Under the pieces are notes generated by a model that did not search any database, was not told the origin of the DNA, and saw nothing but the letters and a program-made list of their open reading frames with translations. 59,607 nt of DNA, taken from Desulfocapsaceae bacterium (GTDB lineage Bacteria > Desulfobacterota > Desulfobulbia > Desulfobulbales > Desulfocapsaceae). Position numbers and translations under genes: made by a program. The stretch spans positions 1-59,607 of the forward strand of contig JARLHL010000057.1 of assembly GCA_031292275.1 (NCBI GenBank). The letters are read 5' to 3'. Positions 1 through 59,607 of this stretch are shown in pieces. Positions within the stretch are counted from its first letter, which is position 1, and each line of letters begins with the position of its first letter.

Positions 1-1
1 C

Positions 2-409
2 AAGCATCATTTCAAGGATCAGGCCAATATCTCGATAAAAACGGAGCTGCAGGCGAATCTTCCCCGGATCATGGGCGATGAGTCCCAGCTGAAGCAGGTG
101 ATTATCAACCTCTTCATCAATGCCCTGGATGCCACGGAAAAGGGCGGAGAGATCCGCATCGTCACCCGCTCGGCCCCCGGCAACCGGACCGAGCTCATCG
201 TCAAGGACTCGGGCTGCGGCATCCCCGTCGAGCTGCAGGACAAGATTTTCGAACCCTTCTATACCACCAAGTCGGTGGGACGGGGGATCGGTGTCGGTCT
301 GTCCACCTGCTATTCCATTGTCAGCAATCATCACGGAGAGATCACGGTCACCAGCAACAAGGGGAAGGGCGCGTCGTTTACGGTCTCGCTTCCCGGAATG
401 GAACTCTAA
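2..409 (+). CDS. Sensor histidine kinase, C-terminal fragment (HATPase_c); the 5' end lies outside the window
   Basis: The frame is open from nt 2. Translation ELQANLPRIMGDESQLKQVIINLFINALDA...DSGCGIP...GRGIGVGLS carries the N, G1 and G2 boxes of a histidine-kinase ATPase. The stop overlaps the start of the downstream response regulator (TAATGG). Confidence 0.85.
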   Translation, partial: KHHFKDQANISIKTELQANLPRIMGDESQLKQVIINLFINALDATEKGGEIRIVTRSAPGNRTELIVKDSGCGIPVELQDKIFEPFYTTKSVGRGIGVGLSTCYSIVSNHHGEITVTSNKGKGASFTVSLPGMEL

Positions 410-1746
410 TGGAAAAAGAGCGCTACACTATCCTGGTCATCGACGACGAGGAGCCCATCAGGAGGCTGCTGCAGAAAGAACTCGCCACCGACCTGAGGGA
501 GGTCCTGACCGCGGCCGATGCCGGCGCCGCCAGGGAGATGATCAGAAAGCACTGGTTCGATGTCATTATCATGGATCTGCGGCTTCCCGGCGTCCATGAC
601 CTGGATCTGCTGATCGAGATTAAAGACTCCCTCCCGCATATCGAGGTGGTGGTGATCACCGGCCACGGCGACATCGACAGCGCGGTGAAGGCGATGAAAC
701 TGGGTGCCTGCGACTTCATCGCCAAGCCCTTCAACCTGGACCGGATGGATTTGGTCGTGCAGAAGGCCCATCAGCGGGTACGTCTGTCCCGGGAAAACAC
801 CATCCTCCGGCACAGCAGCGGCCTGGATCAGGCGCCGGTGCAGTTCATAGGCAACTCCCAGGCCGTGCGGGATATCAAATTTCTGATCAACAAGGTCTCG
901 CCGGCCAGGATCCCGGTACTGATCACCGGAGAATCGGGGGCCGGCAAGGATGTCATCGCCCGGCTCATTCATCAGAACTCGGTCTGCAGCGCCAAGCCGA
1001 TGATCGTCAAAAACTGCGCCTCCCTGCAGAAGGATCTGGCCAGAAGCGAACTCTTCGGACACGTCAAAGGCTCGTTCACCGGGGCCACCGAATCCCGGGA
1101 GGGCCTGATGGCCTATGCCCATGAAAGCACGTTTTTCCTGGATGAAATCGGCGACCTGGCCCTGGGCATCCAGGCCTCGCTGCTGCGGGTCCTGGAGACC
1201 CAGACCTTCAGGAAAATCGGCGAGAAGGAGGAGCGCAAGGTCAATATCCGTTTTCTCTTTGCCACCAGCCGCAATCTGGCCGAAGAGGTGGAACAGGGAA
1301 ATTTCAATGAGGCCCTTTTCCACCGGATCAACGCCTTCAATATCCATATGCCCCCGCTGAAGGAACGCAAGGAGGACATCCCCCTGCTGGTGGATTTCTT
1401 CCTGGCCAGCCTCAGCCCCGACCGCATTGCCTACCAGGTCGTCGACAAGGCAATGGACTGCATCCTGCGCTACAGCTGGCCGGGCAATATCCGCGAACTG
1501 CGCAATGTCATGGAGCGCTCCATCATCCTGGCAGAGAATGCCATCATCACCGAACGCTGCCTTCCCCGGGAACTCCTCTCCGCCTCGGAGGACACGCATG
1601 CCCCGCTGACCCTGGAATCGGTGGAGCGGAGACATATCCTGAAGATATTGAATTTTTTTGACGGCAACCGGCAAAAGACAGCGGAAACCCTTGGAATCAG
1701 TAGAAAGACCCTCTATAGAAAACTTTCGCAATATTCTCTGGGCTGA
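409..1746 (+). CDS. Sigma54-dependent (NtrC-family) response regulator: REC + AAA+ sigma54-activator + Fis-type HTH
   Basis: N-terminal REC (ILVIDDE...IMDLRLPG), Walker A GESGAGKD, GSFTGA (GAFTGA variant), ESTFFLDEIGDL, C-terminal HTH (AETLGISRKTLYRKL). It overlaps the upstream kinase stop by 1 nt, so the two form a two-component operon. Confidence 0.95.
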   Translation: MEKERYTILVIDDEEPIRRLLQKELATDLREVLTAADAGAAREMIRKHWFDVIIMDLRLPGVHDLDLLIEIKDSLPHIEVVVITGHGDIDSAVKAMKLGACDFIAKPFNLDRMDLVVQKAHQRVRLSRENTILRHSSGLDQAPVQFIGNSQAVRDIKFLINKVSPARIPVLITGESGAGKDVIARLIHQNSVCSAKPMIVKNCASLQKDLARSELFGHVKGSFTGATESREGLMAYAHESTFFLDEIGDLALGIQASLLRVLETQTFRKIGEKEERKVNIRFLFATSRNLAEEVEQGNFNEALFHRINAFNIHMPPLKERKEDIPLLVDFFLASLSPDRIAYQVVDKAMDCILRYSWPGNIRELRNVMERSIILAENAIITERCLPRELLSASEDTHAPLTLESVERRHILKILNFFDGNRQKTAETLGISRKTLYRKLSQYSLG

Positions 1747-2021
1747 GCGTCGACCCGCCGGTCAGAGCAGAGGCCCCTTCCCTCTTGAAGCAGGCGGCAC
1801 TCCCCCGTATCCCCGTCCCAGTCCGGCACTTCCATCTGATACATTTCCTCTTGACGTGCCGGCTTTTTCCGTTTAACATATCAATGTATATTTATATGCT
1901 GTTTTATTTATACCGACAGGGAAATACGCCTGCGGGTGCCTGTCCGCAGGAAGCGACGAAGGCGAGGAACTTCCTTTTGACTTGGAAGGCATCAGCTCTG
2001 ACGCTTGCAGGGAGATTGTCT

Positions 2022-2423
2022 ATGGAGAAACTGCTCAGGGGAAAACTTGTACGAAAGGCCGATATCGCCGTGAAGAGCAGAAAGCCCGCTCCAGCTGCAG
2101 ATGAGAAGGAAACGGCATTGGCAGACAGGCAATGCCATCCGGTCGCCTTTCTGGCCAAAAGCCTGGCGGATGAGAACCGGCTTCGGATTATTCTTTGCGT
2201 CAGCAACGGCAAGACATCCGTATCGGGCATTGTTGAAGAGCTCGGTCTCTCCCAGCCTTTAGTTTCCCATCACCTGAAGGAACTGAAGCGTTCTCTCCTG
2301 GTCAAAATTGAACGCAGCGGCCCTTTTATCTATTATGAACTGGTCGACCCCCGAATCCTCGATGTCATTCGAACATTGAGCGCCGTGGCAACAGACCTGC
2401 TGACCGCAAGGGAAACCTTTTAA
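2022..2423 (+). CDS. ArsR/SmtB-family transcriptional regulator
   Basis: ADENRLRIILCV...VSGIVEELGLSQPLVSHHLKELKRSLLV is the ArsR-type wHTH signature. The ATG at 2022 is preceded by GGAG at a 7-nt spacing. The longer ORF-track start at 1785 runs through an AT-rich, non-coding-looking leader. Confidence 0.8.
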   Translation: MEKLLRGKLVRKADIAVKSRKPAPAADEKETALADRQCHPVAFLAKSLADENRLRIILCVSNGKTSVSGIVEELGLSQPLVSHHLKELKRSLLVKIERSGPFIYYELVDPRILDVIRTLSAVATDLLTARETF

Positions 2424-2445
2424 GGATGGGGAGGTGAACATCCAT

Positions 2446-2901
2446 ATGAATGCACTGCTGAAAATCATTGACGGCATGGACCCGCAAGAAGCGGTCGACG
2501 AAATGGCCGCGGCCCTGAAAGGGCTTTTCTCCAGCTTGGGCGAAGAGGCGCGCTCACGGTTTCTCTGGAACCTGATGGGGGAATCCGGAGGGGATAAGGT
2601 ATCGAGCCTTGTCCATCTCAGACTGGCCGAATGCATGGGCGAAGGTGTCGACCCGACGCAGATGTGCCAGAGGCTGGTAGATAAGGTCGCTCAGTCCAAA
2701 CAGCTGATGGCGATAACCGACCCGGACCTGCTGGTGCTGTTCGAAGACTGGTTCGAAGAGCTGAAAGAGGAGCTCAGTGTGCTTGTCAAGAGGCACGGGC
2801 CGCTTAATCCGCCTGAGCTTGCAGACAAGCTCGGACTCTCGGTGCGGGGGGCGAAGTTTCTCCTGTCGAAGTTCGAGCGTGAGCAAAAAAAGAGAATGTA
2901 A
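2446..2901 (+). CDS. Hypothetical acidic protein of the redox cluster; the C-terminus may form a small HTH
   Basis: ORF immediately downstream of arsR. GGGGAGG lies 11 nt upstream of ATG 2446; an alternative GTG start sits at 2434. No family was recognised from the sequence. Confidence 0.5.
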   Translation: MNALLKIIDGMDPQEAVDEMAAALKGLFSSLGEEARSRFLWNLMGESGGDKVSSLVHLRLAECMGEGVDPTQMCQRLVDKVAQSKQLMAITDPDLLVLFEDWFEELKEELSVLVKRHGPLNPPELADKLGLSVRGAKFLLSKFEREQKKRM

Positions 2902-2928
2902 ACGGTACCTTCTTCAAAGAGGTCTTTT

Positions 2929-3288
2929 ATGCGGAATATACAATCGGCCCTCGTGGCCCTTGCGGCAGTGCTGCTGACGGTTGGAAGCCTCTGGCTGACC
3001 CATCGCACACTCCCCCCGGTCCAGGCGACATGGAACGATGTTCTGGACGAGTGGGAAAAAGGCGGCTACAGAATCGTGACCACCGAGGAACTTGCCGATC
3101 GTTATCAAAAGGATGCCGGAGGCCTGATCCTGGTCGATACCCACCAGGAATGGGAATACCGGACCGGGCATCTCAAAGGCGCCGTGAATTTTCCGATGGA
3201 GCCGACCGCATGGTCGAGATGGTGCAAGGCACCGGCCCTCGGCGCCTTGCTGGGTCCCGACAAGGACCGCTCCATCGTCTTCTACTGA
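2929..3288 (+). CDS. Rhodanese-domain protein with an N-terminal signal anchor, as conventionally called. It ends at a UGA exactly where the catalytic Cys is expected; see the selenoprotein finding
   Basis: RBS AAAGAGG 7 nt upstream. Signal/TM segment MRNIQSALVALAAVLLTVGSLWL. The rhodanese motifs LILVDTHQEWEYRTGHLKGAVNFP...DKDRSIVFY are followed by TGA at the canonical IVxYC position. Confidence 0.6.
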   Translation: MRNIQSALVALAAVLLTVGSLWLTHRTLPPVQATWNDVLDEWEKGGYRIVTTEELADRYQKDAGGLILVDTHQEWEYRTGHLKGAVNFPMEPTAWSRWCKAPALGALLGPDKDRSIVFY

Positions 3289-3327
3289 GCGGGGCTCACA
3301 TGAGTCCGAAGCGACTCGGCGGCCCGT

Positions 3328-4701
3328 GTGGCCGTAAAACTCGGCTATAAAAATGTCTCTCGCGACCCCTACGGCTACCCGGAATGGCAGGGAAGAGGCC
3401 TGCCCGTCGAGAGTGCCCCCGCAGGACTGGCTGCACAGACGCAGGAAGGGCCCAAAGCGCCGGGACCGCTGTCCGGCTGGGCGATGATATGGACCCTTCT
3501 GGGAATATTTGCAGGCGGCATGGCCCTCAATCTCACCCCCTGCGTCTATCCGTTGATCCCCATCACAGTCTCCTACTTTGGCGGTCAGGCCACGAAGCAG
3601 GGAGAGGGACGGGGAAGGCTGCTGTTGCACGGTCAGTGCTATATGCTGGGTCTTGCCTTAACCAACTCGCTGCTGGGAGTGGCTGCGTCCCTGACCGGCG
3701 GGCTGATGGGGGGCTTGCTCCAGAACCCCCTGGTTCTTGCGGTCGTGGCCGCGGTCCTTATCTTCTTTGCCGCCAGCCTCTTCGGCTTGTGGGAGATGCG
3801 TCTGCCGAGTGGCCTGACCCAGGCCGCTGCAAAATCCTATACCGGTTACTTCGGCAGCCTCTTCATGGGGCTGACCCTCGGGGTGGTTGCGGCCCCCTGC
3901 ATTGGACCTTTTGTGCTGGGCCTCCTCACCTGGGTTGCAGGCATGGGCAGCCCCTGGCTCGGATTCGTTATCTTTTTTACCCTGAGCCTGGGCCTCGGCC
4001 TGCCGCTCTTCCTTCTTGCCATGTTCTCGGGACAACTGCAAAAGCTTCCCCGTTCAGGGGACTGGATGATCTGGGTGAGAAAACTGATGGGCTGGGTCCT
4101 GGTCGGCATGGCCGCTCATTTCATCCGGCCCCTTCTCCCCGGTTCGGGGGGAACCATCGTGGTTGCCCTGGTCGCCTTGTCCGCCGGGCTTCATCTGGGC
4201 TGGATTGACAGCAGTCGGGCAAACTTCCGAGCCTTTCCCTGGCTGAAGACAGGCGCCGGCACCGCCTGTCTTGTCCTGGCCGCCTTTCTCTTGACATCAC
4301 GGGCAATGCAGGGGCCGGGGGTTAGGTGGAGACCCTATACAGAGGAAACCCTGCAGAAGGCCTGGGACCAGAAAAAGCCTGTCATTATCGATTTCTATGC
4401 CACCTGGTGCACGCCGTGCCGGGAACTTGACGAAGTCACCTTTCATAATGCCGCGGTCGTCAGCCAGGCAGAGCGTGATTTTATCATGGTGAAAGTGGAT
4501 GTAACCAGGGCGGGCAACCCCCTGAACGAACGATTACTGCAGCAGTATGGAATCAAGGGCGTTCCGACCATCGTCTTTCTTGATACGAACGGGGAAGAAC
4601 GGCAGGACCTGCGTCTGGTGGATTATCTCCCCCCCGACCGGTTCCTGAAACAGATGGCCGGAGTCGGAAAGAGCAGGATAAACGACGGAAAGGCGCAATA
4701 A
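3328..4701 (+). CDS. CcdA/DsbD-type transmembrane thiol:disulfide transporter fused to a C-terminal thioredoxin domain. As called it starts inside the rhodanese C-terminal homology region; the real product is probably a rhodanese-CcdA-Trx fusion
   Basis: CcdA/DsbD beta-domain cysteines in TM segments (LNLTPCVYPLIP; AAPCIGPFV). C-terminal Trx with WCTPC (IIDFYATWCTPCREL). The first about 30 codons (VAVKLGYKNVSRDPYGYPEWQGRGLPVE) are a classic rhodanese C-terminus in the same frame as the upstream rhodanese ORF. Confidence 0.7.
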   Translation: MAVKLGYKNVSRDPYGYPEWQGRGLPVESAPAGLAAQTQEGPKAPGPLSGWAMIWTLLGIFAGGMALNLTPCVYPLIPITVSYFGGQATKQGEGRGRLLLHGQCYMLGLALTNSLLGVAASLTGGLMGGLLQNPLVLAVVAAVLIFFAASLFGLWEMRLPSGLTQAAAKSYTGYFGSLFMGLTLGVVAAPCIGPFVLGLLTWVAGMGSPWLGFVIFFTLSLGLGLPLFLLAMFSGQLQKLPRSGDWMIWVRKLMGWVLVGMAAHFIRPLLPGSGGTIVVALVALSAGLHLGWIDSSRANFRAFPWLKTGAGTACLVLAAFLLTSRAMQGPGVRWRPYTEETLQKAWDQKKPVIIDFYATWCTPCRELDEVTFHNAAVVSQAERDFIMVKVDVTRAGNPLNERLLQQYGIKGVPTIVFLDTNGEERQDLRLVDYLPPDRFLKQMAGVGKSRINDGKAQ

Positions 4702-4760
4702 GGAGTAAAGATATGGCGAAGGTGAGATTTTTCCTCAACTTGCCCAACGGCAGGCCATGA

Positions 4761-5033
4761 ATGAATTTTCAGGAGATGATGCCCAGGCTGGGCATGAAGT
4801 ATAAGGGTATCGAGATCGAGGTAATGGCAAAACCCGTTGCAAATTACCAGAATGATGACTATTTCGCCCTGGATCTTCCGGTGGCGCCGGCGATTATGGT
4901 CGGAGAGGAGATTGTGATCGAAGGCGCGAATATCAGCCAGGATAAGGTGGAAAAGGTCATCTGCCGGCACCTGGGGTTACCCGAGCCGGAACCTAAAAAG
5001 AGGGGGATATTGGACTGTCTTTTCGGGCAATGA
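4761..5033 (+). CDS. Small thioredoxin-fold protein, C-terminal half similar to redox-active disulfide protein 2; a possible N-terminal extension begins at ATG 4713 and reads through UGA 4758
   Basis: VAPAIMVGEEIVIEGANISQDKVEKVICRHL resembles the C-terminal beta-alpha of small Trx-fold proteins. AGGAG lies 7 nt upstream of the in-frame ATG at 4713, and the RBS is weak at 4761. Confidence 0.45.
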   Translation: MNFQEMMPRLGMKYKGIEIEVMAKPVANYQNDDYFALDLPVAPAIMVGEEIVIEGANISQDKVEKVICRHLGLPEPEPKKRGILDCLFGQ

Positions 5034-5195
5034 GACGAACGCAATCCTTGTAATCCGTTCAACGGTCGTATAAACCTGATCTCATGCAATGCAGCCTCCT
5101 GCCTCGATCGTGGTCTGCCGGGATAAAAGACGGTTGACGGGCGCCCGGAAAGAGGGGAGCCGCTGATCAAAAGAGGAATAACCCGAGGTGCCTTT

Positions 5196-5894
5196 ATGAA
5201 ATCAGAGACGGACCGCAAAGGGCCTGCAGTCAAAGCGGCCATCTTCATTGTCTTCCTTATCGCGGCAATCGTGCTTGTTCGCTTCACCCCGCTAAAGGAG
5301 TATTTGACCGCCGACAAATTGGGGAGTCTCCTGAAGGCTGCGGGACCGTGGACGCCTGCGGCCTACATCGGCCTCTATGCGGCAGGGGTCTGCCTCTTTC
5401 TGCCGGGAACTCTCCTGACTGCGGTTGGGGCGGCGGTCTTCGGCCCCTATTTCGGTTTTATCTATGTCTGGCTGGGGGCCATGCTCGGGGCAAGCCTCTC
5501 ATTCTTCATCGGCCGCTATCTGGGGAGGGACTTTGCCGCATCCCTAATCGGAGACCGGCTGAAGAAATACGATGAGGCCATCGGGCGAAACGGTTTTGCC
5601 ACGGTCCTGTACCTGCGCCTGGTCTACTTTCCGTTCACCCCGATGAACTTCGGCATGGGCCTGACTCGGGTGCGTTTTCGGGATTATTTTTCCGGGACGG
5701 CGCTCGGCATCATCGTCGGCACATTTATCTTCACATTCTTCATCGGCACGGTCAAAGAGGTCTGGTCGGACGGACATTGGGCAGGGCTGCTCTCCTGGAA
5801 GGTACTCTTCTCCTTGGGTCTCTTCATTTTTTCCTTCTTTATTCCCGCAATAGTCAAACGGATCAAGGCCGAACGAAAGGCAGAGACTGTTTAG
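5196..5894 (+). CDS. DedA/TVP38/TMEM64-family membrane protein
   Basis: Multiple TM segments plus the family core GxxxFGPYFGFIYVWLGAMLGASLSFFIGRYLGRDF and VYLRLVYFPFTPMNF. Confidence 0.85.
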   Translation: MKSETDRKGPAVKAAIFIVFLIAAIVLVRFTPLKEYLTADKLGSLLKAAGPWTPAAYIGLYAAGVCLFLPGTLLTAVGAAVFGPYFGFIYVWLGAMLGASLSFFIGRYLGRDFAASLIGDRLKKYDEAIGRNGFATVLYLRLVYFPFTPMNFGMGLTRVRFRDYFSGTALGIIVGTFIFTFFIGTVKEVWSDGHWAGLLSWKVLFSLGLFIFSFFIPAIVKRIKAERKAETV

Positions 5895-6104
5895 AGATTT
5901 TGTCCTTCAGGACGGTGCAATCACCAGAGTCGCCCCACTCGAACACAGTTTTGTATTTCTTTCTCATAAAATATTCAGTACAGGAGACAATACGGGATCC
6001 TTGCATTCTGCACGCCTCGTCCGTCCCGGTTTTTTTCTGTCTCTGCGCCTCCCTTTCAGAGTGGAGCGCGCCGTAATTTTTCGAAAAAAATGGAGGAATC
6101 CGAC

Positions 6105-6695
6105 ATGCCCGGCATTTTTGAAGTCTTGGCGGAACGCATCTCATCCGTTACATCCCGGCAGCGGTCTCTGATTTTCAAAATCCTCTCACTCATCGGCGGC
6201 GGGATGATTTTTCTGATGGTTTTTCCTTTTCTCTTAGGGGCCATCAGCAAGACCATACTCGGCGCAATACCGGAGGGAGCTCCCCTTTTTGTTCGATATA
6301 TAATCGGGATTCCCTGCATTGCAGTCGGGCTTGGCATTCTCATCTGGGCCGTCAAGGCATTCTGGTCATCAGGAGGAGGGACCCCTTCCCCGATTGCGGC
6401 TCCGCAGCTGCTGGTGACGACCGGACCATACAGATACTGCAGAAATCCCATACAGCTCGGAGCGATGATTCTGTATTTCGGCATGGGAGCGGTGGCAGAT
6501 TCAATCATCGCGGGGACGGGCATGTGCGGCCTGGCTCTGATCCTTGGCACTCTCTACCACTCTTGTATTGAAGAGAAAGAACTGCAGAGGCGATTTGGAG
6601 AGCAATACCTGCAGTACCGCAAAAGGACTCCCTTCCTCATCCCCCGATTCAACCTCCGTGCGGCGGATAAAGATTCAGCCTCGCCGCAGTGCTGA
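6105..6695 (+). CDS. Isoprenylcysteine carboxyl methyltransferase (ICMT)/phospholipid methyltransferase-family membrane protein
   Basis: TM-rich with the C-terminal motif TTGPYRYCRNPIQLG...EEKELQRRFGEQYLQYRKRTP (ICMT signature GxYxxxRHPxY...EE..L...FG..Y..Y). GGAGG lies 8 nt upstream of ATG 6105; an alternative start is at 6090. Confidence 0.7.
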   Translation: MPGIFEVLAERISSVTSRQRSLIFKILSLIGGGMIFLMVFPFLLGAISKTILGAIPEGAPLFVRYIIGIPCIAVGLGILIWAVKAFWSSGGGTPSPIAAPQLLVTTGPYRYCRNPIQLGAMILYFGMGAVADSIIAGTGMCGLALILGTLYHSCIEEKELQRRFGEQYLQYRKRTPFLIPRFNLRAADKDSASPQC

Positions 6696-6963
6696 GCAGA
6701 AGGCCCCTCTCGATTTTATTTCCTTACCGCTGGTTTTCTCTTTCATTTTCTCCGGCTTGATACCCCGCACAGAGGCATTCTTTTCTCAGTGGCCGGACAT
6801 TGTGGCCAGCATATCTTCCGGTGTCACTCGGTCCGAATCCTGAAATCATACAAATATGAGTAAATACGAAAATATTGTTGTCCTGCATCCATGAAATTTG
6901 CTAGAATCATCCCGTGAATCCTAACTCTTCATTGAAGATATTCAACACATAAAGGTCACTATA

Positions 6964-7488
6964 ATGACAAATAGAAAATACATCTTTTCATGGGACCTTA
7001 TCGGAGATATTGAACTCGGACGCCCTAACCTCGGACCCACTACACGCATTGAAGTATACCGGCTTTTGCAGTATGTCTTTCGGGATGTTCTTGAAAGGCA
7101 TTTCGGCACTGAAATGACCGATACCCTTTTTTTTGAGGCCGGCAAACAGGCAGGCACCGAATTCTTCAAGAAGTTCTGTTCAGAAGTATCCGATCTGAAT
7201 GAATTCGTCACCACCCTGCAGGACCTGCTCAGAGATCTCAGCATCGGTGTCATGCGCGTTGAGGCGGCAGATCTTGAACGCGGCTCCTTCGTTATCACTA
7301 TTTCTGAAGACCTGGATTGTTCAGGGCTGCCGGAACTTGACTACGAAACCTGTGTGTATGACGAGGGATTTATTGCCGGATTAATGGAAAGTTTTACGGG
7401 TAAGGAATTCAAAGTCAAGGAAATTGACTGCTGGTGTACTGGAGACCGGACCTGCCGGTTTACCGCGAACATGGTGGAGCAACGTTGA
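6964..7488 (+). CDS. V4R (4-vinyl reductase) domain protein
   Basis: SWDLIGDIELGRPNLGPTTRIEVYRLLQ is the typical V4R N-terminal signature. A Cys-rich C-terminus is present. The TGA stop overlaps a TTG in the kinase frame (TTGA). Confidence 0.7.
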   Translation: MTNRKYIFSWDLIGDIELGRPNLGPTTRIEVYRLLQYVFRDVLERHFGTEMTDTLFFEAGKQAGTEFFKKFCSEVSDLNEFVTTLQDLLRDLSIGVMRVEAADLERGSFVITISEDLDCSGLPELDYETCVYDEGFIAGLMESFTGKEFKVKEIDCWCTGDRTCRFTANMVEQR

Positions 7489-9884
7489 CTTCCGAAATCA
7501 CATACCTTGCCGATCTGCTTCTCAAGGTCTTGCACAACAGGAAGGCGCCTGAATCCCTCCCCGCAGAATTTTCAGATCAGAAAGAAGTTGCGTCGCTCTT
7601 TAATGAACTCTTACAAATACGCAGTTTCGTCAAAGCAGTGGCAACCGGTGACCTTTCAGGCCAACTTTCCTCTAAGGGCTACACTGCCGGAGTCCTGAAA
7701 GGACTGCAGGCCAGCCTGAAGCACCTGACATGGCAAACACAGATGATCGCTTCAGGGGATTTTAGTCACCGGCTGGATTTCATGGGAGATTTCTCTAAGG
7801 CCTTCAATTCGATGACTACACAGTTGAAAGACTCCTACCGCATCATCAAGGAGAAAGAGACACAACTGAAGGCCATCAACTCCACGCTTACCCAGGATAT
7901 TGCCGAGAGGAACCGGGCCGTGCATGCCCTCCGGCAAAGCGAGGAACGGTATCGTGCATTGGTTGAAAATGCACCGATCGGCATATTCAAAAGATGTCTC
8001 GACGGAGATTTCCTGTACTCAAACCCCAGCCTTGTCAAAACATTCCGCTGTCACGATACCGACGAATTTTTCGCCCGATACGGTACTGTACAGCACCGCT
8101 GGCGGTTCCCGGAAGAACACGAAAAATTAATGGAACTGCTGTTGCGGCAGAAGAGGGTCAACAATTACGAAATGGAATCGCGGCTGGTCGATGGAACCAG
8201 TATCTGGGTAGCGCTTTTCTGTACATTCGACTCCGAAAGCGCAATTATTGACGGATGGGCTATTGACATTACCGATCGCAAACAAGCGGAAAATGATCTC
8301 AGAAACAGTGAAGAGATATTCCGTGGAATGGTGGAGTCGGCTCCCTTCGGCATTATCCTCTCCGTAGGGGAGAAAATTCATAACGAATATGTCAACCCCA
8401 AATTTACCGAACTTTTCGGTTACACCATCAAGGATATCCCCTCCGACAGGGAGTGGTGGCCGCTGGCATATCCGGAAACAGAATACCGGAGACGGACCAA
8501 AGCGGGATGGAACAGGCTGATCGAGAACGCCATACGTACTCAATCAGCCGTGGCACCCACGGAGACAGTGGTCACCTGCAAGGACGGTTCGACGAAAGTT
8601 GTCGAATTCACGTTAATTCCCCTTGGCGAAAAAAATATTATTTTTGTAACGAATCTCTCCGAGCGCAAGCTGGCAGAGGAGGCGCAGGCCAAACTGCAGG
8701 CCCAGTTGACCCATGCGCAAAAGATGGAGTCTGTCGGCAGACTCGCCGGCGGAGTCGCCCATGACTTTAACAATATGCTCGGGGTTATCATCGGCAATAC
8801 GGAGATGGCTCTGGACAAGGTGGACCCGCAGCAGAACATCTATCGCGACCTGCAAGAAGTCCTGAAAGCAGCCAGACGATCAGCCGATCTGACCCGGCAG
8901 CTCCTGACCTTTGCCCGTAAACAGGCCATCACCCCCCGGATTCTTGACCTTAACGAGACTGTGCAGGGGATGCTTACGATGCTGCAGCGCCTTATCGGCG
9001 AGGACATCACCCTTGCCTGGCAGCCTGAAGCAGACCTTTGGCCGGTCGAAATAGACCCGTCGCAGGTCGACCAGATCCTTGCCAATCTCTGTGTCAATTC
9101 CCGTGATGCCATCACAGGGATCGGCAGGGTCATTATAGAAACAGGAATTACGTCCATCGATGAAAAATACAGCGCAGTGGATCCTGACTGTATCCCCGGC
9201 GACTATACATTGCTGGCAGTCAGCGACAACGGCTGCGGTATGAATAAAGAAGTCATGAAAAACCTCTTTGAGCCGTTTTTCACCACCAAAGAAGTCGGCA
9301 AGGGGACCGGACTCGGATTGGCCACAATTTATGGAATTGTAAAACAGAACAATGGCTTTATCAACGTATTCAGCGAGCCGGGCCGGGGATCCGTCTTCAA
9401 AATCTATCTGCCCAGATACACCGGCTGCAGCAGCCAGGCGGAGGATGAAGAATTGGCGAAAATTGCCCCTCGGGGATCTCAGACCATCCTGGTGGTTGAA
9501 GACGAGGCGGCAATTTTGCGAATGACCACCTCGCAGCTTAGACTTCTCGGATATACGGTGCTGTCTGCGTCCACGCCAGGCCAGGCGATCAGGCTGGCAA
9601 CCAAGACCCCCGGCGCAATTGATTTGCTGTTAACCGACGTGGTTATGCCCGAGATGAATGGCCGGGTCCTTGCCGAAAAGCTGTTCTCCATTTATCCAAA
9701 TCTTATATTCCTCTTCATGTCCGGCTATTCACCCGACACTGTAGCGCACTACGGAGTACTGGAGAAAGGCGCAAACTTTCTCCAGAAGCCATTCTCCAGA
9801 AAGGACCTGGAAATCAAGGTGCGACTGGCCCTGGAAAAAGGCAAAACCAGTCCGGACAAAGCACCCTTTGAGATAAGTCATTAA
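7434..9884 (+). CDS. Hybrid sensor histidine kinase (HAMP-like, 2x PAS, HisKA, HATPase_c, C-terminal REC)
   Basis: PAS segments (ERYRALVENAPIGIF; EEIFRGMVESAPFGII), the H-box ESVGRLAGGVAHDFNNML, HATPase [47 protein letters not shown]...LLTDVVMPEMNG. The start is uncertain: ATG 7434 overlaps the V4R gene by 55 nt, and a TTG at 7485 would give a coupled TTGA overlap. Confidence 0.9.
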   Translation: MYWRPDLPVYREHGGATLTSEITYLADLLLKVLHNRKAPESLPAEFSDQKEVASLFNELLQIRSFVKAVATGDLSGQLSSKGYTAGVLKGLQASLKHLTWQTQMIASGDFSHRLDFMGDFSKAFNSMTTQLKDSYRIIKEKETQLKAINSTLTQDIAERNRAVHALRQSEERYRALVENAPIGIFKRCLDGDFLYSNPSLVKTFRCHDTDEFFARYGTVQHRWRFPEEHEKLMELLLRQKRVNNYEMESRLVDGTSIWVALFCTFDSESAIIDGWAIDITDRKQAENDLRNSEEIFRGMVESAPFGIILSVGEKIHNEYVNPKFTELFGYTIKDIPSDREWWPLAYPETEYRRRTKAGWNRLIENAIRTQSAVAPTETVVTCKDGSTKVVEFTLIPLGEKNIIFVTNLSERKLAEEAQAKLQAQLTHAQKMESVGRLAGGVAHDFNNMLGVIIGNTEMALDKVDPQQNIYRDLQEVLKAARRSADLTRQLLTFARKQAITPRILDLNETVQGMLTMLQRLIGEDITLAWQPEADLWPVEIDPSQVDQILANLCVNSRDAITGIGRVIIETGITSIDEKYSAVDPDCIPGDYTLLAVSDNGCGMNKEVMKNLFEPFFTTKEVGKGTGLGLATIYGIVKQNNGFINVFSEPGRGSVFKIYLPRYTGCSSQAEDEELAKIAPRGSQTILVVEDEAAILRMTTSQLRLLGYTVLSASTPGQAIRLATKTPGAIDLLLTDVVMPEMNGRVLAEKLFSIYPNLIFLFMSGYSPDTVAHYGVLEKGANFLQKPFSRKDLEIKVRLALEKGKTSPDKAPFEISH

Positions 9885-9902
9885 GCCCGGCCCGCCTTTT
9901 CT

Positions 9903-9927
9903 CTTGTGGGACAAGACGTTTTTTCTT
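9903..9927. terminator. Putative bidirectional terminator between the convergent kinase and MFS genes
   Basis: Small hairpin CTTGTGGGACAAG followed by TTTTTTCTTT; weak. Confidence 0.3.
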
Positions 9928-9952
9928 TCGGAGAGGTTATGAACTCTACCGT

Positions 9953-11212
9953 TTACACTTCGGGCCGGACCTGTCTTCCGATCGGAGGAGGCCAGGCCAG
10001 AGCGGCAAGGGCAAAGACGCAAAAGACAGCCCCGGCGTAGAATGTGGCCGACGCCCCGAATCTGTCCCACAAAAAACCGGCGACCACGCTTGCCAGCAGC
10101 ATGACGAGGCCGCTGATCAGGTTGAAAAATCCGTAGGCCGTGCCGCGCAGTTCGGCGGGTGCGGCATGGGCGACCATTGCCGCAAGAAGTCCCTGGGTGA
10201 TGCCCAGATGAATGCCCCATATCCCGACCCCGGCCAAAATGACAAGCCAGTGATGGCCGGTGGCGAGCACCAGATCAGCGGCAAGCAGCACGGCGAGCCC
10301 CATGGCCAGGAGTTTGCGGTGACTCATTCGGTCGGAGAGTTTGCCGAAGGGATATGCAGATCCGGCATAGATCAGATTCATAGCCACCATGACAAGCGGC
10401 ACAAAGGCGATGGGCACACCGACCCCCTGGGCACGAAGGACGAGGAAGGCCTCGCTGAAACGCGCCAGGGTGAAGGCTGCTCCAAGCCCGACCACCCACC
10501 AATATGATGCGCTGAGCTGCCGCAGACTCTTGCGGCAGATAGGGTTCAGAGTTCTCCGGCTTTTAACCGGCGATTCCTCACGCAGACCGATGGCGAGCAT
10601 GGCAACCGACGCAAGACCAGGTATAACAGCCACCCAGAATACCGCCCTGAAATCACCGGCCCAGAGCAGCATCAGGATGGTACCAAGTAAGGGGCCCAGA
10701 AAGGCCCCTACCGTATCCAGGGCCTGCCGCAGGCCAAAGGCCGCCCCTCGCAGGGTCGGCGGGGTGATATCGGCGACAAGGGCGTCCCGCGGAGCACCGC
10801 GAACGCCCTTGCCCAGCCGATCCAGAAGCCTTGCAGTCAGCACCAGGCCCATGGTCGGCGCGACGGCAAACAGCGGCTTGGTCAGGGCGCCCAGGGCATA
10901 GCCGAATACGGCAAGTACTTTACGCTTGCCCCAGTAGTCGCTGAGGGCCCCGGAGAATATTTTGACAATCAGGGCGGTGGCCTCCGCCAATCCTTCAACG
11001 AATCCAACCTCAACGGCGGTGGCCCCCAATACGGTGACCATGAACATCGGCAGCAGGCTATGAATCATCTCTGACGAGACGTCCATCAGCATGCTGACAA
11101 GGCCAAGTATCCATACCCCGGCCGGAATCCGCCTTGAGGAGGCTGTCTTGCCACTACTCCCGGCGGCAGGGGCAGCCGTTGCATCATTTTCGGCCATTGC
11201 GGCATTCTTCAT
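9953..11212 (-). CDS. MFS transporter
   Basis: About 12 TM segments; MFS motifs LTARLLDRLGKGVRGAPRDALVAD and repeated GxxxG-rich helices. Confidence 0.9.
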   Translation of the reverse strand: MKNAAMAENDATAAPAAGSSGKTASSRRIPAGVWILGLVSMLMDVSSEMIHSLLPMFMVTVLGATAVEVGFVEGLAEATALIVKIFSGALSDYWGKRKVLAVFGYALGALTKPLFAVAPTMGLVLTARLLDRLGKGVRGAPRDALVADITPPTLRGAAFGLRQALDTVGAFLGPLLGTILMLLWAGDFRAVFWVAVIPGLASVAMLAIGLREESPVKSRRTLNPICRKSLRQLSASYWWVVGLGAAFTLARFSEAFLVLRAQGVGVPIAFVPLVMVAMNLIYAGSAYPFGKLSDRMSHRKLLAMGLAVLLAADLVLATGHHWLVILAGVGIWGIHLGITQGLLAAMVAHAAPAELRGTAYGFFNLISGLVMLLASVVAGFLWDRFGASATFYAGAVFCVFALAALAWPPPIGRQVRPEV

Positions 11213-11359
11213 CGCATCCGCCTATGGCTGATTTGTGGATGTCCGTTCTTATTCATCCTCCCCCCCCGGGACGACAGCCTTTCTCTGACATGTTTTTCGT
11301 GCTTTCTGGGAAAACAATAATGTCCGTGTCCCCCCTTATCCAGAAGAGACGAATAATTT

Positions 11360-11590
11360 TTATCGATCAAGCATACTCTTCAGACCGGGTGGCAGCCACC
11401 ATAATAAAACGGAGGATGGAAGCTTCCCGTCTGACTTATTGGCAAAAATTCCTAATGCATCAGCACTGGCCAGGGCCCGGATGGTTGCCGTATAGGGCTG
11501 CAGGGTTTTTGCTCTCTCAACATCCCGGGTTGCAATGCAGCGCCTATTGATCGCATTCTGAATTTCATATAAATTGCATAAAACATTTTG
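11360..11590 (-). pseudogene. 3' fragment (about 75 codons) of a paralogue of the SPFH-like gene at 38044..39321; a start-less gene remnant
   Basis: About 80% nucleotide identity to 38095..38320. The minus-strand translation ...YEIQNAINRRCIATRDVERAKTLQPYTATIRALASADALGIFANKSDGKLPSSVLLWWLPPGLKSMLDR* parallels the C-terminus of the 38-kb gene. An upstream in-frame stop and no start codon are present. Confidence 0.5.
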
Positions 11591-11737
11591 TGCAAATATC
11601 TAAAGCTGATATATTTGCATTAATTCAAGATGCCCCATGCGCATCATAGAACTTTCCTAAGCATTCTTTCCGGCTTGTTACCGTCGTTTCCGTATCTGCG
11701 TTCCATAAAACTCGAATTCCGGTCTTGGTTCACGCGC

Positions 11738-14700
11738 ATGCCCTATCCCGATACGCCCTCCACGAAGACAAAGACTCGCCATCAGGCCACAAGTCCCGGC
11801 AGCAACCCTGTGAACATCAGGCCATCGGTCCCGGCAACGGTGGGAATAGGCGCGTCCGCCGGCGGCCACGAGGCCCTGGATCATCTTTTCCAGGCCCTTT
11901 CTCCCGACTGCGAACTCTGCTTCGTCGTCGTCATGCATCTGCCTGCAGACGGTCCATCCCTCCTGGCCGAACTCATTGGACACCAGTCCGCGATGCAGGT
12001 ATTGACCGCAGAAAACGAGATGCCGCTGCACCCGAAAACCATCCATGTGGCTCCACCGGGCATGGACCTGACTGTACGTGGCGGCCGGTTTCACCTGCAC
12101 CCTCGTCAGGATCAGGATATGCCGCATCACCCCATAGATATTTTTTTCAAATCACTTGCCGGGGATCTTGGCCAGAATGCCATCGCCGTGGTGCTCTCCG
12201 GCTTCGGCTCCGACGGCAGTCAGGGGGTCAAATGGATCAAAAAGGAGGGCGGGGTCGTCCTGATACAGGATCCGACGACGGCCATCCATCCCTATATGCC
12301 TCAGAACGCCATCGCCGCCGGGGCCGCCGATCTGATCCTGCCGGCGGCAGAGATCGCCGACAGGCTGACCAAGATCTCGAGGGACCATGGAATCCATGCT
12401 CCGCGCGCCTGTCTGAACATCGCCGCTGATGAGGACCTGACCCCCCTCTTCAATCTCCTGAGAGACCGGACCAGCCACGACTTCAGCTCGTACAAGAGGA
12501 ACACCGTGATCCGACGCATAGAACGCCGAATGACGGTCAAGGCCGCCAAAGAATTCAACAACTACCTGGAAGTCCTTGCAGAGGACCCTCAGGAAGCCCA
12601 CGCTCTCTGTCAGGATCTCCTGGTCGGCGTTACAAGTTTCTTCAGGGACCCCGACGCCTTCGACGTCCTCAACCGCGAGATTCTGCCCTCCCTTTTCGCC
12701 AATCGCGACAGGGAAGAGCCCGTGCGTATCTGGCATGCCTGCTGTGCCACCGGTGAAGAGGCCTACTCTGTAGCCATGCTGATTCTCGAGTACTTCGACG
12801 CCCAGGGCCTGCAGGCCAAAGTGCAGATCTTTGCCACCGATCTCGACGAGACCGCAGTCACCCAGGCCAGGGTCGGAATCTATTCCGATGACATCAAGCG
12901 GGAGGTGAGCCAGGAGCGTCTCCAACGCTTCTTTATCCGCAATGAGGGGCGCTGGCAGGTGAATAGCCGGTTAAGGGAGATGATTGTCTTCGCGACCCAT
13001 AATATCATCAAGGACCCGCCTTTCTCGCATCTTAACCTTCTCGTCTGCCGAAACTTTCTCATCTATCTGAATCCGGACATCCAAAGGCTGCTGCTCCCGC
13101 TTTTTCACCAGGTGCTGGTCCCGGGAGGATACCTCTTCCTGGGGTCAGCCGAGACGGTGGGTCTTCACGACGATCTGTTCAGCGCCGTCAACAAGAAGTG
13201 GAAAATCTTCTCGCGGCAGGGGGGGAAAAGCCGGGCCGAGGCTCTCTTTCCCTTCTCGGGCCCGGTCCGCAAGCTGTCCGACATCGAGCGTTCATACAAG
13301 TCCTCAGAGGCCGACGAGGCAAAGACCCTCGCCGCTGCCGAGAAACTTCTCATGGACCGCTATGTCCCCGCCCGCATAATCATCAACGAGAAGAGCGAGG
13401 TCGTTCATGTCTCACAGCGCGCGGGAGCCTATCTGCTGACCCCGGAAGGAAAACCGACCCAGGATCTCCTGAAAATGGCCCGGGAGGAGTTGCGACCTGC
13501 TCTCAGGGCCGCAATCTACAAGGCTTTTACCACCCAGCAGGAGATCGTCTATCGGGGGATACAGGTCATTACCGAAGGCGCGGAGGAGAGTGTCAATGTT
13601 ATCATACTGCCGTTGAAAGACTGCCCGCCGGCCTGCAAGCTGGCCGCAGTGATCATCGAGCCCGCCCCGCCGGCCCTGGTCCGTCCTCTGCCCCGGGATC
13701 AGGAGGACGGTGGCGACGCCGCCAGGAATTCACTGACTCGACAACTCGAGGAACAGCTGCGGGTGACGGGAGAGCAGCTCCGATCCACCAGCGAACAGCT
13801 GGAGACCTCCAACGAGCGGTTTACGCAGGCCAACGAAGAGCTGATGACGGTAAACGAGGAACTGCAGTCCACTAACGAGGAGCTGCAGTCCACCAACGAG
13901 GAACTGGTCACCGTCAACTCAGAGCTGCAGAGAAAGATGGAGGAACTCAACCAAAGCAACAGCGATATGGAGAACCTCTTCGCCAGCTCCGAGATTGCTG
14001 CCATTTTCCTTGATCGCGGCCTGCACATCAAGCGGTTTTCCCCGGCCATGGCGACAATTTTCAACCTGATTCCGGCTGATACCGGTCGGCCCTTCCGGCA
14101 TCTGAACAGCTCCATAGACTGGTCCTTTCTCCCCATCGACACGACAGCGGTTCTCGAGACCCTCACCCCAGTGGAACGGGAGGTCTGCTCAACGGTCGAT
14201 GGACGAACCTTTATTATGCGGGTCCTGCCCTACAAGACCACCGAAGGCATTGTCGACGGCATTGTCGTCACCCTGGTCGATATCAGCCAGCGTAAACAGG
14301 CAGAGAGGGCCCTGTATGCGACTCAGACAGCCCTGCGCGAAGGGGATGAACGGCTGCGGTTTGTGCTGGAAAGCTGCCACATCGGCGCCTGGGACCTTAA
14401 CTTGGATAACCATACCACCTCCCGCTCGCTGGAGCATGACCGCATCTTCGGTTACCCTGAACCGCTGCCTGCCTGGACACTGGAGATGTTCCTCGAACAT
14501 GTCCTGCCGGAGTACCGCCGGGATGTGAAAGAGATGGTCGCAGCGGCCATGGCGGCCAAGCAAGGATGGGCCTGCGAATGCCGCATCCGGCGGGCGGACG
14601 GTCAGATCCGCTGGATCTGGTTTGCGGGCCGCCATCTCACCGACCTGGCCGGTCACAGCCGGGTTGCAGGGATTATTCAAGATATAACCGACCGAAAAGA

Positions 14701-17473
14701 GGCTGAAGAGGAAAATTCCAGATTATTGAAGATCGTCCAGGAGGAGAAAGACAGACTGGCTGTACTGATCAACAGTATCACCGATGAGGTCTGGTTCGCC
14801 GATACCCAGAAGAAATTCACCCTGGCCAATCCTTCAGCCCTCAAGACATTCGGCTTGGAGGTCATGGGCCAGATTGATATTGAGGCCTTTGCCGCCAGTC
14901 TCGATGTGCTCCGCGCCGACGGAAGCCGGCGTCCCGTCCAGGAAGCCCCTCCTCTGCGCGCCCTGCAGGGCGAGGTGGTGAAGAATGCCGAAGAAGTCAT
15001 CCGCAATCCCGTCACCGGCGAACAACGCTATCGGGAGGTCAGCTCCAATTCGGTCAGAGATGCTCAGGGGAGTATCATAGGCGCCGTCACCGTTGTCAGG
15101 GACATCACCGATCGGAAGCGCGCTGAAGAGGCGCTGCGCAAATCCCGATCCAAGCTGGAGGCGGCCCTGTCCAGTATGACCGATGCGGTCTTCATCTCCG
15201 ATCAGGATGGGCAGTTTATCGAGTTCAACGATGCCTTCGCGACCTTTCACCGATTCAAAAACAAAGACGCCTGCCTGAAAAAATTTGCCAGTTACCCTGA
15301 CATTATCGAGGTTTTTATGGCCGACGGGGAACCCGCCCCCGTAGAGATGTGGGCTGTTCCCCGGGCCCTGCGCGGAGAAACCGTCACCAACACGATATAC
15401 GGCCTCCGGCGCAAGGATACCGGCGAAAGATGGGTCGGCAGCTACTCTTTTGCCCCTATCCGTGACAGCAGGGGAGTCATTTCCGGCTCGGTGGTGGTGG
15501 GACGCGATATCACCGAACTTGTGAAAAATGAAGAGGCCCTCAAGACAAGCGAACAGCTGTACCGCTCCCTCTTCGACAATATGCTCAACGGTTTTGCCTA
15601 CTGCAAAATGATCTACGACAATCACGAACCGTCTGACTTCATCTATCTGAACGTCAATGCGGCCTTCGAGGACCTGACCGGCTTGAAGGATGTGGAGAAC
15701 AAAAAGGTCTCGGAGGTTATCCCGGGCATTCGCCAGTCTGACCCTGAACTCTTCGAGATCTACGGCAGGGTCGCTTCGTCCGGTATTCCTGAACGCTTCG
15801 AAACCTTCGTCCAGGCCCTTGACATGTGGTTCTCAATCTCCGTCTACAGCCCGAAGAAGGAATATTTTGTCGCTATTTTTGATGTGATTACAGAGCGTAA
15901 GCGTGCCGAGGAGGCGCTCATCCTCAGCGAGCATCGACGAAGCCTGGCCCTGGAGGCCTCACATGCGGGGACCTGGGAGTGGAATCTCGCGACCAATGAA
16001 AATATCTGGTCCAATGAATTATGGCACCTCTACGGACTCGAACCCTTCAGCTGCAAACCATCCTACGATGAATGGCTGAAGACAATCCATCACGACGATC
16101 AGGCAAAGGTAGAACAGGCCCTCCGGCAGGCGATCGCCCAGGGTACTGCCTTCAATATCGAATGGAGGGTAGCAAAAACCCAGTGCTGGCTGGCTTCCCA
16201 CGGCCGGGCCTTGAGGGACATCCATGATCATATTGTCAGTTATGTGGGCACCGTTATGGATATCACCGAGCGCAAACTGGCCGAGGAGGAGAAAAAATCT
16301 CTGCAGATGCAGCTTATCCAGCTGCAGAAGATGGAGGCAATCGGCACCCTTGCAGGAGGAATAGCTCATGATTTCAACAATATACTTGGAGCTGTCATCG
16401 GCTTTGCCGAGTTGGCAAGGGATTCGATCCCGATGGATTCTGAGGCCGCAAACGATCTCGACAAGGTCCTGGAGGCGGGTGACCGGGCGACCCACCTTGT
16501 CAAACAGATCCTGGCCTTCAGTCGCCAGGCAAATTCTGAAATGGTTCCGCTGGAGCCTGTCCATCTGGTCAAGGAGACCATCAAACTGCTCCGTCCGGCC
16601 CTGCCTTCGACCATCACAATCAAACTGAATCTGGAAGCGGCAACAAAATTTATCCATGCCGATCCCACCCAGATCCACCAGATCGCGATGAATCTCTGCA
16701 CCAACGCCTTCCACGCCATGGAAAAGACCGGCGGCATCCTCGAAATCGGTCTCATGGACTGTCAGGTCTCCTCTCAGGACCTGCCGCCCCACGCCAAGGT
16801 ACAGGCCGGGAAATTCGTTGTACTTTCCGTTGGCGATACTGGACCGGGAATACCGCCGGAGATACAGACCAAGATTTTTGAACCGTATTTCACCACCAAG
16901 GAAGTCGGCAAAGGCACCGGTATGGGCCTCTCCATCATCTACGGCATTGTCACCACCATGGGCGGTTTCATCACCTGCGAGAGCGAACTGAATAAAGGAT
17001 CGATATTCCGCGTATTTTTCCCAGCAATTGAACCAACCCCCGGTATAGCCATCGACCGTAACGATACTATTTCCTCCGGCGAAGAACATATCCTCTTCAT
17101 CGATGACGAGATCATTCTCGCCGAGATGGGCAAAATCATGCTTGAACGCCTAGGCTATACCGTAACACTTCGGACCAGCAGCCTGGAGGCTTTGGAACTC
17201 TTCAAGACCCAGCCGAATCTGTTTGACGCCGTCGTTACCGACCAGACGATGCCCGGCATGACCGGGATGGACATGGCACAGAGGATGCTGGAAATCCGGC
17301 CGGATATACCCATCATACTCTGTACGGGCTACAGCACTCTGGTCAGCGAAGAACAGGCGAAACTCAATGGAATCAAAGAATTTATCATGAAGCCCATGTC
17401 AAAAAAGGATATTGCCCAGCGGCTGAGGAGCGTACTGGATGGCTCCGCTCAGGAGACCACAGCCCCTACATGA
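11738..17473 (+). CDS. Giant chemotaxis-type signalling fusion: CheB methylesterase + CheR methyltransferase + coiled-coil linker + multiple PAS + HisKA/HATPase_c + REC
   Basis: CheB domain ([16 protein letters not shown]...VVMHL), CheR domain ([11 protein letters not shown]...[17 protein letters not shown]), heptad linker [27 protein letters not shown], at least 4 PAS blocks, the H-box [16 protein letters not shown], HATPase [48 protein letters not shown]...[11 protein letters not shown]. The ORF opens at 11630; the start is assigned to the ATG at 11738 (MPYPD...). Confidence 0.9.
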
Positions 17474-17540
17474 AAGGATCAAACAACGGTTTTTCCCCTC
17501 ATCCCCCGGAACTGTGGCCAGGAGTGTCCGTTTTTGCGCC

Positions 17541-17705
17541 CTACCACCGCCGGTATGAGTAGGGATAATAATACGGGCTATAGTAGTACTGTGGTGCAGA
17601 ATAATATGGATGATAATAATACGGTCTGGGATAATCAACCGGCACCACCACGCACCCGCTGCAGACGAGAATCAGCATCGCAGCTATTAACCAACGAAAT
17701 TTCAT
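17541..17705 (-). CDS. Small secreted peptide with an extreme Tyr/Pro-rich C-terminus
   Basis: AAGGAG 8 nt upstream of the ATG; signal peptide MKFRWLIAAMLILVCSGC. The mature region PVDYPRPYYYHPYYSAPQYYYSPYYYPYSYRRW is about 50% Tyr. Confidence 0.45.
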   Translation of the reverse strand: MKFRWLIAAMLILVCSGCVVVPVDYPRPYYYHPYYSAPQYYYSPYYYPYSYRRW

Positions 17706-17877
17706 TTCTCCATCTCCTTGCCCCAAAAAGGCAATTATCGTAAACCCTATCGATGCAGCCCGCCCCCCGGCCTCAGACAAAAGGGACGAACGGGGATGCC
17801 TTCAAACGGATAATAGGGATGCGGTTGATACAGTCAAGAACAAGATCTTTTTTCATTGAGCCCTTTTTGCAAAAACT

Positions 17878-18219
17878 CTAATAATAGTCCTCACGGCCAT
17901 TGCGATTATTGCGCCGATCCCCGTAATGGTCGCGATGGAAGCAGAGCACCTCATCAGGGATCCTTCCCAGGTAGGGATCTCCCCACGGTCCATGCCCGGA
18001 ATGCGACCTGTGCCAATTGCTCCCATCGTGCCGCCACCAAAATCCGCCATAGAAAAATGGTGCTGCTGCGGCAACCGGTTCGGCGACCGGCACCGGGGCA
18101 GACACTGTCACGGCCACCCCCTGAGAGGCACCGCCTGGATCGACGGTCGCTGACAACACGATTGCCGCAACAATGAAAGAACGCCAGAATCTGCCTTTTT
18201 TACACTGTTTTTTGTTCAT
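17878..18219 (-). CDS. Small secreted Trp/His/Gly-rich protein, unknown function
   Basis: Signal peptide MNKKQCKKGRFWRSFIVAAIVLSA. The mature part is ...FFYGGFWWRHDGSNWHRSHSGHGPWGDPY...HRDHYGDRRNNRNGREDYY. It lies on the same strand between the two other small secreted ORFs. Confidence 0.45.
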   Translation of the reverse strand: MNKKQCKKGRFWRSFIVAAIVLSATVDPGGASQGVAVTVSAPVPVAEPVAAAAPFFYGGFWWRHDGSNWHRSHSGHGPWGDPYLGRIPDEVLCFHRDHYGDRRNNRNGREDYY

Positions 18220-18242
18220 TCCAGGCCACCGTCGCAAGGATG

Positions 18243-18575
18243 TTACCGGCCGATCTGACGACTGACGGCGTTCTCCTGCTGATTAAGCGTCCTCTGCTCC
18301 TGCTTGGTAATATGACCGCCGTCCTGGCTTGCCATATCCCGTTCTTCCTGGCGGATCTGCCGATCTTCATGATGAAGCTTTGCAGCCTGCCCCTGCGTCA
18401 AGGCCCCTTCTCTCACCTTATTATTGATACGATTATTCTGATTTTCCAAACGCTCATTCACCTGCACCCGTCGGGGATGATCCTGCGCCCAGTCATCGGC
18501 AAAACTCTCGGTACGGCCGAAGAAAAAGAGGACTGCCGCCAACATTACAACCATCATTGTGAGCTTTTTATTCAT
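18243..18575 (-). CDS. Periplasmic LTXXQ-motif protein (CpxP/Spy/ZraP-like)
   Basis: Signal peptide MNKKLTMMVVMLAAVLFFFG; Gln/Arg/Glu-rich helical protein with an LTQGQ motif (LTXXQ) and a second TLNQQ. Confidence 0.5.
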   Translation of the reverse strand: MNKKLTMMVVMLAAVLFFFGRTESFADDWAQDHPRRVQVNERLENQNNRINNKVREGALTQGQAAKLHHEDRQIRQEERDMASQDGGHITKQEQRTLNQQENAVSRQIGR

Positions 18576-18876
18576 AGTACGCCTTCCCTTCTTGAGAGGT
18601 ATTGATCGGACGTTTGTCTCCTCACCTCGAGGAAACAGCCTTTGTACTCAAGAAGACGGCAAGCATTGCAGTTTTGTCTACAGAGGATGTAAAAAAAGGG
18701 CAGAAATTCGATCGGACGGCCAAAGGCAGGGGATATCGGCAGATCGTAAGCCTGATTCAAGGACTGCGCCCATGCACCCGGACTCCAGATCACCTTGAAT
18801 ATTATGGAATCACCTCGTAAGGCCGCCTGCTTCCACCCCATTTCTCCAAGATGCCCCTCTCCCGCCCGGTCAAGAG

Positions 18877-19680
18877 CTAACAGATCACGTTCCAGAGCAT
18901 CTTGGTGGCAACCACATAGAGAAAGAGTGCGAAAATGCGTTTTAATTTGTCAACCGGCAGCGCGTGGGCCAGTTTGGCCCCGAGCGGTGCCGTAAGGACA
19001 CTGAAACAAACAATAAACAGCATAGCCGGCAGATAGACATACCCCAGGCTGTAGGGAGGCATACTGGCTGCCCCCGGGTTGTTGACTGCATATCCGACTG
19101 CGCCGGCGATGGCTATGGGAAAGCCGATAGCCGCTGAAGTGCCGATGGCCCGGTGGGCCGCCACATTGCACCACATCATGAAAGGAACGGAAAGGGAACC
19201 GCCGCCGATGCCTACCAGGGCCGAGGCCAGACCAATGGTTGACCCGACACCGAACATGCCGATATTGCCTGGTAATTCTCGAGACGCCTTCGCCTTTTTG
19301 TTGAGCAGCATCTGGGTGGCAACAGAATAGAGAAAGACGCAGAAAAAGGCCTTGAGGAAACCGGTGGAAAGCCGTGAGGCGACCATGGTACCCAAAAATG
19401 TACCGATCAGGATGCCGGGAATAAGACGTTTCACGATGGCCCAATCAACCGCGCCGCGCCGATGATGCGACATGAAACTGGAGATTGAGGTGAAAATGAT
19501 ACAGGCAAGGGAAGTCCCCAGGGCCATATGCATAATCAGACCCGAAGGTATCCCCTGTTTGGTAAAACAGAAGATCAGCATTGGTACAATGACCAGACCA
19601 CCTCCCACTCCCAACAGACCGGCGAGCAAGCCGGAAATTAAGCCAACAGCGAAATACATCATAGGAATTTCAAAAGACAT
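18877..19680 (-). CDS. TauE/SafE-family (DUF81) anion exporter
   Basis: Two internally repeated 4-TM halves with the family signatures GLLAGLLGVGGGLVIVPML and GIGGGSLSVPFMM. RBS GAGGG upstream of the ATG at 19680; the ORF track's longer start is at 19704. Confidence 0.85.
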   Translation of the reverse strand: MSFEIPMMYFAVGLISGLLAGLLGVGGGLVIVPMLIFCFTKQGIPSGLIMHMALGTSLACIIFTSISSFMSHHRRGAVDWAIVKRLIPGILIGTFLGTMVASRLSTGFLKAFFCVFLYSVATQMLLNKKAKASRELPGNIGMFGVGSTIGLASALVGIGGGSLSVPFMMWCNVAAHRAIGTSAAIGFPIAIAGAVGYAVNNPGAASMPPYSLGYVYLPAMLFIVCFSVLTAPLGAKLAHALPVDKLKRIFALFLYVVATKMLWNVIC

Positions 19681-20216
19681 CTTACCCTCTATTGTTCGAG
19701 ACACCGTCTTAAACGAGCGCTTGTGATCCTCAAAATGTCAAAAATTATTTTAGCATGTATTGCCCGTAAAGATTGGAAGGACATGCATTGCGACCGCTCC
19801 TGCCCGCTGGCCATTGGTTTTTCACTTACGGGAAAAACCGTTCTGTGAAATTCTATGCAATCTAAACAGTTAGATGACAATTACAGCAGAAATTGTCAAG
19901 ACATTTTTGCAGGCCAGCGGGGGGAATCCCGATCCTTCCGCTGCTCAGGCTCACCGCAGTCGCGAGGAGCAGAAGGGAGGTCAGTCTGAAAACATGCTAT
20001 CTCATATTTTTTCAAATATCAGGGGAAGCGACAGCCCTTCATCCAACAAGAGAAATAAATTTTGTTGGAGTCTTCCTCTCAACCGTGATATCTTTTCTTC
20101 CGGTTAATATGGTCCCTGCTGTTTCTTTTTTTCAGCAAAAAAGGCCGGGGAGGATCTTATGACGTTCAACTCTTTCAAAATATTACATGGAATATATCAG
20201 GGCTGGAGAACATATC

Positions 20217-20489
20217 ATGAACAAGTTATGCGTGCTTTGCGTTTGTGTTGCTATTGCGATGAGCGTAACCGGGTGCAGCAAGACCACGGTCAACCCCAAC
20301 TACACGTCGGCAAATCCTGATTTGATGCGAATAGGTGGTGAATCGCCGGAAACCAAAGAACCGGAGATCATTAATATGGGATCCTACTGTCTTCGTGTTG
20401 TCGATAAATGGAAACTCGACGGCAGGACGCCGGATGGTCAGACGATCTGGTCCAAGGATACGTTTCGCAATGTTATCCCCTGTCGGTAA
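20217..20489 (+). CDS. Small lipoprotein, unknown function
   Basis: MNKLCVLCVCVAIAMSVTGC shows a lipobox (VTGC); 90 aa; first gene of the AT-richer block. Confidence 0.45.
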   Translation: MNKLCVLCVCVAIAMSVTGCSKTTVNPNYTSANPDLMRIGGESPETKEPEIINMGSYCLRVVDKWKLDGRTPDGQTIWSKDTFRNVIPCR

Positions 20490-20916
20490 AACCGATTGCC
20501 GGGAAAGGATCTCCGGCATTGATCCATTGAGGAGATGTTTTGAGGCAATACGGTACTCTCTCATGACGGCATCGGTCTTCCTTCCCTCCCGCCACGTACG
20601 CAATTTACCTCGGAACCGCGATATTGGGATATAATCTGTCCTGGCGGTTGCCGAAGGCAAGTACTCCAGGAACCGAGCACGCAACACTGTTTTCACGATG
20701 ATCAATGTCAGAAAATAATACAGCCCGTATCGGGATCAATTACATGAATGTTCCCCGGGAATTGGGGGAGCGCCGGACCAAAGAGACGCCTTTCCCTATT
20801 TCGTTGCGGCAGATCGGTTTGGTTGCACCATGCTGGTTTATGGAAAGTTTCATGCATTCACACCTGTATCAGCAGTAACGAACCTGTTATTTATGCCATC
20901 ATAAAAGGAGATGACT

Positions 20917-21621
20917 ATGACCAGATATTTCTTCAGACCTTTACTGTATGCGACAACCGTTATTTTCTGTTTTGCGACGCATTCCGTGGCGGAAGATCAG
21001 CGACGGATCGTACTCAATGAAAAGCAATTCAAGGAATCGTTCCTTGACACGGTCAGTGTCTCAGGCGGTATTCGTGCCGGCTTCATGTACCAGAGCCCCC
21101 TGGAGCATGTCGACATCAATGAACTCTATGTCAATTTGCAGCATGATATAGAGGATCAGGATGCTGTTCTCTGTGTAAACATGGTAAGCCGTGACGGCCG
21201 ATATTCAGCCTCGTGGGACTATGCTCTGGGGAAACAAGCTGCCGGCTCCATCGCCGTCACCCTGCCGTCAAAATATCAGACACAGGTGTCGAGCTATTCG
21301 CCCGATGCATTAGTTGTCCTTGCCGCCATAGCGAAAAAAGAATGCGGCTCCGGCGAAATGAAATATGTCCCGACCAGCTGGGGCGCAGCTACCAAATCCG
21401 ACTATATACTGTATGTAAATTCAGGGAATACGGATACGATTATCGGTATTCCGGGCCAGACGGAAAGGATTCAGTGCGCCAGGATTACCGCTGACAGCAC
21501 GATTGCCTATGATACGCGCTGCATAATTGCAAAAGATATTCTTGATGAGCCTAAAAGTATATTCCTGGTGAGAAAAAATTTCGGCAACAGGCTGCCAAAC
21601 GTCGAGTTTCCTGTGAGATAA
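20917..21621 (+). CDS. Secreted hypothetical protein
   Basis: AAGGAG 6 nt upstream of ATG 20917; signal peptide MTRYFFRPLLYATTVIFCFATHSVA. No recognised domain. Confidence 0.5.
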   Translation: MTRYFFRPLLYATTVIFCFATHSVAEDQRRIVLNEKQFKESFLDTVSVSGGIRAGFMYQSPLEHVDINELYVNLQHDIEDQDAVLCVNMVSRDGRYSASWDYALGKQAAGSIAVTLPSKYQTQVSSYSPDALVVLAAIAKKECGSGEMKYVPTSWGAATKSDYILYVNSGNTDTIIGIPGQTERIQCARITADSTIAYDTRCIIAKDILDEPKSIFLVRKNFGNRLPNVEFPVR

Positions 21622-21624
21622 CTG

Positions 21625-22662
21625 GTGAAAATCACGAGGACATTAAAAAGATTTTTAGCGGTAATAGGAAATGTCTTTCTTGCTGCAGCGGTATCCGAAC
21701 CTGAAAAGGATCACTTTCGGAACTTATCGAACAGGCACCCTCGTTATTTGCATTTCATAGCATTATTATTCTGTATTTACGTATTATTTTTGATGTTTTT
21801 GCTAACCAGAGCCGTCATAAGCTCCCTGACCACCGGCTCATTCATTATTTCCGCGAGAACGGAACGAATTGAATATCAACCCGACAGCATTGATCCCCCA
21901 AGAATAGCATTCCATAATGCAACATTTCATTGGGATGAGATCAGTGATGAGAAGTTTGACCCATCAGTTTCGACCTCAACGAGATCAAAATCATTGCCTC
22001 CGGAAAGCAGCGGTTCCCTGCAGATTCAAGGTAAATCAAAGATTGTTTTTTCAAGGGTGGGTACAGGGCCGCTGCACATTCAAATTCAAAGCAAAAACCC
22101 TACCATTGTCTACGATGAAAATGATCAAAGGCAATTTTCTCTGCCCGGTGTTGTTGATTTGGTGCTGAACGATCCGAATCAATTAATAAATCAAGGCATA
22201 TCATGGAAATACAACATCGACGGACCGTTAATAATAGGTCGGGTCCCGACCTTTGGCCTGCAGTTGCAGAACGGACTCCTGCTTGAAGGTGAAATCCAGA
22301 TGGTTGCCAAACAGTTATTGTCCGGCAACCATTACAAAGTGGAACCGTATAAGCTGCAGTTGGGTGACGAAATACAATTCGTGCCCGCCGAGCCAAAGAC
22401 AAGCGGTCTGGTGACATTCGACGCTGATCGAGGAATGCTGATCGTCGCCATTGTCGAGGCTCGATCCGCGACAATAAAAAAATTTAGAGAAACGAATTTT
22501 AAAATTCAAAATAATTTGTGGTCCAAACTCGGCAAGGATCAGGAACTGGTGATAACCTGGGCGATAATGCTTCTTGTACCGGGTATCCTGGTGTTTCTTA
22601 CCCGTTTATTGTATTTCCACCTGCAACTGAAATCCCATGAAGACTCTCAGCAGTCCCCATGA
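21625..22662 (+). CDS. Membrane protein, unknown function (N-terminal TM pair and a C-terminal TM anchor)
   Basis: GTG start 3 nt after the preceding stop (operon-like). Hydrophobic segments FLAVIGNVFLAAAV, FIALLFCIYVLFLMFLL, ITWAIMLLVPGILVFLTRLLYF. Confidence 0.45.
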   Translation: MKITRTLKRFLAVIGNVFLAAAVSEPEKDHFRNLSNRHPRYLHFIALLFCIYVLFLMFLLTRAVISSLTTGSFIISARTERIEYQPDSIDPPRIAFHNATFHWDEISDEKFDPSVSTSTRSKSLPPESSGSLQIQGKSKIVFSRVGTGPLHIQIQSKNPTIVYDENDQRQFSLPGVVDLVLNDPNQLINQGISWKYNIDGPLIIGRVPTFGLQLQNGLLLEGEIQMVAKQLLSGNHYKVEPYKLQLGDEIQFVPAEPKTSGLVTFDADRGMLIVAIVEARSATIKKFRETNFKIQNNLWSKLGKDQELVITWAIMLLVPGILVFLTRLLYFHLQLKSHEDSQQSP

Positions 22663-22722
22663 GCAATAAGCAGCTGGAATGCATATGATTTTCTGCAAGA
22701 TATTTCCAATATCGCCTCCATT

Positions 22723-24420
22723 TTGAATAAAAAGAGATACTTCATGCATCGCTATTTTCACATCAGCACTGTCTTCTTTTTCCTCAGCATCTGCTTTGCG
22801 CAAGCCTCTTTTTCATCAGATGCATATATCAAAGTCGATGATAACGAACTCGGCCAGGGCATACTGCGTCAACGGGGCATTGAATGTCTACTCATAACTC
22901 CTGCCCATGTTGTTGAAAACGCTTTAAAAGTCGACGTGACCGTGGCCGACAAGACAAAATATCCGGCAGAAATTATGGAATTATTTCCGGGTGATATCAG
23001 CGTGCTGCGGATCAAGGGCGATGAGTCGTCTCCGTGCAGCCATGCAAGCTGGTCTAACACGAGCAATTTAAACGCCCTGCTGGAAAAGGAAAATCAGGGC
23101 GAACTGCGAACCATGCTCGCTGACGGAAGTATCCGCATAACTCCCGTTGATATTGTCGGCTATGATAAATACCGAAACATTAATGTCCGCCCGACCCATC
23201 AATCGGATGCAATTTTGAAAGGTGAGAGCGGGAGCCTCCTGTATATTGCCGGTCAGCTTTCCGGGATGCTTCTTTCCGTGAAAGACGGCATTGGCAATGT
23301 TATTCGTCAGGACGTGCTGGCCAATACCCTTGCCTTGTTTTTTGAAGATTCTCATCAGGCGGATAGACAGGGCGCGCATCAGCCGAATAGCAAAACCACC
23401 GCAAATCCTCCGGCTCAAGAAACAGCCCTGACCGGTCAACCAGGAATTTCCGGTATCATTGCCGAAGGCGCAGGAGTCGAATATCCCGTCACCTTGCAGG
23501 AGAACAGTCCCGTCCGCCTGAGGTTTTCGGCCACAGGGGATACCGAGAGATACAGTGTCGAAATATGGGATTCAAAGCATAAGGCAGTCTATCGAAATCC
23601 GGGCAAAAATTATTCAGGGACAGAATCCGTCAGTATCCCCTTTACACCGCCTCGAAATGATACCTACACGCTGCACATTACGGGTACTCAAGGCGAAGGG
23701 AAGTACGCAGTCGAGATTCAAACGATAGCCTTGGATTCTCAATTGCGCAGTCCGAAAAATATTATCCGGATTGGAGAAAATGCAACTGAGGGTATACTTG
23801 CCCAGGGCGCCGTTGCCGAGTACCAGGTCAGGCTGGAGGAAAACAGCCCCGTCCGTCTGGAATTCCCGGCCACAGGAGATACGGGGAAATACAATGTCGA
23901 AATATGGGACTCGAAGAAACAAGCAGTCTATCGGGATCCGGGTAAAAATTATTCCGGGACAGACTCCGTCAATATTCCCTTTACGCCACATCAAGATGAT
24001 ACCTATACACTGCGTATTATCGGGACTGAAGGAGAAGTGAAGTATACCGTCAGGATAGCATCGATTGCCCTGAACGCTCAATTGCGAGGCGATGCAAATA
24101 TTATCCAGATTGGAGGCAATTCCGTTGAAGGCGTACTTGCTCAGGGCGCTGTCGCAGAGTACCGGCTTGAGCTGGCGGCATACACCCCGGTCCGTCTGAA
24201 CTTTTCCGCAACAGGGGACAACGGGAAATACAATGTTGAAGTATTTGATTCAAATGGGAATATTGTATACCGGGATCCCTACAAACGGTATAGCGGCACC
24301 GAGGCGGCCATGCTCCCGCTCACTGTATCCAAAAACGATACCTATTTAATACGCCTCAAAGGAATTGAAGGGGAATGCAAATTTTCGCTGAATATTATGC
24401 GGGCGCCGGGGAAATCGTAG
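22723..24420 (+). CDS. Secreted trypsin-like serine peptidase with three C-terminal PPC (pre-peptidase C-terminal) domains
   Basis: Signal peptide. A chymotrypsin-fold catalytic His context LLITPAHVV and Ser context KGESGSLLY. Three repeats of about 113 aa (ENSPVRL.F.ATGD..KYNVEIWDS...YR.P...YSGT.S..IPFT....DTYTL.I.G..GE.KY.V.I) match the PPC-domain pattern. Confidence 0.75.
   Translation: MNKKRYFMHRYFHISTVFFFLSICFAQASFSSDAYIKVDDNELGQGILRQRGIECLLITPAHVVENALKVDVTVADKTKYPAEIMELFPGDISVLRIKGDESSPCSHASWSNTSNLNALLEKENQGELRTMLADGSIRITPVDIVGYDKYRNINVRPTHQSDAILKGESGSLLYIAGQLSGMLLSVKDGIGNVIRQDVLANTLALFFEDSHQADRQGAHQPNSKTTANPPAQETALTGQPGISGIIAEGAGVEYPVTLQENSPVRLRFSATGDTERYSVEIWDSKHKAVYRNPGKNYSGTESVSIPFTPPRNDTYTLHITGTQGEGKYAVEIQTIALDSQLRSPKNIIRIGENATEGILAQGAVAEYQVRLEENSPVRLEFPATGDTGKYNVEIWDSKKQAVYRDPGKNYSGTDSVNIPFTPHQDDTYTLRIIGTEGEVKYTVRIASIALNAQLRGDANIIQIGGNSVEGVLAQGAVAEYRLELAAYTPVRLNFSATGDNGKYNVEVFDSNGNIVYRDPYKRYSGTEAAMLPLTVSKNDTYLIRLKGIEGECKFSLNIMRAPGKS
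23455..24405 (+). repeat. Three tandem repeats of about 339 bp each (the in-frame PPC-domain repeats inside the protease gene)
   Basis: The repeat units begin near 23455, 23794 and 24133, which is a 339-bp period. Protein-level identity between units is high. Confidence 0.7.
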
Positions 24421-24502
24421 CCCCCTGACGCCCTTCAGGCTTTGGAGCTGGGGACCCGGTAAAAAGCACCCTCTCCACCCGGCTCCTGTGCTGGCAGGGA
24501 TA

Positions 24503-25606
24503 TCAGTGAGGTAATTCCCTTTCGACGGGGCAGTGCAGGGACTCTTCCATAAAGAGCGTTGCAAAACATTTGTTACAGGAAATGCATGCGGCCTTTCTGC
24601 GGTCGCCATCCGCCCATCTCGCAATAAGATGTGGCTCTCTGATCAGAGGGCGCGAAAGGGCCACATAATCAGCAACCCGTGAAGTTATAACGTCCTCCGC
24701 GATATCCAATGACAGAAAGCCTCCTACAAGAATAAGAGGAATTTTTATTTCCTTCTTAAACGCCTTGGCGGCCGTTCTGTAATAGACTTCTTTTTTTTCC
24801 GATTTTGCAGTACCGATCCTGGAGGGAATGCGTCTACCGGATTCAAAAGTTCCTCCGCTGATCTCGATTGCGTCCATTCCACGATCTTCCAGCATGAGGG
24901 CGACACTGAGCATCTCGTCAACGGTCATGCCGCCGTCAAGGAAATCCTCAGAGTTCATTTTGACCATCACGGGAAAAGCCTTTCCAACCCTGTTTCTTAT
25001 TTCTTCGTATACTTCGAGAAGGAACTTCGCCCGATTCTCAAGGCCTTCACCGTAGCCATCCGTTCTCTTGTTGTAATAGGGAGATAAAAACTGACTCAGC
25101 AAATATCCGTGAGCCGAATGAATCTGCACAGCATCAAATCCGGCCTTGACAGATCGTGCCGCCGCGTCTCCAAAAGCCTGTACGGTTCTTTTAATGTCAT
25201 CGACTGTCATTGCGGACGCTCTTTTACTGCCGTCGATAAAAAGGTCTGACGGTCCAAGAGCGGGATGTTCATCTTTTCCCTTGCCTCTATTTCCAGCATG
25301 GGCAAGCTGAATGGCAACCCTTCCGCCGTTTTCATGGACAGCAGAAGAAACTTTTTTCAATCCGTCGAGCATGGCGTCAGCATAAGCGCCCATCTGTCTG
25401 GCTCCGGCCTGCCCTTCCATATTCACATGGGCATGGCCGGTAATCACCAGTCCGACATCGCCACGAGCAAGTTTAGCCATACAGTCCAACAGCTGGTCTT
25501 TTACCGTTCCATCAAGTTCCGCCATTGCCTCATGGGTTGCGGATCTTACAAAACGATTCTTGAGCTTCATCCCGTTTATCTCTGTAGTATCAAATACTGT
25601 TGGCAT
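24503..25606 (-). CDS. NADH:flavin oxidoreductase, Old Yellow Enzyme family
   Basis: OYE TIM-barrel motifs: HAAHGYLLSQFLSP, GFDAVQIHSAHGYL, GRRIPSR. C-terminal Cys cluster CISCNKC...HC. Confidence 0.9.
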   Translation of the reverse strand: MPTVFDTTEINGMKLKNRFVRSATHEAMAELDGTVKDQLLDCMAKLARGDVGLVITGHAHVNMEGQAGARQMGAYADAMLDGLKKVSSAVHENGGRVAIQLAHAGNRGKGKDEHPALGPSDLFIDGSKRASAMTVDDIKRTVQAFGDAAARSVKAGFDAVQIHSAHGYLLSQFLSPYYNKRTDGYGEGLENRAKFLLEVYEEIRNRVGKAFPVMVKMNSEDFLDGGMTVDEMLSVALMLEDRGMDAIEISGGTFESGRRIPSRIGTAKSEKKEVYYRTAAKAFKKEIKIPLILVGGFLSLDIAEDVITSRVADYVALSRPLIREPHLIARWADGDRRKAACISCNKCFATLFMEESLHCPVERELPH

Positions 25607-26027
25607 TTCCCCCCCTTCAGGGACTGAATTTGTTATGATCGCAAAGCCCCGCCGCAGATATCAGCGGAGTCCCGAACTTGAGCCCGCCCGCACCGGATGG
25701 ATCTCGTACTTCCAGCAATCCCGCTTAATGTTTTAATCCCGCTGACCGCTTCCCTCGCCACCTTTCCCTACACTGCGCAGTGTAGTTTCAATTTTGCATT
25801 TTCAGAACTCCCACTCTACCATATTGAGGAACGGCGCACACCTCCAGAGCATAAATGCCAGCCAATGGCGGAATGGCAAACGACAGATCAGAGCGAGACT
25901 TTCTACTATATATTCAAAGCAGATTTTGTATCTTTCCCTTGAAATCGCCGGAGAAACTCCATCCTGACGACAGGTTCACCGGCGTGCTTCAGCTTATCCG
26001 ATGGAACAGCTTGTGAAAGCTGCGACC

Positions 26028-26612
26028 CTAAATCTTTCTGAAGTTCTGCGTGTAATTTCTTCTATTTCCAAAAAATTGATCAACTTCATAACCTTGGCTG
26101 CAGACAAGATTTTTAAGCTCTTCAACACTTAATTTATCTGGGTCTCCAGCCAATTCCGAAACAGATAAAATACCATTATTTTTAAGTATCCGATGGATTT
26201 CTCTTAAATATTCAATTTTGTTTTCAACTTCTCCAAGAACAGTTACCATCAAAACTCTCTCAAAATATTCGTTTTCGAAATCGAGAGTTTTGCCATCACA
26301 TAATATATATTCTACGTTTCTGATCTTTTGCTTTTCGAGTCGTTTTTTGGCAATATCAAGCATATCCTGCTGAATATCCAGCAAGTAGAGCGTACCTTTT
26401 TGCAGTATTTTAGCAAGGGGCGGGCTGAAATATCCTGGCCCAGGGCCAATTTCTAATACATTAAAGTGCTCCATTAAATTCAATCTTTGGATTAACTGTT
26501 TAGGAGAAAGAAAAATATTTCTTATAGGTATTAGTAATGTAAATGCATATTTTGCAGGGAATATACCTTTTCCAGCAAAGCTTTTTCTGCTTGTTGTGTC
26601 GTATTTATCCAT
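26028..26612 (-). CDS. Class I SAM-dependent methyltransferase
   Basis: Motif I VLEIGPGPGYFS, followed by LLDIQQDMLDIAKKRL and ILCDGKTLDF. AT-rich codon usage suggests an acquired gene. Confidence 0.8.
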   Translation of the reverse strand: MDKYDTTSRKSFAGKGIFPAKYAFTLLIPIRNIFLSPKQLIQRLNLMEHFNVLEIGPGPGYFSPPLAKILQKGTLYLLDIQQDMLDIAKKRLEKQKIRNVEYILCDGKTLDFENEYFERVLMVTVLGEVENKIEYLREIHRILKNNGILSVSELAGDPDKLSVEELKNLVCSQGYEVDQFFGNRRNYTQNFRKI

Positions 26613-26925
26613 TTTGATTCATAGAGGGTCTAAGATCACCGGCCCGCGGGGCTTTTCGCACAGGTCCGATTGATTTATGGGTTATGCGGGGTTCCATTAG
26701 CAACCTGTGGTCTGCCCGAACGCTCGGTCACTTGCAGTTCCCGATTGGTTTTCTTGATATCAAATACCTGTGAATTACGATTTTATCCTTTATACAATAC
26801 TCGATCACTGCATCGTATCGAAAGGCTTGAATCCGTTTATCAAATTTTGTACAATCCCAGAACGACCTTTGTTGTGCAACAAAGCGACATAAAACAAGGC
26901 ATACAAACACCGGAGAGGGAGTTGC

Positions 26926-27411
26926 ATGAGGATCATGAGACGCGCATTCATTATCAGTGTTATTTTAATTGTATTCACCCCCTTGTTATCATTTGCCGAT
27001 TCTCAAGCGACGCCCCCTCTCTTCAAAGGCCAGAAGGTCTATGTTCCTGCATATTCCCATATCTACGCGGGCAATCGCGAAATGCAGATCCTGTTGACGG
27101 TAACACTGAGTATCAGAAACACCGATCCCAAATATCCAATGACTATTACAGCCGTTGACTATTATGGCACAAAAGGAGAACCGCTCAGCAAATTACTCAA
27201 CAAACCTATTATTCTAGGACCGTTAGAGTCTACCCATTATATTATTCCCCGTGATGACAAATCAGGTGGATCCGGAGCAAACTTTCTGGTTGAGTGGTCT
27301 TCCGAAAAACCGATCAACCAGCCAATTGTCGAATCAGTAATGATCGGTGCAGAAGGGCAACAGGGTATTTCCTTCACATCCCGCGGACAGGCAATAACAA
27401 TCTCTGATTAA
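26926..27411 (+). CDS. Secreted hypothetical protein (possibly a DUF3124-like family)
   Basis: RBS GGAGAGGGAG; signal peptide MRIMRRAFIISVILIVFTPLLSFA; 161 aa. Confidence 0.5.
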   Translation: MRIMRRAFIISVILIVFTPLLSFADSQATPPLFKGQKVYVPAYSHIYAGNREMQILLTVTLSIRNTDPKYPMTITAVDYYGTKGEPLSKLLNKPIILGPLESTHYIIPRDDKSGGSGANFLVEWSSEKPINQPIVESVMIGAEGQQGISFTSRGQAITISD

Positions 27412-27439
27412 AGCATAAATTGTACCTTTTTTATGGAGG

Positions 27440-28290
27440 TCTCCTCAAGGTAAAAAGGATCCACGAATGCCGAAATATCCAGAACCTAGCCTTTTCTGAA
27501 TCCCCTGCCTGTTGTAAAAAATCTCAATATATTCTGTGATGCCTCGATACAAAGAACTTTCACGGGATATTGGAGCCGAAGTTTCTCGATTAAGGCCTAT
27601 TTCATATCGACTCCTTCGCAAAATATGCCGCTGTTTTTTTTAATATATCCCGCTCCGTCTTTACCTGGGCCGGTTCCCTTTTTAATCGGGCCAATTCCAA
27701 CTCAGTACCGCTGAACTCCCGTCGGTTCTTTCCGATATTTCCCGGTCTGCAGGCCTTGTTCCTCCACGTGAAATCCGGGAAATACGGAACGGCATTAAGG
27801 CTTATGACCGTTTTGAACAATGAAATCCGGATTCCAGGGGTGATTTATTTGAAGCACACCAGGTCCTGATGTACGGACGGCTCGATACAACGGGCCATTT
27901 TCGTACTGGCGGCGTTGGCATTCTGGCCGGAAAAACTATTATTCATTTGGCACCACCGGCGGCTCGTGTGCCATATCTGATGGAGGATCTTTTCAAATGA
28001 TCAAGGGGCCGCACACTGACCTCGTCAAGCGGCAAGTCATCCTGCGGGCGTCTGAGGGATGCAGAGAGTCGGCTGACGGCATTTTCCAGCGCACCCGAAT
28101 CAACTTTATCCGGGTGATCGCGCCGAGGCCACTGCATCACTGTCCTGCAGTTGGCAATCTTCCCTGTCGTAAATCGTCTGGCGATGATCGCCGAAAAGGC
28201 CGGATCATCGGCACGGCGCTACTGCTCCCGCCTGAGCAATACATTTCCGGAGACCGGCCCCTGCATGGTCTCAACTCCTGATCGGTTTCG
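27440..28290 (-). mobile_element. Degenerate IS3-family insertion sequence remnant: orfA C-terminal piece and orfB pieces, frameshifted or deleted
   Basis: Minus-strand translations give RLKREPAQVKTERDILKKTAAYFAKE (IS3 OrfA C-terminus), ...ITEYIEIFYNRQGIQKRLGSGYF (OrfB C-terminus) and ...SSIRYGTRAAGGAK / MARCIEPSVHQDLVCFK (OrfB N-terminal region). All are in different frames. Confidence 0.6.
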
Positions 28291-28441
28291 CTCACCGGAC
28301 AGTACATGCTTCTCTCAGGGAAAAACCTTGACTTATCAGGAAAAAACAGAGAAATAACAGCATAAGATAACAATTTAACTTAAAAAGAAAATTAGGATTT
28401 TTTACGTATACCTCCAAACCAGAGGGCATAAAGGTAAAGAT

Positions 28442-28984
28442 ATGATAAAACATTCAATAACACCAAATCCTTCTACCAACTCCGAAACTCCACAGAATTA
28501 CAACCGATTTCACCTTCCACACCTTCATCTCAACTCTGTTTTCGGGGATGATTGGTTCTCACTTAAGGCTGAGGCTTTCGCTCGATTTTTTGGGACACCT
28601 CTTTTTCTTGTTGGTCAAACAGTAATAGTTGCAATCTGGATTGGGCTTAACGCCCTTGGATTTACCAAGTTCGACGTCTACCCTTTTATCCTCCTTAATC
28701 TGGCTTTTAGTCTTCAGGCGGCTTACGCGGCTCCTCTAATCTTACTTGCACAAACACGCCAGGCGGACCGTGACAAGGCCCACGCAGATGCCGACGCACA
28801 GCACAGGGAAGCTTTAGCTATTGCCAGTACACAACGACAAGTATTTGCTGAACAACAGACTGGTCAGGTAATGGAACTCGTCCAACAGAATACGCAGCTT
28901 ACCGAGCTAGTGAAAGAGCTCGCTCAACGGATTGAGGCATTGACCCTTGAGGTGCATGGAAAAATCACTCAAGGCAATACATGA
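28442..28984 (+). CDS. DUF1003-family membrane protein
   Basis: Core FGTPLFLVGQTVIVAIWIGLNALG...FDVYPFILLNLAFSLQAAYAAPLILLAQTRQADRDKAHAD matches the DUF1003 signature (YPFILLNL..S..AA..AP.I....NRQ..RD); a coiled-coil tail follows. Confidence 0.7.
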   Translation: MIKHSITPNPSTNSETPQNYNRFHLPHLHLNSVFGDDWFSLKAEAFARFFGTPLFLVGQTVIVAIWIGLNALGFTKFDVYPFILLNLAFSLQAAYAAPLILLAQTRQADRDKAHADADAQHREALAIASTQRQVFAEQQTGQVMELVQQNTQLTELVKELAQRIEALTLEVHGKITQGNT

Positions 28985-29179
28985 TCCCAATCATCCATTA
29001 TTGCTGAGCTCTAACCTTTGATTATGGGGTAAAGTATTCGGTATTTATTGAAAAAATTGAGCAACTTTTTTACTCCATGAAACCACCTCTACCTGGAGTA
29101 ACAGGTAGACCGGCATGTGATCTATAAGCATCATCATACAGTCGCCAGGGACGTTTATCTTCCTGTCTTTGGCGAGAAG

Positions 29180-29740
29180 TTAAGGCGACTTAATCGTCCA
29201 TAGCGTCGCTAACAGTTGATCGATGTTCTTACCTGCGGCGCGGAATGCGGCTCGGCTGATGGCCGTTTTATTTCTCGGTAATGCAGCGCCAGGCGTCGAG
29301 TCCTCTGAAGTTAATGCAGATGTCTCTATATCTTGAGTCAAAACAACTTGCCCGACTCGGGTATCACTCAGGACATAGCGAATCATCAGTCTGCACCACC
29401 TGCTACCTTGTCCTGCCTTATGATTTCCGCGCGGAGCGCATATTGAGCAACCCCGCCATCCGAAACCGAACTAAACAAACCGGACTGCCTTAAGGAACGG
29501 ATAAGCGCCTCTTGAAAGATTGGCAATCTGTACCATAACATCGCCGTTAACCATCTGCCAAACGCTGGTATGGACACCGGTTACCGGTGCCACAGCAACT
29601 CCCGCTTGCGCAAAGGGAGAAACCTGTCGCGAAACGCTGTCCTGAGCGGGCAGCATGTCGGGGGTACATGAGTACACCCGCTGGGTAATGAGATGGCAAG
29701 CAGGCATACAAGCAGAATGCGGACATAAGGTTGAGTCATG
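29180..29740 (-). pseudogene. Lipoprotein gene remnant with an in-frame TAA and a frameshift (possibly a PqiC/DUF330-like lipoprotein)
   Basis: Minus strand MTQPYVRILLVCLLAISLPSGCTH... (lipobox), then WHR*PVSIPAFGRWL..., then a frame change into IRYVLSDTRVGQVVLTQ.... It is flanked by IS remnants. Confidence 0.35.
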
Positions 29741-29822
29741 TAAACAACCTGGCAACTGCAATAATGCTAATAAATGCTGCTCGCAAAGGGTAATCAAATA
29801 TTAGAGAACACACTTTTGTCAG

Positions 29823-31328
29823 CTAAATCAAGCTAATTTCAACATTCCAAGGCAGCAACGCCTCATAATCTTCAAGGCTTGCCGCAGTTGGCAGTTTTTC
29901 AAATATAAAGCGCAGATAGGCGTGGGGTTCGAGTTTGTTGGTCCTTGCCGTCTCTATCAAACTATAAAAGAGAGCACTGGCTTCAGCTCCTTTAGGAGTT
30001 TCTCCAAATAAAAAGTTTTTTCGACCTATTACGAATGGTCTGACGGCGTTTTCGGCGGCATTGTTGTCCGGTGAAAGCCGCCCATCGGCAAAATAGCCTA
30101 TGAGACGATTCCACTGGTTTAGAGCAGAGGTGATTGCCTTGCCGAGCAGACCCTTGGGTGGAGTCTGCGCTGCATTTTCAAACAACCAGTCATGAAATTC
30201 CTCAAGAATCGGTTTGGCCTTTTCTGACGTAGCTGAAAAATCACATCAGGCGGTTGTCCCTTTGCATTATTCTCTATTTCGTAGAGATTTCTGATATATT
30301 CCAGAGCCACGTCAGCACTCCCAGCCTTCCGGTTCTTGCCAGGGTCTTGACGACATCCATAAACTTCCGGCGGGCATGAGCGAAACAGCCGAGAGGAGAA
30401 ATTCCTTTCCTGTGATCAAGAAAATCATAGCCGCTATAGCCATCGGTCTGCACATAGCCTTGAAAATCTCCAAGGAATGCAGCGGCAACACTTCCGGCAT
30501 GGGTCGGATGATATTGATAAACAAGCATTGGTTTCTCGGGATCTCTGCGACGGAAAACCCACATATATGAGAGAGAAGTCGGATCCCGACCAGGTTCCTG
30601 CAGGTCCTGGAGTGTTGTCTCGTCGATATGATGGTACGTCCAGGCTAATATCTCGTCCTGGAGCAGATTCAGCAGGGGCTGACAGGAGGAAGCGGCCTGC
30701 ATGGCCCAGGTGCACATGGAAGTCCGGGATAAATTGATCCCCAGACGGAAAAACTGTTTCTCTTGTCGGTAAAATGGTAGCGCGTCAACAAACTTGCCCG
30801 TCAGGATATGAGCCAGGATGCTGGGGCTGGCGATGGATTTCGGAATAACCTGGGTACGGCAGGGGAAATTTTGACGGCAGGACTATCATCTTCCAGACCT
30901 TCACAGTGTCTACAGGCATATTTGGCCCGGATATGACGAATAACCTGGAGCTTCGCCGGCACAATATCCAGCTGCTCAAGGGCTTCTTCACCGATACGCG
31001 ACAGTTCAGGGCCGCATCCGCAGATCTTTTCCTCTGACGGGATGTCATGGATAACCTCCACCCATGGCAGATCCTCGGGGAGCGGCTTTCTCCCTCCTTG
31101 CTTGCGGGTATGGGCAGGAACATCGGTGGTCTTACCTTCAGGTTCGATGGAATTCGGCTCCGGAAGATCGAAAAGCGGTAAGGGTTGAGGACCACCAATC
31201 GGCATCTTCTCGCTCTTCTTCCCGTACAACTGCTGGCGGAGAAGTCGTATCTGCTCAAGCAGTATCCCGTTTTCTTTGTCAAAACGTGCCTGTTGCTTCT
31301 CGAATCGGGCTTGGGCGTCGAGGAGCAT
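29823..31328 (-). mobile_element. IS66-family transposase (TnpC-type) gene split into three pieces by frameshifts; pseudogenised IS66 element lacking tnpA/tnpB
   Basis: Pieces 31328..30801 (N-terminal zinc-finger region ...KYACRHCEG...), 30717..30274 (DDE core ...SYMWVF...DGYSGYDFL...CFAHARRKF) and 30185..29823 (C-terminus DNNAAENAVRPFVIGRKNFLFGETPKGAEASALFYSLIETARTNKLEPHAYL) lie in different frames. Confidence 0.8.
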
Positions 31329-31807
31329 CTGCCTTGGGGCGAGGGTTTCGTCGGGGACGATTTTCGCAGGTTGAATTCATGACTGTTATCATACTTCAAT
31401 GCAATGATATTACAAAAAATATATTAATTCGACCTGGCTTTTATTTACCCTCACGTCACCATCGAAAAGGACAGCCCGCCATGTGCATCCTGCTGTACCA
31501 GTGAAAGTCCGTCCATCGGCCAACACAACTCCCTGGTTCCGACTTTACATTGCCAAAAATCATTTCATGCCAATAGGCACGACAGAGACTGTCTCAAAGA
31601 TAATCAGGAACTCATCTCGTGTTTTGAAACGGCATAGACCTAACAATAATAAAGATGGGCATCCTTTGTTGCTCCGACTTGTGATCGTAGCGTCTGAACA
31701 TAAGACAATATGTAATATTTTGTCTTATGTTGCTGTGTTTAGATAAAAAAAAGGCAGAGCCAAATGAATGCCCCTGCCTTTATGTATCTACTCTGCTGAG
31801 AAAGTGA

Positions 31808-32611
31808 TTAGACTTTTTTCTTTGTCTTTAGGCGGAATCCTGCAAGTCCCGCCAGACCACTCCCCAAAAGGAGCATGGTGGTTGGCTCAGGAGTGGGCAT
31901 TGGGTCGTTTACCTCAATATCGTTGACGTAGAAACCACTCGCCACACCATAGCCAAAATTACTGCCGGAGATCGCACTCAAGATTTCGACTTCTGTAACT
32001 CCCTGCCAGTTAAGGGTCACATGCTGAACTCCAGAATTGGCCGTGACCTGTTGCGAATCAATCACTGTCCCTCCGGTGTTGGCCGTCCCGTTCAATCCGA
32101 CGATTTCCAGGTTGGTTGATGCGCCGGATATAGAGAGAGAGTTCAAAGTCGCTGGTCCTGGCGTGGGTGTCGAACCTGGAGTCACGAACAAGAAATACAA
32201 AGGCATGCTATTTGACGTTGCATAGTCTCCCGAGTATAGCGAGTTGCTAGTACCTAAGGTCGTCTCCGTACCCGACAAGGCCGGCACTCCATTGGTCCCC
32301 GGCAGGGAGAATGGTCCCCCAGCGGTCAAATAGATCTTCGAGCTATTATTACCCTGGCCAAAAGTGGACTGGAACTCGATCGTAGCGGCTCCGGCTCCAG
32401 TCCCCTCTGTCCAAGGGCCAACCTGCGCAAAACTTGAGTTGAGGATTTCTGTCCCGCTAACAGGATCGTAAGCGGGGTTGTAATATATGAATCCTCTATT
32501 GCGGTAGGTAGAAGTATTGAGGGTGGAAAAGTCGAAGGTGACAGCCTGTGCTGGAGCACACCAGATTAAAGTTCCCAGCATTAATGTAGACGCTAGTAAT
32601 TTTTTTCTCAT
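31808..32611 (-). CDS. PEP-CTERM sorting-domain secreted protein (exosortase substrate)
   Basis: N-terminal signal peptide MRKKLLASTLMLGTLIWCAPAQA; a Thr/Gly/Ser/Asn-rich body; C-terminal PTPEPTTMLLLGSGLAGLAGFRLKTKKKV is the PEP-CTERM motif plus TM plus basic tail. Confidence 0.8.
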   Translation of the reverse strand: MRKKLLASTLMLGTLIWCAPAQAVTFDFSTLNTSTYRNRGFIYYNPAYDPVSGTEILNSSFAQVGPWTEGTGAGAATIEFQSTFGQGNNSSKIYLTAGGPFSLPGTNGVPALSGTETTLGTSNSLYSGDYATSNSMPLYFLFVTPGSTPTPGPATLNSLSISGASTNLEIVGLNGTANTGGTVIDSQQVTANSGVQHVTLNWQGVTEVEILSAISGSNFGYGVASGFYVNDIEVNDPMPTPEPTTMLLLGSGLAGLAGFRLKTKKKV

Positions 32612-33191
32612 GTTCCTCTCCTATTTAGATCACTTAGACTGATGAATGTATAATATGCCAGCTACTGTTTTGTTGCCAACCATCAGATGCAGGACAATAT
32701 TCATGATGGTTTTTATGGAATCAGCAGCAACTTACTGCTAATGCAGACAATCTTTCAATTTTCATGCCAACCATTGCATTACTACAATGTAGTAGTAATA
32801 ACAATAATATACGATTGCAGATACAAAGATAGGAGTAGGAATTTTTCCTATATATGGAATTTTTATCCATAATTGCGGAATAATCAGCCTGTGCGACAAA
32901 GCTGCCACTGTTTTAATGGAAACATTAGACAAAAGTATAATATTATCTAATGCGTTGGGATTCTCAAACGGAATATCAATCACTTACCTGTCGAACACAA
33001 CCAAAAATTCGACAAAATGAAGAACGGCGAAAAGGTCTTTTTCAAAAAGATGTCATTCTGATTTTCAGATGACATGTCCAAGATAGTTCCTGAGAACAGA
33101 ATAAGAGTCTCTCTTTAACGCGATTGAATTCAACCAGACCTTATAAAAGGCAAGATTATAATGAATATTAGCAGCTTATCCAGTGCATTTC

Positions 33192-33905
33192 TTATCGGTA
33201 AATGTCCTGCCCTTTCAGGGTGTCAGCACAAGTCGAGCCTGATCCGAAATTATTCGCAAAGCAACCCGGAAGGGCCGCACAGAGTTCCCGCATGGATTTG
33301 ATCATCCAAGTCGGCGACACGGGGAGCGCAGACGGATCGAAATGGCTCCACTTGACAAAGATCGTGTCGATTCCAGCACCTGCACCGCTGCAGATATCGA
33401 AATGGGCGTCGCCGACGAACACCGTCTTGTCCCTGTCCGCCCCGAGAAGTGCCATGGCTTTCAGGGCAGGCTCCGGGTCAGGCTTGTGCCTGCCGGTATC
33501 TTCAGGTGTAACCAGAGCATCGAAATACTTTGACGTGCCAGTGATCTGAAGCAGCACTTCCAGACTGAGGCGCTTCCGCGAAGTGACAATGGCCAGCCTC
33601 CTGCCACTTTCCTGCAATGCGGCGAGGACTGTGGCCACTTCAGGAAAGAGCTTGACGCTCCCTTTCATGGCTTGCAGCTGATACTGAAGATAATCGTCCA
33701 GAATCATGTCATAATCCAAACCCGGGCCGAGATGGTTGACGATTTGATTGACTAGCGGGCTGCCGATCCCTGCCATGATTTGCTGTCGCGGCAGCGATCG
33801 GCAGCCATATTTTTCCAGGATATAATCAAAGCATCGACAAATCAGATCCACTGTATCGAACAGCGTGCCGTCGGCATCGAACAGATAGGTATCGTAGAGT
33901 TTCAT
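33192..33905 (-). CDS. HAD-superfamily hydrolase (phosphoglycolate phosphatase-like)
   Basis: Motif I LFDADGTLFDT, motif II IVTSRKR, motif IV VFVGDAHFD. Start taken at MKLYD (33905); the ORF track's longer start is at 33986. Confidence 0.8.
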   Translation of the reverse strand: MKLYDTYLFDADGTLFDTVDLICRCFDYILEKYGCRSLPRQQIMAGIGSPLVNQIVNHLGPGLDYDMILDDYLQYQLQAMKGSVKLFPEVATVLAALQESGRRLAIVTSRKRLSLEVLLQITGTSKYFDALVTPEDTGRHKPDPEPALKAMALLGADRDKTVFVGDAHFDICSGAGAGIDTIFVKWSHFDPSALPVSPTWMIKSMRELCAALPGCFANNFGSGSTCADTLKGQDIYR

Positions 33906-34389
33906 CTTTCCAAGGTTGTTGTCTGAGGAGCGACATCGGCCTTGTCGGCGATGCCGGAGACGGGGGCCGTGATGTACTGAGGACAACCATCATGCGTTCT
34001 TCCCGAACTTCATCTGTACCATAGATACGATGAGTGCAAATTCCTAGAGGTTTCTCAGCATGCTGTCCGTTAAAGGTATTGATCAAGGTAGCTCCGATTT
34101 ATACGTCACTCCCCATATTCCCTAAATAGACGCCGACATTACCCCATCAGATATAGCAGGAATCTAAAGTTGATGCGATGGTGATCGAGCTGGATCGTTA
34201 AAATGGCAATAGTAATGCTCGTCATGATCCGCACGCTTTAACACTCCAGGAACACTATTAATCAGATGTTCCTTTGAGCGGATATAGGTTGCCGCGCTCA
34301 CTCTATAGATTTGCCAATAGCTCCCAGGAAAAAGCCATTGCAGGCATCTCTCTCCTTCAACCTGTCGGATAGCCCAAAGACTGTAAAGA

Positions 34390-35298
34390 TCAGCCGGCAC
34401 ACAACTGAGTCCTGTTCCCGGCGACCTCTTGTGATCTTGCCAATTCCAGCCAAGCCTGGGCTGCAGGAGAAAGGTATCCTCCTTGCCGCCAGATCAGCGC
34501 CATATGCCAATAGATAGCCGGTTGTTCGATGGCGACACATTTGGTTAAAGGGTGTGGCCGCTGCTGGGCAATCATCCGTGGCAGGAAACAGACACCAAGC
34601 TTGACGGCAACCAGTTCGATGATAAAATCGATCTGGCTTGAATAAGCCGCTACTTTGGGTGTAAAGCCACTTTGCCGACACGCCTCGATGATCATCGGGT
34701 TCAACGCAAAGCCCTCCCCATAAAGGACAAATGGCACTTCCGCCAACTCTGCGAATGTGAGGGTGTCACTTTGCGCCAGCGGATGGTCGACTGCAAGCAG
34801 TATGTCAATCGGCTCACGACGCAATTCTTGCCACTCAAAATGTTCACTAACCGGCAACAATGAAGCGGCAAAGTCGAGTTCTCCATTAAGAACAAGTTCC
34901 TCAAGCCGCTTGCTACCGTATTCTACCAGTTTCAGATCCACTCCCGGGTACCGACTGAGGTAGGCGACGAACCAGCGGGCAAACAGGGTGTTGCTGCCAA
35001 TCGGCGGAAATCCAAGTCGCAGTGTACCGCTCGTGAGTCCACGGAGTTCTTGGATCTCCGCCTTCAGATCGTCGCCCTCCGCAAGGATTATCAAAGCTCG
35101 GCGATAGACGACCGCCCCGGCATCCGTCAGGGCGCAGTGATGACCGACCCGATCGAGAAGTTGCAACCCCAGTTCTTCTTCGAGTTGTTTGACCGCTTTA
35201 CTCACCGTCGACTGTGTTGCGAACACGGTCTTGGCCGCCTGCGTAAAGCCTCCCTGCCGAACTACCTCAACAAATGCCCGCAGCGTTCGGATCTCCAT
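34390..35298 (-). CDS. LysR-family transcriptional regulator (CidR-like arrangement)
   Basis: N-terminal HTH MEIRTLRAFVEVVRQGGFTQAAKTVFATQSTVSKAVKQLEEELG and a LysR substrate-binding domain; divergent from the cidA/lrgA-like operon. Confidence 0.9.
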   Translation of the reverse strand: MEIRTLRAFVEVVRQGGFTQAAKTVFATQSTVSKAVKQLEEELGLQLLDRVGHHCALTDAGAVVYRRALIILAEGDDLKAEIQELRGLTSGTLRLGFPPIGSNTLFARWFVAYLSRYPGVDLKLVEYGSKRLEELVLNGELDFAASLLPVSEHFEWQELRREPIDILLAVDHPLAQSDTLTFAELAEVPFVLYGEGFALNPMIIEACRQSGFTPKVAAYSSQIDFIIELVAVKLGVCFLPRMIAQQRPHPLTKCVAIEQPAIYWHMALIWRQGGYLSPAAQAWLELARSQEVAGNRTQLCAG

Positions 35299-35399
35299 AT
35301 TATTCCTATTTCGAATAGAATATATTCTGTAAATTCATTTTACGAATAACAGACTCTGGCTTATAGTGCAAGCAGGTAAAGACAAAAAAGGAACCATTC

Positions 35400-35822
35400 A
35401 TGACCATACAACACAGCAAAATAATTTTACGACGGTTTTGCCGTTCAAGCCGCATGCTTCAGATCGTGCTCATACTCGGATTCTGGCTAGCCGGCGAAGG
35501 CATAGTGCAGGTGATCGGCCTGCCGATACCCGGTGCGGTCGCAGGACTGTTCATTGTTCTCGCATTGCTTATCAGTAAACGACTCAGCTTGCGCACAGTG
35601 CGGTTGGGGGCACGATGGTTTCTCGCAGAGATGCTGCTCTTTTTCGTTCCCGCAGTCTTGGCGATTTTGAACCACCCGGAATTCCTGGGACTGCTAGGTT
35701 TGAAAATCCTTACTGTAATCGTTGGAAGCACTCTGACCGTCATGGTTATTACTTCGGCGGTAATCGATCTTTGGTTCCGCTGGGCCGTCTCCCGGAGAGA
35801 ATATGACAATGCTCAAAAATGA
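35400..35822 (+). CDS. CidA/LrgA-family holin-like protein
   Basis: 140 aa, 4 TM, family motif LGFWLAGEGIVQVIGLPIPGAVAGLFIVL. Confidence 0.85.
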   Translation: MTIQHSKIILRRFCRSSRMLQIVLILGFWLAGEGIVQVIGLPIPGAVAGLFIVLALLISKRLSLRTVRLGARWFLAEMLLFFVPAVLAILNHPEFLGLLGLKILTVIVGSTLTVMVITSAVIDLWFRWAVSRREYDNAQK

Positions 35823-36522
35823 CCCACTGCTTCAGGCGTTGTTCTGGTCTGTAATGACTATCGCATTTTACGCCTTTGGCAAAGAACTGCATCACCGACG
35901 TCCGTGCTTTTGGACCTCGCCGCTTGTTGTTGCACCACTCCTGCTCATCCTGGCTGCTCTTTCCTTACACGTTACCTACGGCCAGTATATCAGCGGCACG
36001 CACTGGCTGGTCGGGATGCTTGCACCGGCGACCGTTGCCTTTGCCATTCCTATTTACGAAGAGCGCGTCCTGATCAGCTATCACTGGCCGTTGCTGATCA
36101 TGGGGGTACTGGTCGGTAGCGTAATATCGATGCTCTCCTCCTGGGGATTGGCAGATTTGCTAGGCCTCAGCAGAAGCCTACGCCTGAGCCTATTGCCTCG
36201 TTCGGTGACGACGCCATTTGCGATGATTATATCGGGTGACATCGGCGGGGTGCCGCAACTCACCGCCGTCTTCGTTCTGATAACCGGTGTTCTGGGAGTG
36301 ACGATCGGCGAGGTGTTGCTTAGCGTTCTGCCGCTGCAGTCAGCTTTGGCGCGAGGGGTACTCCTGGGAATGGGTGCCCATGCTGTCGGAACCGCCAAGG
36401 GCCACCAAATCGACAAGGAAGTCGGCGCGATAGCCGGGCTCGTCATGGTGCTCGTCGGTCTTCTCAATGTTTTGGCCGCTCCACTGCTTGGTCATCTGCT
36501 TGCGGCGATCCAGAAACAATGA
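35803..36522 (+). CDS. LrgB/CidB-family membrane protein
   Basis: 239 aa polytopic protein overlapping the upstream gene by 20 nt; LrgB-type helices (TPFAMIISGDIGGVPQLTAVFVLITGVLG). Confidence 0.85.
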   Translation: MTMLKNDPLLQALFWSVMTIAFYAFGKELHHRRPCFWTSPLVVAPLLLILAALSLHVTYGQYISGTHWLVGMLAPATVAFAIPIYEERVLISYHWPLLIMGVLVGSVISMLSSWGLADLLGLSRSLRLSLLPRSVTTPFAMIISGDIGGVPQLTAVFVLITGVLGVTIGEVLLSVLPLQSALARGVLLGMGAHAVGTAKGHQIDKEVGAIAGLVMVLVGLLNVLAAPLLGHLLAAIQKQ

Positions 36523-36839
36523 CCAGGATGTATGCTTGATGTGCATTTTCTGGGAGTCAATAAATGGACTTCCCATTATAGGTAGTATAACTTTAATAGA
36601 GGTTAAAAATCATGGAAAAGAAGGATCTGGTTTTTCTCGCAGCAAGTGACGCCACATTTCATCAGTTCAATGGCAATACCCAAGAAGACAAGGAAACCAT
36701 AAAAAAATGTTTCCGAACCTGGCATCAGATTTTTTCGGAACTGTACAGCGAAATCCCCAAACTTAAAAAGGAGTTCGACTTTATGGCGACCTTTTAAAGG
36801 GGAAGCAACGTCAATTATGTCGCTAGATTGACGCTTGAA

Positions 36840-37100
36840 GTTTATTCCAATAAAGAGACCTTTGACCTTTGTCCAAGGTCAGAGTTCATAGGCTTTGACG
36901 TATGAACGGCTCATTGCTATATCCGCGTTGAGTTGTCCCACAGCTCAACAGAAGGAGAAGCAATGAGCCGTTTCCGGAAGTTATCACAAACGATATGGCA
37001 TTGCCAATATCACAAGCAATCCAAGATCAAAGCGACCACATCTTCTGCACGGGTTCCGGGCCGACCTTCAGGATGCCTATGCGGTTCGGCACACTGACGT
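36840..37100 (+). mobile_element. IS200/IS605-family remnant: left-end hairpins plus a truncated tnpA (first 17 codons conserved, then divergent)
   Basis: Hairpins TGACCTTTGTCCAAGGTCA and GTTGAG...CTCAAC precede GAAGGAGAAGcaATG. The translation MSRFRKLSQTIWHCQYH... matches the IS200 TnpA N-terminus (..W.C.YH) and then runs to a stop after 44 codons. Confidence 0.5.
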
Positions 37101-37170
37101 CATTTCGCTTTTGATGAGTTCGTCTGCGGATGCCGGACGTACACAGAAGATTCTCCCTATACTAATGTGA

Positions 37171-37671
37171 TCAAGGTGTCTTGACGATTTTGGTGAAAAG
37201 ATAACCGTTGTTCGCCACTGGCATATGACATTGGAAACACTCGTTGACAAAACTGGGGTCTTTCCCATAGGGTTTGAGCTCATTCCCCACAAATCGAGCA
37301 AAACCCCAACCACCTGTATTTTTATACTTCTTAGCATCCTTTACCATAAATTCAACTTGTACGAACTCTCCCGGAACCGTTGCGTCAGAAAACGAGGGAT
37401 GTTTTTCGGCCTTCCAGGCTACCTTTGCCAGCACACTCCCATCCGGCAGTGGATTCTTGCCAGCCAGCAAAGCCGCGACAGCAATCTCGTTGCCGGTTAT
37501 GATGCGGATTTGGCCCTTATCCTCCCGGTATGAAGGAGCAATAACTTTCCACTTCATGTAATTGGGATAATAGGAAATTCCATTAGGAGAAATCGGAATT
37601 TTGGCGGCTGAAATCAATATCGGAGTAAGGAGGCTGATGGCAATAAGCAGTAATAGTTTTTTCATGTGCAT
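37171..37671 (-). CDS. Cytochrome P460-family protein
   Basis: Signal peptide MHMKKLLLLIAISLLTPILISAA. The family core GSVLAKVAWKAEK...GGWGFARF and a C-terminal haem-c site CFQCH place it in the P460 family. Confidence 0.75.
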   Translation of the reverse strand: MHMKKLLLLIAISLLTPILISAAKIPISPNGISYYPNYMKWKVIAPSYREDKGQIRIITGNEIAVAALLAGKNPLPDGSVLAKVAWKAEKHPSFSDATVPGEFVQVEFMVKDAKKYKNTGGWGFARFVGNELKPYGKDPSFVNECFQCHMPVANNGYLFTKIVKTP

Positions 37672-38043
37672 CTCCTTTTGAAAAAATGGTCTTGGAAGAA
37701 CCTTTTAACAACAGAACATCTAGGTAAAAAAACCGTATATTCAGAGATGGACCAAAAGTTAGGGTAGAAATTACGCGAAACTGATTTCAATTCTACAAGG
37801 TTTCCACTGGCAATCCTCGGTATCGGGATACAACTCTTGGGTCGAGCTTCTTCCTGACCTTTTGCATGGCAAACAGCAGGCACCTTGAATTTGGGAATTG
37901 ACTCAATACAGAACATTGCGTTTGGAAACACGAGCAAAATAGGTTGAACTGGAGCCCATTTCTATCAAGAACATCATTCATAAAAAAAAGTAGGAGCGAG
38001 CTTTTATTTCCACCTTTTCAACCTTCCTGATTTGATGAGAAAA

Positions 38044-39321
38044 CTATTTCTTGGGAACATTTACCCCGGATTCGGAAGGTGGCTTAAAGAGCCCGCCAAG
38101 GTATTCGTTTAAACTGGGTGGCAGCCACCACAATGAAACAGTAGCTGGAAGCTTTCCGTCTGACTTATTGGCAAAAAGTCTCAATGCATCGGCGCTGGCC
38201 AATGCTTGAATGGTGGCTGTATATGGTTGAAGGGTCTTTGCTATCTCAACATCCTGGGAAGCAATGTACCGCCTGTTAATCGCATTTTGTATTTCATGGT
38301 CGAAACTGAAGGTCCCGGCCCAGCCGATGTAATCAAGGGTAATCCCTTTCCCCCCCAGAAAGACTTCCGCCCCTTTTGAAACCGTGTCCATTATCTTCGC
38401 TGCTTCGGTGTTGACTTTGTCGAGTGGCCGGGAAGAGATTTCGTTGCAGACCAAGGTTTGTACTTTGCCTCGACCGACAGTATCCATGATTTCTGAAAGA
38501 GTCCTGCCATAAAATACGGATGTAAAAATCACTTCAGGTCTGGTGCGATCGCCCGCTGGTGGTTTGACACCAAAATTATATAGATATTTTGCAGCGTTTT
38601 CCTCCTGGACAGAGGCGGCTATCGAGATTTCAACTGTAACATTTATACCCTCTGCGCTCTGACACGGAAACGATTCGTCCTTGGTCGAGGTCCCTCTGTG
38701 TGAGGATGCGACCCATTCCCGGTTGTATGGCGTACGATCGACAATAATCAACCTGCCTGTAGGAACGTAGAAATCTGTCCAGACCCCGGAACCGGAAAAT
38801 TTGGTATGGGGGATTGTGAACCTCTTGGCCGGGATCTTATTTTCTTTAAGGTATGCTTCGGAACCGAACTGGCTCTGGTTATCTTTGTTTGCACCGACAT
38901 CCGGAATGAAGAAGGCAGATTCATTGGGAAGTATAAAATACGCCTCGGTAAAATCCTGTTTATCGTAATAGCCGAAGGAATCTGCTGCTGTAAAGAGCAG
39001 GATGCACAAAATCATAAGTGCAGAAGTGCCGTTGAATTTGGATTTTGGTTTAAAAGGAGCCCACCAGATTACGACGATAACAAGCAGCAAGACGAGTACC
39101 GGGATACCGAGATCCTTAAAAAAATTCATTCCAAAATATGATGTGATATAAGATATATCGCTATTGTCGAATTGTTTCCCGGCTATTTTCCCTGAAGCAA
39201 GAGTGGCTGTAGAATGAAAGAGAAAATTAATCCATCCATACAGTAGAACAGCGACCAGGCTTGCAAAGCCCCGGACAAGAATTCTGCCTATCCTGCTCGT
39301 TTCTTTCAGTTCAACAGCCAT
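38044..39321 (-). CDS. Membrane protein with an SPFH/band-7-like domain (tentative)
   Basis: GGAG 7 nt upstream of ATG 39321 (MAVELKE...); N-terminal TM helices; the C-terminal region ...GITLDYIGWAGTFSFDHEIQNAINRRYIASQDVEIAKTLQPYTATIQALASADA resembles the SPFH core plus a helical tail. Its 3' end is duplicated at 11.4 kb. Confidence 0.5.
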   Translation of the reverse strand: MAVELKETSRIGRILVRGFASLVAVLLYGWINFLFHSTATLASGKIAGKQFDNSDISYITSYFGMNFFKDLGIPVLVLLLVIVVIWWAPFKPKSKFNGTSALMILCILLFTAADSFGYYDKQDFTEAYFILPNESAFFIPDVGANKDNQSQFGSEAYLKENKIPAKRFTIPHTKFSGSGVWTDFYVPTGRLIIVDRTPYNREWVASSHRGTSTKDESFPCQSAEGINVTVEISIAASVQEENAAKYLYNFGVKPPAGDRTRPEVIFTSVFYGRTLSEIMDTVGRGKVQTLVCNEISSRPLDKVNTEAAKIMDTVSKGAEVFLGGKGITLDYIGWAGTFSFDHEIQNAINRRYIASQDVEIAKTLQPYTATIQALASADALRLFANKSDGKLPATVSLWWLPPSLNEYLGGLFKPPSESGVNVPKK

Positions 39322-39494
39322 GATTCTTCTCCAATCAAATATTCCCACATTAGATGTTTTATTTCACTACGGTTTATCTTTAATCGGCTATTACTATACA
39401 TACGATAGATTTTCTAAAATTTCCAGTTTTGTTATAAGTACTATTCCTTTCTCGTTGGCTTGATCCTCCCGAAAGAATACGTTGACGGATGCCA

Positions 39495-39780
39495 TTCCCA
39501 TTGCGTCATAAAAGATTTGTCCTGCCGACCTTCTCTCAGGATGCTGCTGCGAATGTCGAGATTTTTCCTGACCTTCCCATCACCGTTTCCCTCAATTCTA
39601 CGTCCTCAGCCGTTTCGTTACCCTTGACGTGGCCACGATTGTCAAGGTCAAATTTCTTGCGCCGGTGATACCCATCCAGAAAAATCCGCTGATTCGTGGC
39701 ATAAAAGATTTGCTCTGTCAGTCTCGACGTAGATTGACCCTACAAGAATTGAGATATTTCCTGTCACGCCTCCTCAAAAA
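39495..39780. repeat. Two imperfect direct repeats spaced 193 bp apart, upstream of the MCP gene
   Basis: CATAAAAGATTTG recurs at 39507 and 39700. Downstream of each there is a similar stretch (GAGATTTTTCCTGACC... / GAGATATTTCCTGTCAC...CCTC). Confidence 0.4.
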
Positions 39781-40029
39781 AAAATAGGAATCCATTAATA
39801 TTTGTGCAAAGATATAATCTACTAATCTTTACTGCTATTTGCGTCGGTTTTAGTATTTAAAATACACATAAGAATCATAAGCAGATACGCATAGATCGAG
39901 ATAAGACATCGTAAATAGAGATCATTATAAGCGATGAATGCAAAATTTTAGCTGCCGTCGTGTATAGTATTTCTCCAGTTGCAAGAGGAATAATTATATA
40001 AGAGAAATCCTTTATTCAAGAGGTGATTC

Positions 40030-41694
40030 ATGCTGAACAATCTGAAGATAGGAACCAGAATGCTTCTCGGTTACGGTACTGTTATCATATTGCTGTTGGT
40101 TGTTGGGGGGTACTCGATTGTATCGATCAGATCTTTGAATGATGAGATAAGCGCAGTGGTTAACGTGCGTATGCCGAATGCTGAGAAAATCCATAAGATT
40201 GCTGATAATCTTAACGTACTTTCAATAGGTTTCAGGAATATCATTATCGATACCAGGCAGGAGCAGCAAACGGCTGAATTGGAAAAAATCGCCAATGCAC
40301 GTAAAACGGTCAGCGAAATTATCGAATTCCTTCAGAAGGATTTAAAAACCGAAAAAGGAAAAGAATTGCTTCAGAATGTAATAGAGGCGAGAAAGGAGTA
40401 TGTGACATCCACTGAAAATTTCATGAAATTCATAAAATCACAGCAGCTTAATGACGCAAAGGAGTTGTTATTGACTACTGTGCATGACGCTAAAATAAGA
40501 TATAGCGACAGACTGAATGAATTGAAAACGTATCAAACGGAATTGGCTACTTCTGGGGGCAAGAAAGCGGAGGGTCTCGCATCTGAAGCCGTGGTAATTA
40601 TATCCGCAATTCTTATCGCCGCCTTGGTGGTCAGCATCATTTCTGGTATTACCATAATCCGATCCATCACGAGCCCGATATCAAAGACAGTTACGTTAGC
40701 TGAAGCGATGGCTAGGGGGGATTTCACCTCAGAGCTGAAAATCGACCAAAAAGATGAAATTGGAACGATGGCTACAGCTTTGAACAAAATGATATCTCAA
40801 CTCAGAGAAATGATTACAGAAATTATTGGGGGAGTAAACACATTGTCATCATCTTCCTCTGAGCTTGCGGCTGTATCAAAACAGCTTACAGGCTCGGCTC
40901 AAAGCTCCACAGACAAATCCAACATGGTGGCCGCCGCAGCTGAAGAAATGAGCTCTAATTTCCAATCCGTCTCCGCTGCAATGGAGCAATCAACCAGCAA
41001 TGTCAATATGGTCGCTTCGGCTACTGAGGAAATGAACGTCACTGTGACTGAAATTGGACAGAATGCTGAAAAGGCAAGAAGCATTTCCGAAAACGCTGTT
41101 AAACAATCGTCTCTTGTGTCTGAACGAATGACTACTCTTGGCGAATCAGCCAAGAAGATAGGCAATGTGACAGAAACAATCACCGAAATATCGGAGCAGA
41201 CCAATCTTCTGGCTTTGAACGCAACAATTGAGGCAGCCAGGGCGGGAGACGCAGGAAAAGGATTTGCCGTTGTCGCCAACGAAATTAAAGAACTGGCAAG
41301 GCAGACCGCTGCCGCAACCATCGATATAAAAAACCAGATCGACGAGATGCAGCACACCACCCAAAATGCGGTTATAGACATTAGAGAAATTTCAAATGTC
41401 ATTTCTGAAATCAATAGCGTAATTAATGGCATTGCCACGGCAGTTGAAGAACAATCCACCGCAACAAATGAGATTTCCAATAATATCTCGCAAGCATCAA
41501 TGGGTATCGGCGAGGTGAACCAGAATGTAGCTCAGAGTGCCACAGCAGTAACTGACATCACCCGGGATATATCTGCAATCAATCAGCAGTCAAAAGAGGT
41601 TAGAGAAGGCAGCAGTCAGGTTCAAGGAAGCGCACAAGGGCTTTCGGATCTCGCCAGACAATTGGAAAGTCTTGTAAAGAAATTTAAAGTCTAA
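40030..41694 (+). CDS. Methyl-accepting chemotaxis protein
   Basis: N-terminal TM, periplasmic/4HB-like region, second TM, HAMP, and the MCP signalling domain with the highly conserved [35 protein letters not shown]. Confidence 0.95.
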
Positions 41695-41695
41695 A

Positions 41696-41716
41696 AGGGG
41701 TTGTAAACCGGAACCC
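41696..41716 (+). terminator. Putative terminator hairpin after the MCP gene
   Basis: GGGGTTgtaaaccggAACCCC immediately after the stop; no strong T-tract. Confidence 0.3.
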
Positions 41717-42108
41717 CAGAAAATTCCGTCATCCCAAATTAAGCCCTGCCGCAAGGTCACCCAGGTCGATCATCTTGCCGTTGCCCTGGAAAATGTAGTG
41801 CCCGTTCAGCATGATGTGCCGCCAGGCAGTCGGCGACATCTGGGTGATCAATGCCAGCGCCTTGGTTCCACGGGTGTCTGTCCATGTCAAAATTGCCCCA
41901 GACGTTCACGCACACCCTTGTAGCCAATAGTCGCAGACGGCTCGATAACCGCACTGTGTTTACTCAGTGCCTCGCCTCGCCAGACATACTAGCTAAAGAC
42001 TCCCAGGTCAAATTCTGCGGTTGGTTTTTCAGCCTCTTCGGCATAGGCGACAGCTTGGCCGGTCATGATTGCTGCAGCTGTGAATGCAATGCCCATCTTC
42101 AATTTCAT
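41715..42108 (-). pseudogene. Frameshifted remnant of a secreted protein gene at the position where kdpD would normally follow kdpC
   Basis: Minus strand MKLKMGIAFTAAAIMTGQAVAYAEEAEKPTAEFDLGVFS* (signal peptide). The reading then continues in other frames (...IGYKGVRERLGQF*; ...MSPTAWRHIMLNGHYIFQGNGKMIDLGDLAAGLNLG*). Confidence 0.35.
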
Positions 42109-42327
42109 TTCCTGCTCGCTCCTTTTTGATAAACCGATTGAAAAATTATCGTAAAACCCGATCTTATTCTCTTTTCTCCAAGAAATTGACTGAGAATTCA
42201 GCCTGATCTCTCCGTCTCTGTGTGCTGTGCAGCCTACAAGCCCTCCCTATCGAAATACAGGCACATCATGGAACCCATTTCCATGATGTGCCACATGTTC
42301 ATTTTTCAATGCGGTGTTCCTGACCTG

Positions 42328-43344
42328 TCAAGATGGATTTCCGTACCGTTTACACAGCTCAAGATTGATTTCCAGCACGTTAACAAACGGCTCTCCCGCA
42401 AGCCCGTTAAACGGTGCCGAGGCATTCTGCTGCAACATCTGCTCAATCTCTTTACGGACCGTGTCCGGGTTACGATGGAGGTTGGCAGCCCATTTGGCTG
42501 CAACACGATCCAGTTGGAACAGGGCATTCTGCATCGTTATATGCGGATCCAGCCCGGAAGCCGATGCGGTAACCAGATCCCCGGGGACATCCTGAAGATC
42601 GGCTTCTGGGTGTTCATGGCGCCACATTTCAAAGAAGATAGACTGGATGTCCGAACCTTCCTTTACCGGTTCGATGGCAGTTACCTCCTTCCCGTCAGCA
42701 TCAGTTTTCGTGACGGCAGAGGGGAATCTCCCCGGATTCTTGTTAGAAAAATCGGTAAAGAACACCACAGCCAGATCCGCTGTTTTTGGCTTGGGAGTGG
42801 TTGGGTTGTCCTTAATCCACTGGTCTACCAGGGCGGGGTTATTTTTCGCCCAGTCATCCACATAGGCACCATTTTTCGGGTCAGCGCCCACCCAGGCCTG
42901 GGCCAGAGAGTTGTGCTGTCCCGCCCATTGGGCGACAATATGCGGCTCACCCCCATAGACGTCTTTACTAAACCATTGCTCGACGTCAGGGGCCACCAGC
43001 TGGCCTGCTTTCTCACCACCACGGTATTTCACAATCGGCCCGAGCACACGGGCAACCCTGTCGCGCAACGTATAGTTGGAAGGAGCCAGGGATGATGAGG
43101 CCGAGGCCGAGGCATCATACGACGGCGACGAAGGCCGGGGCTGGAAGTATTCGTCCTTGGTAAACGGCTGGGCAATGAGCTTGGAACCCACAACGGTGCC
43201 GTCCGGTCCCTTCAATAAGCTGCCGTCGGCCTGGAACGGAAAGACGGTCTTTCCGATTGCCCATAATACCAAAGGGTAGATGATACAGCAGATGATCACC
43301 GAGAATAATAAAAGCAGAATGCTTTTTGAAAAGTATCGTAACAT
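42328..43344 (-). CDS. kdpC: Potassium-transporting ATPase subunit KdpC, with a central insertion of about 150 aa
   Basis: N-terminal TM plus FPFQADGSL...GS.LIAQPF...YFQPRPS, C-terminal VTASASGLDPHIT...EPFVNVLEINLEL. It is 338 aa, against about 190 aa typical. Confidence 0.85.
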   Translation of the reverse strand: MLRYFSKSILLLLFSVIICCIIYPLVLWAIGKTVFPFQADGSLLKGPDGTVVGSKLIAQPFTKDEYFQPRPSSPSYDASASASSSLAPSNYTLRDRVARVLGPIVKYRGGEKAGQLVAPDVEQWFSKDVYGGEPHIVAQWAGQHNSLAQAWVGADPKNGAYVDDWAKNNPALVDQWIKDNPTTPKPKTADLAVVFFTDFSNKNPGRFPSAVTKTDADGKEVTAIEPVKEGSDIQSIFFEMWRHEHPEADLQDVPGDLVTASASGLDPHITMQNALFQLDRVAAKWAANLHRNPDTVRKEIEQMLQQNASAPFNGLAGEPFVNVLEINLELCKRYGNPS

Positions 43345-43370
43345 AGTAATTCTCCTTATGTACTGAAAGA

Positions 43371-45533
43371 TCAGCTGACCAGATGCAGTCCTGTCATGAT
43401 CATGTCAATCAGCTTAATACCGATAAAGGGGACGACAACCCCTCCCAGCCCCCAGATCAGAAGGTTTCGCCGCAGAATGGCATCCGCACCGAGCGGACGA
43501 TAGGCAACCCCCTTGAGCGCGATCGGAATGAGCACCGGAATAATGAGCGCATTGAAAATAACCGCTGAGAGGATTGCTGAAGTCGGCGAATGAAGGTGCA
43601 TGATGTCAATCATTTTCAGCCACGGCAGCGTCCCCGCGAAGAGTGCCGGGATGATCGCAAAGTATTTTGCCACGTCATTGGCCATCGAAAAAGTGGTCAG
43701 CGACCCTCTCGTCATCAGAAGCTGCTTGCCGATCTCAATCGTTTCAATCAGTTTGGTCGGGTCACTGTCCAGATCTACCAGGTTGGCCGCTTCCTTGGCG
43801 GCCTGCGTACCGGCATTCATGGCCAGGGCAACATCGGCCTGGGCCAGAGCCGGCGCATCGTTGGTCCCGTCTCCAGTCATGGCAACCAGATGACCTTCCG
43901 CCTGCTGTTCCCGAATGTAGGCGAGTTTGGTCTCGGGCGTTGCCTCGGCTATGAAGTCATCGACCCCAGCCCGCGCGGCAATGGTCGCCGCCGTAAGGGG
44001 ATTATCTCCCGTGATCATGACGGTCTTCAGGCCCATTTTCCGCAGACGGTCAAAACGCTCAACCATGTTGGGCTTCAAAATGTCTTCAAGGGCGATTACC
44101 CCGACGACTTGGGTCCCCTCGGCGACAACCAATGGAGTTGCTCCCTGAGAGGCTACGCCATCGACGACTGTACTGAGTCCAGCCGGAATGCTTCCTTTGT
44201 TGGCCTCAACGAATTTAATGATGGCATCCGATGCACCTTTACGGATTTGTTGCCCGCCAGGCAAATCGACACCGCTCATGCGTGTCTGGGCTGTAAATTC
44301 CACAGTCAGCGCATTGGCCGGTATGCTGACTTTGGTCTTGCTCTCCTTTTCATACAGACTTACGATGCTTTTCCCTTCGGGGGTCTCATCTGCCGTAGAC
44401 GCCAGGGCGGCCAACCGTCCGACTTCCCCAGACGAGTAGGTGCCGACAGGGAGGAATTTCGTTGCAAACCGGTTTCCTACGGTGATTGTGCCGGTTTTGT
44501 CCAGCATGATGATATCGATGTCACCGCAGAGTTCCACCGCCTTACCGCTCTTGGCGATAATATTGGCCTGCATAGCGCGATCCATACCGGCAATGCCGAT
44601 TGCAGACAGCAGAGCACCGATAGTGGTGGGAATCAGACAAACGATAAGGGCAATCAGGGTCGGGATATCGGTACCGAGACTCTTCAACGGTTCCGAGAGG
44701 CCCAGATACCCCATCATGTATTGCTCGGCGTTCCAGGCCATCGGCCAGAGAGGCACAACCACAATCAGAAAGACTAAAGTAAAAGCTGAGAGTACCAGCG
44801 TGAGGGCAATTTCGTTCGGGCTGCGCTGTCGAATGGCTCCCTCAACCAGGGCGATCATTCTGTCGAGAAATGAATCCCCAGGACCGCTGGTGATCTTAAT
44901 GACGATCCGGTCGGAGAGAACGGACGTGCCTCCGGTGACTCCGGAACGGTCGCCGCCTGCCTCACGGATTACGGGCGCCGATTCGCCGGTAATGGCGGCC
45001 TCGTTTACGGAGGCCACACCTTCGATGATCTCTCCGTCGCCGGGGATCATGTGTCCCGCTTTCACGACAACGATGTCGCCCGGCTGCAAATCCGCCGATG
45101 AAACCTCTTCAATGGCTCCCGCCTTATTCCTGCGAAAGGCCACGGTCTCTTGTCGAGCTTTTCTGAGGGAATTAGCCTGGGCTTTGCCACGGGCTTCGGC
45201 AAGGGCTGTGGCAAAGTTCGCGAACAACACGGTCAGGAACAGCCAGATATCAAGGGCGATAAAATAGGTAAGCGGCACCTGACTTACCGCACCGCCTACG
45301 GCGGCCCGGATAATAAAGAGAAGGGTCAAAAGAGCGCCGACCTCAACCACAAACATCACCGGATTATTCCATTGAAGATCCGGCCGCAACATAACAAACG
45401 CCTGCTTTAAGGCCGGCAGGGCCGTTTCCGCATCCAGCATTCCTCTCCGCTTTACACGGTTCGACGCATGCGAACGCTCGGACGTCGTACGAGTCTCCGT
45501 CCTGGTTTTTTCAGGTTTTGATACCTTATTCAT
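43371..45533 (-). CDS. kdpB: Potassium-transporting P-type ATPase subunit KdpB
   Basis: Phosphorylation motif LDKTGTIT, hinge [17 protein letters not shown], and N-terminal [15 protein letters not shown] like E. coli KdpB. AAGGAG lies 7 nt upstream of the ATG at 45533. Confidence 0.95.
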
Positions 45534-45610
45534 AGCATACTCCTTTGGGCACTGTAATTATTTCACATTTTCCTTTTACGATGTTCTCCAGACGATGCAA
45601 CTTCACTGGA

Positions 45611-47440
45611 TCAGCCGCCGAAAGGAATGGGACCAAAATGCTCCGCCATTGGGCCCAGAACAGCGACCGGCAGGAAAAGGAGCGCCCCGATGATGAGGAC
45701 CGTGCCGAGCACGAGGAAACCGAAAGTCGGCGTGTCGTCACGCAGAGTCCCTAGCCCGATCGGGCTTGCCTTCTTAGCCCCGAGAAATGCCGCCATGGCA
45801 ATCGGTGCGATAATCGGCAGATAGCGGCTGAAGATCATGATCAGCCCCGTTGCGATATCCCAAGGGATGGCCTCAGGCGATGGTGCCAGATTGTTAGCAA
45901 AACCATAGGTGACACCCAGACCGTCAAAGGCAGCACCGTTATTGGCCGAAGCCGAGGAAAACTGGAAGAGCATCTGGGTGAATCCATGGGCACCGGGATT
46001 ACTGACAGCCTTGAGGCCCCAATCAAGCGCCGCAAAAAGCCCTGTCGGCATAAGAACCATCATCGGATGAACCAACAGGGCAATGACTGCGAGCTTCACC
46101 TCGCGGGCGCCGATTTTCCTTCCCAGATATTCCGGAGTTCGTCCCACCATCTGGCCGGCTATAAAGATGCCGATGATCACGTACAGCAGCATGTTGATCA
46201 TACCCACGCCCTTGCCGCCGAAGATGCAGTTCAGCCACATCCCCACCATAGGGGAGAGGGCGGCAAGCGGGTTGAGGCTGTCCATTTCCGCGTTCACCGC
46301 GCCGCAGGTCACGTCTGTCGTCAGCGCATTAAAGGTGGCTCCGGCCGAGGTTCCGAAGCGCATCTCTTTTCCTTCCAGATTGCCCAGGTGCTGGTCTACA
46401 GGCAGGCTTGCGACGGCCGGGATGGTCACTTCCTGTTTTCCACCCGGTGCTTTTGCGTTAGGGATTTCATAAGTCTGCGCAATAGGGTGCGCGGTCAATG
46501 CCGGGTTTGGCTGCAGTGTGTCAAAACAGATCGCCCAGACGACGGTGCCGGCCATCAGCAACAGCATGACCGAAAAAATAACCCAGGCATGCCGTGGCCG
46601 ACCCAGCATCCGACCGTACATGAACACGAGCGCGAATGGAAAAATCATCATTGCCAGAGTGACAAAAAAGTTTGACAAGCCGGTGGGATTTTCGAAGGGA
46701 TGGGCGGAGTTCATGCCGAAAAATCCCCCTCCGTTGGTGCCGAGCATCTTGATCGACTCAAGCGCCGCAACCGGCCCCACCACGATGGTCTGTTTCTTCA
46801 CCTCACCCTTGTCGGTTGTCCCCATGGCCGCCGGTTCGAGAGTGGAGACTTGATACGAACTTTCGAAGGTCATCGGGCTTCCCTGCGACAGAAAGATAGT
46901 CCCGAAGATCAGGGCTGCGGGTATAAACATGTAAATAACCACCCGCCACATATCCACGAAGTAGTTGCCGAGCGAGGCTTCGCCGCGAAAAGCCCGGATC
47001 ATCGCCACCAGGGCACAGAAGCCGACAGAGGCAGAAAGAAACATATTGTAGATGCAGAAGAAAATCTGGCTGAAATTAGACAGATTCACATCCCCGGCAT
47101 AGTGCTGGAGATTCGTGTTCGTCATGAACGAGATCACGCTGTGAAAGATAGTGGAGGGGAACAGCATCCCCTTACCGTCAGGATTCAGCGGCATCCACGG
47201 CTGGACAGACAGGACCAGGTAGCCGAAGACGAAGAGCACTACGTTGAAAACAAGCAGGGAACCGGTATACTGCTTCCAGTTCTGCGGACCGCTATCCAGG
47301 CATTTTTCCAACCAGCCCGCAACCGGCAAAGGCCGGTATTTTCCATTCATGACCCATGCCAAATAGCGGCTCAAGGGCATCGCGATAATCGTCGCGGTGA
47401 CAAGGAGTGCGATGGGGAGTAACCAGGTTTGTAAAATCAT
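45611..47440 (-). CDS. kdpA: Potassium-transporting ATPase subunit KdpA
   Basis: 609 aa polytopic protein. The N-terminal MILQTWLLPIALLVTATIIAMPLSRYLAWVMNG and the four selectivity-filter-like repeats match KdpA. Confidence 0.95.
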   Translation of the reverse strand: MILQTWLLPIALLVTATIIAMPLSRYLAWVMNGKYRPLPVAGWLEKCLDSGPQNWKQYTGSLLVFNVVLFVFGYLVLSVQPWMPLNPDGKGMLFPSTIFHSVISFMTNTNLQHYAGDVNLSNFSQIFFCIYNMFLSASVGFCALVAMIRAFRGEASLGNYFVDMWRVVIYMFIPAALIFGTIFLSQGSPMTFESSYQVSTLEPAAMGTTDKGEVKKQTIVVGPVAALESIKMLGTNGGGFFGMNSAHPFENPTGLSNFFVTLAMMIFPFALVFMYGRMLGRPRHAWVIFSVMLLLMAGTVVWAICFDTLQPNPALTAHPIAQTYEIPNAKAPGGKQEVTIPAVASLPVDQHLGNLEGKEMRFGTSAGATFNALTTDVTCGAVNAEMDSLNPLAALSPMVGMWLNCIFGGKGVGMINMLLYVIIGIFIAGQMVGRTPEYLGRKIGAREVKLAVIALLVHPMMVLMPTGLFAALDWGLKAVSNPGAHGFTQMLFQFSSASANNGAAFDGLGVTYGFANNLAPSPEAIPWDIATGLIMIFSRYLPIIAPIAMAAFLGAKKASPIGLGTLRDDTPTFGFLVLGTVLIIGALLFLPVAVLGPMAEHFGPIPFGG

Positions 47441-47485
47441 TGTCTCAACTCCTTTTTATGTTTAAACATCCGCTGTCGTACCTGG

Positions 47486-47566
47486 TCAAAACCATTCCGG
47501 TCGGATCAGGGCTGTAAACAGGTAAACGAACAAGAAAACCACTGTTGCCACGGTCAAATAGATCAC
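47486..47566 (-). CDS. kdpF: KdpF-like 26-aa hydrophobic peptide
   Basis: GAGGAGAGG RBS, GTG start, MIYLTVATVVFLFVYLFTALIRPEWF, 39 nt upstream of the kdpA start. It is too short for the ORF track threshold. Confidence 0.6.
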   Translation of the reverse strand: MIYLTVATVVFLFVYLFTALIRPEWF

Positions 47567-47583
47567 AATTATCCTCTCCTCTT

Positions 47584-47679
47584 TTATATTTTGTCGCACG
47601 CTTCCATGAACAGGAAGCAGAGACCCATTACTGCAATTCCCAGGACAAACAAAAGCGGCAGCCCAATTACAACATTCAT
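47584..47679 (-). CDS. Additional 31-aa hydrophobic micro-ORF immediately upstream of kdpF
   Basis: GGAGAAAAAATG has near-ideal RBS spacing. MNVVIGLPLLFVLGIAVMGLCFLFMEACDKI is a single TM helix. Its stop lies 17 nt before the kdpF RBS and start. Confidence 0.35.
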   Translation of the reverse strand: MNVVIGLPLLFVLGIAVMGLCFLFMEACDKI

Positions 47680-47782
47680 TTTTTCTCCTTATTACTTGTG
47701 TTACCGAAGCGGGGACACGGTTTATCAACGACCGATGCCGAGTTATTTCAAAAACCCAGAGCTGTTAGAATTCAACTCCCTC

Positions 47783-47813
47783 TGCCTTCCAAATGCCTAA
47801 AAGGTGTGCTTGA
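47783..47813 (+). promoter_or_regulatory. Conserved 31-nt motif in the kdpFABC upstream region (copy 1)
   Basis: TGCCTTCCAAATGCCTAAAAGGTGTGCTTGA. An almost identical copy sits upstream of the KdpE-like gene at 49013. Confidence 0.35.
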
Positions 47814-48033
47814 TAATATTTTGCTTGGTTGAGGAGAATAGACAGGTTCTGTTAACCGTCCTTTCTCCTGCCAAATATCATTACCTTTTGACAGTGATTA
47901 TACGCATGATCACATAAAGATGGGGTCAATAATGAAGCAAAGAGCGTCAAGATATCGTCAAAATATGAACATTTTTTCAAGGAGGAAGTGACGCGTTTCC
48001 AAAAGCGTCGCCGAGGGGAGTTCGAGCCCCTCT

Positions 48034-48612
48034 TCAGTTGATGTTATGAACAGAATTAAATCTCTGGACATCGGTATTGATCAAAGTCCGCACCGATTTC
48101 ACATAACCGTTCGGATCATAGGCATTGCCGTTATCCTGCAAACGATAGGAGCCGATGTTATAACTTAACACCGCCTTATCCCATCGTGCCGGACCCGAAA
48201 AGCGGGAGAGCAGATATTTGAAATAGGAGGTGGCGATTTTGATATTGAAGACATCGTCGTCACGAATCTTTCGGCGAAGTTGGTCGTCCGGGAGAAGATC
48301 GGATTTGGATAAGCCCCATATCTTGACCAGGACAAATTTAGCGGTATCAAGTTTGATTTGCATGACCCCATAGCACTGATCGTTTCGAGCGGCCTTGGCA
48401 GGACCCCGAGATCGACCACCATTGGTCTCTCGCAAAAGGAGTCCCTGAATCGTCTCCGGGCAGCCAATTTTTTTTCCTTCCTGATAGGCCACACTCATGA
48501 GTTTGCCATAGGGCAGAATTGTTGATTCTTCAGCCAGCCTTTCCCGGGCCGAAGCCATTATTGGTAATAGAGTTATAAATAACAATGCGATAAATATTTT
48601 ATTAAATAGCAT
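48034..48612 (-). CDS. Lytic transglycosylase-domain protein (SLT family), secreted
   Basis: Signal peptide MLFNKIFIALLFITLLPIMASA; catalytic region LLRETNGG...CYGVMQIKLDTAKFV (E.S...GLMQ-type motif). Start taken at 48612; the ORF track's longer start is at 48702. Confidence 0.7.
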   Translation of the reverse strand: MLFNKIFIALLFITLLPIMASARERLAEESTILPYGKLMSVAYQEGKKIGCPETIQGLLLRETNGGRSRGPAKAARNDQCYGVMQIKLDTAKFVLVKIWGLSKSDLLPDDQLRRKIRDDDVFNIKIATSYFKYLLSRFSGPARWDKAVLSYNIGSYRLQDNGNAYDPNGYVKSVRTLINTDVQRFNSVHNIN

Positions 48613-49012
48613 ACAGAAATCCTTTGTTGGAACCTGAGGGCACATGAGACTATTTCTCAACGGCTCCGTGCTGCAGGAAACCAGGCATTTGATTGACAAC
48701 AATCAGTTAGGTTCTAGAAATCCAGACTTTCACAAAAGGAACCGCAACAGAGGGGGTGGACACTTCACAAAGCGTCTAAACTCACTCCATTTCAGCGGAG
48801 ACTAATGAGAAAGAGTTGCCAGAATCAGGGCAGACAGAAGAAAGAGTAATGACAAAACAGTTGCCGGGCTGGCCTGCAGCGATACTCTCTCTATGGGTTG
48901 GACGCGGTGGGGATATCGTTGGGTGGTAAATTTGATAGGCTGCATTAGGTTCACCTCAATAATGTGAAATTCATTAAGGGCACAGCCTGCCGAGATCTTC
49001 GGCTCAGACCAT

Positions 49013-49043
49013 TGCCCTTCCAAATGCCTACGAGGTTAGCTGA
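49013..49043 (+). promoter_or_regulatory. Conserved 31-nt motif upstream of the KdpE-like regulator (copy 2)
   Basis: TGCCCTTCCAAATGCCTACGAGGTTAGCTGA; identical to copy 1 at about 27 of 31 positions. Confidence 0.35.
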
Positions 49044-49496
49044 CGGGCTCGGGCTTGGAAGTGCCCTATCCTAAAGTTCAGGAATACGCCCCAAAAAATG
49101 GGTCCCCCGCATCCGCTGCGGAAGCGGATCTCGGCTACAATTTATGGGTAGCACGATAACCCCATTCGAAACTTATTGCCAATATATATTTTTCGAAAAA
49201 AAGAACACTTAGGTAAATTGCAAATAATTACAAAGTTCTAATAAGCTCTAAAATCAAAGCTGCCTCTTAGCGTATTTGCCGGGCATTACCCCTGAACGAT
49301 CCTATCTTGATGATATCAAGACACCTTTTGCCTCATTATTGACTCTATCTTTATGTGATCATGTGTATAAATAGAATGAGATAATACTGATCGTCAGACA
49401 TGGGGCAAAATCAGGGCATAAAACCATTTGGGCAGAGGTGTTCCGGCTAACGTGAGACTGCCCCTCAAGGGCATGCCCAGCACGGAGGGACTTATG

Positions 49497-50240
49497 AAGA
49501 ACCGCACCGAGAGCAAGACAGCCAGTGTCCGCATTCTTTTGGTGGATGATGAGGCTGCTATCCTGCGATTTCTGAAAACTGTTTTAGATTCCGAGGAATT
49601 TTGTGTGTACAAGGCGGAAAACGGCAGTTTGGCCATTGCTGCGGCTGCTGCGGTTCGGCCCGATCTGATCCTCCTTGATCTCGGTCTTCCAGATATGGAC
49701 GGCATTGAGGTTATCAAGCGGATACGCGAATGGTCCAAGGTGCCGATCATCGTTCTGTCGGTCCGGGACCGGGAGGATGATAAGGTAAAGGCCTTGGACG
49801 CCGGTGCTGATGATTACCTGACCAAACCCTTCGGGGTTGAGGAACTTTTGGCTCGAATCAGGGTAGCCTTGCGGAATGTCCTCCGGCAGGCGCCGGCGCC
49901 CGTCTATAGAATTGACGATCTTGAGGTTGATCTTGTCCACCGCCGGATTCTGCTTACAGGCGTTGAGATACAGCTGACACCGACTGAATATGACCTCCTA
50001 CGGCTCCTTGTGATCAACGCGGGCAAGGTTATGACACATGAACAAATTTTCAAACAGATCTGGAGTGGAGGATATGCCGATCAGTCACATATCCTGCGGG
50101 TGAATATCAGCAACCTGCGGCGGAAGCTTGAGAAAGACCCGTCCCGTCCCCGCTACATTGTGACCGAGATGGGGATCGGATATCGCGTGAGGGCCGATTT
50201 TCTTAAAAATGAAGGCACAACAGAAAAAACTCCTGGTTGA
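49497..50240 (+). CDS. kdpE: OmpR-family response regulator, KdpE-like
   Basis: GGAGGG RBS before ATG 49497. REC (RILLVDDEAAILRFL...LILLDLGLPDMDG) plus a winged-helix Trans_reg_C (LTPTEYDLLRLLVINAGKVMTHEQIFKQIWS...LRRKLE) closely resembles KdpE. No kdpD is adjacent. Confidence 0.8.
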   Translation, partial: KNRTESKTASVRILLVDDEAAILRFLKTVLDSEEFCVYKAENGSLAIAAAAAVRPDLILLDLGLPDMDGIEVIKRIREWSKVPIIVLSVRDREDDKVKALDAGADDYLTKPFGVEELLARIRVALRNVLRQAPAPVYRIDDLEVDLVHRRILLTGVEIQLTPTEYDLLRLLVINAGKVMTHEQIFKQIWSGGYADQSHILRVNISNLRRKLEKDPSRPRYIVTEMGIGYRVRADFLKNEGTTEKTPG

Positions 50241-50394
50241 TGTATTTTGGGTGCATTACACGCTAAAGAACAACCTATGAAAAGCAGGGATTTCACGCGA
50301 GCAACACAGGTTCATATCCGGTTAGGTAGGAACACCAGTTAGAATGTCAACAGAAGGGGGATATTTGAAAAAATATATTATTGCAGCAAGCTTT

Positions 50395-50730
50395 TTACAT
50401 CACATGAGCGGCATTCTTTAACGCATCTGTAGCCCACTGATTAAGGCTCTTTCCGGATGCCTTTGCAGCAACAAGAGCCGCCCCATGGACTTCAGGAGGA
50501 ACACGCAACAGGATCTTTCCTGACACAGGCTTTTCTGGTGAAATTCCTTGCTCGGCGCAATCAAGCAGATAATCATTAATTGCCAATTCGAATTCATTTC
50601 GAAGTTCCATTACTGTCTCACCGTGGAAACTGATTATGGTCCTCAAGCCAAGTATTCTTCCTATAAAAATATTATCCCTCTCATCGAATTCAATTTGAGC
50701 TGTATATCCTTTAAAGTTCATTGTGTTCAT
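50395..50730 (-). CDS. hicB: HicB-family antitoxin
   Basis: YTAQIEFDERDNIFIGRILGLRTIISFHGETVMELRNEFELAINDYL (HicB/UPF0150 fold) plus a C-terminal RHH-like VPPEVHGAALVAAKASGKSLNQWATDAL. Confidence 0.8.
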   Translation of the reverse strand: MNTMNFKGYTAQIEFDERDNIFIGRILGLRTIISFHGETVMELRNEFELAINDYLLDCAEQGISPEKPVSGKILLRVPPEVHGAALVAAKASGKSLNQWATDALKNAAHVM

Positions 50731-50885
50731 GGTCTTATCTCCAAACGCTCCAACAACTCCCGCGCTTCCTCAACTTGATATTTTTTTGCTTCCTTTCCAG
50801 GGTGTGGACGATGACAATGCCACCCTTCACCTTTCAATATAATTTTTACCCGTGAACCCGCACGCTCAAATAACTGACCACCCAT
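50727..50885 (-). CDS. hicA: HicA-family mRNA interferase toxin (short, possibly N-terminally truncated)
   Basis: 52 aa MGGQLFERAGSRVKIILKGEGWHCHRPHPGKEAKKYQVEEARELLERLEIRP matches the HicA GSH...HPgK core. Its stop overlaps the hicB start (ATGA). It is not in the ORF track because it is shorter than 60 aa. Confidence 0.6.
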   Translation of the reverse strand: MGGQLFERAGSRVKIILKGEGWHCHRPHPGKEAKKYQVEEARELLERLEIRP

Positions 50886-51094
50886 CGAGATTAATAAAGC
50901 TTCAATATCGGGAAATACAATGGTTCCTGATGTCGGTTGACGAAAAATCGACTCAAGAGTCTTTTATGCCTTGATTTCATATTGGTTAATGATAGCATTT
51001 AATGCTATCGCCCGCAAGTGTTGTTCTACTAATTTGCACTCAAATAGGGTGCAGTGCGGTTTGACTGCCTTTGCGCCCCCACAAACACCCTATA

Positions 51095-51230
51095 CCTTTT
51101 CCCTGAGAGGTGACAGCCACAGGAGGATCAAGGCTGCATTTTTTTCCAGGCTGCGCCCAATGGTCTGCCGAAACCATACTCCACGTCTAGGCCCCTCCTG
51201 GCGTCTTGCCTCGTAGTAGCCTATTCCTTC
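51095..51230. repeat. Copy 1 of a duplicated segment of about 130 bp (about 70% identical to 52170..52305)
   Basis: CCCTGAGAGGTGACAGCCACAGGAGGATCAAGGCTGCATTT...CTCCACG...CCCCTCCTGGCG aligns with the segment upstream of the integrase fragment at 52.2 kb. Confidence 0.5.
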
Positions 51231-52169
51231 GAAAATAATACCACGGGCTATTCTGCGTATTGCTTTACTGCATCGGTGAATGTTTGGGATGGCGGGAGAG
51301 CTGGGGTCCTGTTCAGTTAGACTGCCTTGATAGCGCCCCAGCAATGAGAGGAATATCTGGTCTGTATGCATCTTCCATTGGGTGGGCGTTTCCTGAACAA
51401 AATTTGCCCACCCAAAAGGGGCATTCCAAATATCAGGGTATACTTTTGGGCATTGTGACAATGACAGAATGGAATAAAAAAGAGGCAGAGACATTGCTGA
51501 CCCTGCCTCTTAAATTCCGTTATAAACCCTAACCTAATATGGTTGGCCACTCGCTATGATAAGATCTTTCTATAAAATCATAAAATTGGACAAATGGCGA
51601 AACATTTAAGTCTGATTCAACAATTAATGACTGAAAATTTCCGGTTTCAACTGCTCCATTCGTTATCAAGTTGGCAGTAAATATTCCAATTGATACTATC
51701 ATTATCGTCAAACCAGTCAGAAGTGTCTTTTTCATTTTTCTCTCCTTTGTCTGCCATTTTGTCTGTATTTGCAGCCTGTACAAAGTTGATTTATTTTGGA
51801 AAAGCAAACATTAGGCCAATACGACATAAGCGGAGCAAATTTTTCAGGGAAGATCGTATAGGCGACCGAAAAAATGAAGCCCTATTGTTTTATAAACAAA
51901 TAGTTAATTCTCTTTAGCAAGGCTCTTGTATGTCAAAAAAAATAAGAAATAAAATCCATACAGATCTTATCTGTATCTTCCTAAAACAGGTGATTGTCAC
52001 AGGTCTTTCTCAATAGAATTGATCTTGCAGTTGACAATTTTTGTCACAGGAAAACCGAAAATTGCCATTACCCACTTCGCGCTTGTAAACAATGCGCAAG
52101 ACTATCGTGGACCCCAGTTTTAAGATAGCAGTTTAAGCTGCACGCAACTTAAGGAACGAGATTCCAACT

Positions 52170-52817
52170 ACCCTCCGTCTTCCCCTGAGAGCTGACAGCC
52201 ACAATAGAGGCAAGGCCGCATTTAATTCTGAGCATTGCCCCAGCGTAGCCGTTTTCATACCCTCCACGCCCTGGCACCTCCTAGCCCTCGGTGCTCTTGC
52301 CAAACAGCCGTTTCTTCCTCTGTTTCTTAATAACCTGCAATCCTTCTTGCTTGCTAAGGAGACCGTCGATGAGATCATTTTCCGGACCATGAACACCCGG
52401 AACAGGCTCATGCTGGAACTCATGGCTCGGGGAGGAATGAGAGTCGGTGAAGTATTGAATCTCACACCAAGCGATATCCAGGAGAGGACCCTGGCCATTA
52501 AAAGTCCGAAAAGTAGTCGGGTTGGAGAAGCAGTTTATGTTCCACGAAAATTATTGGTAAGGTTAACCGACTCCGTAAAAGCTAATAAAAAAGGCAACAG
52601 TGACCGAATTTCCCCCATTTCCTATGTCGCTGCATGGTCCATGGTCAAAAAATCTGGAAATCTGGTCAAAATCCAGCTTCGTTCTCATGATCTGCGACGA
52701 CATGCGGCAACGTATACATCGCGATCAGGAACACCAATAGAAACTGTCAGCAAGGTCATCCTGCGGCATGCGAATTTATCAACGACACAGAGATATTGGC
52801 AAAGTGAACGATTCTGA
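52170..52817 (+). pseudogene. Tyrosine-recombinase (phage-integrase family) remnant: copy 2 of the repeat plus the catalytic C-terminal domain only
   Basis: Translation from 52347 (TTG) gives RNRLMLELMARGGMRVGEVLNLTPSDI...HDLRRHAATYTSRSG...LRHANLSTTQRYWQ, which carries R, H-x-x-R and the catalytic Y. The N-terminal core-binding domain is missing or disrupted. Confidence 0.7.
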
Positions 52818-52861
52818 AGCCATCAGATGGATCGAGAATCTTTATGGGTAGTTGTTTGAAA

Positions 52862-52885
52862 GGGCGAGGAGCTTTCCTCGCCCTA
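52862..52885 (+). terminator. Perfect 9-bp stem hairpin after the integrase remnant
   Basis: GGGCGAGGAgcttTCCTCGCCC; not followed by a T-tract. Confidence 0.3.
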
Positions 52886-53267
52886 AGGGCAATAGCAGAC
52901 GTCTCAACCCAAGAAGGGTAATCTGATACCAAGGCTTGCTCCTGGTAATCTCTAAAGTTTAAAATTATTTCTAATCATGGTTTGCTCTAATTATTGAGCA
53001 TCTTTGAGGATTTTTGGTAACGGATTTTCACCTGGAGGCGTGTTCAATTTCCCCGGGCTACTTAATTGTTTCGGCACGATAAAGCAGATTCCGATCACCT
53101 TTGGCAGATACTCTTTCCAAACATCTATCTGATGATATTTTAATCATATGTTAATTATTTTTTGTTCTAATGAAATAGTGCTGTCTAATATTTTCCAGAA
53201 AAATAGCCTAACCATAAAACGGCCTTATGTAGTTTTCACTGGAACTTTTAAAAACTCAATCTACCGA

Positions 53268-53567
53268 ATGATACAACGTGAATACTATAGGATCAGTGTA
53301 AGGCTGACAGGATCTTGCTGTTTGAAGGATCCGGAAACAGAAAGAATTTTCTTGGCTGATATCCTCGATATCAGCTCCAAAGGGATTCGGTTAAAATTGG
53401 AGAAAGGAACAGAAGGACCTGACTCCCTTCAACCTGATGCTGTTTTTTTCATTCTCAACAGCAATATATGTGTCGAAGGGGTTGAGTTGTCCCGACAAAA
53501 AATGCGGATAGTTTGGAGAGATGGTCTCGAATTCGGTTGCAGGTTTTTGACCAATTTTACCGGATAA
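53268..53567 (+). CDS. PilZ-domain protein (c-di-GMP receptor)
   Basis: RxxxR motif QREYYRISVR and D-x-S-x-x-G motif DISSKGIRL about 25 residues later; about 100 aa. The ORF track's longer start is at 53148. Confidence 0.6.
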   Translation: MIQREYYRISVRLTGSCCLKDPETERIFLADILDISSKGIRLKLEKGTEGPDSLQPDAVFFILNSNICVEGVELSRQKMRIVWRDGLEFGCRFLTNFTG

Positions 53568-53783
53568 AACAAGGAAATAAATTTGCCTTTTACCAATCGT
53601 TGTAATGGCTCTATAAGGATTGGTTCTCCCTGTGAGGGGTATTTTTCGCCATCAATCCTTATGGGACTAATAATTCTTCATAAAAATTGCCATCCCCATC
53701 AATTATTACTCATTCAATCAATAATCCGGAATCTTCCTTTTTCAAAGGCGAAGGTAAAATTGTAGAATCAATTTTTAGCCGTT

Positions 53784-56345
53784 ATGATAAGTCCTTTTCG
53801 ATTCATTCTCTGGCTTTACCTAAAAAGCCTAGGCCGTGTTAAACTTACAATTCGAGGTCGCATTTGGTTATTGAATCTGGTCGCCATTGCAGCCTTCGTC
53901 TCCATAATCATCTGCAGCTTGATCCAGACCTATTATATAAATACCTCCATACAATATATCTTCCGTCAAAGTTTCCCCGGGGTCCTGTTGGTAACCGAAC
54001 TCGAATCGGCATTGCACCGTCTGCAGGCCGATGTCACCAGAATGGCGATGGAATCGGATTCCAACCATCTACAGAATACCCAATCAAAGGTGGATGAGGA
54101 GCGCAGGCAAGCCCTGGAAAAGGTTGGACAATGCAAAGATCTGTTGACCTCTGAAAGACAGCAGGGATTATTGGAAGAATTGAAGGAGGAACTGAATAGT
54201 TACTTCCAGGCGGTGGAAAATGTCAATAAAATGGCTCTTGCCGGTAACCTGGTGATCGCTCAGGCTGTGCTGGCCGGCTCGGTTGACTCCTATCTTATGG
54301 AAATCGAACAGGTTGTAGAAAACCTTCGGATCGAGGCCGGCCGGGACCAGAACGCCGCGACAGAAAATCTCGATCGAAACATGCATCGTGCAATCCTTCG
54401 TTTCAGCGGGTTGGCCCTGTCCGCCGTTTTGCTGCTGTTGAGTATCAGTGCCATTATCCAAAGCAGTATTCTCAGTCCACTCCGCAGAATGGATGCAACC
54501 ATTCAGGAAATCAGGAAAATATCACAGAACAAGAATTACCATGTCAGAGTGGAAGTAAGAGGAAAGGACGAATTTGGTCTGCTTGCCGTCAGCTTCAACG
54601 ACATGATCGAACAAATCGAAAAACGCGATTTATACCTTGAAGAGCAGGTTGAAAAACGCACCCAGGAGCTGGAGGAGCGGACCCTCGACCTGCAGGAGGC
54701 CAAGGAAAAGGCAGAGGCGGCAAATAGAGCAAAGAGTCAATTTCTCGCCAACATGAGCCATGAAATCCGAACACCGATGAACGCGATTATCGGGATGACG
54801 CATCTGGCAATAAACACACACGAAGAAAACAAACAGCAAGTTTTTTTGCAAACAGTAAAACATTCAGCCGAAAGTCTGCTCGGCATCCTGAACGATATTC
54901 TCGATTTCTCCAAAATTGAAGCGGGACAGCTCCAGTTGGACAACGTCCCCTTTAATCTGCACCAATTGCTGGAGAGCGTCATTTCTACTATGAATGTACC
55001 TGCAGTGGAAAAAGGGATCCGGCTACAAAAAGTTATACAGGAAAACCTTCCAAATGCATTTATTGGGGACGATCTTCGTCTGCGACAGATTTTACTCAAT
55101 CTTGTCAACAATGCCGTGAAGTTTACCCAATCCGGATCCATCACCATCGAGGTCAGTTTAGAAAACGAAATTTCTAACGGAGAAGCTGTACTGCATTTCA
55201 TCGTCAAGGATACCGGTATAGGTATTCCACCCGAAAAGGTTTCCCTTATTTTCAACAACTTTGAACAGGCCGACAATTCCCATGCCAGACAATACGGTGG
55301 GACCGGTTTGGGGTTGTCGATCTCTAAGCAGCTGATTACCCTGATGAACGGCAGCATCTGGGTAGAGAGCCAAGTAAGCAGCGGCAGTTCTTTTCATTTC
55401 ATCATCAAGCTGCCACCCTGTCCGGAAAAACTGGTGACGGCTGCTTCTACAGAGGCAGGTCTTTCAGAAAATACAATCAAGGGCTTATATATTCTGATTG
55501 TCGATGATAATAAGGTGAATCGAGACGTTGCCAGCATGATGCTTGAACAGGACCATATGGTCTCAACTGCCGCTAATGGTCTGGAGTCCTTGGCGGTTTT
55601 AGCTTGCAGGAGTTTTGATGTTGTCCTCATGGACGTACAAATGCCGGTCATGGATGGTCTGGCGGCGACCGCTGTTATCCGTTCCATCGAGCAAGGGAAT
55701 CCTGTACCCAGTATGGTACCGGACAATATAAGGATAGCTCTCGCAGGAAAACTTACCGGCAAACATGTACCGATCGTTGCGATGACGGCCCATGCAATGA
55801 GCGAAGATCAAAAGTTGTGCTTCTCAGCCGGCATGGACAGGTATGTCACCAAGCCCTTTCAGTATGATCACCTCGTTTCTGTTATCCAGTCATTGATTGG
55901 TGACGGCCCTGAACGATGCAGCGTCAAAAATGTCGGCTTGGCAGGCGACACTCCCCCTTCTCCGGCTGATATTTCCTCAGGGGAGACAAGAGTTGAAGAT
56001 GTTATCAGATATTTTAAAACCACAACGAATTTTACTGATGAACAGATTGCAAGGCTGGTTGCAGCGTCTTGCGAGGGTATACGTGAAGAACTTGCGAACG
56101 CATCGGCTGCGCTGAGAGATGAGGATTATCCTGCCCTGGGCAGGGCGGCTCATACCCTCAAGGGAACCTTGGCGCAATGCGGGCTTTCCGTCTGGAGTGA
56201 AAAAGCTCAAGAAATCCATGCAAGCGCCAGGAATAATCAGGATTTCCCTTACCTAAGCGAATTGGAAATTTTAAAAAACGGAGTACATTCATTTCTTGAA
56301 TACCGAAAGCTACAAACAGGACAGGACGTTTTCTATGAATTATAG
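53784..56345 (+). CDS. Hybrid sensor histidine kinase with a C-terminal Hpt domain (TM sensor, HAMP, HisKA, HATPase_c, REC, Hpt)
   Basis: H-box [17 protein letters not shown], HATPase [26 protein letters not shown]...[28 protein letters not shown]...[13 protein letters not shown], Hpt [14 protein letters not shown]. Confidence 0.9.
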
Positions 56346-56512
56346 AGACAGAAGACATGATGACCCTGCATATGGGCAGATTTCAACACCACTCATTCAC
56401 GATAAAACAGTCAGGCTCAGTTTGAGACATTCAATGTTTTTTTAAACAATAAGAACCGCCTGGAAAAGCCATCAGATTCGCACCAATTAATTTAGAAAGA
56501 GAGCGTTTACTC

Positions 56513-58666
56513 ATGCCTACAGCTAGTATTGCCAATACTGCAGCGTGTAATCAGAAATCGGTCGTAATGGTTGTCGATGATGTTTTCTCTGCTCGTTTAC
56601 AATTGAGATTCACTCTAGAAAACGCGGGACATGAGGTTGTAGAAGCTGAGAGCGGCAGGAAGGCCGTGGATCTTTTCAAGAAATCTCCTCCCGACCTTAT
56701 CTTGCTCGATGTCAACATGCCTGAGATGGATGGTTTTCACACCTGCCGAAAGCTACGGGATCTGCCGGGAGGCGCTCACACACCCGTGGTAATGGTCACC
56801 GGCATGGAGGATACGGAAACCATTACTCAGGCTTTTGAGGCGGGAGCTACGGATTTCATCAGCAAGCCGATAAACACGTTGATTCTCGGTTATCGGGTCC
56901 TCTACTGGCTTCGCTCCGGAAAAATTTTGAGCGAATTGAAGATCAACCAGAATCGACTTCACAAGGCTCAGGATCTTGCGCGGCTCGCTCATTGGGAACG
57001 GAACCTCGAAACTGGAGAGTTCCTGGTAACCTGCCACAAGCCCGCACAGTTCGGGCTCACTCTCCCCAGTAACTATGACAGTCTCTTTGCCAACATCGTT
57101 ACCGAGGATAAAATGCTGACAAAAAATGTGATAGACCACGCATGTGAAGCGGAACAGGCCTTCAGTGTTCACTATCAGGTTACCTTGCCGGACGGCAGTG
57201 AACGTATCATACTCAACCAGGGTGAAGTCGTCACCGGGGATACCCATCAACACCGCCTCGCAGTCGGTATTATCCAGGACATCACCGAACTGAAACGGGC
57301 CGAAGATAGAATTCGTTATCTTGCCTTTTATGACAATCTGACCGGCCTCGCTAATCGTTCCCTGTTCCGGGAGCATTGGTCGAAAATCCTGCCGTATGCG
57401 CAGCGACGCCTGAAGAAGGTGGCTGTCATCTTCATTGACCTCGATAATTTTAAGCGAATTAACGATACCTTGGGGCATCCCAGTGGAGATACGGTGCTTA
57501 TATCGGTTGCGGACCGGTTGAAAAATATGTTGCGGCATTCCGATGTCCTCTCCCGTTCCAACGACGATCGGCCGACTTCCCTTCTCTCCCGTGTCGGCGG
57601 AGATGAGTTTACTGTCCTCGCCGCAGATTTTGCCGGCCCAGATCAAATATCCTGCCTGGTCGACCGTATTATTGAGGTCCTGGGCCGGCCGTTGCAAATG
57701 GAAGATCATTTGATTACCCTGACTGCCAGCATAGGTATCAGTGTTTACCCTGAGGATGGCAGCGATATTGATACTCTTTTGAAAAATGCCGACACAGCCA
57801 TGTACGCGGCTAAGGAAAAAGGCCGAAACAATTACCAGTTCTTCCAAAGCGCGATGAATGATGCCGCCAAGATACGGTTTCACCTCACCAATAGACTGCG
57901 CGAAGCCCTGGATAATGAAGAATTCGTCCTCTACTATCAACCGCAGTTCGCCAATAACACCGGGACGCTCCGAGGGGTTGAAGCATTGATCCGCTGGATT
58001 GATCCGGAAAAGGGACTGATTTCCCCAAATGACTTTCTCCCCTTTGCCGAAGAAAACGGTTTCATCCACAGTATTAACGACTGGGTCATTCAAGAAGCCT
58101 GTGAGCAGGCCCAAAAATGGGTCGCTGCCGGCCTGTTCAACGATTGCCGCATGGGTGTCAACATTTCCGGCAATAACATTAACTTTAAACAGTTGGTAGA
58201 GAATATTATCGCCATATTGTCTCGAACCGGCCTCGACCCTCACTATCTCGAAATCGAGTTGACGGAACGGGTAATGATGGAGAATACGGACGAGGCAAGA
58301 CAGATGCTCTTGAAACTCAAAGAGATGGGGGTTTCCATAGCCATCGATGATTTCGGTACCGGCTATTCAGCCTTGAGCCATCTGCAGTTGTTTCCCCTCA
58401 CTACCCTCAAGATTGACAGGTCCTTTGTCATGAATATGAAAAAAGCCGACAACGGTCTTTCCCTGCTGCATTCGATCATAGGCATAGCAAAGAGTTTCAA
58501 CCTGAAAGTGGTGGCGGAAGGAGTCGAAACTGATGAACAGTTGTCTGCACTCGGCAAAATGGACTGTGATGAATTGCAGGGCTATCTGCTGAGCAGACCT
58601 ATCACCGGAGAGAAGCTGGAGGAGAGACTTGCCGGCAATAGAAACCATACGATGTCTAATACTTAA
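56513..58666 (+). CDS. Response regulator with PAS, GGDEF and EAL domains (c-di-GMP turnover)
   Basis: REC VVMVVDDVFSARLQ...LILLDVNMPEMDG, GGDEF RVGGDEFTVL with an I-site-like context, EAL motif GVEALIRW plus DDFGTGYSAL and QGYLLSRP. Confidence 0.95.
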   Translation: MPTASIANTAACNQKSVVMVVDDVFSARLQLRFTLENAGHEVVEAESGRKAVDLFKKSPPDLILLDVNMPEMDGFHTCRKLRDLPGGAHTPVVMVTGMEDTETITQAFEAGATDFISKPINTLILGYRVLYWLRSGKILSELKINQNRLHKAQDLARLAHWERNLETGEFLVTCHKPAQFGLTLPSNYDSLFANIVTEDKMLTKNVIDHACEAEQAFSVHYQVTLPDGSERIILNQGEVVTGDTHQHRLAVGIIQDITELKRAEDRIRYLAFYDNLTGLANRSLFREHWSKILPYAQRRLKKVAVIFIDLDNFKRINDTLGHPSGDTVLISVADRLKNMLRHSDVLSRSNDDRPTSLLSRVGGDEFTVLAADFAGPDQISCLVDRIIEVLGRPLQMEDHLITLTASIGISVYPEDGSDIDTLLKNADTAMYAAKEKGRNNYQFFQSAMNDAAKIRFHLTNRLREALDNEEFVLYYQPQFANNTGTLRGVEALIRWIDPEKGLISPNDFLPFAEENGFIHSINDWVIQEACEQAQKWVAAGLFNDCRMGVNISGNNINFKQLVENIIAILSRTGLDPHYLEIELTERVMMENTDEARQMLLKLKEMGVSIAIDDFGTGYSALSHLQLFPLTTLKIDRSFVMNMKKADNGLSLLHSIIGIAKSFNLKVVAEGVETDEQLSALGKMDCDELQGYLLSRPITGEKLEERLAGNRNHTMSNT

Positions 58667-58668
58667 GA

Positions 58669-59376
58669 ATGGTTGGCGGGCGTATGAACTCGAAAGCAAA
58701 GGTTGATATTAACAAAAATAGATTATACATAACCATTGCAGGGAAGGCTGTAAAACAAAATTTGGACAAACTCTATACTGATGTAAGGTTCTGTGTTGCA
58801 GATTTAAAAACCGGCTTTGATGTAATAACTGATCTTTCTGAATGTAGCCTCGGACATCTAAATGGTGTTCCAACGTACAGAAAGATAATGAATTTTCTTA
58901 TTACAAAAAAGATTGGAAATGTTGTTCGGGTTATAGACGAGAATAGTTTAGTGTTTAAACAAGTAATGAATATCACATCAAGAATATGCGGATACAAACC
59001 TATTTATGTGTCAACTCTTGAGGAGGCAGAAAAAAAACTAGAATGTTTAAAAAAACGCAACTCTATTCGTTTTAATATTAATGAGTTACCTGTTGACTAC
59101 GTAGCAAATGAAACGAATGGAAAAGGTAATATTTATAGCTTATCAACAAGCGGTTGTGCCATAGACTCGGCAACATTGCCAGTTGTTGTAGAAACAGAAA
59201 TATCCATTAAATTTGAATTTAAGACTCAAGGCTCGCCTTCAGGTGAATTTCTTATTAAATCAAGAGTTGTCAGAGCAGATGGTAAATTGTTTGCTGTTAA
59301 GTTCAAAGACCTTGGCGATGATCTAAAAGATCAATTATTGAAGTGTCTTATTAGTGAAGCTCAACGTGAATTATAA
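58669..59376 (+). CDS. AT-rich hypothetical protein; the C-terminal half may be PilZ-like
   Basis: An RNSIRFNI...LSTSGCAID (R..R / x-S-x-G-like) arrangement followed by a beta-rich tail. Low-GC codon usage suggests acquisition. An alternative start is MNSKAKV at 58684. Confidence 0.4.
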   Translation: MVGGRMNSKAKVDINKNRLYITIAGKAVKQNLDKLYTDVRFCVADLKTGFDVITDLSECSLGHLNGVPTYRKIMNFLITKKIGNVVRVIDENSLVFKQVMNITSRICGYKPIYVSTLEEAEKKLECLKKRNSIRFNINELPVDYVANETNGKGNIYSLSTSGCAIDSATLPVVVETEISIKFEFKTQGSPSGEFLIKSRVVRADGKLFAVKFKDLGDDLKDQLLKCLISEAQREL

Positions 59377-59607
59377 GTTTTGATCCGATCATAGGAGAAG
59401 TTGTTGTTCTGGCGTTTATTTGATGCATACCTTGGCATATCTGTGCCTAACGTGCCCATACATGATGACTCTCAATGACACGCCGGAAATCAGGGATATG
59501 TTCCGGGGCTTTTCGATAGAAGAAACCACCCTGAAATACTCTCTCTATCCATCGAAGAAATCTAGAGAAAAAGTCCGCACCGAGTTGCTCATTTCCAACT
59601 ATAATTA

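Follow-up and report, generated by a model that had tools for sequence, protein, structure and literature searches.

TsoB, a protein with two selenocysteines (Sec, U) in a UxxxxU motif, is a named family in the table of a 2026 review (PMC13188914), which credits it to Haft and Tolstoy (2025; mSystems 10:e0141724, PMC12013261, doi 10.1128/msystems.01417-24). By the review and the NCBIfam family names, TsoR, TsoA and TsoC, encoded beside TsoB, make up with it the "three selenoprotein operon"; BSepDB makes no mention of Tso. Rhodanese-like selenoproteins with a single Sec are also known, from deltaproteobacteria and from marine metagenomes (PMC13188914). In E. coli, the periplasmic single-Cys rhodanese PspE is reported to be linked with reduction through DsbC and DsbD (Chng et al., 2012, cited in PMC5403849).

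The locus described here is a mis-annotated copy of this known, widespread selenoprotein TsoB. It is not, of course, a new kind of protein, since the TsoB family was already described in 2025. The locus lies in a window (the whole stretch of DNA that was analysed, 59,607 nucleotides), and in the public record its gene is divided between two entries, a rhodanese fragment of 119 aa (P0121) and a 457-aa "CcdA" (P0001). A first-pass annotation had seen an unusual double-Sec fusion here. The fusion and both Sec have stood; the idea of an unrecognised oddity has not, because TsoB already has a name. Very probably, positions 2929-4701 are a single intact tsoB gene of a tsoR-tsoA-tsoB-tsoC operon, both of whose UGA codons (3286 and 3301) are decoded as Sec, and this selenoprotein reading of tsoB is strongly supported by comparison with its relatives. 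The gene and its parts are as follows.

2929 to 4701, + strand: tsoB, complete coding sequence, two UGA (Sec) codons read through (NCBIfam NF045694 match)
2947 to 2997, + strand: hydrophobic stretch near the N terminus, residues 7-23, an anchor or a signal segment (hydropathy)
3082 to 3390, + strand: rhodanese domain, residues 52-154, holding both Sec codons (Pfam PF00581 and PDB alignments)
3286 to 3288, + strand: Sec codon 1 (UGA-1), residue 120, at the canonical rhodanese catalytic Cys position (PDB alignment; TGA in 79/79)
3301 to 3303, + strand: Sec codon 2 (UGA-2), residue 125, where two residues are inserted in the active-site loop, immediately ahead of a helix (alignment; TGA in 79/79)
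3487 to 4134, + strand: DsbD-type transmembrane domain (Pfam PF02683, E = 3.2e-40; PDB match Thermus CcdA, 5vkv)
4327 to 4653, + strand: C-terminal thioredoxin-like domain, WCTPC at 4405-4419, equivalent to DsbD gamma (Pfam PF00085/PF13899)

Translated, the frame is 590 codons followed by a terminal TAA (4699-4701). As the first-pass annotation had it, this frame is broken only by two in-frame UGA codons, TGA 3286-3288 (codon 120) and TGA 3301-3303 (codon 125), which stand in the context ...DRSIVFY-(stop)-AGLT-(stop)-VRSDSAARVAVKLGYKNV... Plain ORF calling delivers a first ORF at 2929 to 3288 (119 aa) and then an ORF in the same frame from GTG 3328 (457 aa). Scored with U written as C, the read-through product reaches 989.7 bits against NF045694 (seleno_TsoB; cut-off 805), its residues 7-578 matching positions 3-570 of the 572 in the profile. 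Residue 72 is His here, a near-invariant Arg in the family. Decay of tsoB was considered, given an Arg in place of Sec in TsoA and several odd-looking residues, and was ruled out, as the product deviates at only 1 of 144 near-invariant family columns.

The Pfam rhodanese match, which scores 46 bits where the cut-off is 22.2 (E = 7.6e-12) and covers positions 2-100 of the 102 in the profile, is a single domain that runs across both TGA codons. The first TGA, claimed earlier to sit exactly at the catalytic Cys, does align with the catalytic Cys of 6mxv (FYCGG--FRS), 3d1p (FYCAS--GKRG) and 2hhg (FYCAG--GLRS). The standard six-residue active-site loop (C-x4-R/T) is not found: the loop U-AGLTU-V-R is two residues longer, and the insertion carries the second Sec. 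The placement of residue 125 between loop and helix was read from an AlphaFold model of a Cys homologue, P0087 (pLDDT 70.6, membrane core below 50), in which a strand at 116-120 is followed by Cys121. The same model has a predicted helix at 2-24, in agreement with an N-terminal anchor.

Beyond the rhodanese domain, eight helices are seen by hydropathy. The DsbD_TM match covers residues 187-402 and includes two conserved membrane Cys, Cys205 in TPCVYP (3541-3543) and Cys324 in APCIGP (3898-3900). Thioredoxin-like Pfam domains span residues 467-575. The best PDB sequence matches of the C-terminal domain are to E. coli DsbD gamma (4ip1, 1uc7, 2fwe), with WCTPC aligned to WCVAC, and the best fold matches of the homologue model are also DsbD gamma, at TM-scores of 0.80-0.85. 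Lys plus Arg average 1.7-2.2 across the family in loops 2, 4, 6 and 8, whereas loops 3, 5 and 7 average 0, 0 and 1.1. Together, these results show TsoB to consist of an N-terminal membrane anchor, a rhodanese domain with U-A-G-L-T-U in its active-site loop, a DsbD-type membrane domain of eight helices and a thioredoxin domain like DsbD gamma; the Pfam domains follow the in-frame order first proposed, from rhodanese through CcdA/DsbD to the WCTPC thioredoxin.

The pair of in-frame stops is not a matter of chance. Both TGA codons are kept at the same columns in 78 of the 78 related loci where the motif FY-U-xGLx-U-VRSDSAAR was located, or 79 of 79 sequences with the window's own. These loci come from Desulfobulbales, Syntrophobacterales, Desulfobacterales and others, and their proteins are 59-86% identical to TsoB here, with protein-level conservation through and between both TGA codons. 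Cys occupies both columns in P0071 (FYCTGQTCVRSD), P0087 (FYCAGPDCVRSD) and L084, and Cys...Sec forms occur in L086 and L088; at the column of the first codon, TGY is found in L081, L082, L084, L086 and L088. The Cys homologues are single full-length proteins. The alignment that the first-pass annotation had called for gives Sec/Sec in 78 loci alongside Cys/Cys and Cys/Sec forms. Its central claim, Sec at both UGA codons of one rhodanese-CcdA/DsbD-thioredoxin frame, is supported by the 78 loci, the Cys homologues, the TsoB model and covariation in a hairpin downstream. The proteins P0122 and P0123, which appear in the database to span the junction, are frameshifted or chimeric calls.

The published bacterial SECIS (bSECIS) model uses a spacing of 16-37 nt and an energy criterion of -7.5 kcal/mol. 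Two hairpins follow the UGA codons and abut one another.

3301 to 3318, + strand: hairpin 1, UGAGUC-CGAAGC-GACUCG, candidate SECIS for UGA-1 (folding, paired cells, synonymous constraint)
3319 to 3335, + strand: hairpin 2, GCGGCC-CGUGU-GGCCGU, SECIS element (covariation, RNAalifold, bSECIS model)

Both had been placed correctly from the letters, as GAGUC/GACUC within 3301-3318 and as CGGCC/GGCCG, the core of the 6-bp hairpin at 3319-3335. The second, noted earlier as starting 16 nt past the second UGA, has proved to carry compensatory changes and to fit the bSECIS model. Its loop CGUGU (C-G-[U/G]-G-U in the family) begins 21 nt past UGA-2 and 36 nt past UGA-1, and its minimum free energy (MFE) is -9.5 kcal/mol. 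Across the alignment, two of its pairs covary: one is GC in 56 sequences, AU in 13, CG in 3 and UA in 1, and the other is CG in 70 and UA in 9, this latter pair being broken in none. Cells in which both partners have changed number 26, against 4.5 in shuffles (none of 500 shuffles as high) and 0-4 in slid controls. The compensatory changes fall at codon wobble positions, and RNAalifold recovers the hairpin independently. Hairpin 2 is also largely kept in the few Cys/Cys genes, of which three were found (L081 and L084 among them), which means that part of the pairing follows from the codons for Ala-Ala-Arg-Val-Ala-Val. The fold of the whole region 3280-3370 is not unusual (z = -1.0); the evidence for structure lies in comparison between sequences rather than in energy. 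As far as such comparison reaches, it shows recoding directed by RNA structure within the coding sequence, with the hairpin at 3319-3335 as a covariation-supported SECIS. RNAalifold also proposed an alternative hairpin of four pairs at 3292-3307, in which no covariation is seen, and an Rfam search of the window gave no matching SECIS family, its sole match being a c-di-AMP riboswitch.

Hairpin 1 is a more subtle case. UGA-2 sits in its 5' arm. It folds with an MFE of -6.3 kcal/mol (z = -3.2), and 94.7% of its cells are paired over 79 sequences, with no compensatory change; some of its pairs are broken without compensation in 4-11 of the 79, and RNAalifold does not select it. Its loop begins 18 nt past UGA-1 and has G at position 2, in agreement with the model in both loop and spacing. 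Its stem codons hardly vary (Asp GAC in 78/79, Val GUC/GUU in 75/79), while wobble positions in the loop vary freely. Synonymous-codon entropy over the 11 codons past UGA-2 is 0.41, against 0.83 for the remaining gene; this run of codons ranks second-lowest of 280 sliding windows, and the lowest (0.405) overlaps it. Hairpin 1 as a SECIS is plausible but unproven.

Hairpin 1, with the second UGA in its stem, would probably serve the first, and two tandem mini-SECIS would then direct both Sec in succession. Here, the ribosome would melt SECIS-1 after Sec-120, exposing UGA-2, which SECIS-2 would then serve. The full form of this proposal, in which UGA codons 15 nt apart are decoded by abutting mini-SECIS at 3301-3318 and 3319-3335 with UGA-2 base-paired in the first stem, is advanced tentatively, as somewhat less likely than not. 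No description of such a tandem "relay" for bacterial SECIS was found in the literature searched. Another arrangement, possible though somewhat doubtful, is that one protein is made with a single SECIS at 3319-3335 serving both UGA codons, at 36 and 21 nt. Hairpin 1 is then not a SECIS, and its conservation reflects spacer, codon-context or protein constraints. Only hairpin 2 has compensatory changes and RNAalifold recovery, both of its spacings fall inside 16-37 nt, and hairpin 1 misses the energy criterion and stays intact in the Cys...Sec genes L086 and L088, where UGA-1 is absent. Against this, 36 nt is the extreme of the model range, the codons of hairpin 1 are under the strongest synonymous constraint in the gene, their near-invariance in the stem with free wobble in the loop being the pattern that a stem-loop predicts, and hairpin 1 has its loop G at position 2 at 18 nt from UGA-1.

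The genes around tsoB bear on what its selenium might do.

2022 to 2423, + strand: tsoR, ArsR/SmtB-type metalloregulator, likely start ATG 2022 (mechanical ORF from TTG 1785; NCBIfam NF045707)
2434 to 2901, + strand: tsoA, member of the LULAxC-motif selenoprotein family, likely start ATG 2446 (NF045695)
2637 to 2654, + strand: tsoA SECIS-like hairpin, GGGCGA-AGGUG-UCGaCCC, intact despite AGA (RNAalifold)
4713 to 5033, + strand: tsoC, NEPxGxxU-motif selenoprotein (here NLPNGRP-U), Sec TGA 4758-4760 (NF045708)
4780 to 4794, + strand: tsoC SECIS hairpin, UGCCCA-GGC-UGGGCA, from 19 nt past its UGA (RNAalifold, 68 sequences)
5196 to 5894, + strand: DedA/VTT-family membrane protein, directly downstream of the operon (Pfam PF09335, E = 2e-25)

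Each of the three partners scores above its model cut-off: TsoR 161.3 bits against 115 (ORF residues 116-212), TsoA 213.5 against 170, and TsoC 134.4 against 45. The gene order is that of 52-66 related loci, with a TsoR homologue upstream of tsoB in 52. In tsoC, the Sec column holds TGA in 67 other loci, the plain ORF call begins only at ATG 4761, and hairpin variants such as CUCUCA/UGAGAG and UCCCCA/UGGGGA retain pairing. The tsoA hairpin, which RNAalifold folds into a bulged stem closed by a loop of 5 nt, is nearly invariant in 44 loci. TsoA here reads L-R-L-A-E-C, with AGA (Arg) at 2620-2622, where 43 of the 43 other motif-bearing loci have TGA. A DedA homologue stands at the same position in 19 loci including the window, a frequent and not a universal neighbour. 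Other neighbours of tsoB are TrxB (10 loci), selenoproteins of ArsM type (9) and a GcvH-related protein (11); ArsR-rhodanese fusions and other methyltransferases also recur. No signal peptide is visible in TsoA or TsoC, which makes them unlikely direct periplasmic partners. A blind scan of the window for TGA-joined ORF pairs gave 277 candidates, mostly spurious, and nothing beyond tsoB and tsoC.

From these features, we infer a protein that would act as a DsbD whose alpha domain has been replaced, its rhodanese and thioredoxin domains facing the periplasm. Cytoplasmic thioredoxin would supply electrons to the membrane Cys pair, which would hand them on to the periplasmic CxxC and, through it, to the U-x4-U centre of the periplasmic rhodanese. 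That centre, as a diselenide/diselenol or as a selenium-bound adduct, would act on an extracytoplasmic substrate. Its regulator TsoR and the recurrent neighbours (ArsM-type proteins, TrxB and DedA) suggest that this substrate would be a metalloid or chalcogen species and not a protein disulfide. Diselenides have redox potentials much lower than those of thioredoxin-type disulfides. It is therefore not certain that the CxxC domain could reduce a diselenide formed at U-x4-U.

The two selenols might instead mainly bind or transfer, at very high affinity, some soft metal or metalloid (As, Hg, Cd, Te or Se species) that is to be sequestered, sensed or handed on. There would then be no redox turnover, and the DsbD module would only keep the selenols reduced. 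The operon's regulator does belong to the ArsR/SmtB metalloregulator family, and arsenite-methyltransferase-type selenoproteins, other methyltransferases and ArsR-rhodanese fusions do recur beside tsoB. A CxxC thioredoxin fold reduces a diselenide only with difficulty, whereas a pair of selenolates spaced by five residues lends itself well to chelation. We nevertheless regard a binding site without turnover as unlikely, since the rhodanese cradle and the conserved Arg in it (U-x4-U-V-R-S) form a catalytic anion-binding loop in all characterised relatives, and since the dedicated electron relay and the TrxB neighbour in 10 loci suggest continuous electron flow.

The public annotation itself must also be weighed. 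Here, a 119-aa fragment ends at TGA 3286 and a separate CcdA-thioredoxin protein starts at GTG 3328, or the gene is a decaying pseudogene. Nearly all database relatives are called as two products, in hundreds of 119-aa and 450-aa entries. Moreover, Sec machinery is not seen nearby: no selA, selB, selC/tRNA-Sec or selD was found in the 59.6-kb window, which holds no tRNA and whose larger ORFs, when scanned, gave no further selenium genes either. As a second UGA-containing selenoprotein gene of the window, with a SECIS of its own, tsoC lends indirect support to Sec decoding in this genome. The 39 nt between the split ORFs, however, encode AGLT-U-VRSDSAAR, whose amino acids are kept in 78 loci while the codons change mainly at the wobble position. 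Only read-through of both stops yields a complete rhodanese domain, and the Cys homologues are single and full-length. GTG 3328 lies inside a rhodanese helix, without independent support; that it falls within the rhodanese homology was said at the outset, and the Pfam match to residues 52-154 indeed extends past it. With SECIS covariation and a read-through protein that passes the curated TsoB model added, two products or a decaying pseudogene are very improbable.

That UGA is read here by non-Sec means, through a near-cognate tRNA or a lineage-wide reassignment, has in its favour that selenium incorporation has not been observed directly (no report of it for any TsoB was found in the literature searched, the primary 2025 Tso description lying outside that search) and is scarcely credible, since TGA terminates 12 of the 23 well-supported genes in the window, among them kdpA, kdpB and kdpC with family profiles matched to the end, since the aligned homologue residue is Cys, the usual counterpart of Sec, and since a SECIS-type hairpin stands downstream of UGA in tsoB, in tsoC and, among relatives, in tsoA. 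Because TGA is an ordinary stop in those 12 genes, the recoding of tsoB is local.

The consequences of the split call are practical. The public record and hundreds of related entries carry a 119-aa "rhodanese-like protein" and a 450-aa "CcdA/DsbD", and dividing the gene in this way hides its real product, the operon as such and another two Sec codons (in tsoC, and in tsoA of relatives). TsoB would place a two-selenium centre outside the cytoplasm and wire it to cytoplasmic thioredoxin, if the predicted topology holds. Many sulfate reducers and syntrophs carry it, and those in culture, among them Desulfoprunum benzoelyticum DSM 28570 (locus L028), open it to testing. Two Sec within five codons, with one hairpin supported by covariation and one constrained in sequence, offer a compact natural system in which to test SelB/SECIS spacing. 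The natural forms of TsoB (Sec/Sec, Cys/Sec, Cys/Cys and Gly/Arg), with a TsoA that has exchanged Sec for Arg, give a route to asking which selenium is essential.

Compared with the TsoB family (NF045694), nothing essential differs: the domain order, UxxxxU and the TsoR, TsoA and TsoC partners are the same, and the score lies above the curated cut-off. The window's copy is distinguished by being un-annotated and split in two ORFs, by His72 for Arg, and by a partner TsoA with Arg for Sec. Eukaryotic selenoprotein L, which Shchedrina et al. are said to have described in 2007, reportedly has a UxxU motif whose two close Sec can form an intramolecular diselenide. Unlike TsoB, it has a thioredoxin fold and a 3'-UTR SECIS, and lacks a membrane relay.

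The single-Sec rhodanese-like selenoproteins (forms 1-4 in PMC13188914; NF041203 rhodanese_LYCAU) share the rhodanese fold and a Sec in or near the active-site loop. They are soluble and single-domain, with UxxS, UxxG or CxU, whereas TsoB carries two Sec and an attached electron relay, and its loop exceeds the standard one by two residues; NF041203 scores 29.4 on TsoB against a cut-off of 115. PspE (PMC5403849) resembles the proposed TsoB as a periplasmic rhodanese whose active-site chalcogen serves envelope thiol-redox chemistry in a pathway fed by DsbD. It differs in being a separate soluble protein with one Cys, no selenium and an indirect link to DsbD through DsbC.

The proposed mechanism resembles that of E. 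coli DsbD, which shares a membrane domain of eight helices whose two P-C-x-x-P-like motifs hold one conserved Cys each, the C-terminal periplasmic thioredoxin-like CxxC domain, and the topology suggested by positive-inside counts. DsbD also has an N-terminal extracytoplasmic acceptor domain with a closely spaced redox pair. In DsbD, this is an immunoglobulin-like alpha domain with the pair Cys103/Cys109, whereas in TsoB a rhodanese with Sec-x4-Sec stands in its place. The terminal acceptor of TsoB is of a catalytic-type fold and not a carrier for DsbC, DsbG or CcmG, as in DsbD. On the DsbD model NF001419, TsoB reaches 232.5 where 330 is the cut-off, with the alignment confined to profile positions 163-570, which leaves it outside that family. 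TsoB, we infer, would work like DsbD without belonging to the DsbD family.

Translation of the forward strand from 2929 to 4701 gives a single frame of 590 codons with two internal stops, TGA at 3286-3288 (codon 120, here UGA-1) and TGA at 3301-3303 (codon 125, UGA-2), in the context ...KDRSIVFY-[UGA]-AGLT-[UGA]-VRSDSAARVAVKLGYKNVSRDPYGYPEWQGRGLPVE... A mechanical ORF list cuts this frame in two, into 2929..3288 (119 aa) and 3328..4701 (457 aa, with a GTG start). The pieces appear in public databases as a "rhodanese-like domain-containing protein" (P0121) and a "cytochrome c biogenesis protein CcdA" (P0001). With both stops written as Cys, Pfam finds the following domains.

Domains of the 2929-4701 (forward strand) product
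Residues 52-154: Rhodanese domain, running across the two stops and past the annotated GTG
Residues 187-402: DsbD_TM
Residues 467-575: thioredoxin-like domains

In alignments to solved structures, UGA-1 falls on the catalytic Cys of the rhodaneses 6mxv, 3d1p and 2hhg, and the active-site loop has two inserted residues, where UGA-2 lies. The first-pass annotation had proposed here a double-selenocysteine rhodanese-CcdA/DsbD-thioredoxin protein with two hairpins in its message. Its coordinates, its motif and both hairpins proved correct.

The gene belongs to a family that already has a name. TsoA (with a LULAxC motif) and TsoC (NEPxGxxU) are listed alongside TsoB in a 2026 review, where the Tso "three selenoprotein operon" is described and credit is given to Haft & Tolstoy 2025 (PMC13188914). 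All four TsoB-defining features that were tested are present in the window gene. Thus, this gene is a member of TsoB, and the finding is genuine but already known. The present work adds a corrected annotation, an account of both hairpins and a comparison of the Sec and Cys variants of the family. Matches to curated models, taken with the operon described in the review, show that the window carries tsoR, tsoA, tsoB and tsoC.

The tso genes of the window
2022-2423, forward strand: tsoR (NF045707, 161.3 bits against a cut-off of 115)
2434/2446-2901, forward strand: tsoA (NF045695, 213.5 bits against a cut-off of 170)
2929-4701, forward strand: tsoB (NF045694, 989.7 bits against a cut-off of 805)
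4713-5033, forward strand: tsoC (NF045708, 134.4 bits against a cut-off of 45), motif NLPNGRP-U, Sec codon TGA at 4758-4760
4780-4794, forward strand: SECIS hairpin of tsoC, UGCCCA-GGC-UGGGCA, with compensatory variants in relatives

The tsoC gene is a second mis-called selenoprotein gene. ORF callers begin it at ATG 4761, just past the Sec codon, and its first 16 residues are lost. In tsoA, AGA (Arg, 2620-2622) stands where LULAxC has its Sec, to give L-R-L-A-E-C, whereas this column is TGA in 43/43 other loci that have the motif. The SECIS-like hairpin of the gene (2637-2654, GGGCGA-AGGUG-UCGaCCC) is intact despite the AGA. The AGA may reflect a recent replacement of Sec by Arg, a variant within the population or an error in the assembly.

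TsoC lies downstream of TsoB in 66-67 related loci, and TsoA and TsoR lie upstream in about 52. Other neighbours recur as well: DedA/VTT proteins in 19 loci, a GcvH-related protein in 11, thioredoxin reductase in 10 and ArsM-type selenoproteins in 9. The window holds no tRNAs anywhere in its 59,607 nt, and selA, selB and selD are absent from its larger ORFs. TGA serves as an ordinary stop in 12 of 23 well-supported window genes; UGA has therefore not been reassigned genome-wide.

Other features of the window
Within 5196-7488, forward strand: DedA/VTT membrane protein downstream of the tso genes, in the same position in 19 loci
6090-6695, forward strand: PEMT/isoprenylcysteine-methyltransferase-like protein, downstream of the tso genes
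6964-7488, forward strand: V4R/MsvR-like protein, downstream of the tso genes
49010-49146, reverse strand: c-di-AMP riboswitch RF00379 (93.8 bits)
49428-50240, strand opposite to kdpABC: KdpE

Read along the reverse strand, the riboswitch precedes an SLT-domain ORF at 48034-48702 and kdpABC at 42328-47440. The KdpC ORF (42328-43344, reverse strand) has 338 aa, against about 190 aa in family profiles, and matches the KdpC profile over residues 3-100 and again over residues 250-330, a pattern that suggests an insertion of some 150 residues. At 11630-17473 (forward strand), a 1947-aa protein has CheB methylesterase and CheR methyltransferase domains fused to multiple PAS domains, a histidine kinase and a receiver. 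At 20911-24420 (forward strand), neither Pfam nor NCBIfam gives a match for three consecutive ORFs of 236, 345 and 565 aa. The last two of these share a frame and are split by TGA 22660, but the context does not appear selenoprotein-like.

A scan limited to one genome per species gave 80 related loci, from Desulfobulbaceae, Syntrophobacteraceae, Desulfobacterales, Desulfarculus, Desulfatibacillum, an Olavius symbiont and others. Among the carriers of tsoB are Desulfoprunum benzoelyticum DSM 28570 (locus L028) and Desulfobulbus sp. Tol-SR (L015). In 78 of the 78 loci where the upstream region is present, the motif FY-U-xGLx-U-(V/A)RSDSAAR is found in the same frame with TGA at both columns, at 59-86% amino-acid identity to the window. 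The 39 nt left unassigned by every ORF caller are conserved as protein, with changes mostly at wobble positions. At near-invariant family columns, the window gene departs at only one of 144 (R72H), and so this copy is intact.

At the two columns, the Sec/Sec form of these 78 genomes is not the only one. Cys/Sec forms (L086, 3713-3765; L088, 1366-1418) came from a metagenome pattern scan whose pattern did not extend to Sec/Cys forms. Cys/Cys forms are seen in L081, L082 and L084 (1835-1887); homologues with Cys at both columns include, besides L084, P0071 (FYCTGQTCVRSD) and P0087 (FYCAGPDCVRSD). In the relative P0081 (locus L083, 4001-5764, GCA_964598885.1), the two Sec positions read GGA (Gly) and CGA (Arg), codons that differ from TGA by a single base each. 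The two hairpins downstream remain intact, and TsoA and TsoX of the same locus retain TGA. This TsoB thus has a rhodanese centre with neither selenium nor cysteine, while Sec is still decoded in the organism. Elsewhere, the upstream part of L085 and L087 looks degraded. The tsoB of L029 has a third in-frame TGA (about 3900-3965; LLUPDK, against LLGPDK elsewhere), and its upstream tsoA has TAG/TAA stops; this may be a decaying paralogue, since a second copy (L013) exists in the same MAG.

Recoding signals were sought in a gap-free alignment of 117 nt around both UGA codons in 79 sequences.

Hairpins near the UGA codons
3301-3318, forward strand: hairpin 1, UGAGUC-CGAAGC-GACUCG; UGA-2 is part of the 5' arm, and the loop begins 18 nt after UGA-1
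3319-3335, forward strand: hairpin 2, GCGGCC-CGUGU-GGCCGU, recovered independently by RNAalifold

Hairpin 2 shows compensatory changes at two pairs, both built from codon wobble positions. One pair is GC in 56 sequences, AU in 13, CG in 3 and UA in 1; the other is CG in 70 and UA in 9, and is never broken. Double-change cells number 26, against 4.5 in shuffles, with none of 500 shuffles reaching as many and slid controls giving 0-4. The bacterial SECIS model calls for a loop of 3-9 nt with G in the first two loop positions and then G/U, a spacing of 16-37 nt, and an MFE of -7.5 or lower (PMC13188914). Hairpin 2 lies inside this model in its loop (C-G-[U/G]-G-U), in its spacings (the loop begins 21 nt past UGA-2 and 36 nt past UGA-1) and in its energy (-9.5 kcal/mol). 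We conclude that hairpin 2 is a SECIS, with the caveat that four of its six pairs are dictated by the Ala-Ala...Ala-Val codons themselves and that it is mostly kept in the three Cys/Cys genes identified.

With both spacings permitted, hairpin 2 alone might serve both UGA codons. Hairpin 1 shows no compensatory change among the 79 sequences, is not selected by RNAalifold, and has an energy of only -6.3 kcal/mol. It is nevertheless paired in 94.7% of cells, and the wobble positions of its stem are near-frozen (Asp GAC in 78/79, Val GUC/GUU in 75/79), while those of its loop vary. Normalised synonymous-codon entropy is 0.41 in the 11 codons after UGA-2, against 0.83 in the rest of tsoB. Among 280 sliding windows only one is lower (0.405), and it overlaps these codons. 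We put at about even the chance that hairpin 1 is a second SECIS, serving UGA-1; service of both codons by hairpin 2 alone is the rival reading, and somewhat less likely.

By hydropathy, TsoB has one N-terminal anchor and eight helices. Across the family, every other loop has a K+R count of 1.7-2.2 and the remaining loops one of 0-1.1, which would put the rhodanese domain and the thioredoxin domain outside, the arrangement of DsbD. In the membrane domain, both cysteines conserved in the DsbD/CcdA family are present (Cys205 in TPCVYP, Cys324 in APCIGP). For the C-terminal domain, E. coli DsbD gamma is the closest match in sequence as well as in predicted fold, and its WCVAC aligns with the WCTPC of TsoB (Cys494 and Cys497). 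In an AlphaFold model of the Cys homologue, the central strand (116-120) ends with the first Cys, and the second lies ahead of the helix that follows (127-138).

We infer that TsoB is a DsbD-type relay with a rhodanese in place of the immunoglobulin-like alpha domain. Here, cytoplasmic thioredoxin would give electrons to the membrane Cys pair, from which they would go by way of the periplasmic CxxC to the U-x4-U centre; this centre would act on an extracytoplasmic substrate. The gene neighbourhood, with its ArsR/SmtB-type regulator and its ArsM-type, methyltransferase, TrxB and DedA proteins, suggests a metalloid or chalcogen species as the putative substrate. Diselenides have a very low redox potential, a thermodynamic caveat on the proposed relay. 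A less likely reading is that the selenolate pair serves chiefly to bind or pass on a soft metal or metalloid.

As a relay, then, TsoB probably works much as DsbD does, but it is not itself a DsbD: it lacks the alpha domain and scores 232.5 on the DsbD model NF001419, below the cut-off of 330. It differs from standard rhodaneses in an active-site loop that is non-standard and longer.

Follow-up and report, generated by a model that had tools for sequence, protein, structure and literature searches.

Genes for SPFH/Band 7 proteins (PF01145), examples of which are HflK/HflC, YqiK and the flotillin-like proteins, usually have an NfeD partner as their neighbour. We analysed a stretch of 59,607 nucleotides, referred to here as the window, in which an intact gene of this family lies at 38 kb. 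The encoded protein passes the Band_7 gathering score and carries N-terminal hydrophobic segments, like membrane-anchored SPFH proteins. A piece of a similar sequence recurs between an MFS transporter gene and a CheB/CheR gene of the same window. It spans the end of the Band_7 match together with the conserved C-terminal extension and, unlike the SPFH/Band 7 proteins, cannot by itself form an SPFH domain. Truncated bacterial pseudogenes are a well-known kind of feature, and an addition to their number is ordinary biology that alters no general concept. We consider it probable, on the evidence of sequence comparison, that the 185-bp block described below is a truncated, non-functional pseudogene derived from a second SPFH/Band 7 gene, which formerly preceded the MFS gene directly and in the same orientation.

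Results

Extent and reality of the repeat block

The intact gene, the block and the open frame around it are located as follows.

38044 to 39321, minus strand: intact resident SPFH/Band 7 gene, 425 aa (Pfam Band_7 PF01145, E=6.6e-8, above the gathering score)
11384 to 11568, minus strand: putative SPFH gene remnant corresponding to codons 342-403 of the 425-aa gene and sharply bounded at either end
11360 to 11602, minus strand: stop-to-stop open frame enclosing the remnant (TAG at 11600-11602, 79 codons, TAA at 11360-11362)

The resident ORF spans 38044-39348 on the minus strand, and the ATG at 39321 is its likely start. A search of the protein collection with the resident SPFH protein gave 791 homologues of about 400-430 aa; no NCBIfam model and no PDB sequence relative were found for this roughly 425-aa subfamily. 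The intact subfamily is uncharacterised, which is a matter separate from the relic.

Comparison of the 59.6-kb window with itself by BLASTN returned four repeat pairs in total. One of them joins 11384-11568 to 38113-38297, the counterpart of the remnant within the resident gene, on the same strand and without gaps over 185 bp, with 151 of the 185 positions identical (81.6%, E=6e-48). Searched against the whole window, the segment 11201-11700 had this single non-self match. The original prediction had described, from an alignment by eye, a duplicated SPFH-like segment upstream of the MFS gene and had proposed a self-comparison as the check; the pair was recovered in this way as two copies with edges at 11384 and 11568, and the E-value places the identity far above chance. 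Its length, however, had been given as about 230 bp. Local alignment of the flanks revealed that the similarity of 11360-11383 and of 11569-11590 to the SPFH gene was no better than that of shuffled sequences, and the homologous block is therefore 185 bp long. A perfect run of 22 nt shared by block and resident gene lies at 11427-11448. Four independent Logan assemblies (L001-L004) of this strain contain an identical block, which excludes an assembly artefact.

Reading frame and truncation

Residues 342-403 of the 425-aa protein (38044-39321) are matched in register by the minus-strand translation of the block, so that the preserved frame and the peptide of the original prediction (...YEIQNAINRRCIATRDVERAKTLQPYTATIRALASADALGIFANKSDGKLPSSVLLWWLPPGL...) were recovered. 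Fifty-one of the 62 residues are identical to the resident protein, and all columns that are invariant across 14 aligned sequences are retained. The open frame proper covers 11363-11599 (79 codons). Its sole in-frame ATG, GTG or TTG is the ATG at 11372-11374, four codons ahead of the stop codon, and a usable start is absent; an upstream stop and the lack of a start had been predicted correctly. Tested as a small protein-coding gene, the block yielded no in-frame canonical start with an ORF spanning it. The other intergenic ORFs (138 aa on the plus strand; 47 and 53 aa on the minus strand) overlap real genes, or the relic out of frame, and were judged by eye to be non-genic.

The final 22 codons and the stop codon of the intact gene have no counterpart beside the remnant. 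The piece is therefore not the true 3' end of the gene but is truncated at both ends, and its earlier designation as a 3' fragment was not exact. Two properties expected of a pseudogene are thus present: similarity to an intact gene exists at the level of both nucleotides and in-frame protein, and the full product cannot be encoded, as only codons 342-403 of 425 remain, behind an upstream TAG and without a start.

Selective constraint

The fragment differs from the resident gene at 8, 5 and 22 sites in codon positions 1, 2 and 3, respectively. This bias towards the third position indicates that much of the divergence was built up under coding constraint. By parsimony, 14 changes fall on the branch of the fragment, nine of them nonsynonymous and five synonymous, in contrast to four nonsynonymous and 14 synonymous changes in the intact lineages (Fisher p=0.03, a statistic that is weak with 62 codons only). 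The changes on the fragment branch do not depart significantly from neutral expectation (binomial p=0.24), from which the intact lineages are far off (p=3e-6). Replacements in the fragment (Y352C, Q356R, Q372R, R381G and S396L) affect positions that hardly vary across the family, and all outgroups are more distant from the fragment than from the resident gene. Within the small sample of 62 codons, constraint on the fragment is thus relaxed in comparison with its intact relatives, and its substitution pattern is the one expected after loss of coding constraint.

Age of the split

For a dating relative to the divergence of the intact genes, the same 186-nt block was taken from L005/L088 (P0001, an orthologue from another organism that matches the resident gene at 95% aa and 91% nt identity), from L087 (P0004, 80% aa identical), from L086 (P0002, 83% aa identical) and from three more distant homologues (L093, L094 and L097). 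Over the 186 nt, the resident gene and L005 differ at 11 sites, and the fragment differs from the two at 35 and 36 sites, respectively. The corresponding numbers are 43 for the resident gene and 52 for the fragment in comparison with L087, and 50 and 52 in comparison with L086. Quartet site counts pair the resident gene with L005 and place the fragment outside (11:4:2 and 7:2:1), a pattern by which a recent duplicate of the resident gene is ruled out. At several sites the fragment has one state in common with L086 and the distant outgroups, while the resident gene, L005 and L087 have another; upon inclusion of the three more distant outgroups, the fragment was found to be ancestral where the resident gene, L005 and L087 share derived states. 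This distribution of states shows that the lineage of the fragment separated before the resident gene and L087 split. The remnant thus represents an anciently split lineage and not a recent copy of the 38-kb gene. Site counts for its placement relative to L086 and L087 are tied at 6:6:2, and the fragment was not grouped with the SPFH gene of L086 over the 186 nt, which weighs against our account of the relic.

Neighbouring genes and the intergenic region

The block is enclosed by the following features.

9953 to 11212, minus strand: MFS transporter gene, on the same strand as the remnant and immediately downstream of it (Pfam MFS_1, E=4e-42)
11213 to 11383, no strand: spacer between the remnant and the MFS start, 171 bp, with a C8 run at 11260-11267
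11738 to 17473, plus strand: CheB/CheR-PAS-histidine kinase-receiver gene (Pfam domains; NCBI protein P0123, 1911 aa, 100% identical)

The longest ORF of the CheB/CheR gene begins at 11630 and the NCBI protein at 11738, which leaves 61 bp or 169 bp, respectively, to the remnant. The gap between the divergent MFS and CheB/CheR genes is 417-525 bp, of which the remnant occupies 185, and the location in this divergent intergenic region had been stated correctly. At its 5' breakpoint the remnant adjoins the upstream region of the CheB/CheR gene. The nearest homologues of this gene (66-67% identical) share no synteny with the locus, and the partner at the 5' breakpoint is not traceable through them.

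Two further observations concern this region. The C8 run, 48-55 bp ahead of the MFS start, appears as C10 in the four Logan assemblies of the same strain; as the sole difference in the intergenic region, it could represent true length variation or a sequencing or assembly error. Directly past the 5' breakpoint of the relic, at 11574-11595, we noticed a near-perfect 10-bp inverted repeat, TTGCATAAAA-CA-TTTTGTGCAA (seen by eye and checked by script). With a third TTGCA at 11615, it is a possible operator ahead of the CheB/CheR gene.

The SPFH-MFS pairing in a relative

In the JGI metagenome contig L086, an intact SPFH gene (2064-3341) and, 363 bp downstream of it, an MFS gene (3705-4997) share one strand. 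While SPFH genes are usually found beside an NfeD partner, the SPFH gene of L086, whose product is the 83% identical homologue mentioned above, adjoins a transporter gene. The MFS proteins of L086 and the window are 76.6% identical in amino acids (77% in nucleotides). In a neighbour-joining tree of 82 sequences, namely the window, L086 and 80 GTDB loci, they are sisters and mutually nearest (77%), and any other sequence reaches at most 73.5%. The 80 loci were kept from a GTDB scan with the MFS protein and belong mostly to Proteobacteria (66-78% identity); no SPFH gene was present in the flanks of any of them, the source species not being among these loci. A window-type MFS gene was absent from five other SPFH contexts (38 kb of the window, L088, L093, L094 and L097). 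The pairing is rare otherwise, being absent from 80 other MFS loci and four SPFH loci of other organisms, and its occurrence in L086 may hint at a functional link between the roughly 425-aa SPFH subfamily and the transporter. The MFS protein encoded at 9953-11212 shares 66-78% identity with those of many Beta- and Gammaproteobacteria as well as of Geobacter, Anaeromyxobacter and others, which is unusually high for such distant taxa and points to horizontal spread or to strong conservation.

In one relative, L086, the gene at the syntenic position is intact, and from this contig the ancestral state at the MFS locus would be read; a relative with an MFS locus at >90% identity was not recovered. 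The distance from the equivalent point to the MFS start is 433 bp in L086 versus 171 bp in the window, and the two spacers are not alignable. Residual homology past both edges of the block and in the MFS spacer was sought, and none was found. The GC3 value of the fragment is 0.50, close to that of the resident SPFH gene (0.48), while the MFS gene, the CheB/CheR gene and the SPFH gene of L086 have values of 0.69, 0.70 and 0.70, respectively. This composition is unexplained by a simple long co-residence of the fragment with the MFS gene, and we count it against our account of the relic.

A metagenome scan with the fragment peptide gave five loci, all of them full-length SPFH genes of the resident type or more distant, or contig-end pieces. 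None of the five was nearer to the fragment than the resident gene is, and none had an MFS neighbour. When proteins were searched with the 69-aa peptide of the fragment, the only matches were two short pieces of ordinary SPFH genes at contig ends, an uninformative result.

Composition and other features of the window

The GC content is mostly about 50-62% in the left 20 kb (1-20000), the genes of which have GC3 values of 0.6-0.7. From 20001 to 59607 it is mostly about 38-51%, except for 55-57% at 43-47 kb, and the SPFH, P460 and MCP genes in this right part have GC3 values of 0.45-0.49. Given this shift in composition, part of the contig may be foreign in origin. On the minus strand at 49010-49146, a c-di-AMP (ydaO-type) riboswitch was predicted (93.8 bits, E=7e-21) upstream of an SLT-domain lytic transglycosylase gene (48034-48702, minus strand). 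The unit of riboswitch and transglycosylase gene is bracketed by a 71-bp inverted repeat (47898-47968 and 49300-49370) with arms that are 83% identical. Finally, the ORF at 22723-24420 on the plus strand (565 aa, with a weak, sub-threshold FlgD_ig-like Pfam match only) contains at 23452-24244 a segment of ~339 bp that is duplicated in tandem (456 bp aligned, 75% identity).

Discussion

The reading of the block as a decayed paralogue, one of two offered by the original prediction, is supported by the missing start, the truncation at both ends, the relaxed substitution pattern and, in L086, the intact SPFH gene that precedes the sister MFS gene. Ancestrally, a second SPFH gene would have preceded the MFS gene directly and in the same orientation, the arrangement seen in L086. 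A rearrangement or deletion may then have taken the first 341 codons and fused the rest to the upstream region of the CheB/CheR gene (breakpoint at 11568/11569), and in another event the last 22 codons would have been lost along with part of the spacer (breakpoint near 11384). The remaining 185 bp would have drifted thereafter without coding constraint. We infer the order and mechanism of these deletions. Because of the uneven GC3 values, two scenarios are conceivable. The SPFH gene may have decayed in place, or a donor with the SPFH-MFS pair may have supplied the MFS gene along with an SPFH gene that was by then incomplete; the block would be a relic in either case. That the genome holds similar sequence twice would be due to the gene at 38 kb, a second and anciently diverged SPFH gene that was retained.

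The similarity of the fragment to the resident gene in GC3, which separates it from its neighbours, would also be expected if a 185-bp piece of the 38-kb SPFH gene had been pasted between the MFS and CheB/CheR genes, where a full gene would never have existed. Filler DNA at the junction of a break or rearrangement, or illegitimate recombination, could have produced such a partial copy, and both the sharp edges on either side of the block and the fact that the fragment branch, taken alone, fits neutral evolution throughout are in line with this explanation. We nevertheless regard it as unlikely. Since the fragment falls outside a group formed by the resident gene, L005 and L087, the copying would have had to happen before the separation of lineages now ~20% apart in protein, and the SPFH-MFS pair of L086 with its sister MFS gene would be left as a coincidence. 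As to the second reading of the original prediction, by which the 3' end of the gene travels with a mobile or recombining unit (a repeat or element spreading in the genome), we found it unsupported and consider it highly improbable. Its sole support is the occurrence of the sequence twice in one contig. Instead of several copies with conserved ends, however, the 59.6-kb contig holds only two copies, old and 18% different from each other. The flanks of the block and of the unit formed by MFS gene and block contained no meaningful inverted or direct repeats, the former of which the original prediction had suggested looking for. Neither terminal repeats or target-site duplications nor a nearby transposase or integrase were seen, the domains of the latter two being absent from the scanned neighbours (MFS, CheB/CheR, histidine kinase, V4R, PEMT and TauE). 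The plasmid and phage collections gave no match to the block, and the metagenome scan places the motif solely within full-length SPFH genes or contig-end pieces.

A use of the relic by the cell deserves consideration on account of its position, as it takes up 185 of the 417-525 bp that separate two divergent genes, and on account of its frame, which is still free of indels and stops. It might serve the MFS or CheB/CheR gene as promoter or leader DNA, use a non-canonical start for a small C-terminal SPFH peptide, or give rise to an RNA complementary to the SPFH mRNA, for which the perfect match of 22 nt to the resident gene (11427-11448) could be of relevance. If the relic were transcribed on the plus strand as a leader of the CheB/CheR gene, 185 nt of the RNA would match the 3' end of the resident SPFH mRNA with 82% complementarity, the perfect 22-nt run among them. 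We judge a co-opted element of any of these types to be quite unlikely, and it is very unlikely in particular that the relic acts as a pseudogene-derived antisense regulator or as promoter or operator DNA for the MFS gene. A canonical start is absent, and the substitutions strike residues that are near-invariant in the family; an open frame of 79 codons and the lack of an indel in 185 bp are unremarkable at such a divergence. A sigma-70-like promoter consensus was found on neither strand, the scan for a terminator consensus was also negative, and Rfam gave no match in 11150-11800 apart from a single one at chance level (E=0.7). Of the conserved block in the divergent promoter region that had been proposed earlier, the location holds, and no evidence of a regulatory role came from the Rfam and promoter-consensus scans.

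The interpretation of the block as the remains of a second SPFH gene is of importance mainly for annotation and for the history of the locus. It should be flagged as an SPFH pseudogene fragment and not as a repeat or regulatory element. It probably records a former SPFH gene ahead of the MFS gene, in a pairing that is still whole in one relative.

In comparison with gene-end repeats borne by insertion sequences or MITEs, the remnant is likewise a coding piece at a second, intergenic place. It differs from them by the lack of terminal inverted repeats, target-site duplications and a transposase, and by its occurrence in two old copies that have diverged by 18%. A closer correspondence exists to truncated bacterial pseudogenes. 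As in these, the remnant is homologous in frame, has no start and has lost most of the coding sequence, and it likewise exhibits an excess of nonsynonymous changes at conserved residues and has an intact syntenic counterpart in a relative. In contrast to a typical truncated pseudogene it is unusually clean, with no indel or internal stop in 185 bp, and its SPFH lineage has long diverged from the copy still present in the genome; nothing essential differs.

Follow-up and report, generated by a model that had tools for sequence, protein, structure and literature searches.

The window, a stretch of 59,607 nucleotides from a Desulfocapsaceae bacterium, carries a gene (11738..17473, + strand) whose translation is a CheB-CheR-PAS-hybrid kinase of 1911 amino acids plus stop. 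In the list of open reading frames this frame is uninterrupted over 11630..17473 on the + strand, and upstream of 11738 it stays open as far as an ATG at 11630. An alignment of the N-termini of 45 homologues favours ATG 11738 as the start, a choice that an earlier note on this DNA had put up for checking against ATG 11630. The same note gave 1947 aa for 11738-17473; those coordinates encode 1911 aa, and 1947 aa is the length from ATG 11630. Its view that a single frame carries the whole fusion agrees with our analysis. Relatives of the protein occur split, as a core gene and a partner gene, as well as fused, which might suggest that separate genes were joined by an assembly error or a frameshift. 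We give this idea next to no chance, as the frame is continuous with domain matches over its whole length, and many independent relatives (P0001-P0003, P0076, P0086, P0117 and others, with lengths of up to 2033 aa) are fused in this order too, right through to HisKA, HATPase_c and receiver.

The domain order, derived from Pfam, PDB sequence matches and AlphaFold models searched with Foldseek, is CheB catalytic domain, CheR, tether, PAS-like domain, 91-residue helix, PAS_10, five PAS domains, HisKA, HATPase_c and receiver. The CheB_methylest, CheR_N, CheR, PAS_10, PAS, HisKA, HATPase_c and Response_reg models all score above the Pfam gathering cut-offs, and the domain identities and order read earlier from the letters alone are recovered by Pfam, NCBIfam, PDB and fold matches. 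The protein is a soluble member of the widespread 'CheB/CheR fusion protein' family, fused to a multi-PAS hybrid histidine kinase.

A tether predicted to be disordered (13223..13318, + strand; aa 496-527; AlphaFold pLDDT <50) leads from CheR to a PAS-like domain, here called PASa (13307..13663, + strand; aa 524-642). PASa was found with AlphaFold and Foldseek; it has no Pfam match even at E<=1, and is predicted with a PAS-type order of helices and strands at a pLDDT of about 88-96. Together with PAS_10 (13988..14284, + strand; aa 751-849; Pfam 7.6e-27 and AlphaFold) it aligns in Foldseek to the tandem-PAS structures of DosP, FixL and PpsR. Five further PAS domains (14345..16267, + strand; aa about 870-1510) were identified by Pfam in five separately scanned segments, and the NCBIfam model TIGR00229 sensory_box matches six stretches of the protein. 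Where the earlier note counted at least four PAS modules, the modules are real and the number becomes seven PAS folds (PASa, PAS_10 and five more), one of which, PASa, was detected by structure prediction alone.

The kinase is complete, as had been proposed. The HisKA dimerisation and phospho-acceptor domain (16343..16528, + strand; Pfam 3.3e-12) has its H-box histidine at H1544 in HDFNN, HATPase_c (16661..17026, + strand; Pfam 4.6e-20) has its N box at 1652, G1 at 1700 and G2 at 1726, and the C-terminal receiver (17090..17425, + strand; Pfam 2.6e-19) has the acidic pair DD at 1789-1790, the phospho-acceptor D1835 and K1885, all assigned from motif positions.

The methylesterase and methyltransferase domains

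The CheB methylesterase catalytic domain (11837..12382, + strand; aa 34-215) matches Pfam at 1.2e-51 over aa 35-210, and its fold matches 3sft with a TMt of 0.86 (Foldseek). The triad consists of S40 in GASAGG, H67 in MHLP and D159 in GSDG, which we take to be S164/H190/D286 in Salmonella numbering. In the PDB alignments, which include 3sft, these motifs align with GASTGG, QHMP and GMGNDG of 6ymz. Among 40 aligned relatives D159 is invariant, and S40 and H67 are conserved in at least 90%. Pfam, the alignment and AlphaFold find no N-terminal receiver, merely 33 poorly conserved, low-confidence residues ahead of the catalytic domain; in NCBIfam, PRK00742 is matched at profile positions 153-352 alone, with a score of 135 where the cut-off is 293.

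CheR, with CheR_N and the SAM-binding domain, occupies 12434..13213 (+ strand; aa 233-492; Pfam 2.4e-51 and 1e-12), the Pfam matches being CheR_N at aa 233-284 and CheR at aa 298-489. PDB alignments and residue mapping equate R303 and Y443 with R98 and Y235 of Salmonella, which are catalytic residues in canonical CheR (PMC3447774). The acidic SAM-binding residues E341 and D368 are present too, and all four are invariant in the alignment of 40 relatives. CheR_N has a basic alpha2 face (R259/R260/R263/R264). The CheR score of 115.4 bits lies below the NCBIfam equivalog cut-off of 435 for PRK10611.

The earlier note had linked degeneracy of these domains to a lack of catalytic residues in CheB or CheR; all of these are present and are invariant, or nearly so, in relatives. 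It is very improbable, in our judgement, that the two domains are catalytically silent relics acting as ligand-binding (e.g. SAM/SAH-sensing) or scaffolding modules for the kinase. Scores under the NCBIfam cut-offs would agree with such a role, as would the internal deletion of CheB in several lineages that keep everything else, a loss which implies that at least one of the CheB and CheR activities is dispensable. However, the CheB-less variants still have CheR, each of the catalytic residues tested is either invariant among the 40 aligned relatives or conserved in 90% or more of them, and domain E-values of about 1e-51 come with strong fold matches.

The helix between the PAS domains

PASa and PAS_10 are joined by an acidic helix of N-E-E-L-x-S/T-x heptads (13715..13987, + strand; aa 660-750, 91 residues), which we propose as a candidate methyl-accepting segment. 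Both AlphaFold models predict a single, continuous helix (pLDDT 82-96). Of 87 aa, 19 are acidic and 6 basic, and Tandem Repeats Finder reports a 21-nt DNA repeat of 2.6 copies, encoding NEELQST heptads, at 13853..13906 (+ strand). The long heptad-repeat linker described earlier is present, except that the quoted peptide starts V-NEELQS rather than T-NEELQS.

No other segment of the core is as conserved as this helix, whose identity to the query is 0.75, compared with 0.52 for CheB and 0.66 for CheR. In a heptad table of 240 sequences, five of the six central heptads have exposed glutamates at b and c that are 96-100% invariant and no less fixed than N and L in the core. Such near-invariant E-E pairs on the surface are unusual for a purely structural coiled coil. 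Receptor methylation sites have the full consensus [ASTG][ASTG]xx[EQ][EQ]xx[ASTG][ASTG], which is reportedly due to Alexander & Zhulin 2007. The form found in the helix, E-E-x-x-[ST]-[ST], is the C-terminal half of this consensus, and the half consensus [EQ][EQ]xx[ASTG][ASTG] occurs 4 times against 0.49 expected in shuffles (p=0.0025).

Several observations count against a methylated helix. The full 10-residue receptor consensus has 0 occurrences in it, MCPsignal is absent among the 25 Pfam matches listed for it at E<=1, and no receptor (MCP) structure appears among the Foldseek matches to its model. The models predict one long helix, whereas receptors have an antiparallel hairpin. Among the 240 sequences the central E-E pairs have almost no E/Q interchange, and Q takes the second position equally often in proteins with CheB (0.21) and without it (0.24).

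The family and its split forms

Many matches to the core carry the name 'two-component system CheB/CheR fusion protein' (KEGG K13924, JGI), and named members align to the 871-aa core with E=0, 45-69% identity and 94-100% coverage. The core search returned at least 7996 matches, helix plus PAS_10 fall into 16,525 clusters at 50% identity, and members were located at 570 or more genome loci across phyla. The family occurs in many bacterial phyla and one archaeal MAG. Some Desulfobacterota and Cyanobacteria do have such fusions, as noted earlier, but that scope is far too narrow for a family of many phyla with its own KEGG and JGI name. The description as poorly characterised is apt: our literature searches found no mechanistic paper on the family. 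No relative more than 69% identical to the window protein was found. As a genome annotation this gene is routine, a further member of a very large and already annotated family.

Family-built HMMs place PASa-helix-PAS_10 after CheR in 59 of 144 representatives and at 75 of 80 genome loci. CheR is N-terminal to the helix in 90 of the 144 representatives, and most of the others that were inspected start inside PASa, as gene fragments would.

The K13924 members share with the window protein the core order of CheB catalytic domain, CheR, PAS-like domain, NEEL helix and PAS_10, and many share the PAS-HisKA-HATPase_c-REC tail. The nearest relatives are about 400 residues (roughly three PAS domains) shorter, and the usual helix has 11 heptads where this one has 9. 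NCBI labels these members 'chemotaxis protein CheB' or 'CheR family methyltransferase', and a Geobacter sp. OR-1 member is labelled 'putative 104.1 kDa protein in hypE 3' region'.

At least 25 of 43 core-only relatives are followed directly by a conserved partner gene, which often overlaps the core gene, compared with 1 of 31 long fused forms. The partner product has a highly conserved N-terminal helix (..HELEVHQIELEMQNxEL..) with the same x-x-E-L heptad, followed by varied outputs: a sigma-54 activator, HisKA or HWE. These partners raise the idea that CheB and CheR modify another non-receptor helix in trans, for example the partner's N-terminal helix or helix-PAS_10 proteins that lack the enzymes, a few of which seem to exist; the fused window protein would then act on a second molecule or on some other protein of the cell. 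We regard this as improbable. The partner motif is absent anywhere in the window, the downstream ORFs have no Pfam matches, the fused form already has its own output, and a partner could bind the core unmethylated through helix-helix or PAS-PAS contact.

Genomic context and action on chemoreceptors

The neighbours of the kinase gene encode an MFS transporter, a V4R protein, a PAS hybrid kinase and TauE. No che genes adjoin it, and CheA, CheW and CheY are not encoded nearby. The nearest MCP gene, an orphan 22 kb away at 40030-41694, encodes the full methylation consensus.

A somewhat less likely competitor to the reading given in the Discussion is that CheB and CheR act in trans on the MCPs of the cell, with the PAS/kinase part regulating them, localising them or being co-regulated, and with the NEEL helix as a dimerising signal helix between PAS domains. 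The catalytic and substrate-facing residues are identical to those of receptor-modifying CheR and CheB, the MCP in the window has the full methylation consensus, and Geobacter genomes have 18-34 MCPs each (PMC2577667). On the other side, the kinase gene lies outside any che cluster, the Phaeobacter chimeric gene is not co-regulated with che genes, and the NCBIfam scores are far under the canonical cut-offs (CheR 115 vs 435, CheB 135 vs 293). Action on MCPs also leaves unexplained both the near-invariant surface E-E pairs of the helix and its near-constant company with CheR. A study of A. brasilense, cited in PMC6159551, reportedly connects a fusion of this kind, by its title, with chemotaxis and cyst formation, which counts for action on MCPs.

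Discussion

Our best guess, held tentatively, is that the acidic helix is a built-in methyl-accepting substrate that tunes the kinase. CheB and CheR hang on predicted flexible linkers ahead of a fixed unit, PASa-helix-PAS_10. Two copies of the helix would lie side by side in a parallel dimer, each with Asn at heptad position a, Leu at d and the Glu-Glu pair facing outward at b and c; CheR would add methyl groups to these Glu pairs and CheB would remove them. Methylation would shift the charge and stability of the helix, a change that may be relayed via PAS_10 and the PAS chain to set autophosphorylation of H1544 and transfer to D1835. One chain would then be receptor, adaptation enzymes and kinase without MCP, CheW or CheA, and in the shorter relatives the output part would be a separate protein from the next gene.

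For this self-modifying helix speak its conservation, its near-invariant surface E-E pairs and its half consensus, along with several further points. The residues R260/R263/R264 of the CheR alpha2 face are kept and suit an acidic helical substrate, the predicted tether of roughly 32 disordered residues ahead of the unit would give reach, the helix travels nearly always with CheR, che genes are absent next to the kinase gene, and the partner gene is common beside core-only relatives but rare beside long fused forms. Besides the features of the helix itself, three points argue against: the helix-PAS_10 proteins P0153, P0160 and P0224 are seemingly without CheB and CheR, the genome encodes MCPs, and one genetic study of such a fusion is said to report a chemotaxis phenotype. 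The CheA-independent phosphorelay coupled to methylation that was suggested earlier would be compatible with the lack of adjacent che genes. Broadening the proposal to the family is somewhat more doubtful still: the CheB-CheR-PAS-helix-PAS_10 core may be a self-contained adaptation or memory unit, its NEEL helix methylated in cis or across the dimer, that controls a two-component kinase in this protein and, where the operon is split, sigma-54 activators or other kinases, again without MCP, CheW or CheA.

Comparison with known systems helps to place the protein. Canonical CheR (EC 2.1.1.80; 1af7, 5ftw) and CheB (EC 3.1.1.61; 1a2o, 3sft) share folds and catalytic residues with it, and the basic alpha2 face of canonical CheR_N is kept. 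Here, however, both enzymes lie in one chain, CheB lacks the phosphorylation-controlled receiver, the gene is outside a che operon, the NCBIfam scores are well under the cut-offs, and a 4-residue insert in the beta-subdomain of Salmonella CheR is lacking.

MCPs resemble the helix in that acidic Glu-Glu pairs recur at heptad spacing, with small residues after them (E-E-x-x-S/T-S/T). E. coli receptors tether the enzymes through a C-terminal pentapeptide arm. In both cases a flexible arm of about 30 residues would hold the enzymes near the sites, covalently so in the window protein. The MCPs form a hairpin four-helix bundle, whereas this segment is one continuous helix that has no MCPsignal among its listed Pfam matches and has neither the full consensus nor a CheA/CheW-binding tip.

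The best structural match for aa 520-871 is the PAS-helix-PAS arrangement of FixL, DosP, PpsR and the Brucella LOV-PAS-HK, and the downstream PAS-to-DHp/CA logic of such tandem-PAS proteins is shared. Unlike in those proteins, the helix between the PAS domains is much longer (91 residues), its conservation far exceeds that of the domains it joins, and two protein-modifying enzymes come before it. In the CheR-TPR fusions FrzF and WspC an extra module likewise fused to CheR controls which sites get methylated (PMC3447774). FrzF and WspC belong to che-like clusters with MCP and CheA, while this gene has no such context and its product adds CheB and a kinase to the same chain.

Bacterial chemotaxis has its textbook memory device in reversible glutamate methylation, which is regarded as a property of chemoreceptor arrays. 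The CheB/CheR fusion family places both enzymes in ordinary cytoplasmic sensor kinases of many phyla. If the enzymes act on MCPs, the family would couple PAS-sensed cytoplasmic signals to receptor methylation. If the helix is the substrate, methylation-based adaptation would be a module that can generally be added to two-component and sigma-54 signalling, and the window protein or a shorter relative would make a simple one-protein test system. Were this true, reversible glutamate methylation would extend beyond chemoreceptors to a family that numbers over 16,000 sequence clusters.

Gene structure and domain architecture

A single open frame, evident from the ORF list and its translation, runs along the forward strand from 11630 to 17473 and encodes a CheB-CheR-PAS-hybrid kinase fusion. 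Translation from the ATG at 11630 gives 1947 amino acids, and from the ATG at 11738 it gives 1911. The earlier note had assigned 1947 amino acids to 11738-17473; its reading frame and start codon hold, whereas its length belongs to the upstream ATG. It had also named 11630 as an alternative start. In an N-terminal alignment of 45 relatives, the proteins begin 30-45 residues ahead of VGIGASAGG, the first strand conserved in CheB, a position that the ATG at 11738 matches, and none of the 45 has a counterpart of the 36 extra residues encoded from 11630. The upstream start is therefore ruled out, and residues are numbered here from 11738. In a promoter and terminator scan, sites were no more numerous than in shuffled sequences.

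The domain order proposed in the earlier note is recovered by Pfam, with all matches exceeding gathering cut-offs: CheB_methylest (residues 35-210, 1.2e-51), CheR_N (233-284), CheR (298-489, 2.4e-51), PAS_10 (744-849), several further PAS models, HisKA (1536-1597), HATPase_c (1642-1763) and Response_reg (1785-1896). Pfam scans of five separate segments place five PAS domains in residues 870-1510. Residues 490-670 have no Pfam match even at E<=1. However, AlphaFold models of the core (residues 1-871, pLDDT 75.7) and of residues 520-871 (pLDDT 88.7) both show a PAS-type fold at 524-642, with an N-terminal cap helix and a five-stranded sheet. Together with PAS_10, this domain superposes in Foldseek on the tandem-PAS structures of DosP, FixL, PpsR and a Brucella LOV-PAS kinase. 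Counting the five PAS domains, PAS_10 and this structure-predicted one, the protein thus has seven PAS-fold domains. Self-BLAST finds no recent PAS duplication within it, and its nearest relatives are about 400 residues shorter, a difference equivalent to some three PAS domains. AlphaFold also predicts disorder at residues 217-231 and 496-527, which suggests that the CheB and CheR domains are tethered by flexible linkers.

Degenerate CheB or CheR domains, a prospect raised in the earlier note, are not what the alignments reveal: every catalytic residue is found, and the key residues of both enzymes show either no variation or at least 90% conservation among 40 relatives. The CheB motifs GASAGG, MHLP and GSDG match GASTGG, QHMP and GMGNDG of solved CheB structures, giving a triad of S40, H67 and D159, and the modelled domain resembles 3sft (TMt 0.86, rmsd 2.3 A). 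No receiver domain precedes CheB, only 33 unconserved residues (Pfam and alignment). The CheR model resembles 5xlx (TMt 0.84), and helix alpha2 of CheR_N keeps its basic face (R260, R263 and R264, plus R259), the side by which canonical CheR contacts the acidic methylation helix of receptors. By alignment, R98, Y235, E129 and D154 of Salmonella CheR correspond to R303, Y443, E341 and D368; R98 and Y235 are named as catalytic in the related literature on CheR-TPR proteins (PMC3447774). The four-residue insert in the beta-subdomain of Salmonella CheR is lacking here, whereas the beta-subdomain of Bacillus CheR aligns without gaps. At the kinase end, H1544 lies within HDFNN, the N box and both G boxes (G1 and G2) are there, and the receiver has its DD pair, D1835 and K1885. 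Judged by these motifs, no part of the protein looks degenerate.

A large and widespread family

The protein belongs, as an ordinary member, to a family that is very large and already annotated. At E<=1e-10 the 871-residue core matches at least 7996 proteins, the best of those listed being 69% identical, and a query of the helix between the first two PAS domains plus PAS_10 matches 16,525 clusters (50% identity) at E<=1e-3 and 4801 at E<=1e-30. Many relatives are named 'two-component system (chemotaxis family) CheB/CheR fusion protein' by JGI, NCBI names include 'chemotaxis protein CheB' and 'CheR family methyltransferase', and the KEGG entry is K13924, cheBR. Fused PAS-HisKA-HATPase_c-REC tails are frequent among the relatives, which are up to 2033 amino acids long.

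With one genome scanned per species, relatives turn up at no fewer than 570 loci. Among the matches listed, these fall in Geobacteraceae, other Desulfuromonadales, Desulfobulbia, Smithella, Cyanobacteria, Acidobacteriota, Alphaproteobacteria (e.g. Methylosinus), Nitrospira, Verrucomicrobiota, Chloroflexota, Gammaproteobacteria, Polyangiaceae and one Methanomicrobiales MAG, the closest loci (55-58% identical) being in Geobacteraceae and Desulfuromonadales. The family had earlier been placed in some Desulfobacterota and Cyanobacteria; it does occur there, but that range is far too narrow. The overall interpretation of the gene as a CheB-CheR-PAS-kinase fusion was essentially right, and the observation is confirmed.

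Many relatives, of about 860-1050 amino acids, consist of the core without a fused kinase tail. For 43 of these loci the sequence extends far enough downstream; in at least 25 of them the core gene is followed directly, in the same orientation, by a partner gene, often merely 3-60 nucleotides away or overlapping by 4 nucleotides (e.g. at relative loci L066:12613-14334, L037:12659-14389, L032:12643-14361, L030:10199-11839 and L025:5737-6975). At their N-termini the partners have a strongly conserved helix, RRxAEExL ... RLxHELEVHQIELEMQNxELR ... YDFAPxGYF, and then a PAS domain. Their outputs vary, and include sigma-54 AAA+ activators, HisKA kinases, a multi-PAS HisKA_3 kinase and, in the archaeal MAG, an HWE/HisKA_2 kinase. 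Such a neighbour accompanies just one of 31 long fused forms, and the partner-type helix motif is found nowhere in the window. The core therefore behaves like a module, joined to its output in one chain, as in the window, or paired with it in an operon.

CheB has been lost repeatedly through internal deletion, with 25 representatives apparently genuinely lacking it. In the relatives P0099, P0118 and P0120 a 'VGIGAS' stub abuts CheR, and CheR, the helix and PAS_10 are retained; in P0225 the stub abuts the helix, and CheB, CheR and the PAS-like domain corresponding to 524-642 are all missing. Of the parts of the core, CheR and the helix seem to be the two that cannot be dispensed with.

Genomic context

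No CheA, CheW, CheY or MCP gene adjoins the gene. Upstream, the gene for a V4R-domain protein (6964-7488, forward strand) runs into the beginning of an ORF for a PAS-HisKA-HATPase_c-REC hybrid kinase (7434-9884, forward strand), which has the same kind of kinase C-terminus as the fusion. A divergent MFS transporter and TauE are also neighbours, and two small ORFs just downstream (17856-18176 and 18240-18605) have no Pfam match at the thresholds used.

The window is rich in signalling genes. An orphan MCP (40030-41694, forward strand; 4HB_MCP, HAMP and MCPsignal) lies 22 kb downstream, has no adjoining che genes and carries a full methylation consensus at residues 469-479. A 4HB_MCP-HAMP-HisKA-HATPase_c-REC-Hpt hybrid kinase followed by a REC-GGDEF-EAL protein occupies 53784-58666 (forward strand), and a sigma-54 activator lies at 409-1746. 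On the reverse strand, a c-di-AMP riboswitch (49010-49146; Rfam RF00379, 93.8 bits) lies upstream of a 222-amino-acid ORF (48034-48702) and of kdpA, kdpB and kdpC (47440-42328), a known kind of link between c-di-AMP and potassium uptake. ORFs of 236, 345 and 565 amino acids at 20911-24420 (forward strand) have no Pfam match at the thresholds used.

An acidic helix, a possible substrate of the fused enzymes

Residues 660-750 form one unbroken helix between the first two PAS domains in both AlphaFold models (pLDDT 82-96, no turn). The helix is a continuous run of N-E-E-L-x-S/T-x heptads, nine here and 8-12, usually 11, in relatives, the number varying in whole-heptad steps. A 21-nucleotide tandem repeat at 13853-13906 (forward strand; 2.6 copies, 90% matches) codes for NEELQST heptads and fits such whole-heptad gains and losses. 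Placing Asn at heptad position a and Leu at d puts both glutamates on the exposed b and c positions; the helix carries 19 acidic and 6 basic residues in 87. It is the best-conserved part of the core, with an identity to the query of 0.75 versus 0.52 for CheB and 0.66 for CheR. In the six central heptads of 240 sequences, Asn is conserved at 75-100% (Lys replaces it in one heptad), Leu or Phe at 89-98%, and both glutamates at 96-100% in five heptads and 90-98% in the sixth. That surface positions are fixed like core positions points to a recognised surface, beyond a mere spacer.

Our best explanation, offered tentatively, is that the helix is a substrate of the fused CheR and CheB domains and tunes the kinase. 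Methylation would neutralise helix charge and alter its stability or register, and the change would pass via the PAS chain to the kinase. The elements for this are present: flexibly tethered enzymes that are predicted to be competent, a fixed unit of PAS, helix and PAS_10, and a full kinase and receiver, in a setting that lacks che genes. The geometry is like that of E. coli receptors, where a flexible arm of about 30 residues holds CheR and CheB near heptad-spaced Glu pairs, although here the tether is covalent. In addition, E-E-L-Q-S-T fits [EQ][EQ]xx[ASTG][ASTG], the C-terminal half of the consensus for receptor methylation, and this half motif occurs four times in the helix against 0.49 expected from composition-matched shuffles (p=0.0025).

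That said, several observations count against the helix as substrate. The full ten-residue consensus is absent from the helix, but present in the window's own MCP. Homology to MCPsignal is rejected, as the Pfam matches listed for the helix at E<=1 are all sub-threshold and to generic coiled-coil families. Structural likeness to receptor methylation helices is also lacking: both AlphaFold runs predict a single continuous helix and no MCP-like hairpin, and Foldseek returns tandem-PAS proteins and no receptors. Nor does E/Q interchange, which would mark sites of deamidation, lend support: the central pairs are nearly invariant as Glu, Gln is confined to the N-terminal heptads, and its frequency at the second position is just as high in proteins with CheB (0.21) as in those lacking it (0.24). 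Finally, the linkage of helix and CheR is mostly true and not strict, as a few helix-PAS_10 proteins seem to lack both enzymes, a soft count because many database entries are fragments.

The literature searched, with subscription journals mostly outside its coverage, contained passing mentions of the family but neither a mechanistic study of it nor the heptad peptides. To our knowledge the sole genetic study is that in A. brasilense (Wu et al. 2011). The title of that study (cited in PMC6159551) favours the main rival explanation, which we regard as somewhat less likely than the helix as substrate, that the CheB and CheR domains modify ordinary MCPs in trans. The catalytic machinery is identical to that of receptor-modifying enzymes and the genome encodes MCPs. 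However, che context is lacking, and modification in trans leaves the strong conservation of the helix unexplained. Action on MCPs is also weakened by Phaeobacter, where the che genes and the chimeric gene are not regulated together. A 'CheB-CheR hybrid' is mentioned for the Rhodospirillum centenum genome.

What these enzymes methylate is a real question and one that experiments can address directly, with concrete leads in the conserved helix and its acidic surface and in the partners encoded in the split operons.

Follow-up and report, generated by a model that had tools for sequence, protein, structure and literature searches.

Several described systems combine small exported proteins with envelope or metal stress. 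Asr, SilE/PcoE and SmbP are periplasmic low-complexity or His-rich proteins of stress and metal responses. In CnrYXH-type modules, an ECF sigma factor is joined by a membrane anti-sigma factor and a periplasmic sensor of the Metal_resist family; ECF promoters carry an AAC-like -35 and a CGT -10 element, and autoregulation is common in these systems. In Pseudomonas aeruginosa, the C-terminal WVF of MucE, a small envelope protein, activates the protease AlgW and the ECF sigma factor AlgU. Repeats of aromatic residues and glycine define the WXXGXW / YXWGXW proteins (PF12779).

The locus considered here belongs to a metagenome-assembled genome of a Desulfocapsaceae bacterium and consists of three consecutive minus-strand ORFs, p1, p2 and p3, in a window (the whole stretch of DNA that was analysed) of 59.6 kb. 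Its features are as follows, in the direction of transcription.

18654 to 18708, minus strand: conserved block (~56 nt) lying ~80 nt before the p1 start codon, with TGTAGAC-N17-CGTCT (core 18655-18681) as a candidate promoter of the ECF type
18243 to 18575, minus strand: p1, 110 aa, exported; signal peptide of ~residues 1-26, then a mature domain of three predicted helices
17878 to 18219, minus strand: p2, 113 aa from ATG, exported; an alternative TTG start six codons upstream is possible
17810 to 17837, minus strand: sigma-70-like promoter candidate TTGACT-16-TATTAT, a 10/12 consensus match only, ~100 nt upstream of p3
17713 to 17719, minus strand: Shine-Dalgarno sequence AAGGAGA of p3 at -14 to -8, 8 nt from the ATG, read directly
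17541 to 17705, minus strand: p3, 54 aa from ATG; signal peptide, CSG/C lipobox-like site, VVVP segment and 30-aa tail ending in RRW

All three ORFs are present at these coordinates, an independent assembly (L001, SRR23300978) agrees with the locus at all but 1 of 5664 nt, and the NCBI record annotates p2 (P4L42_10030) and p3 (P4L42_10025) as CDSs. A search of positions 17300-19000 against Rfam returned no known RNA elements. An earlier note on this DNA had described three ORFs with signal peptides and extreme compositions; reading the ORFs, assigning the N-termini by eye and counting residues confirmed this description, and the sequences indicate that all three encode real, envelope-targeted small proteins.

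Behind its signal peptide (MNKK, 15 hydrophobic residues, SFA/DD), p1 has a mature part rich in glutamine (15%), arginine (13%), asparagine and glutamate (10% each). Its homologues form 2147 clusters at 58-79% identity (E 1e-34 to 1e-59), none of which contains a Pfam domain, and tblastn against a collection of species-representative genomes gave 402 confirmed matches, spread over Proteobacteria, Nitrospirota, Desulfobacterota, Myxococcota and Verrucomicrobiota. Members of its more than 2,100 clusters occur in hundreds of species; Ralstonia, Burkholderia and Pseudomonas are among them, as are many MAGs from peat and bog, and annotated plasmid copies are labelled ‘hypothetical protein’. Alignments show hydrophobic, variable N-termini as against a mature part with 25-30 invariant residues, summarized by the signature W..HPRR.QVN.RL.NQ..RI ... 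LNQQEN.VS..IG. p1 aligns over its full length and has the family invariants H33, R35, R36, V39, N40, R42, L43, R49, I50 and G57, as well as L67, M81, Q84, T90, E93, L97, Q100, E101, N102 and I108; three histidines (H33, H68, H88) are invariant or near-invariant. An AF2 model places helices at residues 34-56, 61-84 and 91-109, with pLDDT values of 81-92 across the mature part. p1 is thus predicted to be a Sec-exported, ~84-residue three-helix periplasmic protein, and its family appears to be very widespread and strongly conserved, yet it has as yet no name and neither a Pfam nor an NCBIfam model.

The earlier note had called p1 an LTXXQ (CpxP/Spy-like) protein. Membership of the CpxP/Spy/ZraP family of periplasmic chaperones or stress modulators would suit a small, helical, exported protein rich in Q, R and E, whose relatives have as a neighbour a genuine Metal_resist/LTXXQ-type protein, itself under an ECF sigma factor. 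The literal LTXXQ pattern, which occurs twice in p1 at helix starts (LTQGQ at 58-62 and ITKQEQ at 89-94; family consensus EITKGQ and HITKQEQ), is nevertheless the sole resemblance to CpxP/Spy. At E<=10, p1 matched neither PF07813 (LTXXQ) nor PF13801 (Metal_resist), nor any NCBIfam model; the same Pfam search does pick up PF13801 in a neighbour of p1 relatives. A profile built from 105 p1 sequences retrieved no Spy, CpxP or ZraP chains from the PDB at E<=10, and hhalign of the family against hand-entered Spy and CpxP sequences gave probabilities of 1.6% and 0.5%, respectively, the aligned part being no more than the signal peptide or a motif of 16 residues. Structure comparison of the p1 model likewise returned generic bundles and no Spy, CpxP or ZraP matches, the predicted fold being a three-helix bundle and not the hooked alpha-hairpin cradle. 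The assignment is therefore unsupported, and we consider it highly improbable.

A different link to envelope stress is suggested by the block upstream of p1, which resembles the ECF consensus elements. The pattern GTAGAC-N16-18-CGTC has one match in the window, before p1, as against 0.1 expected, and the block can be aligned to the sequence preceding an ECF sigma gene in loci L098-L101 (local alignment score 48 vs 17 ± 2.3 in shuffles; z ~13.8). At P0004, P0006 and P0007, the nearest relatives of p1 (73%, 72% and 68% identical to it, respectively), the gene order is sigma factor (89.9 bits to TIGR02937), 166-aa ZAS-like protein, Metal_resist protein (PF13801; 36.1 bits vs a gathering score of 29.2) and p1 homologue. 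By alignment, then, the promoter-like block in front of p1 is of a type that ECF sigma factors recognise, and it is homologous to the DNA preceding an ECF sigma/anti-sigma/Metal_resist (CnrX/Spy-type) cluster; autoregulation would make the block that sigma factor's own promoter. Because this cluster precedes p1 relatives and the promoter block is shared, p1, and probably also p2, look like ECF-dependent envelope-stress genes. No homologues of the sigma, anti-sigma or Metal_resist proteins of the L098-type cluster were found within the window. As the motif was also not found upstream of ~80 other p1 homologues examined, whose contexts varied, the ECF link is confined to one clade. The envelope-stress or metal connection proposed in the earlier note is supported by genomic context, and not by kinship of p1 with CpxP/Spy.

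Only 23 nt separate the p1 stop codon from the start of p2. A signal peptide with a strongly basic n-region, SFIVAAIVLSATV and GGA/SQ (by eye) is followed by an Ala/Val/Pro linker and a Trp/Gly/His/Arg-rich C-terminal half (FFYGGFWWRHDGSNWHRS...); the C-terminal 60 residues contain 15% Gly, 13% Arg, 10% His and 10% Asp, together with four Trp. Single-sequence AF2 reached moderate confidence (block means 67-74) only at a beta-hairpin-like stretch around residues 55-72. In a k-mer-seeded search of 5.8 billion proteins, p2 had itself as its single match, and tblastn of p2 and p3 against a plasmid collection gave nothing significant. Two 216-aa relatives are encoded in L033 and L071, 58 nt after p1 homologues and in otherwise different contexts; p2 and the L033 protein share 25% identity, with an E-value that relates to a small database. 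Apart from these two relatives, p2 appears to be an orphan.

Similar proteins recur beside p1 homologues elsewhere. Exported proteins with at least 13% Tyr+Trp+His were over-represented at distances of up to 500 bp from p1 homologues (10/73 vs 9/399; Fisher p = 1e-4) in a test that employs a home-made signal-peptide heuristic and includes related loci (L033/L071, L043/L080, L059/L068). Such neighbours occur in L014, L033, L043, L054, L071, L077 and L080, and more lie 1.2-1.6 kb away in L059, L068, L077 and L080. A comparable trio occurs in L054, where the p1 homologue is accompanied by a Tyr/Pro/Trp/His lipoprotein of 76 aa and an exported poly-His peptide of 65 aa; poly-His or His-rich helical exported neighbours were also seen in L014 and L080. 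Pfam and NCBIfam scans of p1, p2, p3 and 10 of the odd-composition neighbours gave no family matches. Small exported His/aromatic-rich proteins thus do appear to recur beside p1 homologues, as judged by composition and predicted export. Among 20 same-strand neighbours of p1 homologues, a Pfam scan found no recurrent families, only scattered DUF1800, SBP_bac_3, ParD_like and MAPEG domains, and the contexts of p1 homologues are variable, without a recurrent partner, some being on plasmids beside recombinases. The co-occurrence across genomes considered in the earlier note was not borne out: the trio was found as a unit nowhere else and does not appear to be conserved as one.

These compositions raise the possibility that p2, p3 and perhaps p1 serve as periplasmic metal or proton buffers through His, Tyr, Asp and Glu, in the manner of SmbP, SilE/PcoE or the Asr type. 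The His and Asp content of the C-terminal half of p2, the conserved histidines of p1, the poly-His or His-rich neighbours and the Metal_resist-family protein that precedes p1 relatives under an ECF sigma factor would all fit such a role. Yet p3 has one His only, and most metals are poorly bound by Tyr; none of the three proteins matches a metal-binding family, and the window has no adjacent metal transporter or resistance gene. On balance, buffering seems rather unlikely.

The third ORF is set apart by a 172-nt gap, which holds the sigma-70-like candidate. The N-terminus of p3 (MKFR, WLIAAMLILV, CSG/C, by eye) leads to a mature part with 38% Tyr; 14 of the 30 tail residues are Tyr (47%), and Pro makes up a further 20% of the tail. 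The earlier description of a roughly 50%-tyrosine peptide with a textbook RBS, falling within no described family, holds on each point: Pfam and NCBIfam gave no matches, and AAGGAGA is ideally spaced. A literature search on Tyr-rich small lipoproteins found nothing relevant.

A search by HMMER of 1.84 billion representative proteins recovered, besides p3 itself, P0124, a protein of 52 aa that is 48% identical to p3 from end to end (E 5e-4), and a k-mer-seeded search pointed to P0122 (66 aa; E 0.7), which has a p3-like architecture. The three share the pattern SGC-VV.P-RP.YYY...W-end. In P0124 and P0122, a canonical LSGC lipobox, found also in the 76-aa protein of L054, is followed by VV.P and a terminal Trp; in the V-C-S-G-C of p3, G at -1 and S at -2 fit, while C at -3 is non-canonical. 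p3 is a probable lipoprotein. P0124 has unrelated genes on either side and neither a p1 nor a p2 homologue in its vicinity; the contig of P0122 is too short to show its neighbours. Conservation of the Tyr-rich ORF was not seen by position, there being no p3 beside p1 homologues at any of ~90 loci; its relatives are these two distant look-alikes. A metagenome scan with p3 and P0122 (patterns RPYYY[HR]PY and Y[YF]Y[SH]PYYY) gave at least 600 matches. Among the matches listed, only four unrelated long proteins were confirmed, in which an HRPYYYHPY segment precedes a membrane helix.

Could p3 be a spurious ORF between p2 and the convergent histidine-kinase gene? The only closely related sequence available comes from the same strain, the k-mer search with p3 returned p3 alone apart from P0122 at E 0.7, no intrinsic terminator was found downstream, and both the -3 Cys and the empty positions beside p1 homologues would be in keeping with chance. 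The strong Shine-Dalgarno sequence, ATG start and complete n-h-c signal peptide argue against this, as do the full-length P0124 match from so large a library, the pattern shared with P0122 and the CDS call in the NCBI record. The Tyr density is an outlier as well: the other 446 ORFs with a length of 40 aa or more reach at most 7 Tyr in any 30 residues, the Tyr share in long ORFs of the window is 2.2%, and no DNA tandem repeat underlies the tract. We therefore regard a spurious ORF as distinctly unlikely and continue to treat p3 as a probable small lipoprotein. Two further readings of the Tyr run were rejected: a leader peptide or attenuator, because p3 carries a signal peptide and is followed by no gene on its strand, and a RiPP precursor, because a modifying enzyme is lacking nearby and the N-terminus is that of a signal peptide with a lipobox.

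As a whole, the locus is best explained as a pair of ECF-controlled envelope genes, p1 and p2, followed by a separate small lipoprotein gene, p3, an account that we hold to be about as probable as its negation. p1 and p2 would be co-transcribed under ECF control when the envelope is stressed, possibly by metals, and would act in the periplasm, p1 as a folded binding or protective protein whose polar surface is unusually conserved, and p2 as a partner or buffer that is mostly disordered and rich in Trp, His, Arg and Gly. p3 would be transcribed separately, its Tyr/Pro-rich tail tethered to a membrane and facing the periplasm, and would fall into a loose group of low-complexity envelope peptides, each specific to its lineage, and not into a conserved three-gene system. 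Alternatively, the three may be unrelated neighbours without joint function, p1 being an accessory gene on its own and the other two being independent orphans; p1 homologues are mostly alone in their variable contexts, the trio is unique, a long gap with a separate promoter-like site precedes p3, and the p3-like P0124 stands alone. Against this are the 23-nt distance between p1 and p2, the recurrence of a p1 homologue with a p2-like protein in L033 and L071, the enrichment of exported odd-composition proteins beside p1 homologues and the L054 trio, so that we see independent neighbours as an appreciable but lesser possibility.

A bolder reading would make the p1 family the conserved folded part of an unrecognised periplasmic protection module, with fast-evolving disordered aromatic/His/Arg-rich exported peptides as its partners (p2, p3 and analogues in at least 10 other genomes of several phyla); the module would be turned on in one clade by an ECF sigma factor associated with CnrX/Spy, and p3 could be a MucE-like trigger of that sigma factor. 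This we think very unlikely. Under the preferred explanation of an ECF-controlled p1-p2 pair with a separate p3, there would for the first time be a clue to what the p1 family does, namely a place in an ECF sigma envelope-stress regulon beside a CnrX/Spy-type protein. The locus also adds tiny envelope peptides of extreme composition, up to 47% Tyr, of a kind largely missed by gene callers and homology searches. Current understanding is not overturned: p2 and p3 are probably fast-evolving oddities, we infer the function of the trio only from the evidence above, and the Tyr-rich p3 is a curiosity unless expressed.

Set against described systems, p1 is, like Spy, CpxP and ZraP, small, exported, all-helical and Q/R/E-rich, with two [LI]TxxQ helix-start motifs and, through relatives beside a true PF13801 protein, a tie to an envelope-stress regulator; unlike them, it shows no sequence-profile or profile-profile similarity, has a predicted three-helix bundle in place of the cradle, and belongs to a family far more conserved across phyla (~60% identity). 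With Asr, SilE/PcoE and SmbP, p2 and p3 share export, small size, extreme composition, probable disorder and a presumed association with stress, and the L054 poly-His peptide and L014 His-rich helical protein also resemble this class. p2 differs in being Trp/Gly/Arg-rich as well, p3 in being a Tyr/Pro-rich probable lipoprotein, and neither has an HMM match. The FFYGGFWWRHDGSNWHRS segment of p2 and FFWNGFWWRPWEGRWYRS of the L033/L071 proteins look like the aromatic-Gly-aromatic hairpin repeats of WXXGXW/YXWGXW proteins, and AF2 predicts short strands there; in p2, however, the segment is a single copy outside any repeat array, and no Pfam or NCBIfam repeat model matched at E<=10. As in MucE, p3, P0124 and P0122 are small envelope-targeted peptides with an aromatic end (Trp in the p3 group), and p3 adjoins genes with an ECF-type promoter; p3 nonetheless lacks sequence similarity to MucE and has a 47% Tyr tail, and the anti-sigma factor in p1 relatives is ZAS-like. 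Compared with cnrYXH, the cluster of p1 relatives has another gene order, p1 has no Cnr counterpart, and the window lacks sigma factor, anti-sigma factor and sensor; the cluster does, however, combine the same elements, namely a sigma factor, an anti-sigma factor (ZAS-like in the relatives) and a PF13801 protein, and, as in ECF autoregulatory promoters, p1 of the window is preceded by a matching -35/-10 block.

The three neighbouring minus-strand ORFs that the earlier note described as small secreted proteins of extreme composition read as follows, with signal-peptide ends placed by eye:

18243-18575, minus: p1, 110 aa; signal peptide ending in ...SFA, before DD
17878-18219, minus: p2, 113 aa counted from ATG (other possible start, a TTG six codons upstream); signal peptide ending in ...GGA, before SQ
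17541-17705, minus: p3, 54 aa counted from ATG, with AAGGAGA at -14 to -8; signal peptide ending in a lipobox-like ...VCSG, before C

This locus differs from an independent assembly (L001, SRR23300978) by one mismatch in 5664 nt, and is therefore not an assembly artefact; the match carries no evolutionary information. The Desulfocapsaceae MAG lists p2 as P4L42_10030 and p3 as P4L42_10025, both under the label ‘hypothetical protein’. ORF reading and composition counts agree with the earlier description, as do the N-termini, which by eye all show a basic n-region and a hydrophobic core of 10-15 residues followed by small residues. Mature p1 is rich in Q (15%), R (13%), N (10%) and E (10%), and the C-terminal 60 residues of p2 in G (15%), R (13%), H (10%) and D (10%), with four Trp. 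The 30-residue tail of p3 holds 14 Tyr and six Pro, vs. a maximum of seven Tyr per 30-residue stretch in the remaining 446 ORFs of the window that reach 40 aa; Tyr makes up 2.2% of the long ORFs there. No DNA tandem repeat was found beneath the Tyr tract, and no Rfam element in the p1-p3 region. Other features observed in the window are:

11630-17473, plus: 1947-aa ORF converging on p3; by eye, a CheB-like methylesterase fused to a CheR-like methyltransferase at the N-terminus, then coiled-coil, multiple PAS-like segments, histidine kinase and receiver
18877-19704, minus: TauE-family gene
19705-20910: gap of ∼1.2 kb that separates the TauE-family gene from the long ORF after it; G+C is lower here (0.42-0.46), and none of the ORFs is convincing
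22723-24420, plus: 565-aa exported protein with three near-identical repeats of ∼100 aa (...GAVAEY.V.LEENSPVRL.F.ATGDTGKYNVEIWDSK...YTL.I.GTEGE.KY.V.I)
49010-49146, minus: full-length c-di-AMP riboswitch (RF00379, 93.8 bits vs. a gathering score of 38), far from p1-p3

Judged by sequence, p1 is a member of a large family without a name, and not the LTXXQ (CpxP/Spy-like) protein proposed earlier. Its homologues (58-79% identity) fill 2147 clusters at 90% identity, for none of which a Pfam domain has been precomputed, and carry the RefSeq label ‘hypothetical protein’; a one-genome-per-species scan confirmed 402 matches, in hosts including Ralstonia, Pseudomonas, Dyella and Sulfuricella, as well as MAGs of Nitrospirota, Geobacteraceae, Syntrophaceae, Myxococcota and Verrucomicrobiota. 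Many of the homologue-bearing MAGs come from peat, bog and humic-lake samples. Across the family the N-terminal 25 residues vary, and the mature part is near-constant, with 25-30 invariant, mostly polar residues. An AlphaFold model built on 105 sequences has helices at 34-56, 61-84 and 91-109 (pLDDT 81-92); helices 2 and 3 each begin at one of the [LI]TxxQ strings. Beyond these strings, nothing ties p1 to CpxP, Spy or ZraP: p1 matches no Pfam or NCBIfam entry even at E<=10, the family profile finds no CpxP/Spy/ZraP chain in the PDB at E<=10, and Foldseek returns no match to the model at E<=1. With hand-entered Spy and CpxP sequences, hhalign gives probabilities of 1.6% and 0.5%, respectively, and its alignments are confined to the signal peptide or to a motif of 16 residues. 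All these searches speak against that assignment.

Two homologues, P0002 (158 aa) and P0005 (185 aa; L102, 3001-3558), carry two tandem p1 mature domains per polypeptide. Others adjoin recombinase/integrase genes on plasmids, in Sulfuriferula nivalis (L096) and Cupriavidus basilensis (L097); these plasmid copies, together with ∼60% identity across phyla, suggest that the family has spread horizontally.

The closest relatives of p1, P0004 (73%), P0006 (72%) and P0007 (68%), are each encoded by the fourth gene of a cluster. The first gene specifies an ECF sigma factor of 208 aa (89.9 bits for TIGR02937), the second a protein of 166 aa that is anti-sigma-like by virtue of its HxxxCxxC motif and single membrane helix, and the third a Metal_resist protein of 161 aa (PF13801, 36.1 bits vs. 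a gathering score of 29.2). None of these three genes lies within the 59.6-kb window. Within the 301-nt region upstream of p1, a 56-nt block (18654-18708) can be aligned to the sequence in front of the sigma gene in loci L098-L101, with a local alignment score of 48 vs. 17 +/- 2.3 for shuffles and invariant parts TTTTTACA, TGTAGACAA, CGTCT and AGTA. Its core, TGTAGAC-N17-CGTCT, is the single such site in the window (0.1 expected). ECF promoters combine an AAC-like -35 with a CGT -10 element, and the core has this form. ECF sigma factors usually control their own operon from a promoter upstream of the sigma gene; because the block is shared with that region, we infer that p1 is transcribed by the orthologous ECF sigma factor, and that the transcript also includes p2, whose start lies 23 nt past the p1 stop. 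Some 80 other p1 homologues lack the motif upstream, and their gene contexts are otherwise variable. The envelope-stress or metal context proposed earlier stays plausible through the promoter block and the relatives' sigma/Metal_resist cluster, although not through a CpxP/Spy identity of p1. In loci L098 (2380-2460) and L100 (1990-2060), the interval that separates the Metal_resist gene from the p1 homologue contains a conserved pair of hairpin-like elements (CCAGAGG...CCTCTG / CCAGGGG...CCTCTGG, then GGAAATNTATTTCC), which could be a terminator, attenuator or operator.

In a database search p2 matched only itself. Among all ORFs of 80 p1-homologue loci, a small set, its best matches (E 3e-5) are two 216-aa exported proteins from uncultured ‘delta proteobacterium’ MAGs (L033 and L071), whose genes start 58 nt past a p1 homologue and which share with p2 the pattern ...AP...FF[YW].GFWWR...G.W[YH]RS...W..Y...[IV]P...V...R.HY. 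Because neither locus has flanks related to those in the window, p1 and its p2-like neighbour travel as a pair. Single-sequence AlphaFold predicts short, only moderately confident strands at 55-72 of p2 (block means 67-74) and low confidence elsewhere, which fits disorder outside 55-72, short of proof.

Exported proteins of odd composition recur beside p1 homologues. With signal peptides called by a home-made heuristic, and several of the 80 loci mutually related, 10/73 exported-looking ORFs within 500 bp of a p1 homologue reach at least 13% Tyr+Trp+His, vs. 9/399 farther away (Fisher p = 1e-4); several of the ‘far’ hits lie only 1.2-1.6 kb off. None of these neighbours, which include the following, matches Pfam:

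L054, 4001-4938: Methylophilaceae MAG trio analogous to that of the window, starting with a p1 homologue
L054, 4379-4609: 76-aa Tyr/Pro/Trp/His-rich lipoprotein after the p1 homologue
L054, 4741-4938: third in this trio, an exported 65-aa poly-His peptide (KHKHHHHHH) that looks Asr-like
L077: 89-aa Trp/Gly/His lipoprotein and 105-aa Arg/Gly/His-rich protein
L014: 82-aa His-rich helical protein
L043 and L080: 151-aa His-rich proteins, with a further 139-aa His-rich protein in L080
L059 and L068: Trp/Tyr/Pro-rich proteins

When all 1.84 billion representatives were scanned by HMMER with p3, the search recovered p3 itself and P0124, a 52-aa protein (MKLLKLAAALSALVLSGCVVVPLHHYRPHGYYYHGPGWHDGGNYYQHPRRRW) with 48% identity over the full length (E 5e-4); a k-mer search added the 66-aa P0122 (...LSGCVVSPAPAYVAPRPYYYRPYYYHPYFYHPYYYGHGYYGWGRHW; E 0.7). 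All three combine a signal peptide and a lipobox-like SGC site with VV.P, RP.YYY and a tail that is rich in Tyr, His, Pro and Gly and ends in Trp. Given this shared architecture and a sigma-70-like site (TTGACT-16-TATTAT) ∼100 nt upstream, we consider it quite probable that p3 is a real small lipoprotein gene. Conservation of the Tyr-rich ORF, on which the earlier note had let its reality hang, extends to one full-length relative and one look-alike, and p3 is nearly an orphan. It also stands outside any conserved trio, and the three genes do not form a conserved unit. P0124 is encoded between MlrC-family and malic-enzyme genes, with neither p1 nor p2 nearby. A p3-like Tyr/Pro motif (RPPYRYGG.GYYCHRPYYYHPY.PFYWGPYYHPWG) directly precedes a membrane helix in long proteins of four further loci (L092-L095; e.g. 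L093, 2443-3423), a family unrelated to p3 that reuses the motif and is, at a guess from composition, Bacteroidota-like.

These observations offer a first regulatory clue for a very common family without annotation, along with two near-orphan low-complexity peptides, a modest advance. In the best-supported reading, p1 would represent a new family of folded periplasmic proteins and, in this locus, stand behind a promoter of the ECF type for envelope stress; p2 would be its companion on one transcript, largely disordered and rich in aromatic residues, His and Arg; and p3 would be a Tyr-rich lipopeptide with expression of its own, from the same loose class of envelope peptides that are specific to their lineages. 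Putative roles compatible with these sequences are metal buffering and chaperone-like protection, or, by analogy, signalling to an anti-sigma protease in the fashion of MucE.

Follow-up and report, generated by a model that had tools for sequence, protein, structure and literature searches.

A conserved gene trio encoding a predicted S1C/HtrA-like serine protease and two proteins from families without known relatives

Gene organization of the locus

Inspection of ORFs in the window (the whole stretch of 59,607 nt analyzed) identified four ORFs on the + strand at 20187 to 24420, designated g1 to g4; the four + strand genes called there by the first-pass annotation were real, with some details amended. 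The block was bordered by genes for TauE and an OYE-type flavin oxidoreductase, and it contained the following features:

20036 to 20216, + strand: conserved non-coding leader 5′ of g1, left edge of the conserved block, presumed promoter region
20217 to 20489, + strand: g1, lipoprotein of 90 aa (lipobox; orthologues)
20490 to 20910, + strand: g1–g2 intergenic region of 421 nt, partly conserved (blastn against the closest relative L006)
20911 to 21621, + strand: g2, predicted secreted (periplasmic) all-beta protein of 236 aa, new family
21625 to 22662, + strand: g3, predicted inner-membrane protein of 345 aa, new family
22744 to 24420, + strand: g4, predicted secreted S1C/HtrA-like serine protease of 558 aa (identical NCBI product)
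22819 to 23358, + strand: protease domain of g4, residues 26 to 205 (invariant H55/D84/S162)
23449 to 24417, + strand: three tandem repeats of g4 (339-nt DNA period)

The likely start of g1 was ATG 20217, which was preceded by the ribosome-binding site GGAGAA, and g1 orthologues were called at 90 to 91 aa. The likely start of g4 was ATG 22744 (alternative TTG 22723), giving 558 aa, and the NCBI product P0001 (558 aa) was 100% identical to g4. The spacers were 421 nt for g1–g2, 3 nt for g2–g3, and 81 nt for g3–g4 (60 nt with the TTG start of g4); the earlier statement that all of them measured 3 to 60 nt was wrong for g1–g2. Gene spacing within g2–g3–g4 suggests that the trio may be translationally coupled, and stop and start codons overlapped within the trio of L025.

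By tblastn, g2–g3–g4 were adjacent and in the same order in 19/19 species-representative loci of Desulfobulbales, and likewise in L001 to L005, while g1 adjoined the trio in only 12 of the 19 (once downstream) and was missing from the remaining seven and from all distant versions of the trio. The conserved unit of the block is the g2–g3–g4 trio, and g1 is an accessory confined to Desulfobulbales. A four-gene operon had been put forward on first reading, with conservation of the four-gene set as a check; it was only partly supported, g2–g3–g4 behaving as an operon-like unit and g1 being set apart by its 421-nt gap as well.

The leader on the g1 side shared 84% identity (blastn) with L006 from 20036 on, and the sequence farther upstream was unrelated. 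Within the g1–g2 intergenic region, 20528 to 20736 and 20856 to 20910 were 71% and 83% identical to L006 (blastn), respectively, and L006 had approximately 300 nt extra between these two conserved stretches. This intergenic region had no Rfam match, and it contained a promoter-like site at 20690 to 20719, such sites being not enriched over shuffles.

Protein products of g1 to g4

The g4 protein displayed the organization Sec-type signal peptide (residues 1 to 22, AQA↓S)–protease domain–variable linker (residues 206 to 235)–three beta-sandwich repeats. Its catalytic codons were His55 (22906 to 22908), Asp84 (22993 to 22995), and Ser162 (23227 to 23229); these three residues were invariant in 47 g4 homologues, and the catalytic residues and motifs were kept in 9 distant homologues. 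The motifs TPAHVV, DISVLR, and SDAILKGESGS paralleled the His motif, D(I/L)A(L/V), and TDAAINxGNSGGPL of HtrA, the last of which is the HtrA serine motif. The earlier call of a secreted protease with a chymotrypsin-fold catalytic region was borne out by the His–Asp–Ser order and the signal peptide, and g4 is best read as an S1C/HtrA-like serine protease predicted to be active.

The similarity of g4 to known families was low. Its best sequence matches (DegP, DegQ, and HtrA1) were weak, the g4 family profile matched PDB DegP at E ~1e-3, and g4 scored 24 bits against NCBIfam HtrA/DegP models with cut-offs >400. Pfam Trypsin_2 did not match the window protein at E<=1 and matched 20 of the 47 family members (best E 3.8e-10). 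No PDZ domain was found in Pfam or NCBIfam, and PHROGs gave only weak matches to two families of unknown function. Compared to HtrA/DegP/DegS (MEROPS S1C), g4 shared (i) the His–Asp–Ser order in a chymotrypsin-fold domain with periplasmic export and (ii) the motifs, i.e., DISVLR for DIALLK and SDAILKGESGS for TDAAINxGNSGGP; it differed in that (i) it had three PPC-like beta-sandwich repeats (other modules in relatives) and no PDZ, (ii) the similarity was marginal (E ~1e-3 against PDB and below the Pfam cut-off), and (iii) its gene was always accompanied by those of two dedicated partners without a known fold.

The g4 repeats R1 (23449 to 23784), R2 (23785 to 24123), and R3 (24124 to 24417) were approximately 113 aa each, with a DNA period of 339 nt and identities of 67% for R1/R2, 55% for R2/R3, and 46% for R1/R3. 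They had been described as triple PPC domains: the three tandem repeats were confirmed, but their identity as PPC was not, since PPC (PF04151) scored only 18.0 to 18.1 bits, below its gathering threshold of 25.9. Scores against the type IX secretion system (T9SS) C-terminal sorting domain were 19 bits for PF18962 (cut-off 27) and 14.7 bits for TIGR04183 (cut-off 23); FlgD_ig was likewise sub-threshold, and both Por_Secre_tail and FlgD_ig scored at least as high as PPC. At E<=0.01, PPC matched 15 of the 47 relatives, and Por_Secre_tail and FlgD_ig matched at least as many (22 and 19, respectively). A T9SS sorting domain was not supported for the g4 C-terminus, given the scores below cut-offs and three tandem copies versus a single C-terminal domain; the host lineage is not known to carry a type IX secretion system.

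Secreted peptidases with PPC (PF04151) or T9SS-type (PF18962) ends resembled g4 in carrying a beta-sandwich module of approximately 70 to 110 aa after the peptidase domain, and sub-threshold PPC/T9SS-type HMM matches occurred in many g4 family members. Unlike these peptidases, g4 had three tandem copies rather than one terminal copy, scored below the gathering thresholds, and had relatives in which the module was dispensable or replaced: these contained 0, 2, ~5, or ~6 repeats or an FGE-sulfatase domain, and the repeat-less protease genes of L028 and L031 encoded 319 and 316 aa, respectively. Across the family, identity was ~50% in the repeats and 66% in the protease domain, by which measure the C-terminal repeats are evolving faster than the catalytic domain.

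The g1 protein was a lipoprotein as previously annotated, its length being amended to 90 aa (20217 to 20489). By sequence inspection, its lipobox ...AMSVTG↓C fitted [LVI][ASTVI][GAS]C, and (T/A)(G/S)C occupied the corresponding position in all 12 orthologues, which also shared the lipobox, the motif INPNY(S/T)SANP(D/E)(L/W)M, and the C-terminal ...PCR. The mature form was approximately 70 aa with two conserved Cys. No family match was found for g1 in Pfam, NCBIfam, or PHROGs, and its PADLOC match was at chance level (E2 at E 7.6e-4, 17 bits).

The g2 protein carried a Sec-type signal peptide (SVA↓ED), in agreement with its earlier description as secreted, together with four conserved Cys; it is best read as a disulfide-bonded periplasmic beta-sandwich protein, and it was more conserved than the protease g4. 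The g3 protein, with hydrophobic helices at both ends, displayed the layout cytoplasmic amphipathic helix–TM1 (approximately residues 44 to 66)–periplasmic beta-rich domain of approximately 240 aa–TM2 (approximately residues 306 to 330)–short tail. It had been described as a 3-TM membrane protein: it was indeed a membrane protein, but two TM helices plus an amphipathic cytoplasmic N-terminal helix are most likely, rather than three TM helices. The positive-inside distribution fitted a periplasmic beta domain, and the best reading is an inner-membrane protein with N-in and C-in topology; its predicted model was of medium confidence (pLDDT 71.6). In Desulfobulbales, L19, A20, A21, P26, E27, and P39 of the cytoplasmic N-terminus were nearly invariant, while distant g3 homologues and fusions began directly with the TM helix and lacked the cytoplasmic domain, so an output domain would lie outside the conserved core.

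The three proteins g1 to g3 matched no family in Pfam, NCBIfam, or PADLOC (g3 in PADLOC at chance level only, E 0.043), as first noted. Neither by sequence nor by fold did g2 or g3 match an entry of Pfam, NCBIfam, PADLOC, PHROGs, or PDB; the roles given below for these two proteins are guesses because neither has a detectable relative of known function.

Distribution, fusions, and base composition

The search for distant loci was performed with HMMs built from A1 to A3. All three parts were detected in seven distant loci (L025, L027, L028, L029, L030, L031, and L032), and an eighth, L026, had g2 and g4 plus a 320-aa ORF at the g3 position. These distant loci included those of Vibrio tubiashii, Aliiglaciecola, and a Nitrospirae MAG, and the trio was present in several phyla, including in Gammaproteobacteria and Nitrospirae; the gene order was permuted to g4–g2–g3 in Aliiglaciecola and Vibrio. 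Four protein clusters (P0295, P0320, P0344, and P0316) were natural g3::g4 fusions arranged as TM–beta domain–TM–signal-like segment–protease. Lying between the two parts, the signal-like segment would leave the protease as well as the beta domain of g3 in the periplasm; since it carries an AxA-type site, the protease might be set free once inserted instead of staying tethered. The proposal that the protease has its own membrane partner was upheld by the linkage of g3 in the loci and its fusion to g4 in the four clusters.

The block had been read as AT-richer than its flanks and as an acquired system. Its GC content was 0.475 versus 0.500 for the window, with 33% of all 4234-nt windows at or below it, and gene GC3 (0.47 to 0.56) fell within 1 sd of the 59.6-kb window mean (0.558, sd 0.114): the dip did not exceed chance, and the block was lower only relative to its upstream flank. 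There was no tRNA gene in the whole window and no border repeat, integrase, or transposase at the block edges, the nearest transposase-like fragment lying ~3 kb from the block at 27.6 kb. With such ordinary composition and edges, an AT-rich acquired island was not supported in this window, and a recently acquired mobile island or conflict/defense cassette is very unlikely. It would fit several comparisons: (i) homology with L006 (76 to 89% aa identity) stopped exactly at 20036 and 24425, with unrelated flanks; (ii) the flanks differed in every genome compared; (iii) cassette GC in L001, L003, and L007 to L010 was 0.41 to 0.43 versus 0.50 to 0.58 in the flanks (7 to 16 GC points lower); (iv) the spread across phyla was patchy, with one trio copy on a Vibrio megaplasmid; and (v) the C-terminal module of the protease was variable. 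However, cassette GC tracked the host in high-GC Desulfobulbus genomes (correlation 0.81), the pattern expected of genes long resident in their host; the parts were all envelope proteins, and neither an NTPase nor a nuclease was among them; and defense or phage links were lacking in that no notable PADLOC match, no PHROG match for g1 to g3, and no phage match for g2 (the sole gene searched) were found. Horizontal movement of the cassette at some time is plausible.

Proposed function of the trio

The trio genes were co-located in every genome examined, and the signal peptides, lipobox, and conserved Cys pairs placed the parts in the envelope. Since the trio was kept together in several phyla and was sometimes fused, the three proteins most likely cooperate in the cell envelope. 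The preferred reading, given a probability of roughly 0.45, is an inner-membrane-associated periplasmic protease complex of three components, inherited and exchanged as a unit: (i) g3 would dock or position g4, at a ratio of 1:1, on the periplasmic surface of the inner membrane; (ii) g2 would be the third subunit, which may regulate or inhibit the enzyme or present substrate; and (iii) the PPC-like repeats would take the place of the PDZ of canonical HtrA and bind substrates or ligands as a module that can be exchanged. The complex would then likely process or degrade particular envelope or secreted proteins locally rather than carry out digestion in bulk outside the cell.

The g1 lipoprotein, possibly in the outer membrane, would have been added in Desulfobulbales and may, by analogy, act like the lipoprotein adaptor NlpI (of Prc) or LbcA (of CtpA). 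In Prc–NlpI and CtpA–LbcA, a soluble periplasmic serine protease has a lipoprotein or partner of its own by which substrates are selected. The likeness is that g1 was a small conserved lipoprotein encoded beside a protease module; the differences are that those proteases are S41 and g4 is S1C-like, that g1 had no TPR repeats or similarity to NlpI/LbcA, and that g1 was optional.

The trio also had the same three types of players as Escherichia coli DegS–RseB–RseA, i.e., an HtrA-like protease, a beta-rich protein in the periplasm, and a membrane protein that carries a domain on the periplasmic side. Regulated-proteolysis signaling of this type, which we consider unlikely, would make g3 the membrane-spanning substrate, g2 the shield of its periplasmic domain, g4 the site-1 protease, and g1 the sensor of an outer-membrane signal, with the 43 cytoplasmic N-terminal residues of g3 holding or releasing a cytoplasmic factor; the high conservation of this N-terminus within Desulfobulbales and a sigma-54 activator upstream of the trio in L003 are in its favor. 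However, distant g3 homologues and fusions had no such domain, and no sigma factor, site-2 protease (RseP), or anti-sigma domain was encoded next to the trio here or in relatives; regarding an anti-sigma switch, g3 had no Pfam/NCBIfam match, and no sigma gene lay in the flanks here or in L001 to L005. No sequence or fold relation linked g2 to RseB or g3 to RseA, RseB appearing only as a non-significant Foldseek match (E 0.13, TM 0.08).

It is likewise improbable that g4 is a truly extracellular protease for nutrition or attack on other cells, with g2 as its periplasmic inhibitor or chaperone, g3 as an export or maturation helper, and the repeats either removed or binding the surface after export. 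PPC-type C-terminal domains, weakly matched in g4, are typical of secreted peptidases according to the Pfam description, and periplasmic inhibitors are known to be encoded beside cognate secreted proteases, e.g., AprA/AprI; moreover, the trio followed a secreted subtilase with PKD and CBM5/12 domains in L026 and lay ~4 kb from T6SS genes in Vibrio tubiashii. However, an inhibitor would not usually be more conserved than its protease, as g2 was; the existence of g3::g4 fusions and the strict linkage with a membrane protein point to a role at the inner membrane; versions without any C-terminal repeats existed (L028 and L031); and the Desulfobulbales loci had no linked secretion-system genes.

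In envelope quality control and signaling, periplasmic HtrA-class proteases have a central role, with the PDZ domains generally regarded as the key element of their regulation; the lineage described here would have swapped PDZ for exchangeable beta-sandwich or FGE-sulfatase modules and gained two obligate partners (a membrane and a periplasmic protein) without described relatives. On present evidence, the trio represents no dramatic departure from known biology. A more far-reaching possibility, regarded as doubtful, is an unrecognized and widely scattered envelope machine, founded on two families that lack known relatives in sequence or structure, in which a membrane-docked HtrA-like protease recognizes a target by means of swappable extracytoplasmic modules (PPC-like repeats/FGE-sulfatase) and cleaves a specific partner; if true, it might be a new route of envelope signaling, surface-protein maturation, or inter-cellular conflict. 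A function for the trio would give a role to two families without Pfam or NCBIfam models, and it is directly testable because the trio was present in cultured organisms: Desulfobulbus propionicus DSM 2032 (g3, Despr_0016; g2, Despr_0017), Desulfobulbus elongatus DSM 2908, Vibrio tubiashii FP17, and an Aliiglaciecola isolate.

Gene organization of the block and its conservation in Desulfobulbales

The block contained four plus-strand ORFs, designated g1 to g4, and was bordered on either side by a minus-strand gene:

18877-19704, minus: TauE gene, upstream flank
20187-24420, plus: the four ORFs, as read from the window
20187-20489, plus: g1, 90-aa lipoprotein; the ORF opens at 20187, and the probable start is ATG 20217, preceded by a GGAGAA ribosome-binding site
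20911-21621, plus: g2, with a Sec signal peptide and four conserved Cys
21625-22662, plus: g3, with a hydrophobic helix at each end
22744 (most likely ATG start), plus: g4, matching a 558-aa NCBI product
24503-25606, minus: OYE-type flavin oxidoreductase gene, downstream flank

The g4 protein was 100% identical to NCBI product P4L42_10060. The intergenic spacers measured 421 nt (g1-g2), 3 nt (g2-g3), and 81 nt (g3-g4), and thus the range of 3-60 nt given by the first-pass annotation was wrong for g1-g2. An antisense ORF of 159 aa (20226-20705) was discounted as probably spurious: it overlapped g1, the reading frame of which was conserved in 12 orthologues. Neither sigma-70 promoters and terminators nor the sigma-54 promoter pattern were enriched relative to shuffles, and no good sigma-54 site lay upstream of g1 or g2; the hairpin 3' of g4 was not better than shuffles (z -0.7), and an Rfam scan of 17.4-26.1 kb gave no match.

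The sequence comparison was applied to one genome per species, which returned 21 loci. g2, g3, and g4 had 60-85 homologues each, and all those with an organism name came from Desulfobulbus, Desulfocapsaceae, or unclassified (delta)proteobacterial MAGs; in D. propionicus, Despr_0016 was the homologue of g3 and Despr_0017 that of g2, with the protease gene next to them. A conserved set of four genes had been envisaged: g2-g3-g4 were adjacent and identically ordered in 19 of 19 Desulfobulbales loci, but g1 preceded this trio in 11 loci, followed it in one (L009), and was missing from the findings in the other seven, among which L021 had too little upstream sequence to judge. The g1 orthologues, called at 90-91 aa, shared a lipobox (VTG|C in g1), the motif INPNY(S/T)SANP(D/E)(L/W)M, and two Cys; g1 would add a lineage-specific lipoprotein accessory to the trio.

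The window and its closest relative L006 (76-89% aa identity) displayed nucleotide homology only at 20036-20489, 20528-20736, and 20856-24425, with unrelated flanks. A TauE/SafE-family gene adjoined the cassette upstream on the opposite strand in the window and downstream on the same strand in two termite-gut-type MAG loci (L004, 8442-9380; L005, 7920-8858, plus), the other flanks of which differed from those of the window; this adjacency could be coincidental or left over from an earlier gene neighbourhood.

The HtrA-like protease and its two partner families

His55, Asp84, and Ser162 of g4 were invariant in an alignment of 47 homologues and lay in the motifs TPAHVV, GDISVLR, and SDAILKGESGS, which we take to parallel HtrA signatures. 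The likeness of g4 to HtrA was supported by the only sequence matches obtained: NCBIfam DegP/HtrA models at residues 34-104, DegP, DegQ, and HtrA1 in a search of the family profile against PDB (E about 1e-3), and Pfam Trypsin_2 in 20 of the 47 family members. The chymotrypsin-type catalytic region proposed at first reading was borne out. Compared to the HtrA class, g4 had similar catalytic motifs but lacked a PDZ domain, and harbored an exchangeable C-terminal module instead. This C-terminus consisted of a variable linker followed by three repeats in tandem, each about 113 aa long (DNA period 339 nt; 46-67% identity between repeats). Within Desulfobulbales, conservation was lower in these repeats (about 50% identity) than in the catalytic domain (66%). 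The claim of a triple PPC protease held for the three repeats but not for their family, since their scores against the FlgD_ig, Por_Secre_tail, and PPC models all stayed under the cut-off; they can fairly be called PPC-like beta-sandwiches, short of established PPC membership.

As the first-pass annotation had stated, g1 to g3 had no recognisable family: when the four proteins were searched against Pfam, NCBIfam, PADLOC, and PHROGs, no family was assigned to these three, and g3 again went unmatched when the g3 and g4 alignments were scanned member by member. The remote-homology check agreed, with no match for the g2 and g3 profiles among PDB sequences and no Foldseek hit for g3 against PDB at E<=0.001 (TM-scores about 0.1). 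Homology of g2 to g3 was rejected (hhalign probability 0.7%). g2 and g3 are undescribed protein families, while the g4 catalytic domain belongs to an already known superfamily; no account of the module, and no mention of the D. propionicus locus tags, was found in the literature searched for these tags and for trypsin-like/FGE-sulfatase neighbourhoods.

In the AF2 model of g3 (pLDDT 71.6), a beta-rich domain of ~225 aa was framed by two TM helices; a further helix at the N-terminus preceded the first, and the second was C-terminal. K+R per 10 residues amounted to 2.8 at the N-terminus, 1.8 in loop 24-43, and 1.05 in the beta domain, and the first hydrophobic stretch had only 14 residues, with charged positions in orthologues; g3 is therefore probably an N-in protein with a periplasmic beta domain (residues 67-305) and two TM helices, rather than the three initially assigned.

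g3::g4 fusions, distant loci, and the proposed module

A g3 profile search of 1.84 billion representative proteins gave 228 clusters at E<=1e-3, four of which (P0295, P0320, P0344, and P0316) were natural fusions of g3 to the g4 protease domain. The fusions were organized as TM, beta domain, TM, short basic loop, signal-peptide-like segment, and protease, an arrangement that would leave the beta domain as well as the protease on the periplasmic side. Distant loci were examined with HMMs of the g2, g3, and g4 families:

L025, unclassified Proteobacteria MAG: all three parts
L026, Gammaproteobacteria MAG: g2 and g4 only, with an undetected 320-aa ORF at the g3 position
L027, Aliiglaciecola: all three parts, order g4-g2-g3
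L028, metagenome contig: all three parts
L029, Nitrospirae bacterium YQR-1: g2 and a g3::g4::FGE-sulfatase fusion
L030: all three parts, as g2 and a fusion
L031: all three parts
L032, Vibrio tubiashii megaplasmid: all three parts (WP_272788555.1, WP_239826561.1, and WP_171381579.1), each annotated by PGAP as hypothetical protein

The catalytic motifs of g4 were intact in all of them, whereas its C-terminal part differed among loci: repeats were absent or numbered two, three, about five, or about six, or an FGE-sulfatase domain stood there. The genes flanking the distant trios had no common recognisable family.

Because of strict linkage, close spacing, and fusions, g2, g3, and g4 most likely act together, and the signal peptides, lipobox, Cys pairs, and predicted g3 topology suggest that they do so in the periplasm, by the inner membrane. 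The block was tentatively read (probability about 0.45) as a membrane-associated HtrA-class protease module, in which g3 would dock g4, g2 may serve as a subunit for regulation or substrate presentation, and target recognition would fall to the exchangeable C-terminal module in place of PDZ domains. A protease with its own membrane partner, as suggested earlier, accorded with the strict g3-g4 linkage and the fusions. A DegS/RseA/RseB-like signalling switch was unlikely: no sigma or anti-sigma element was found, and distant g3 proteins had no cytoplasmic domain. It was likewise doubtful that g4 is a truly secreted protease accompanied by an inhibitor and an export helper, given the g3::g4 fusions and the repeat-less g4 versions.

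In three distant loci, additional same-strand genes of no known family came directly next: (i) two for 350 and 608 aa in L028 (8161-11036), the protease of which had no C-terminal repeats; (ii) one for 303+ aa in L031 (8071-8979), with a likewise repeat-less protease; and (iii) one for a 613-aa TIG-domain protein in L029 (8127-9968), where the protease carried FGE-sulfatase. These genes might supply the absent binding module in trans. In L028 (1-7212), the trio directly followed dnaA (minus)/rnpA-yidD-yidC-mnmE and so bordered the gene cluster of the replication origin, and very low locus-tag numbers (Despr_0016, Despr_0017) suggest that the D. propionicus trio is also origin-proximal.

Base composition and possible movement of the cassette

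The block had been called AT-richer and possibly acquired. Its GC was 0.475 vs 0.500 for the window, one third of all equal-length windows were at or below that value, and the GC3 of its genes (0.47-0.56) fell within 1 sd of that of the window's genes (0.558 ± 0.114); AT-richness was therefore local, relative to the upstream flank only, and not statistically distinctive. No tRNA gene, border repeats, or mobility genes were present at the block edges. A recently acquired or defence island was thus left without compositional support within the window and was judged quite improbable, although the block itself was the unit of homology, its neighbours differed in every genome, and its spread across phyla was patchy, with a megaplasmid copy. 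In tblastn searches, the Vibrio tubiashii megaplasmid was the sole plasmid matched by g3, and no phage was matched by g2. The cassettes of L001, L003, L007, L008, L009, and L010 had GC of 0.41-0.43 vs 0.50-0.58 for flanks of 2-13 kb (only about 1.9 kb for L008), 7-16 points lower, which suggests that a low-GC cassette lineage was transferred among Desulfobulbales; in the high-GC Desulfobulbus genomes (L011-L021), cassette GC matched that of the flanks. Given the homology unit, differing neighbours, patchy spread, and six low-GC cassettes, past horizontal movement is plausible, but recent acquisition by this genome was not shown.

The V. tubiashii FP17 copy (L032; plasmid pFP31, 132820-145512) had the order g4-g2-g3 and an 846-aa protease with about six repeats; genes for type VI secretion (ImpA/TssA-like, Hcp, and TssB) were located about 4 kb downstream of it, with a metallo-beta-lactamase-fold protein encoded in between.

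Other stretches of the window were also observed:

26028-26612, minus: SAM-methyltransferase gene of very low GC (0.34; GC3 0.29)
27602-28300: short ORF close to the latter, without Pfam match
58669-59376, plus: 235-aa ORF near the window end (GC 0.34), with the lowest GC3 (0.26) among genes examined
11630-17473, plus: single ORF for a 1947-aa hybrid of CheB methylesterase, CheR methyltransferase, many PAS, HisKA/HATPase, and receiver
17541-18575, minus: three small secreted or lipoprotein-like ORFs of no family, between sensor kinase and TauE

The C-terminus of the short ORF (…ELARLKRE…ERDILKKTAAYFAKES) resembles IS3-family transposase OrfA, and an acquired patch seems likelier at these two neighbouring stretches (26028-26612 and 27602-28300) than at the studied block. 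One ORF of the 17541-18575 set had a Tyr/Pro-rich tail (…PYYYHPYYSAPQYYYSPYYYPYSYRRW).
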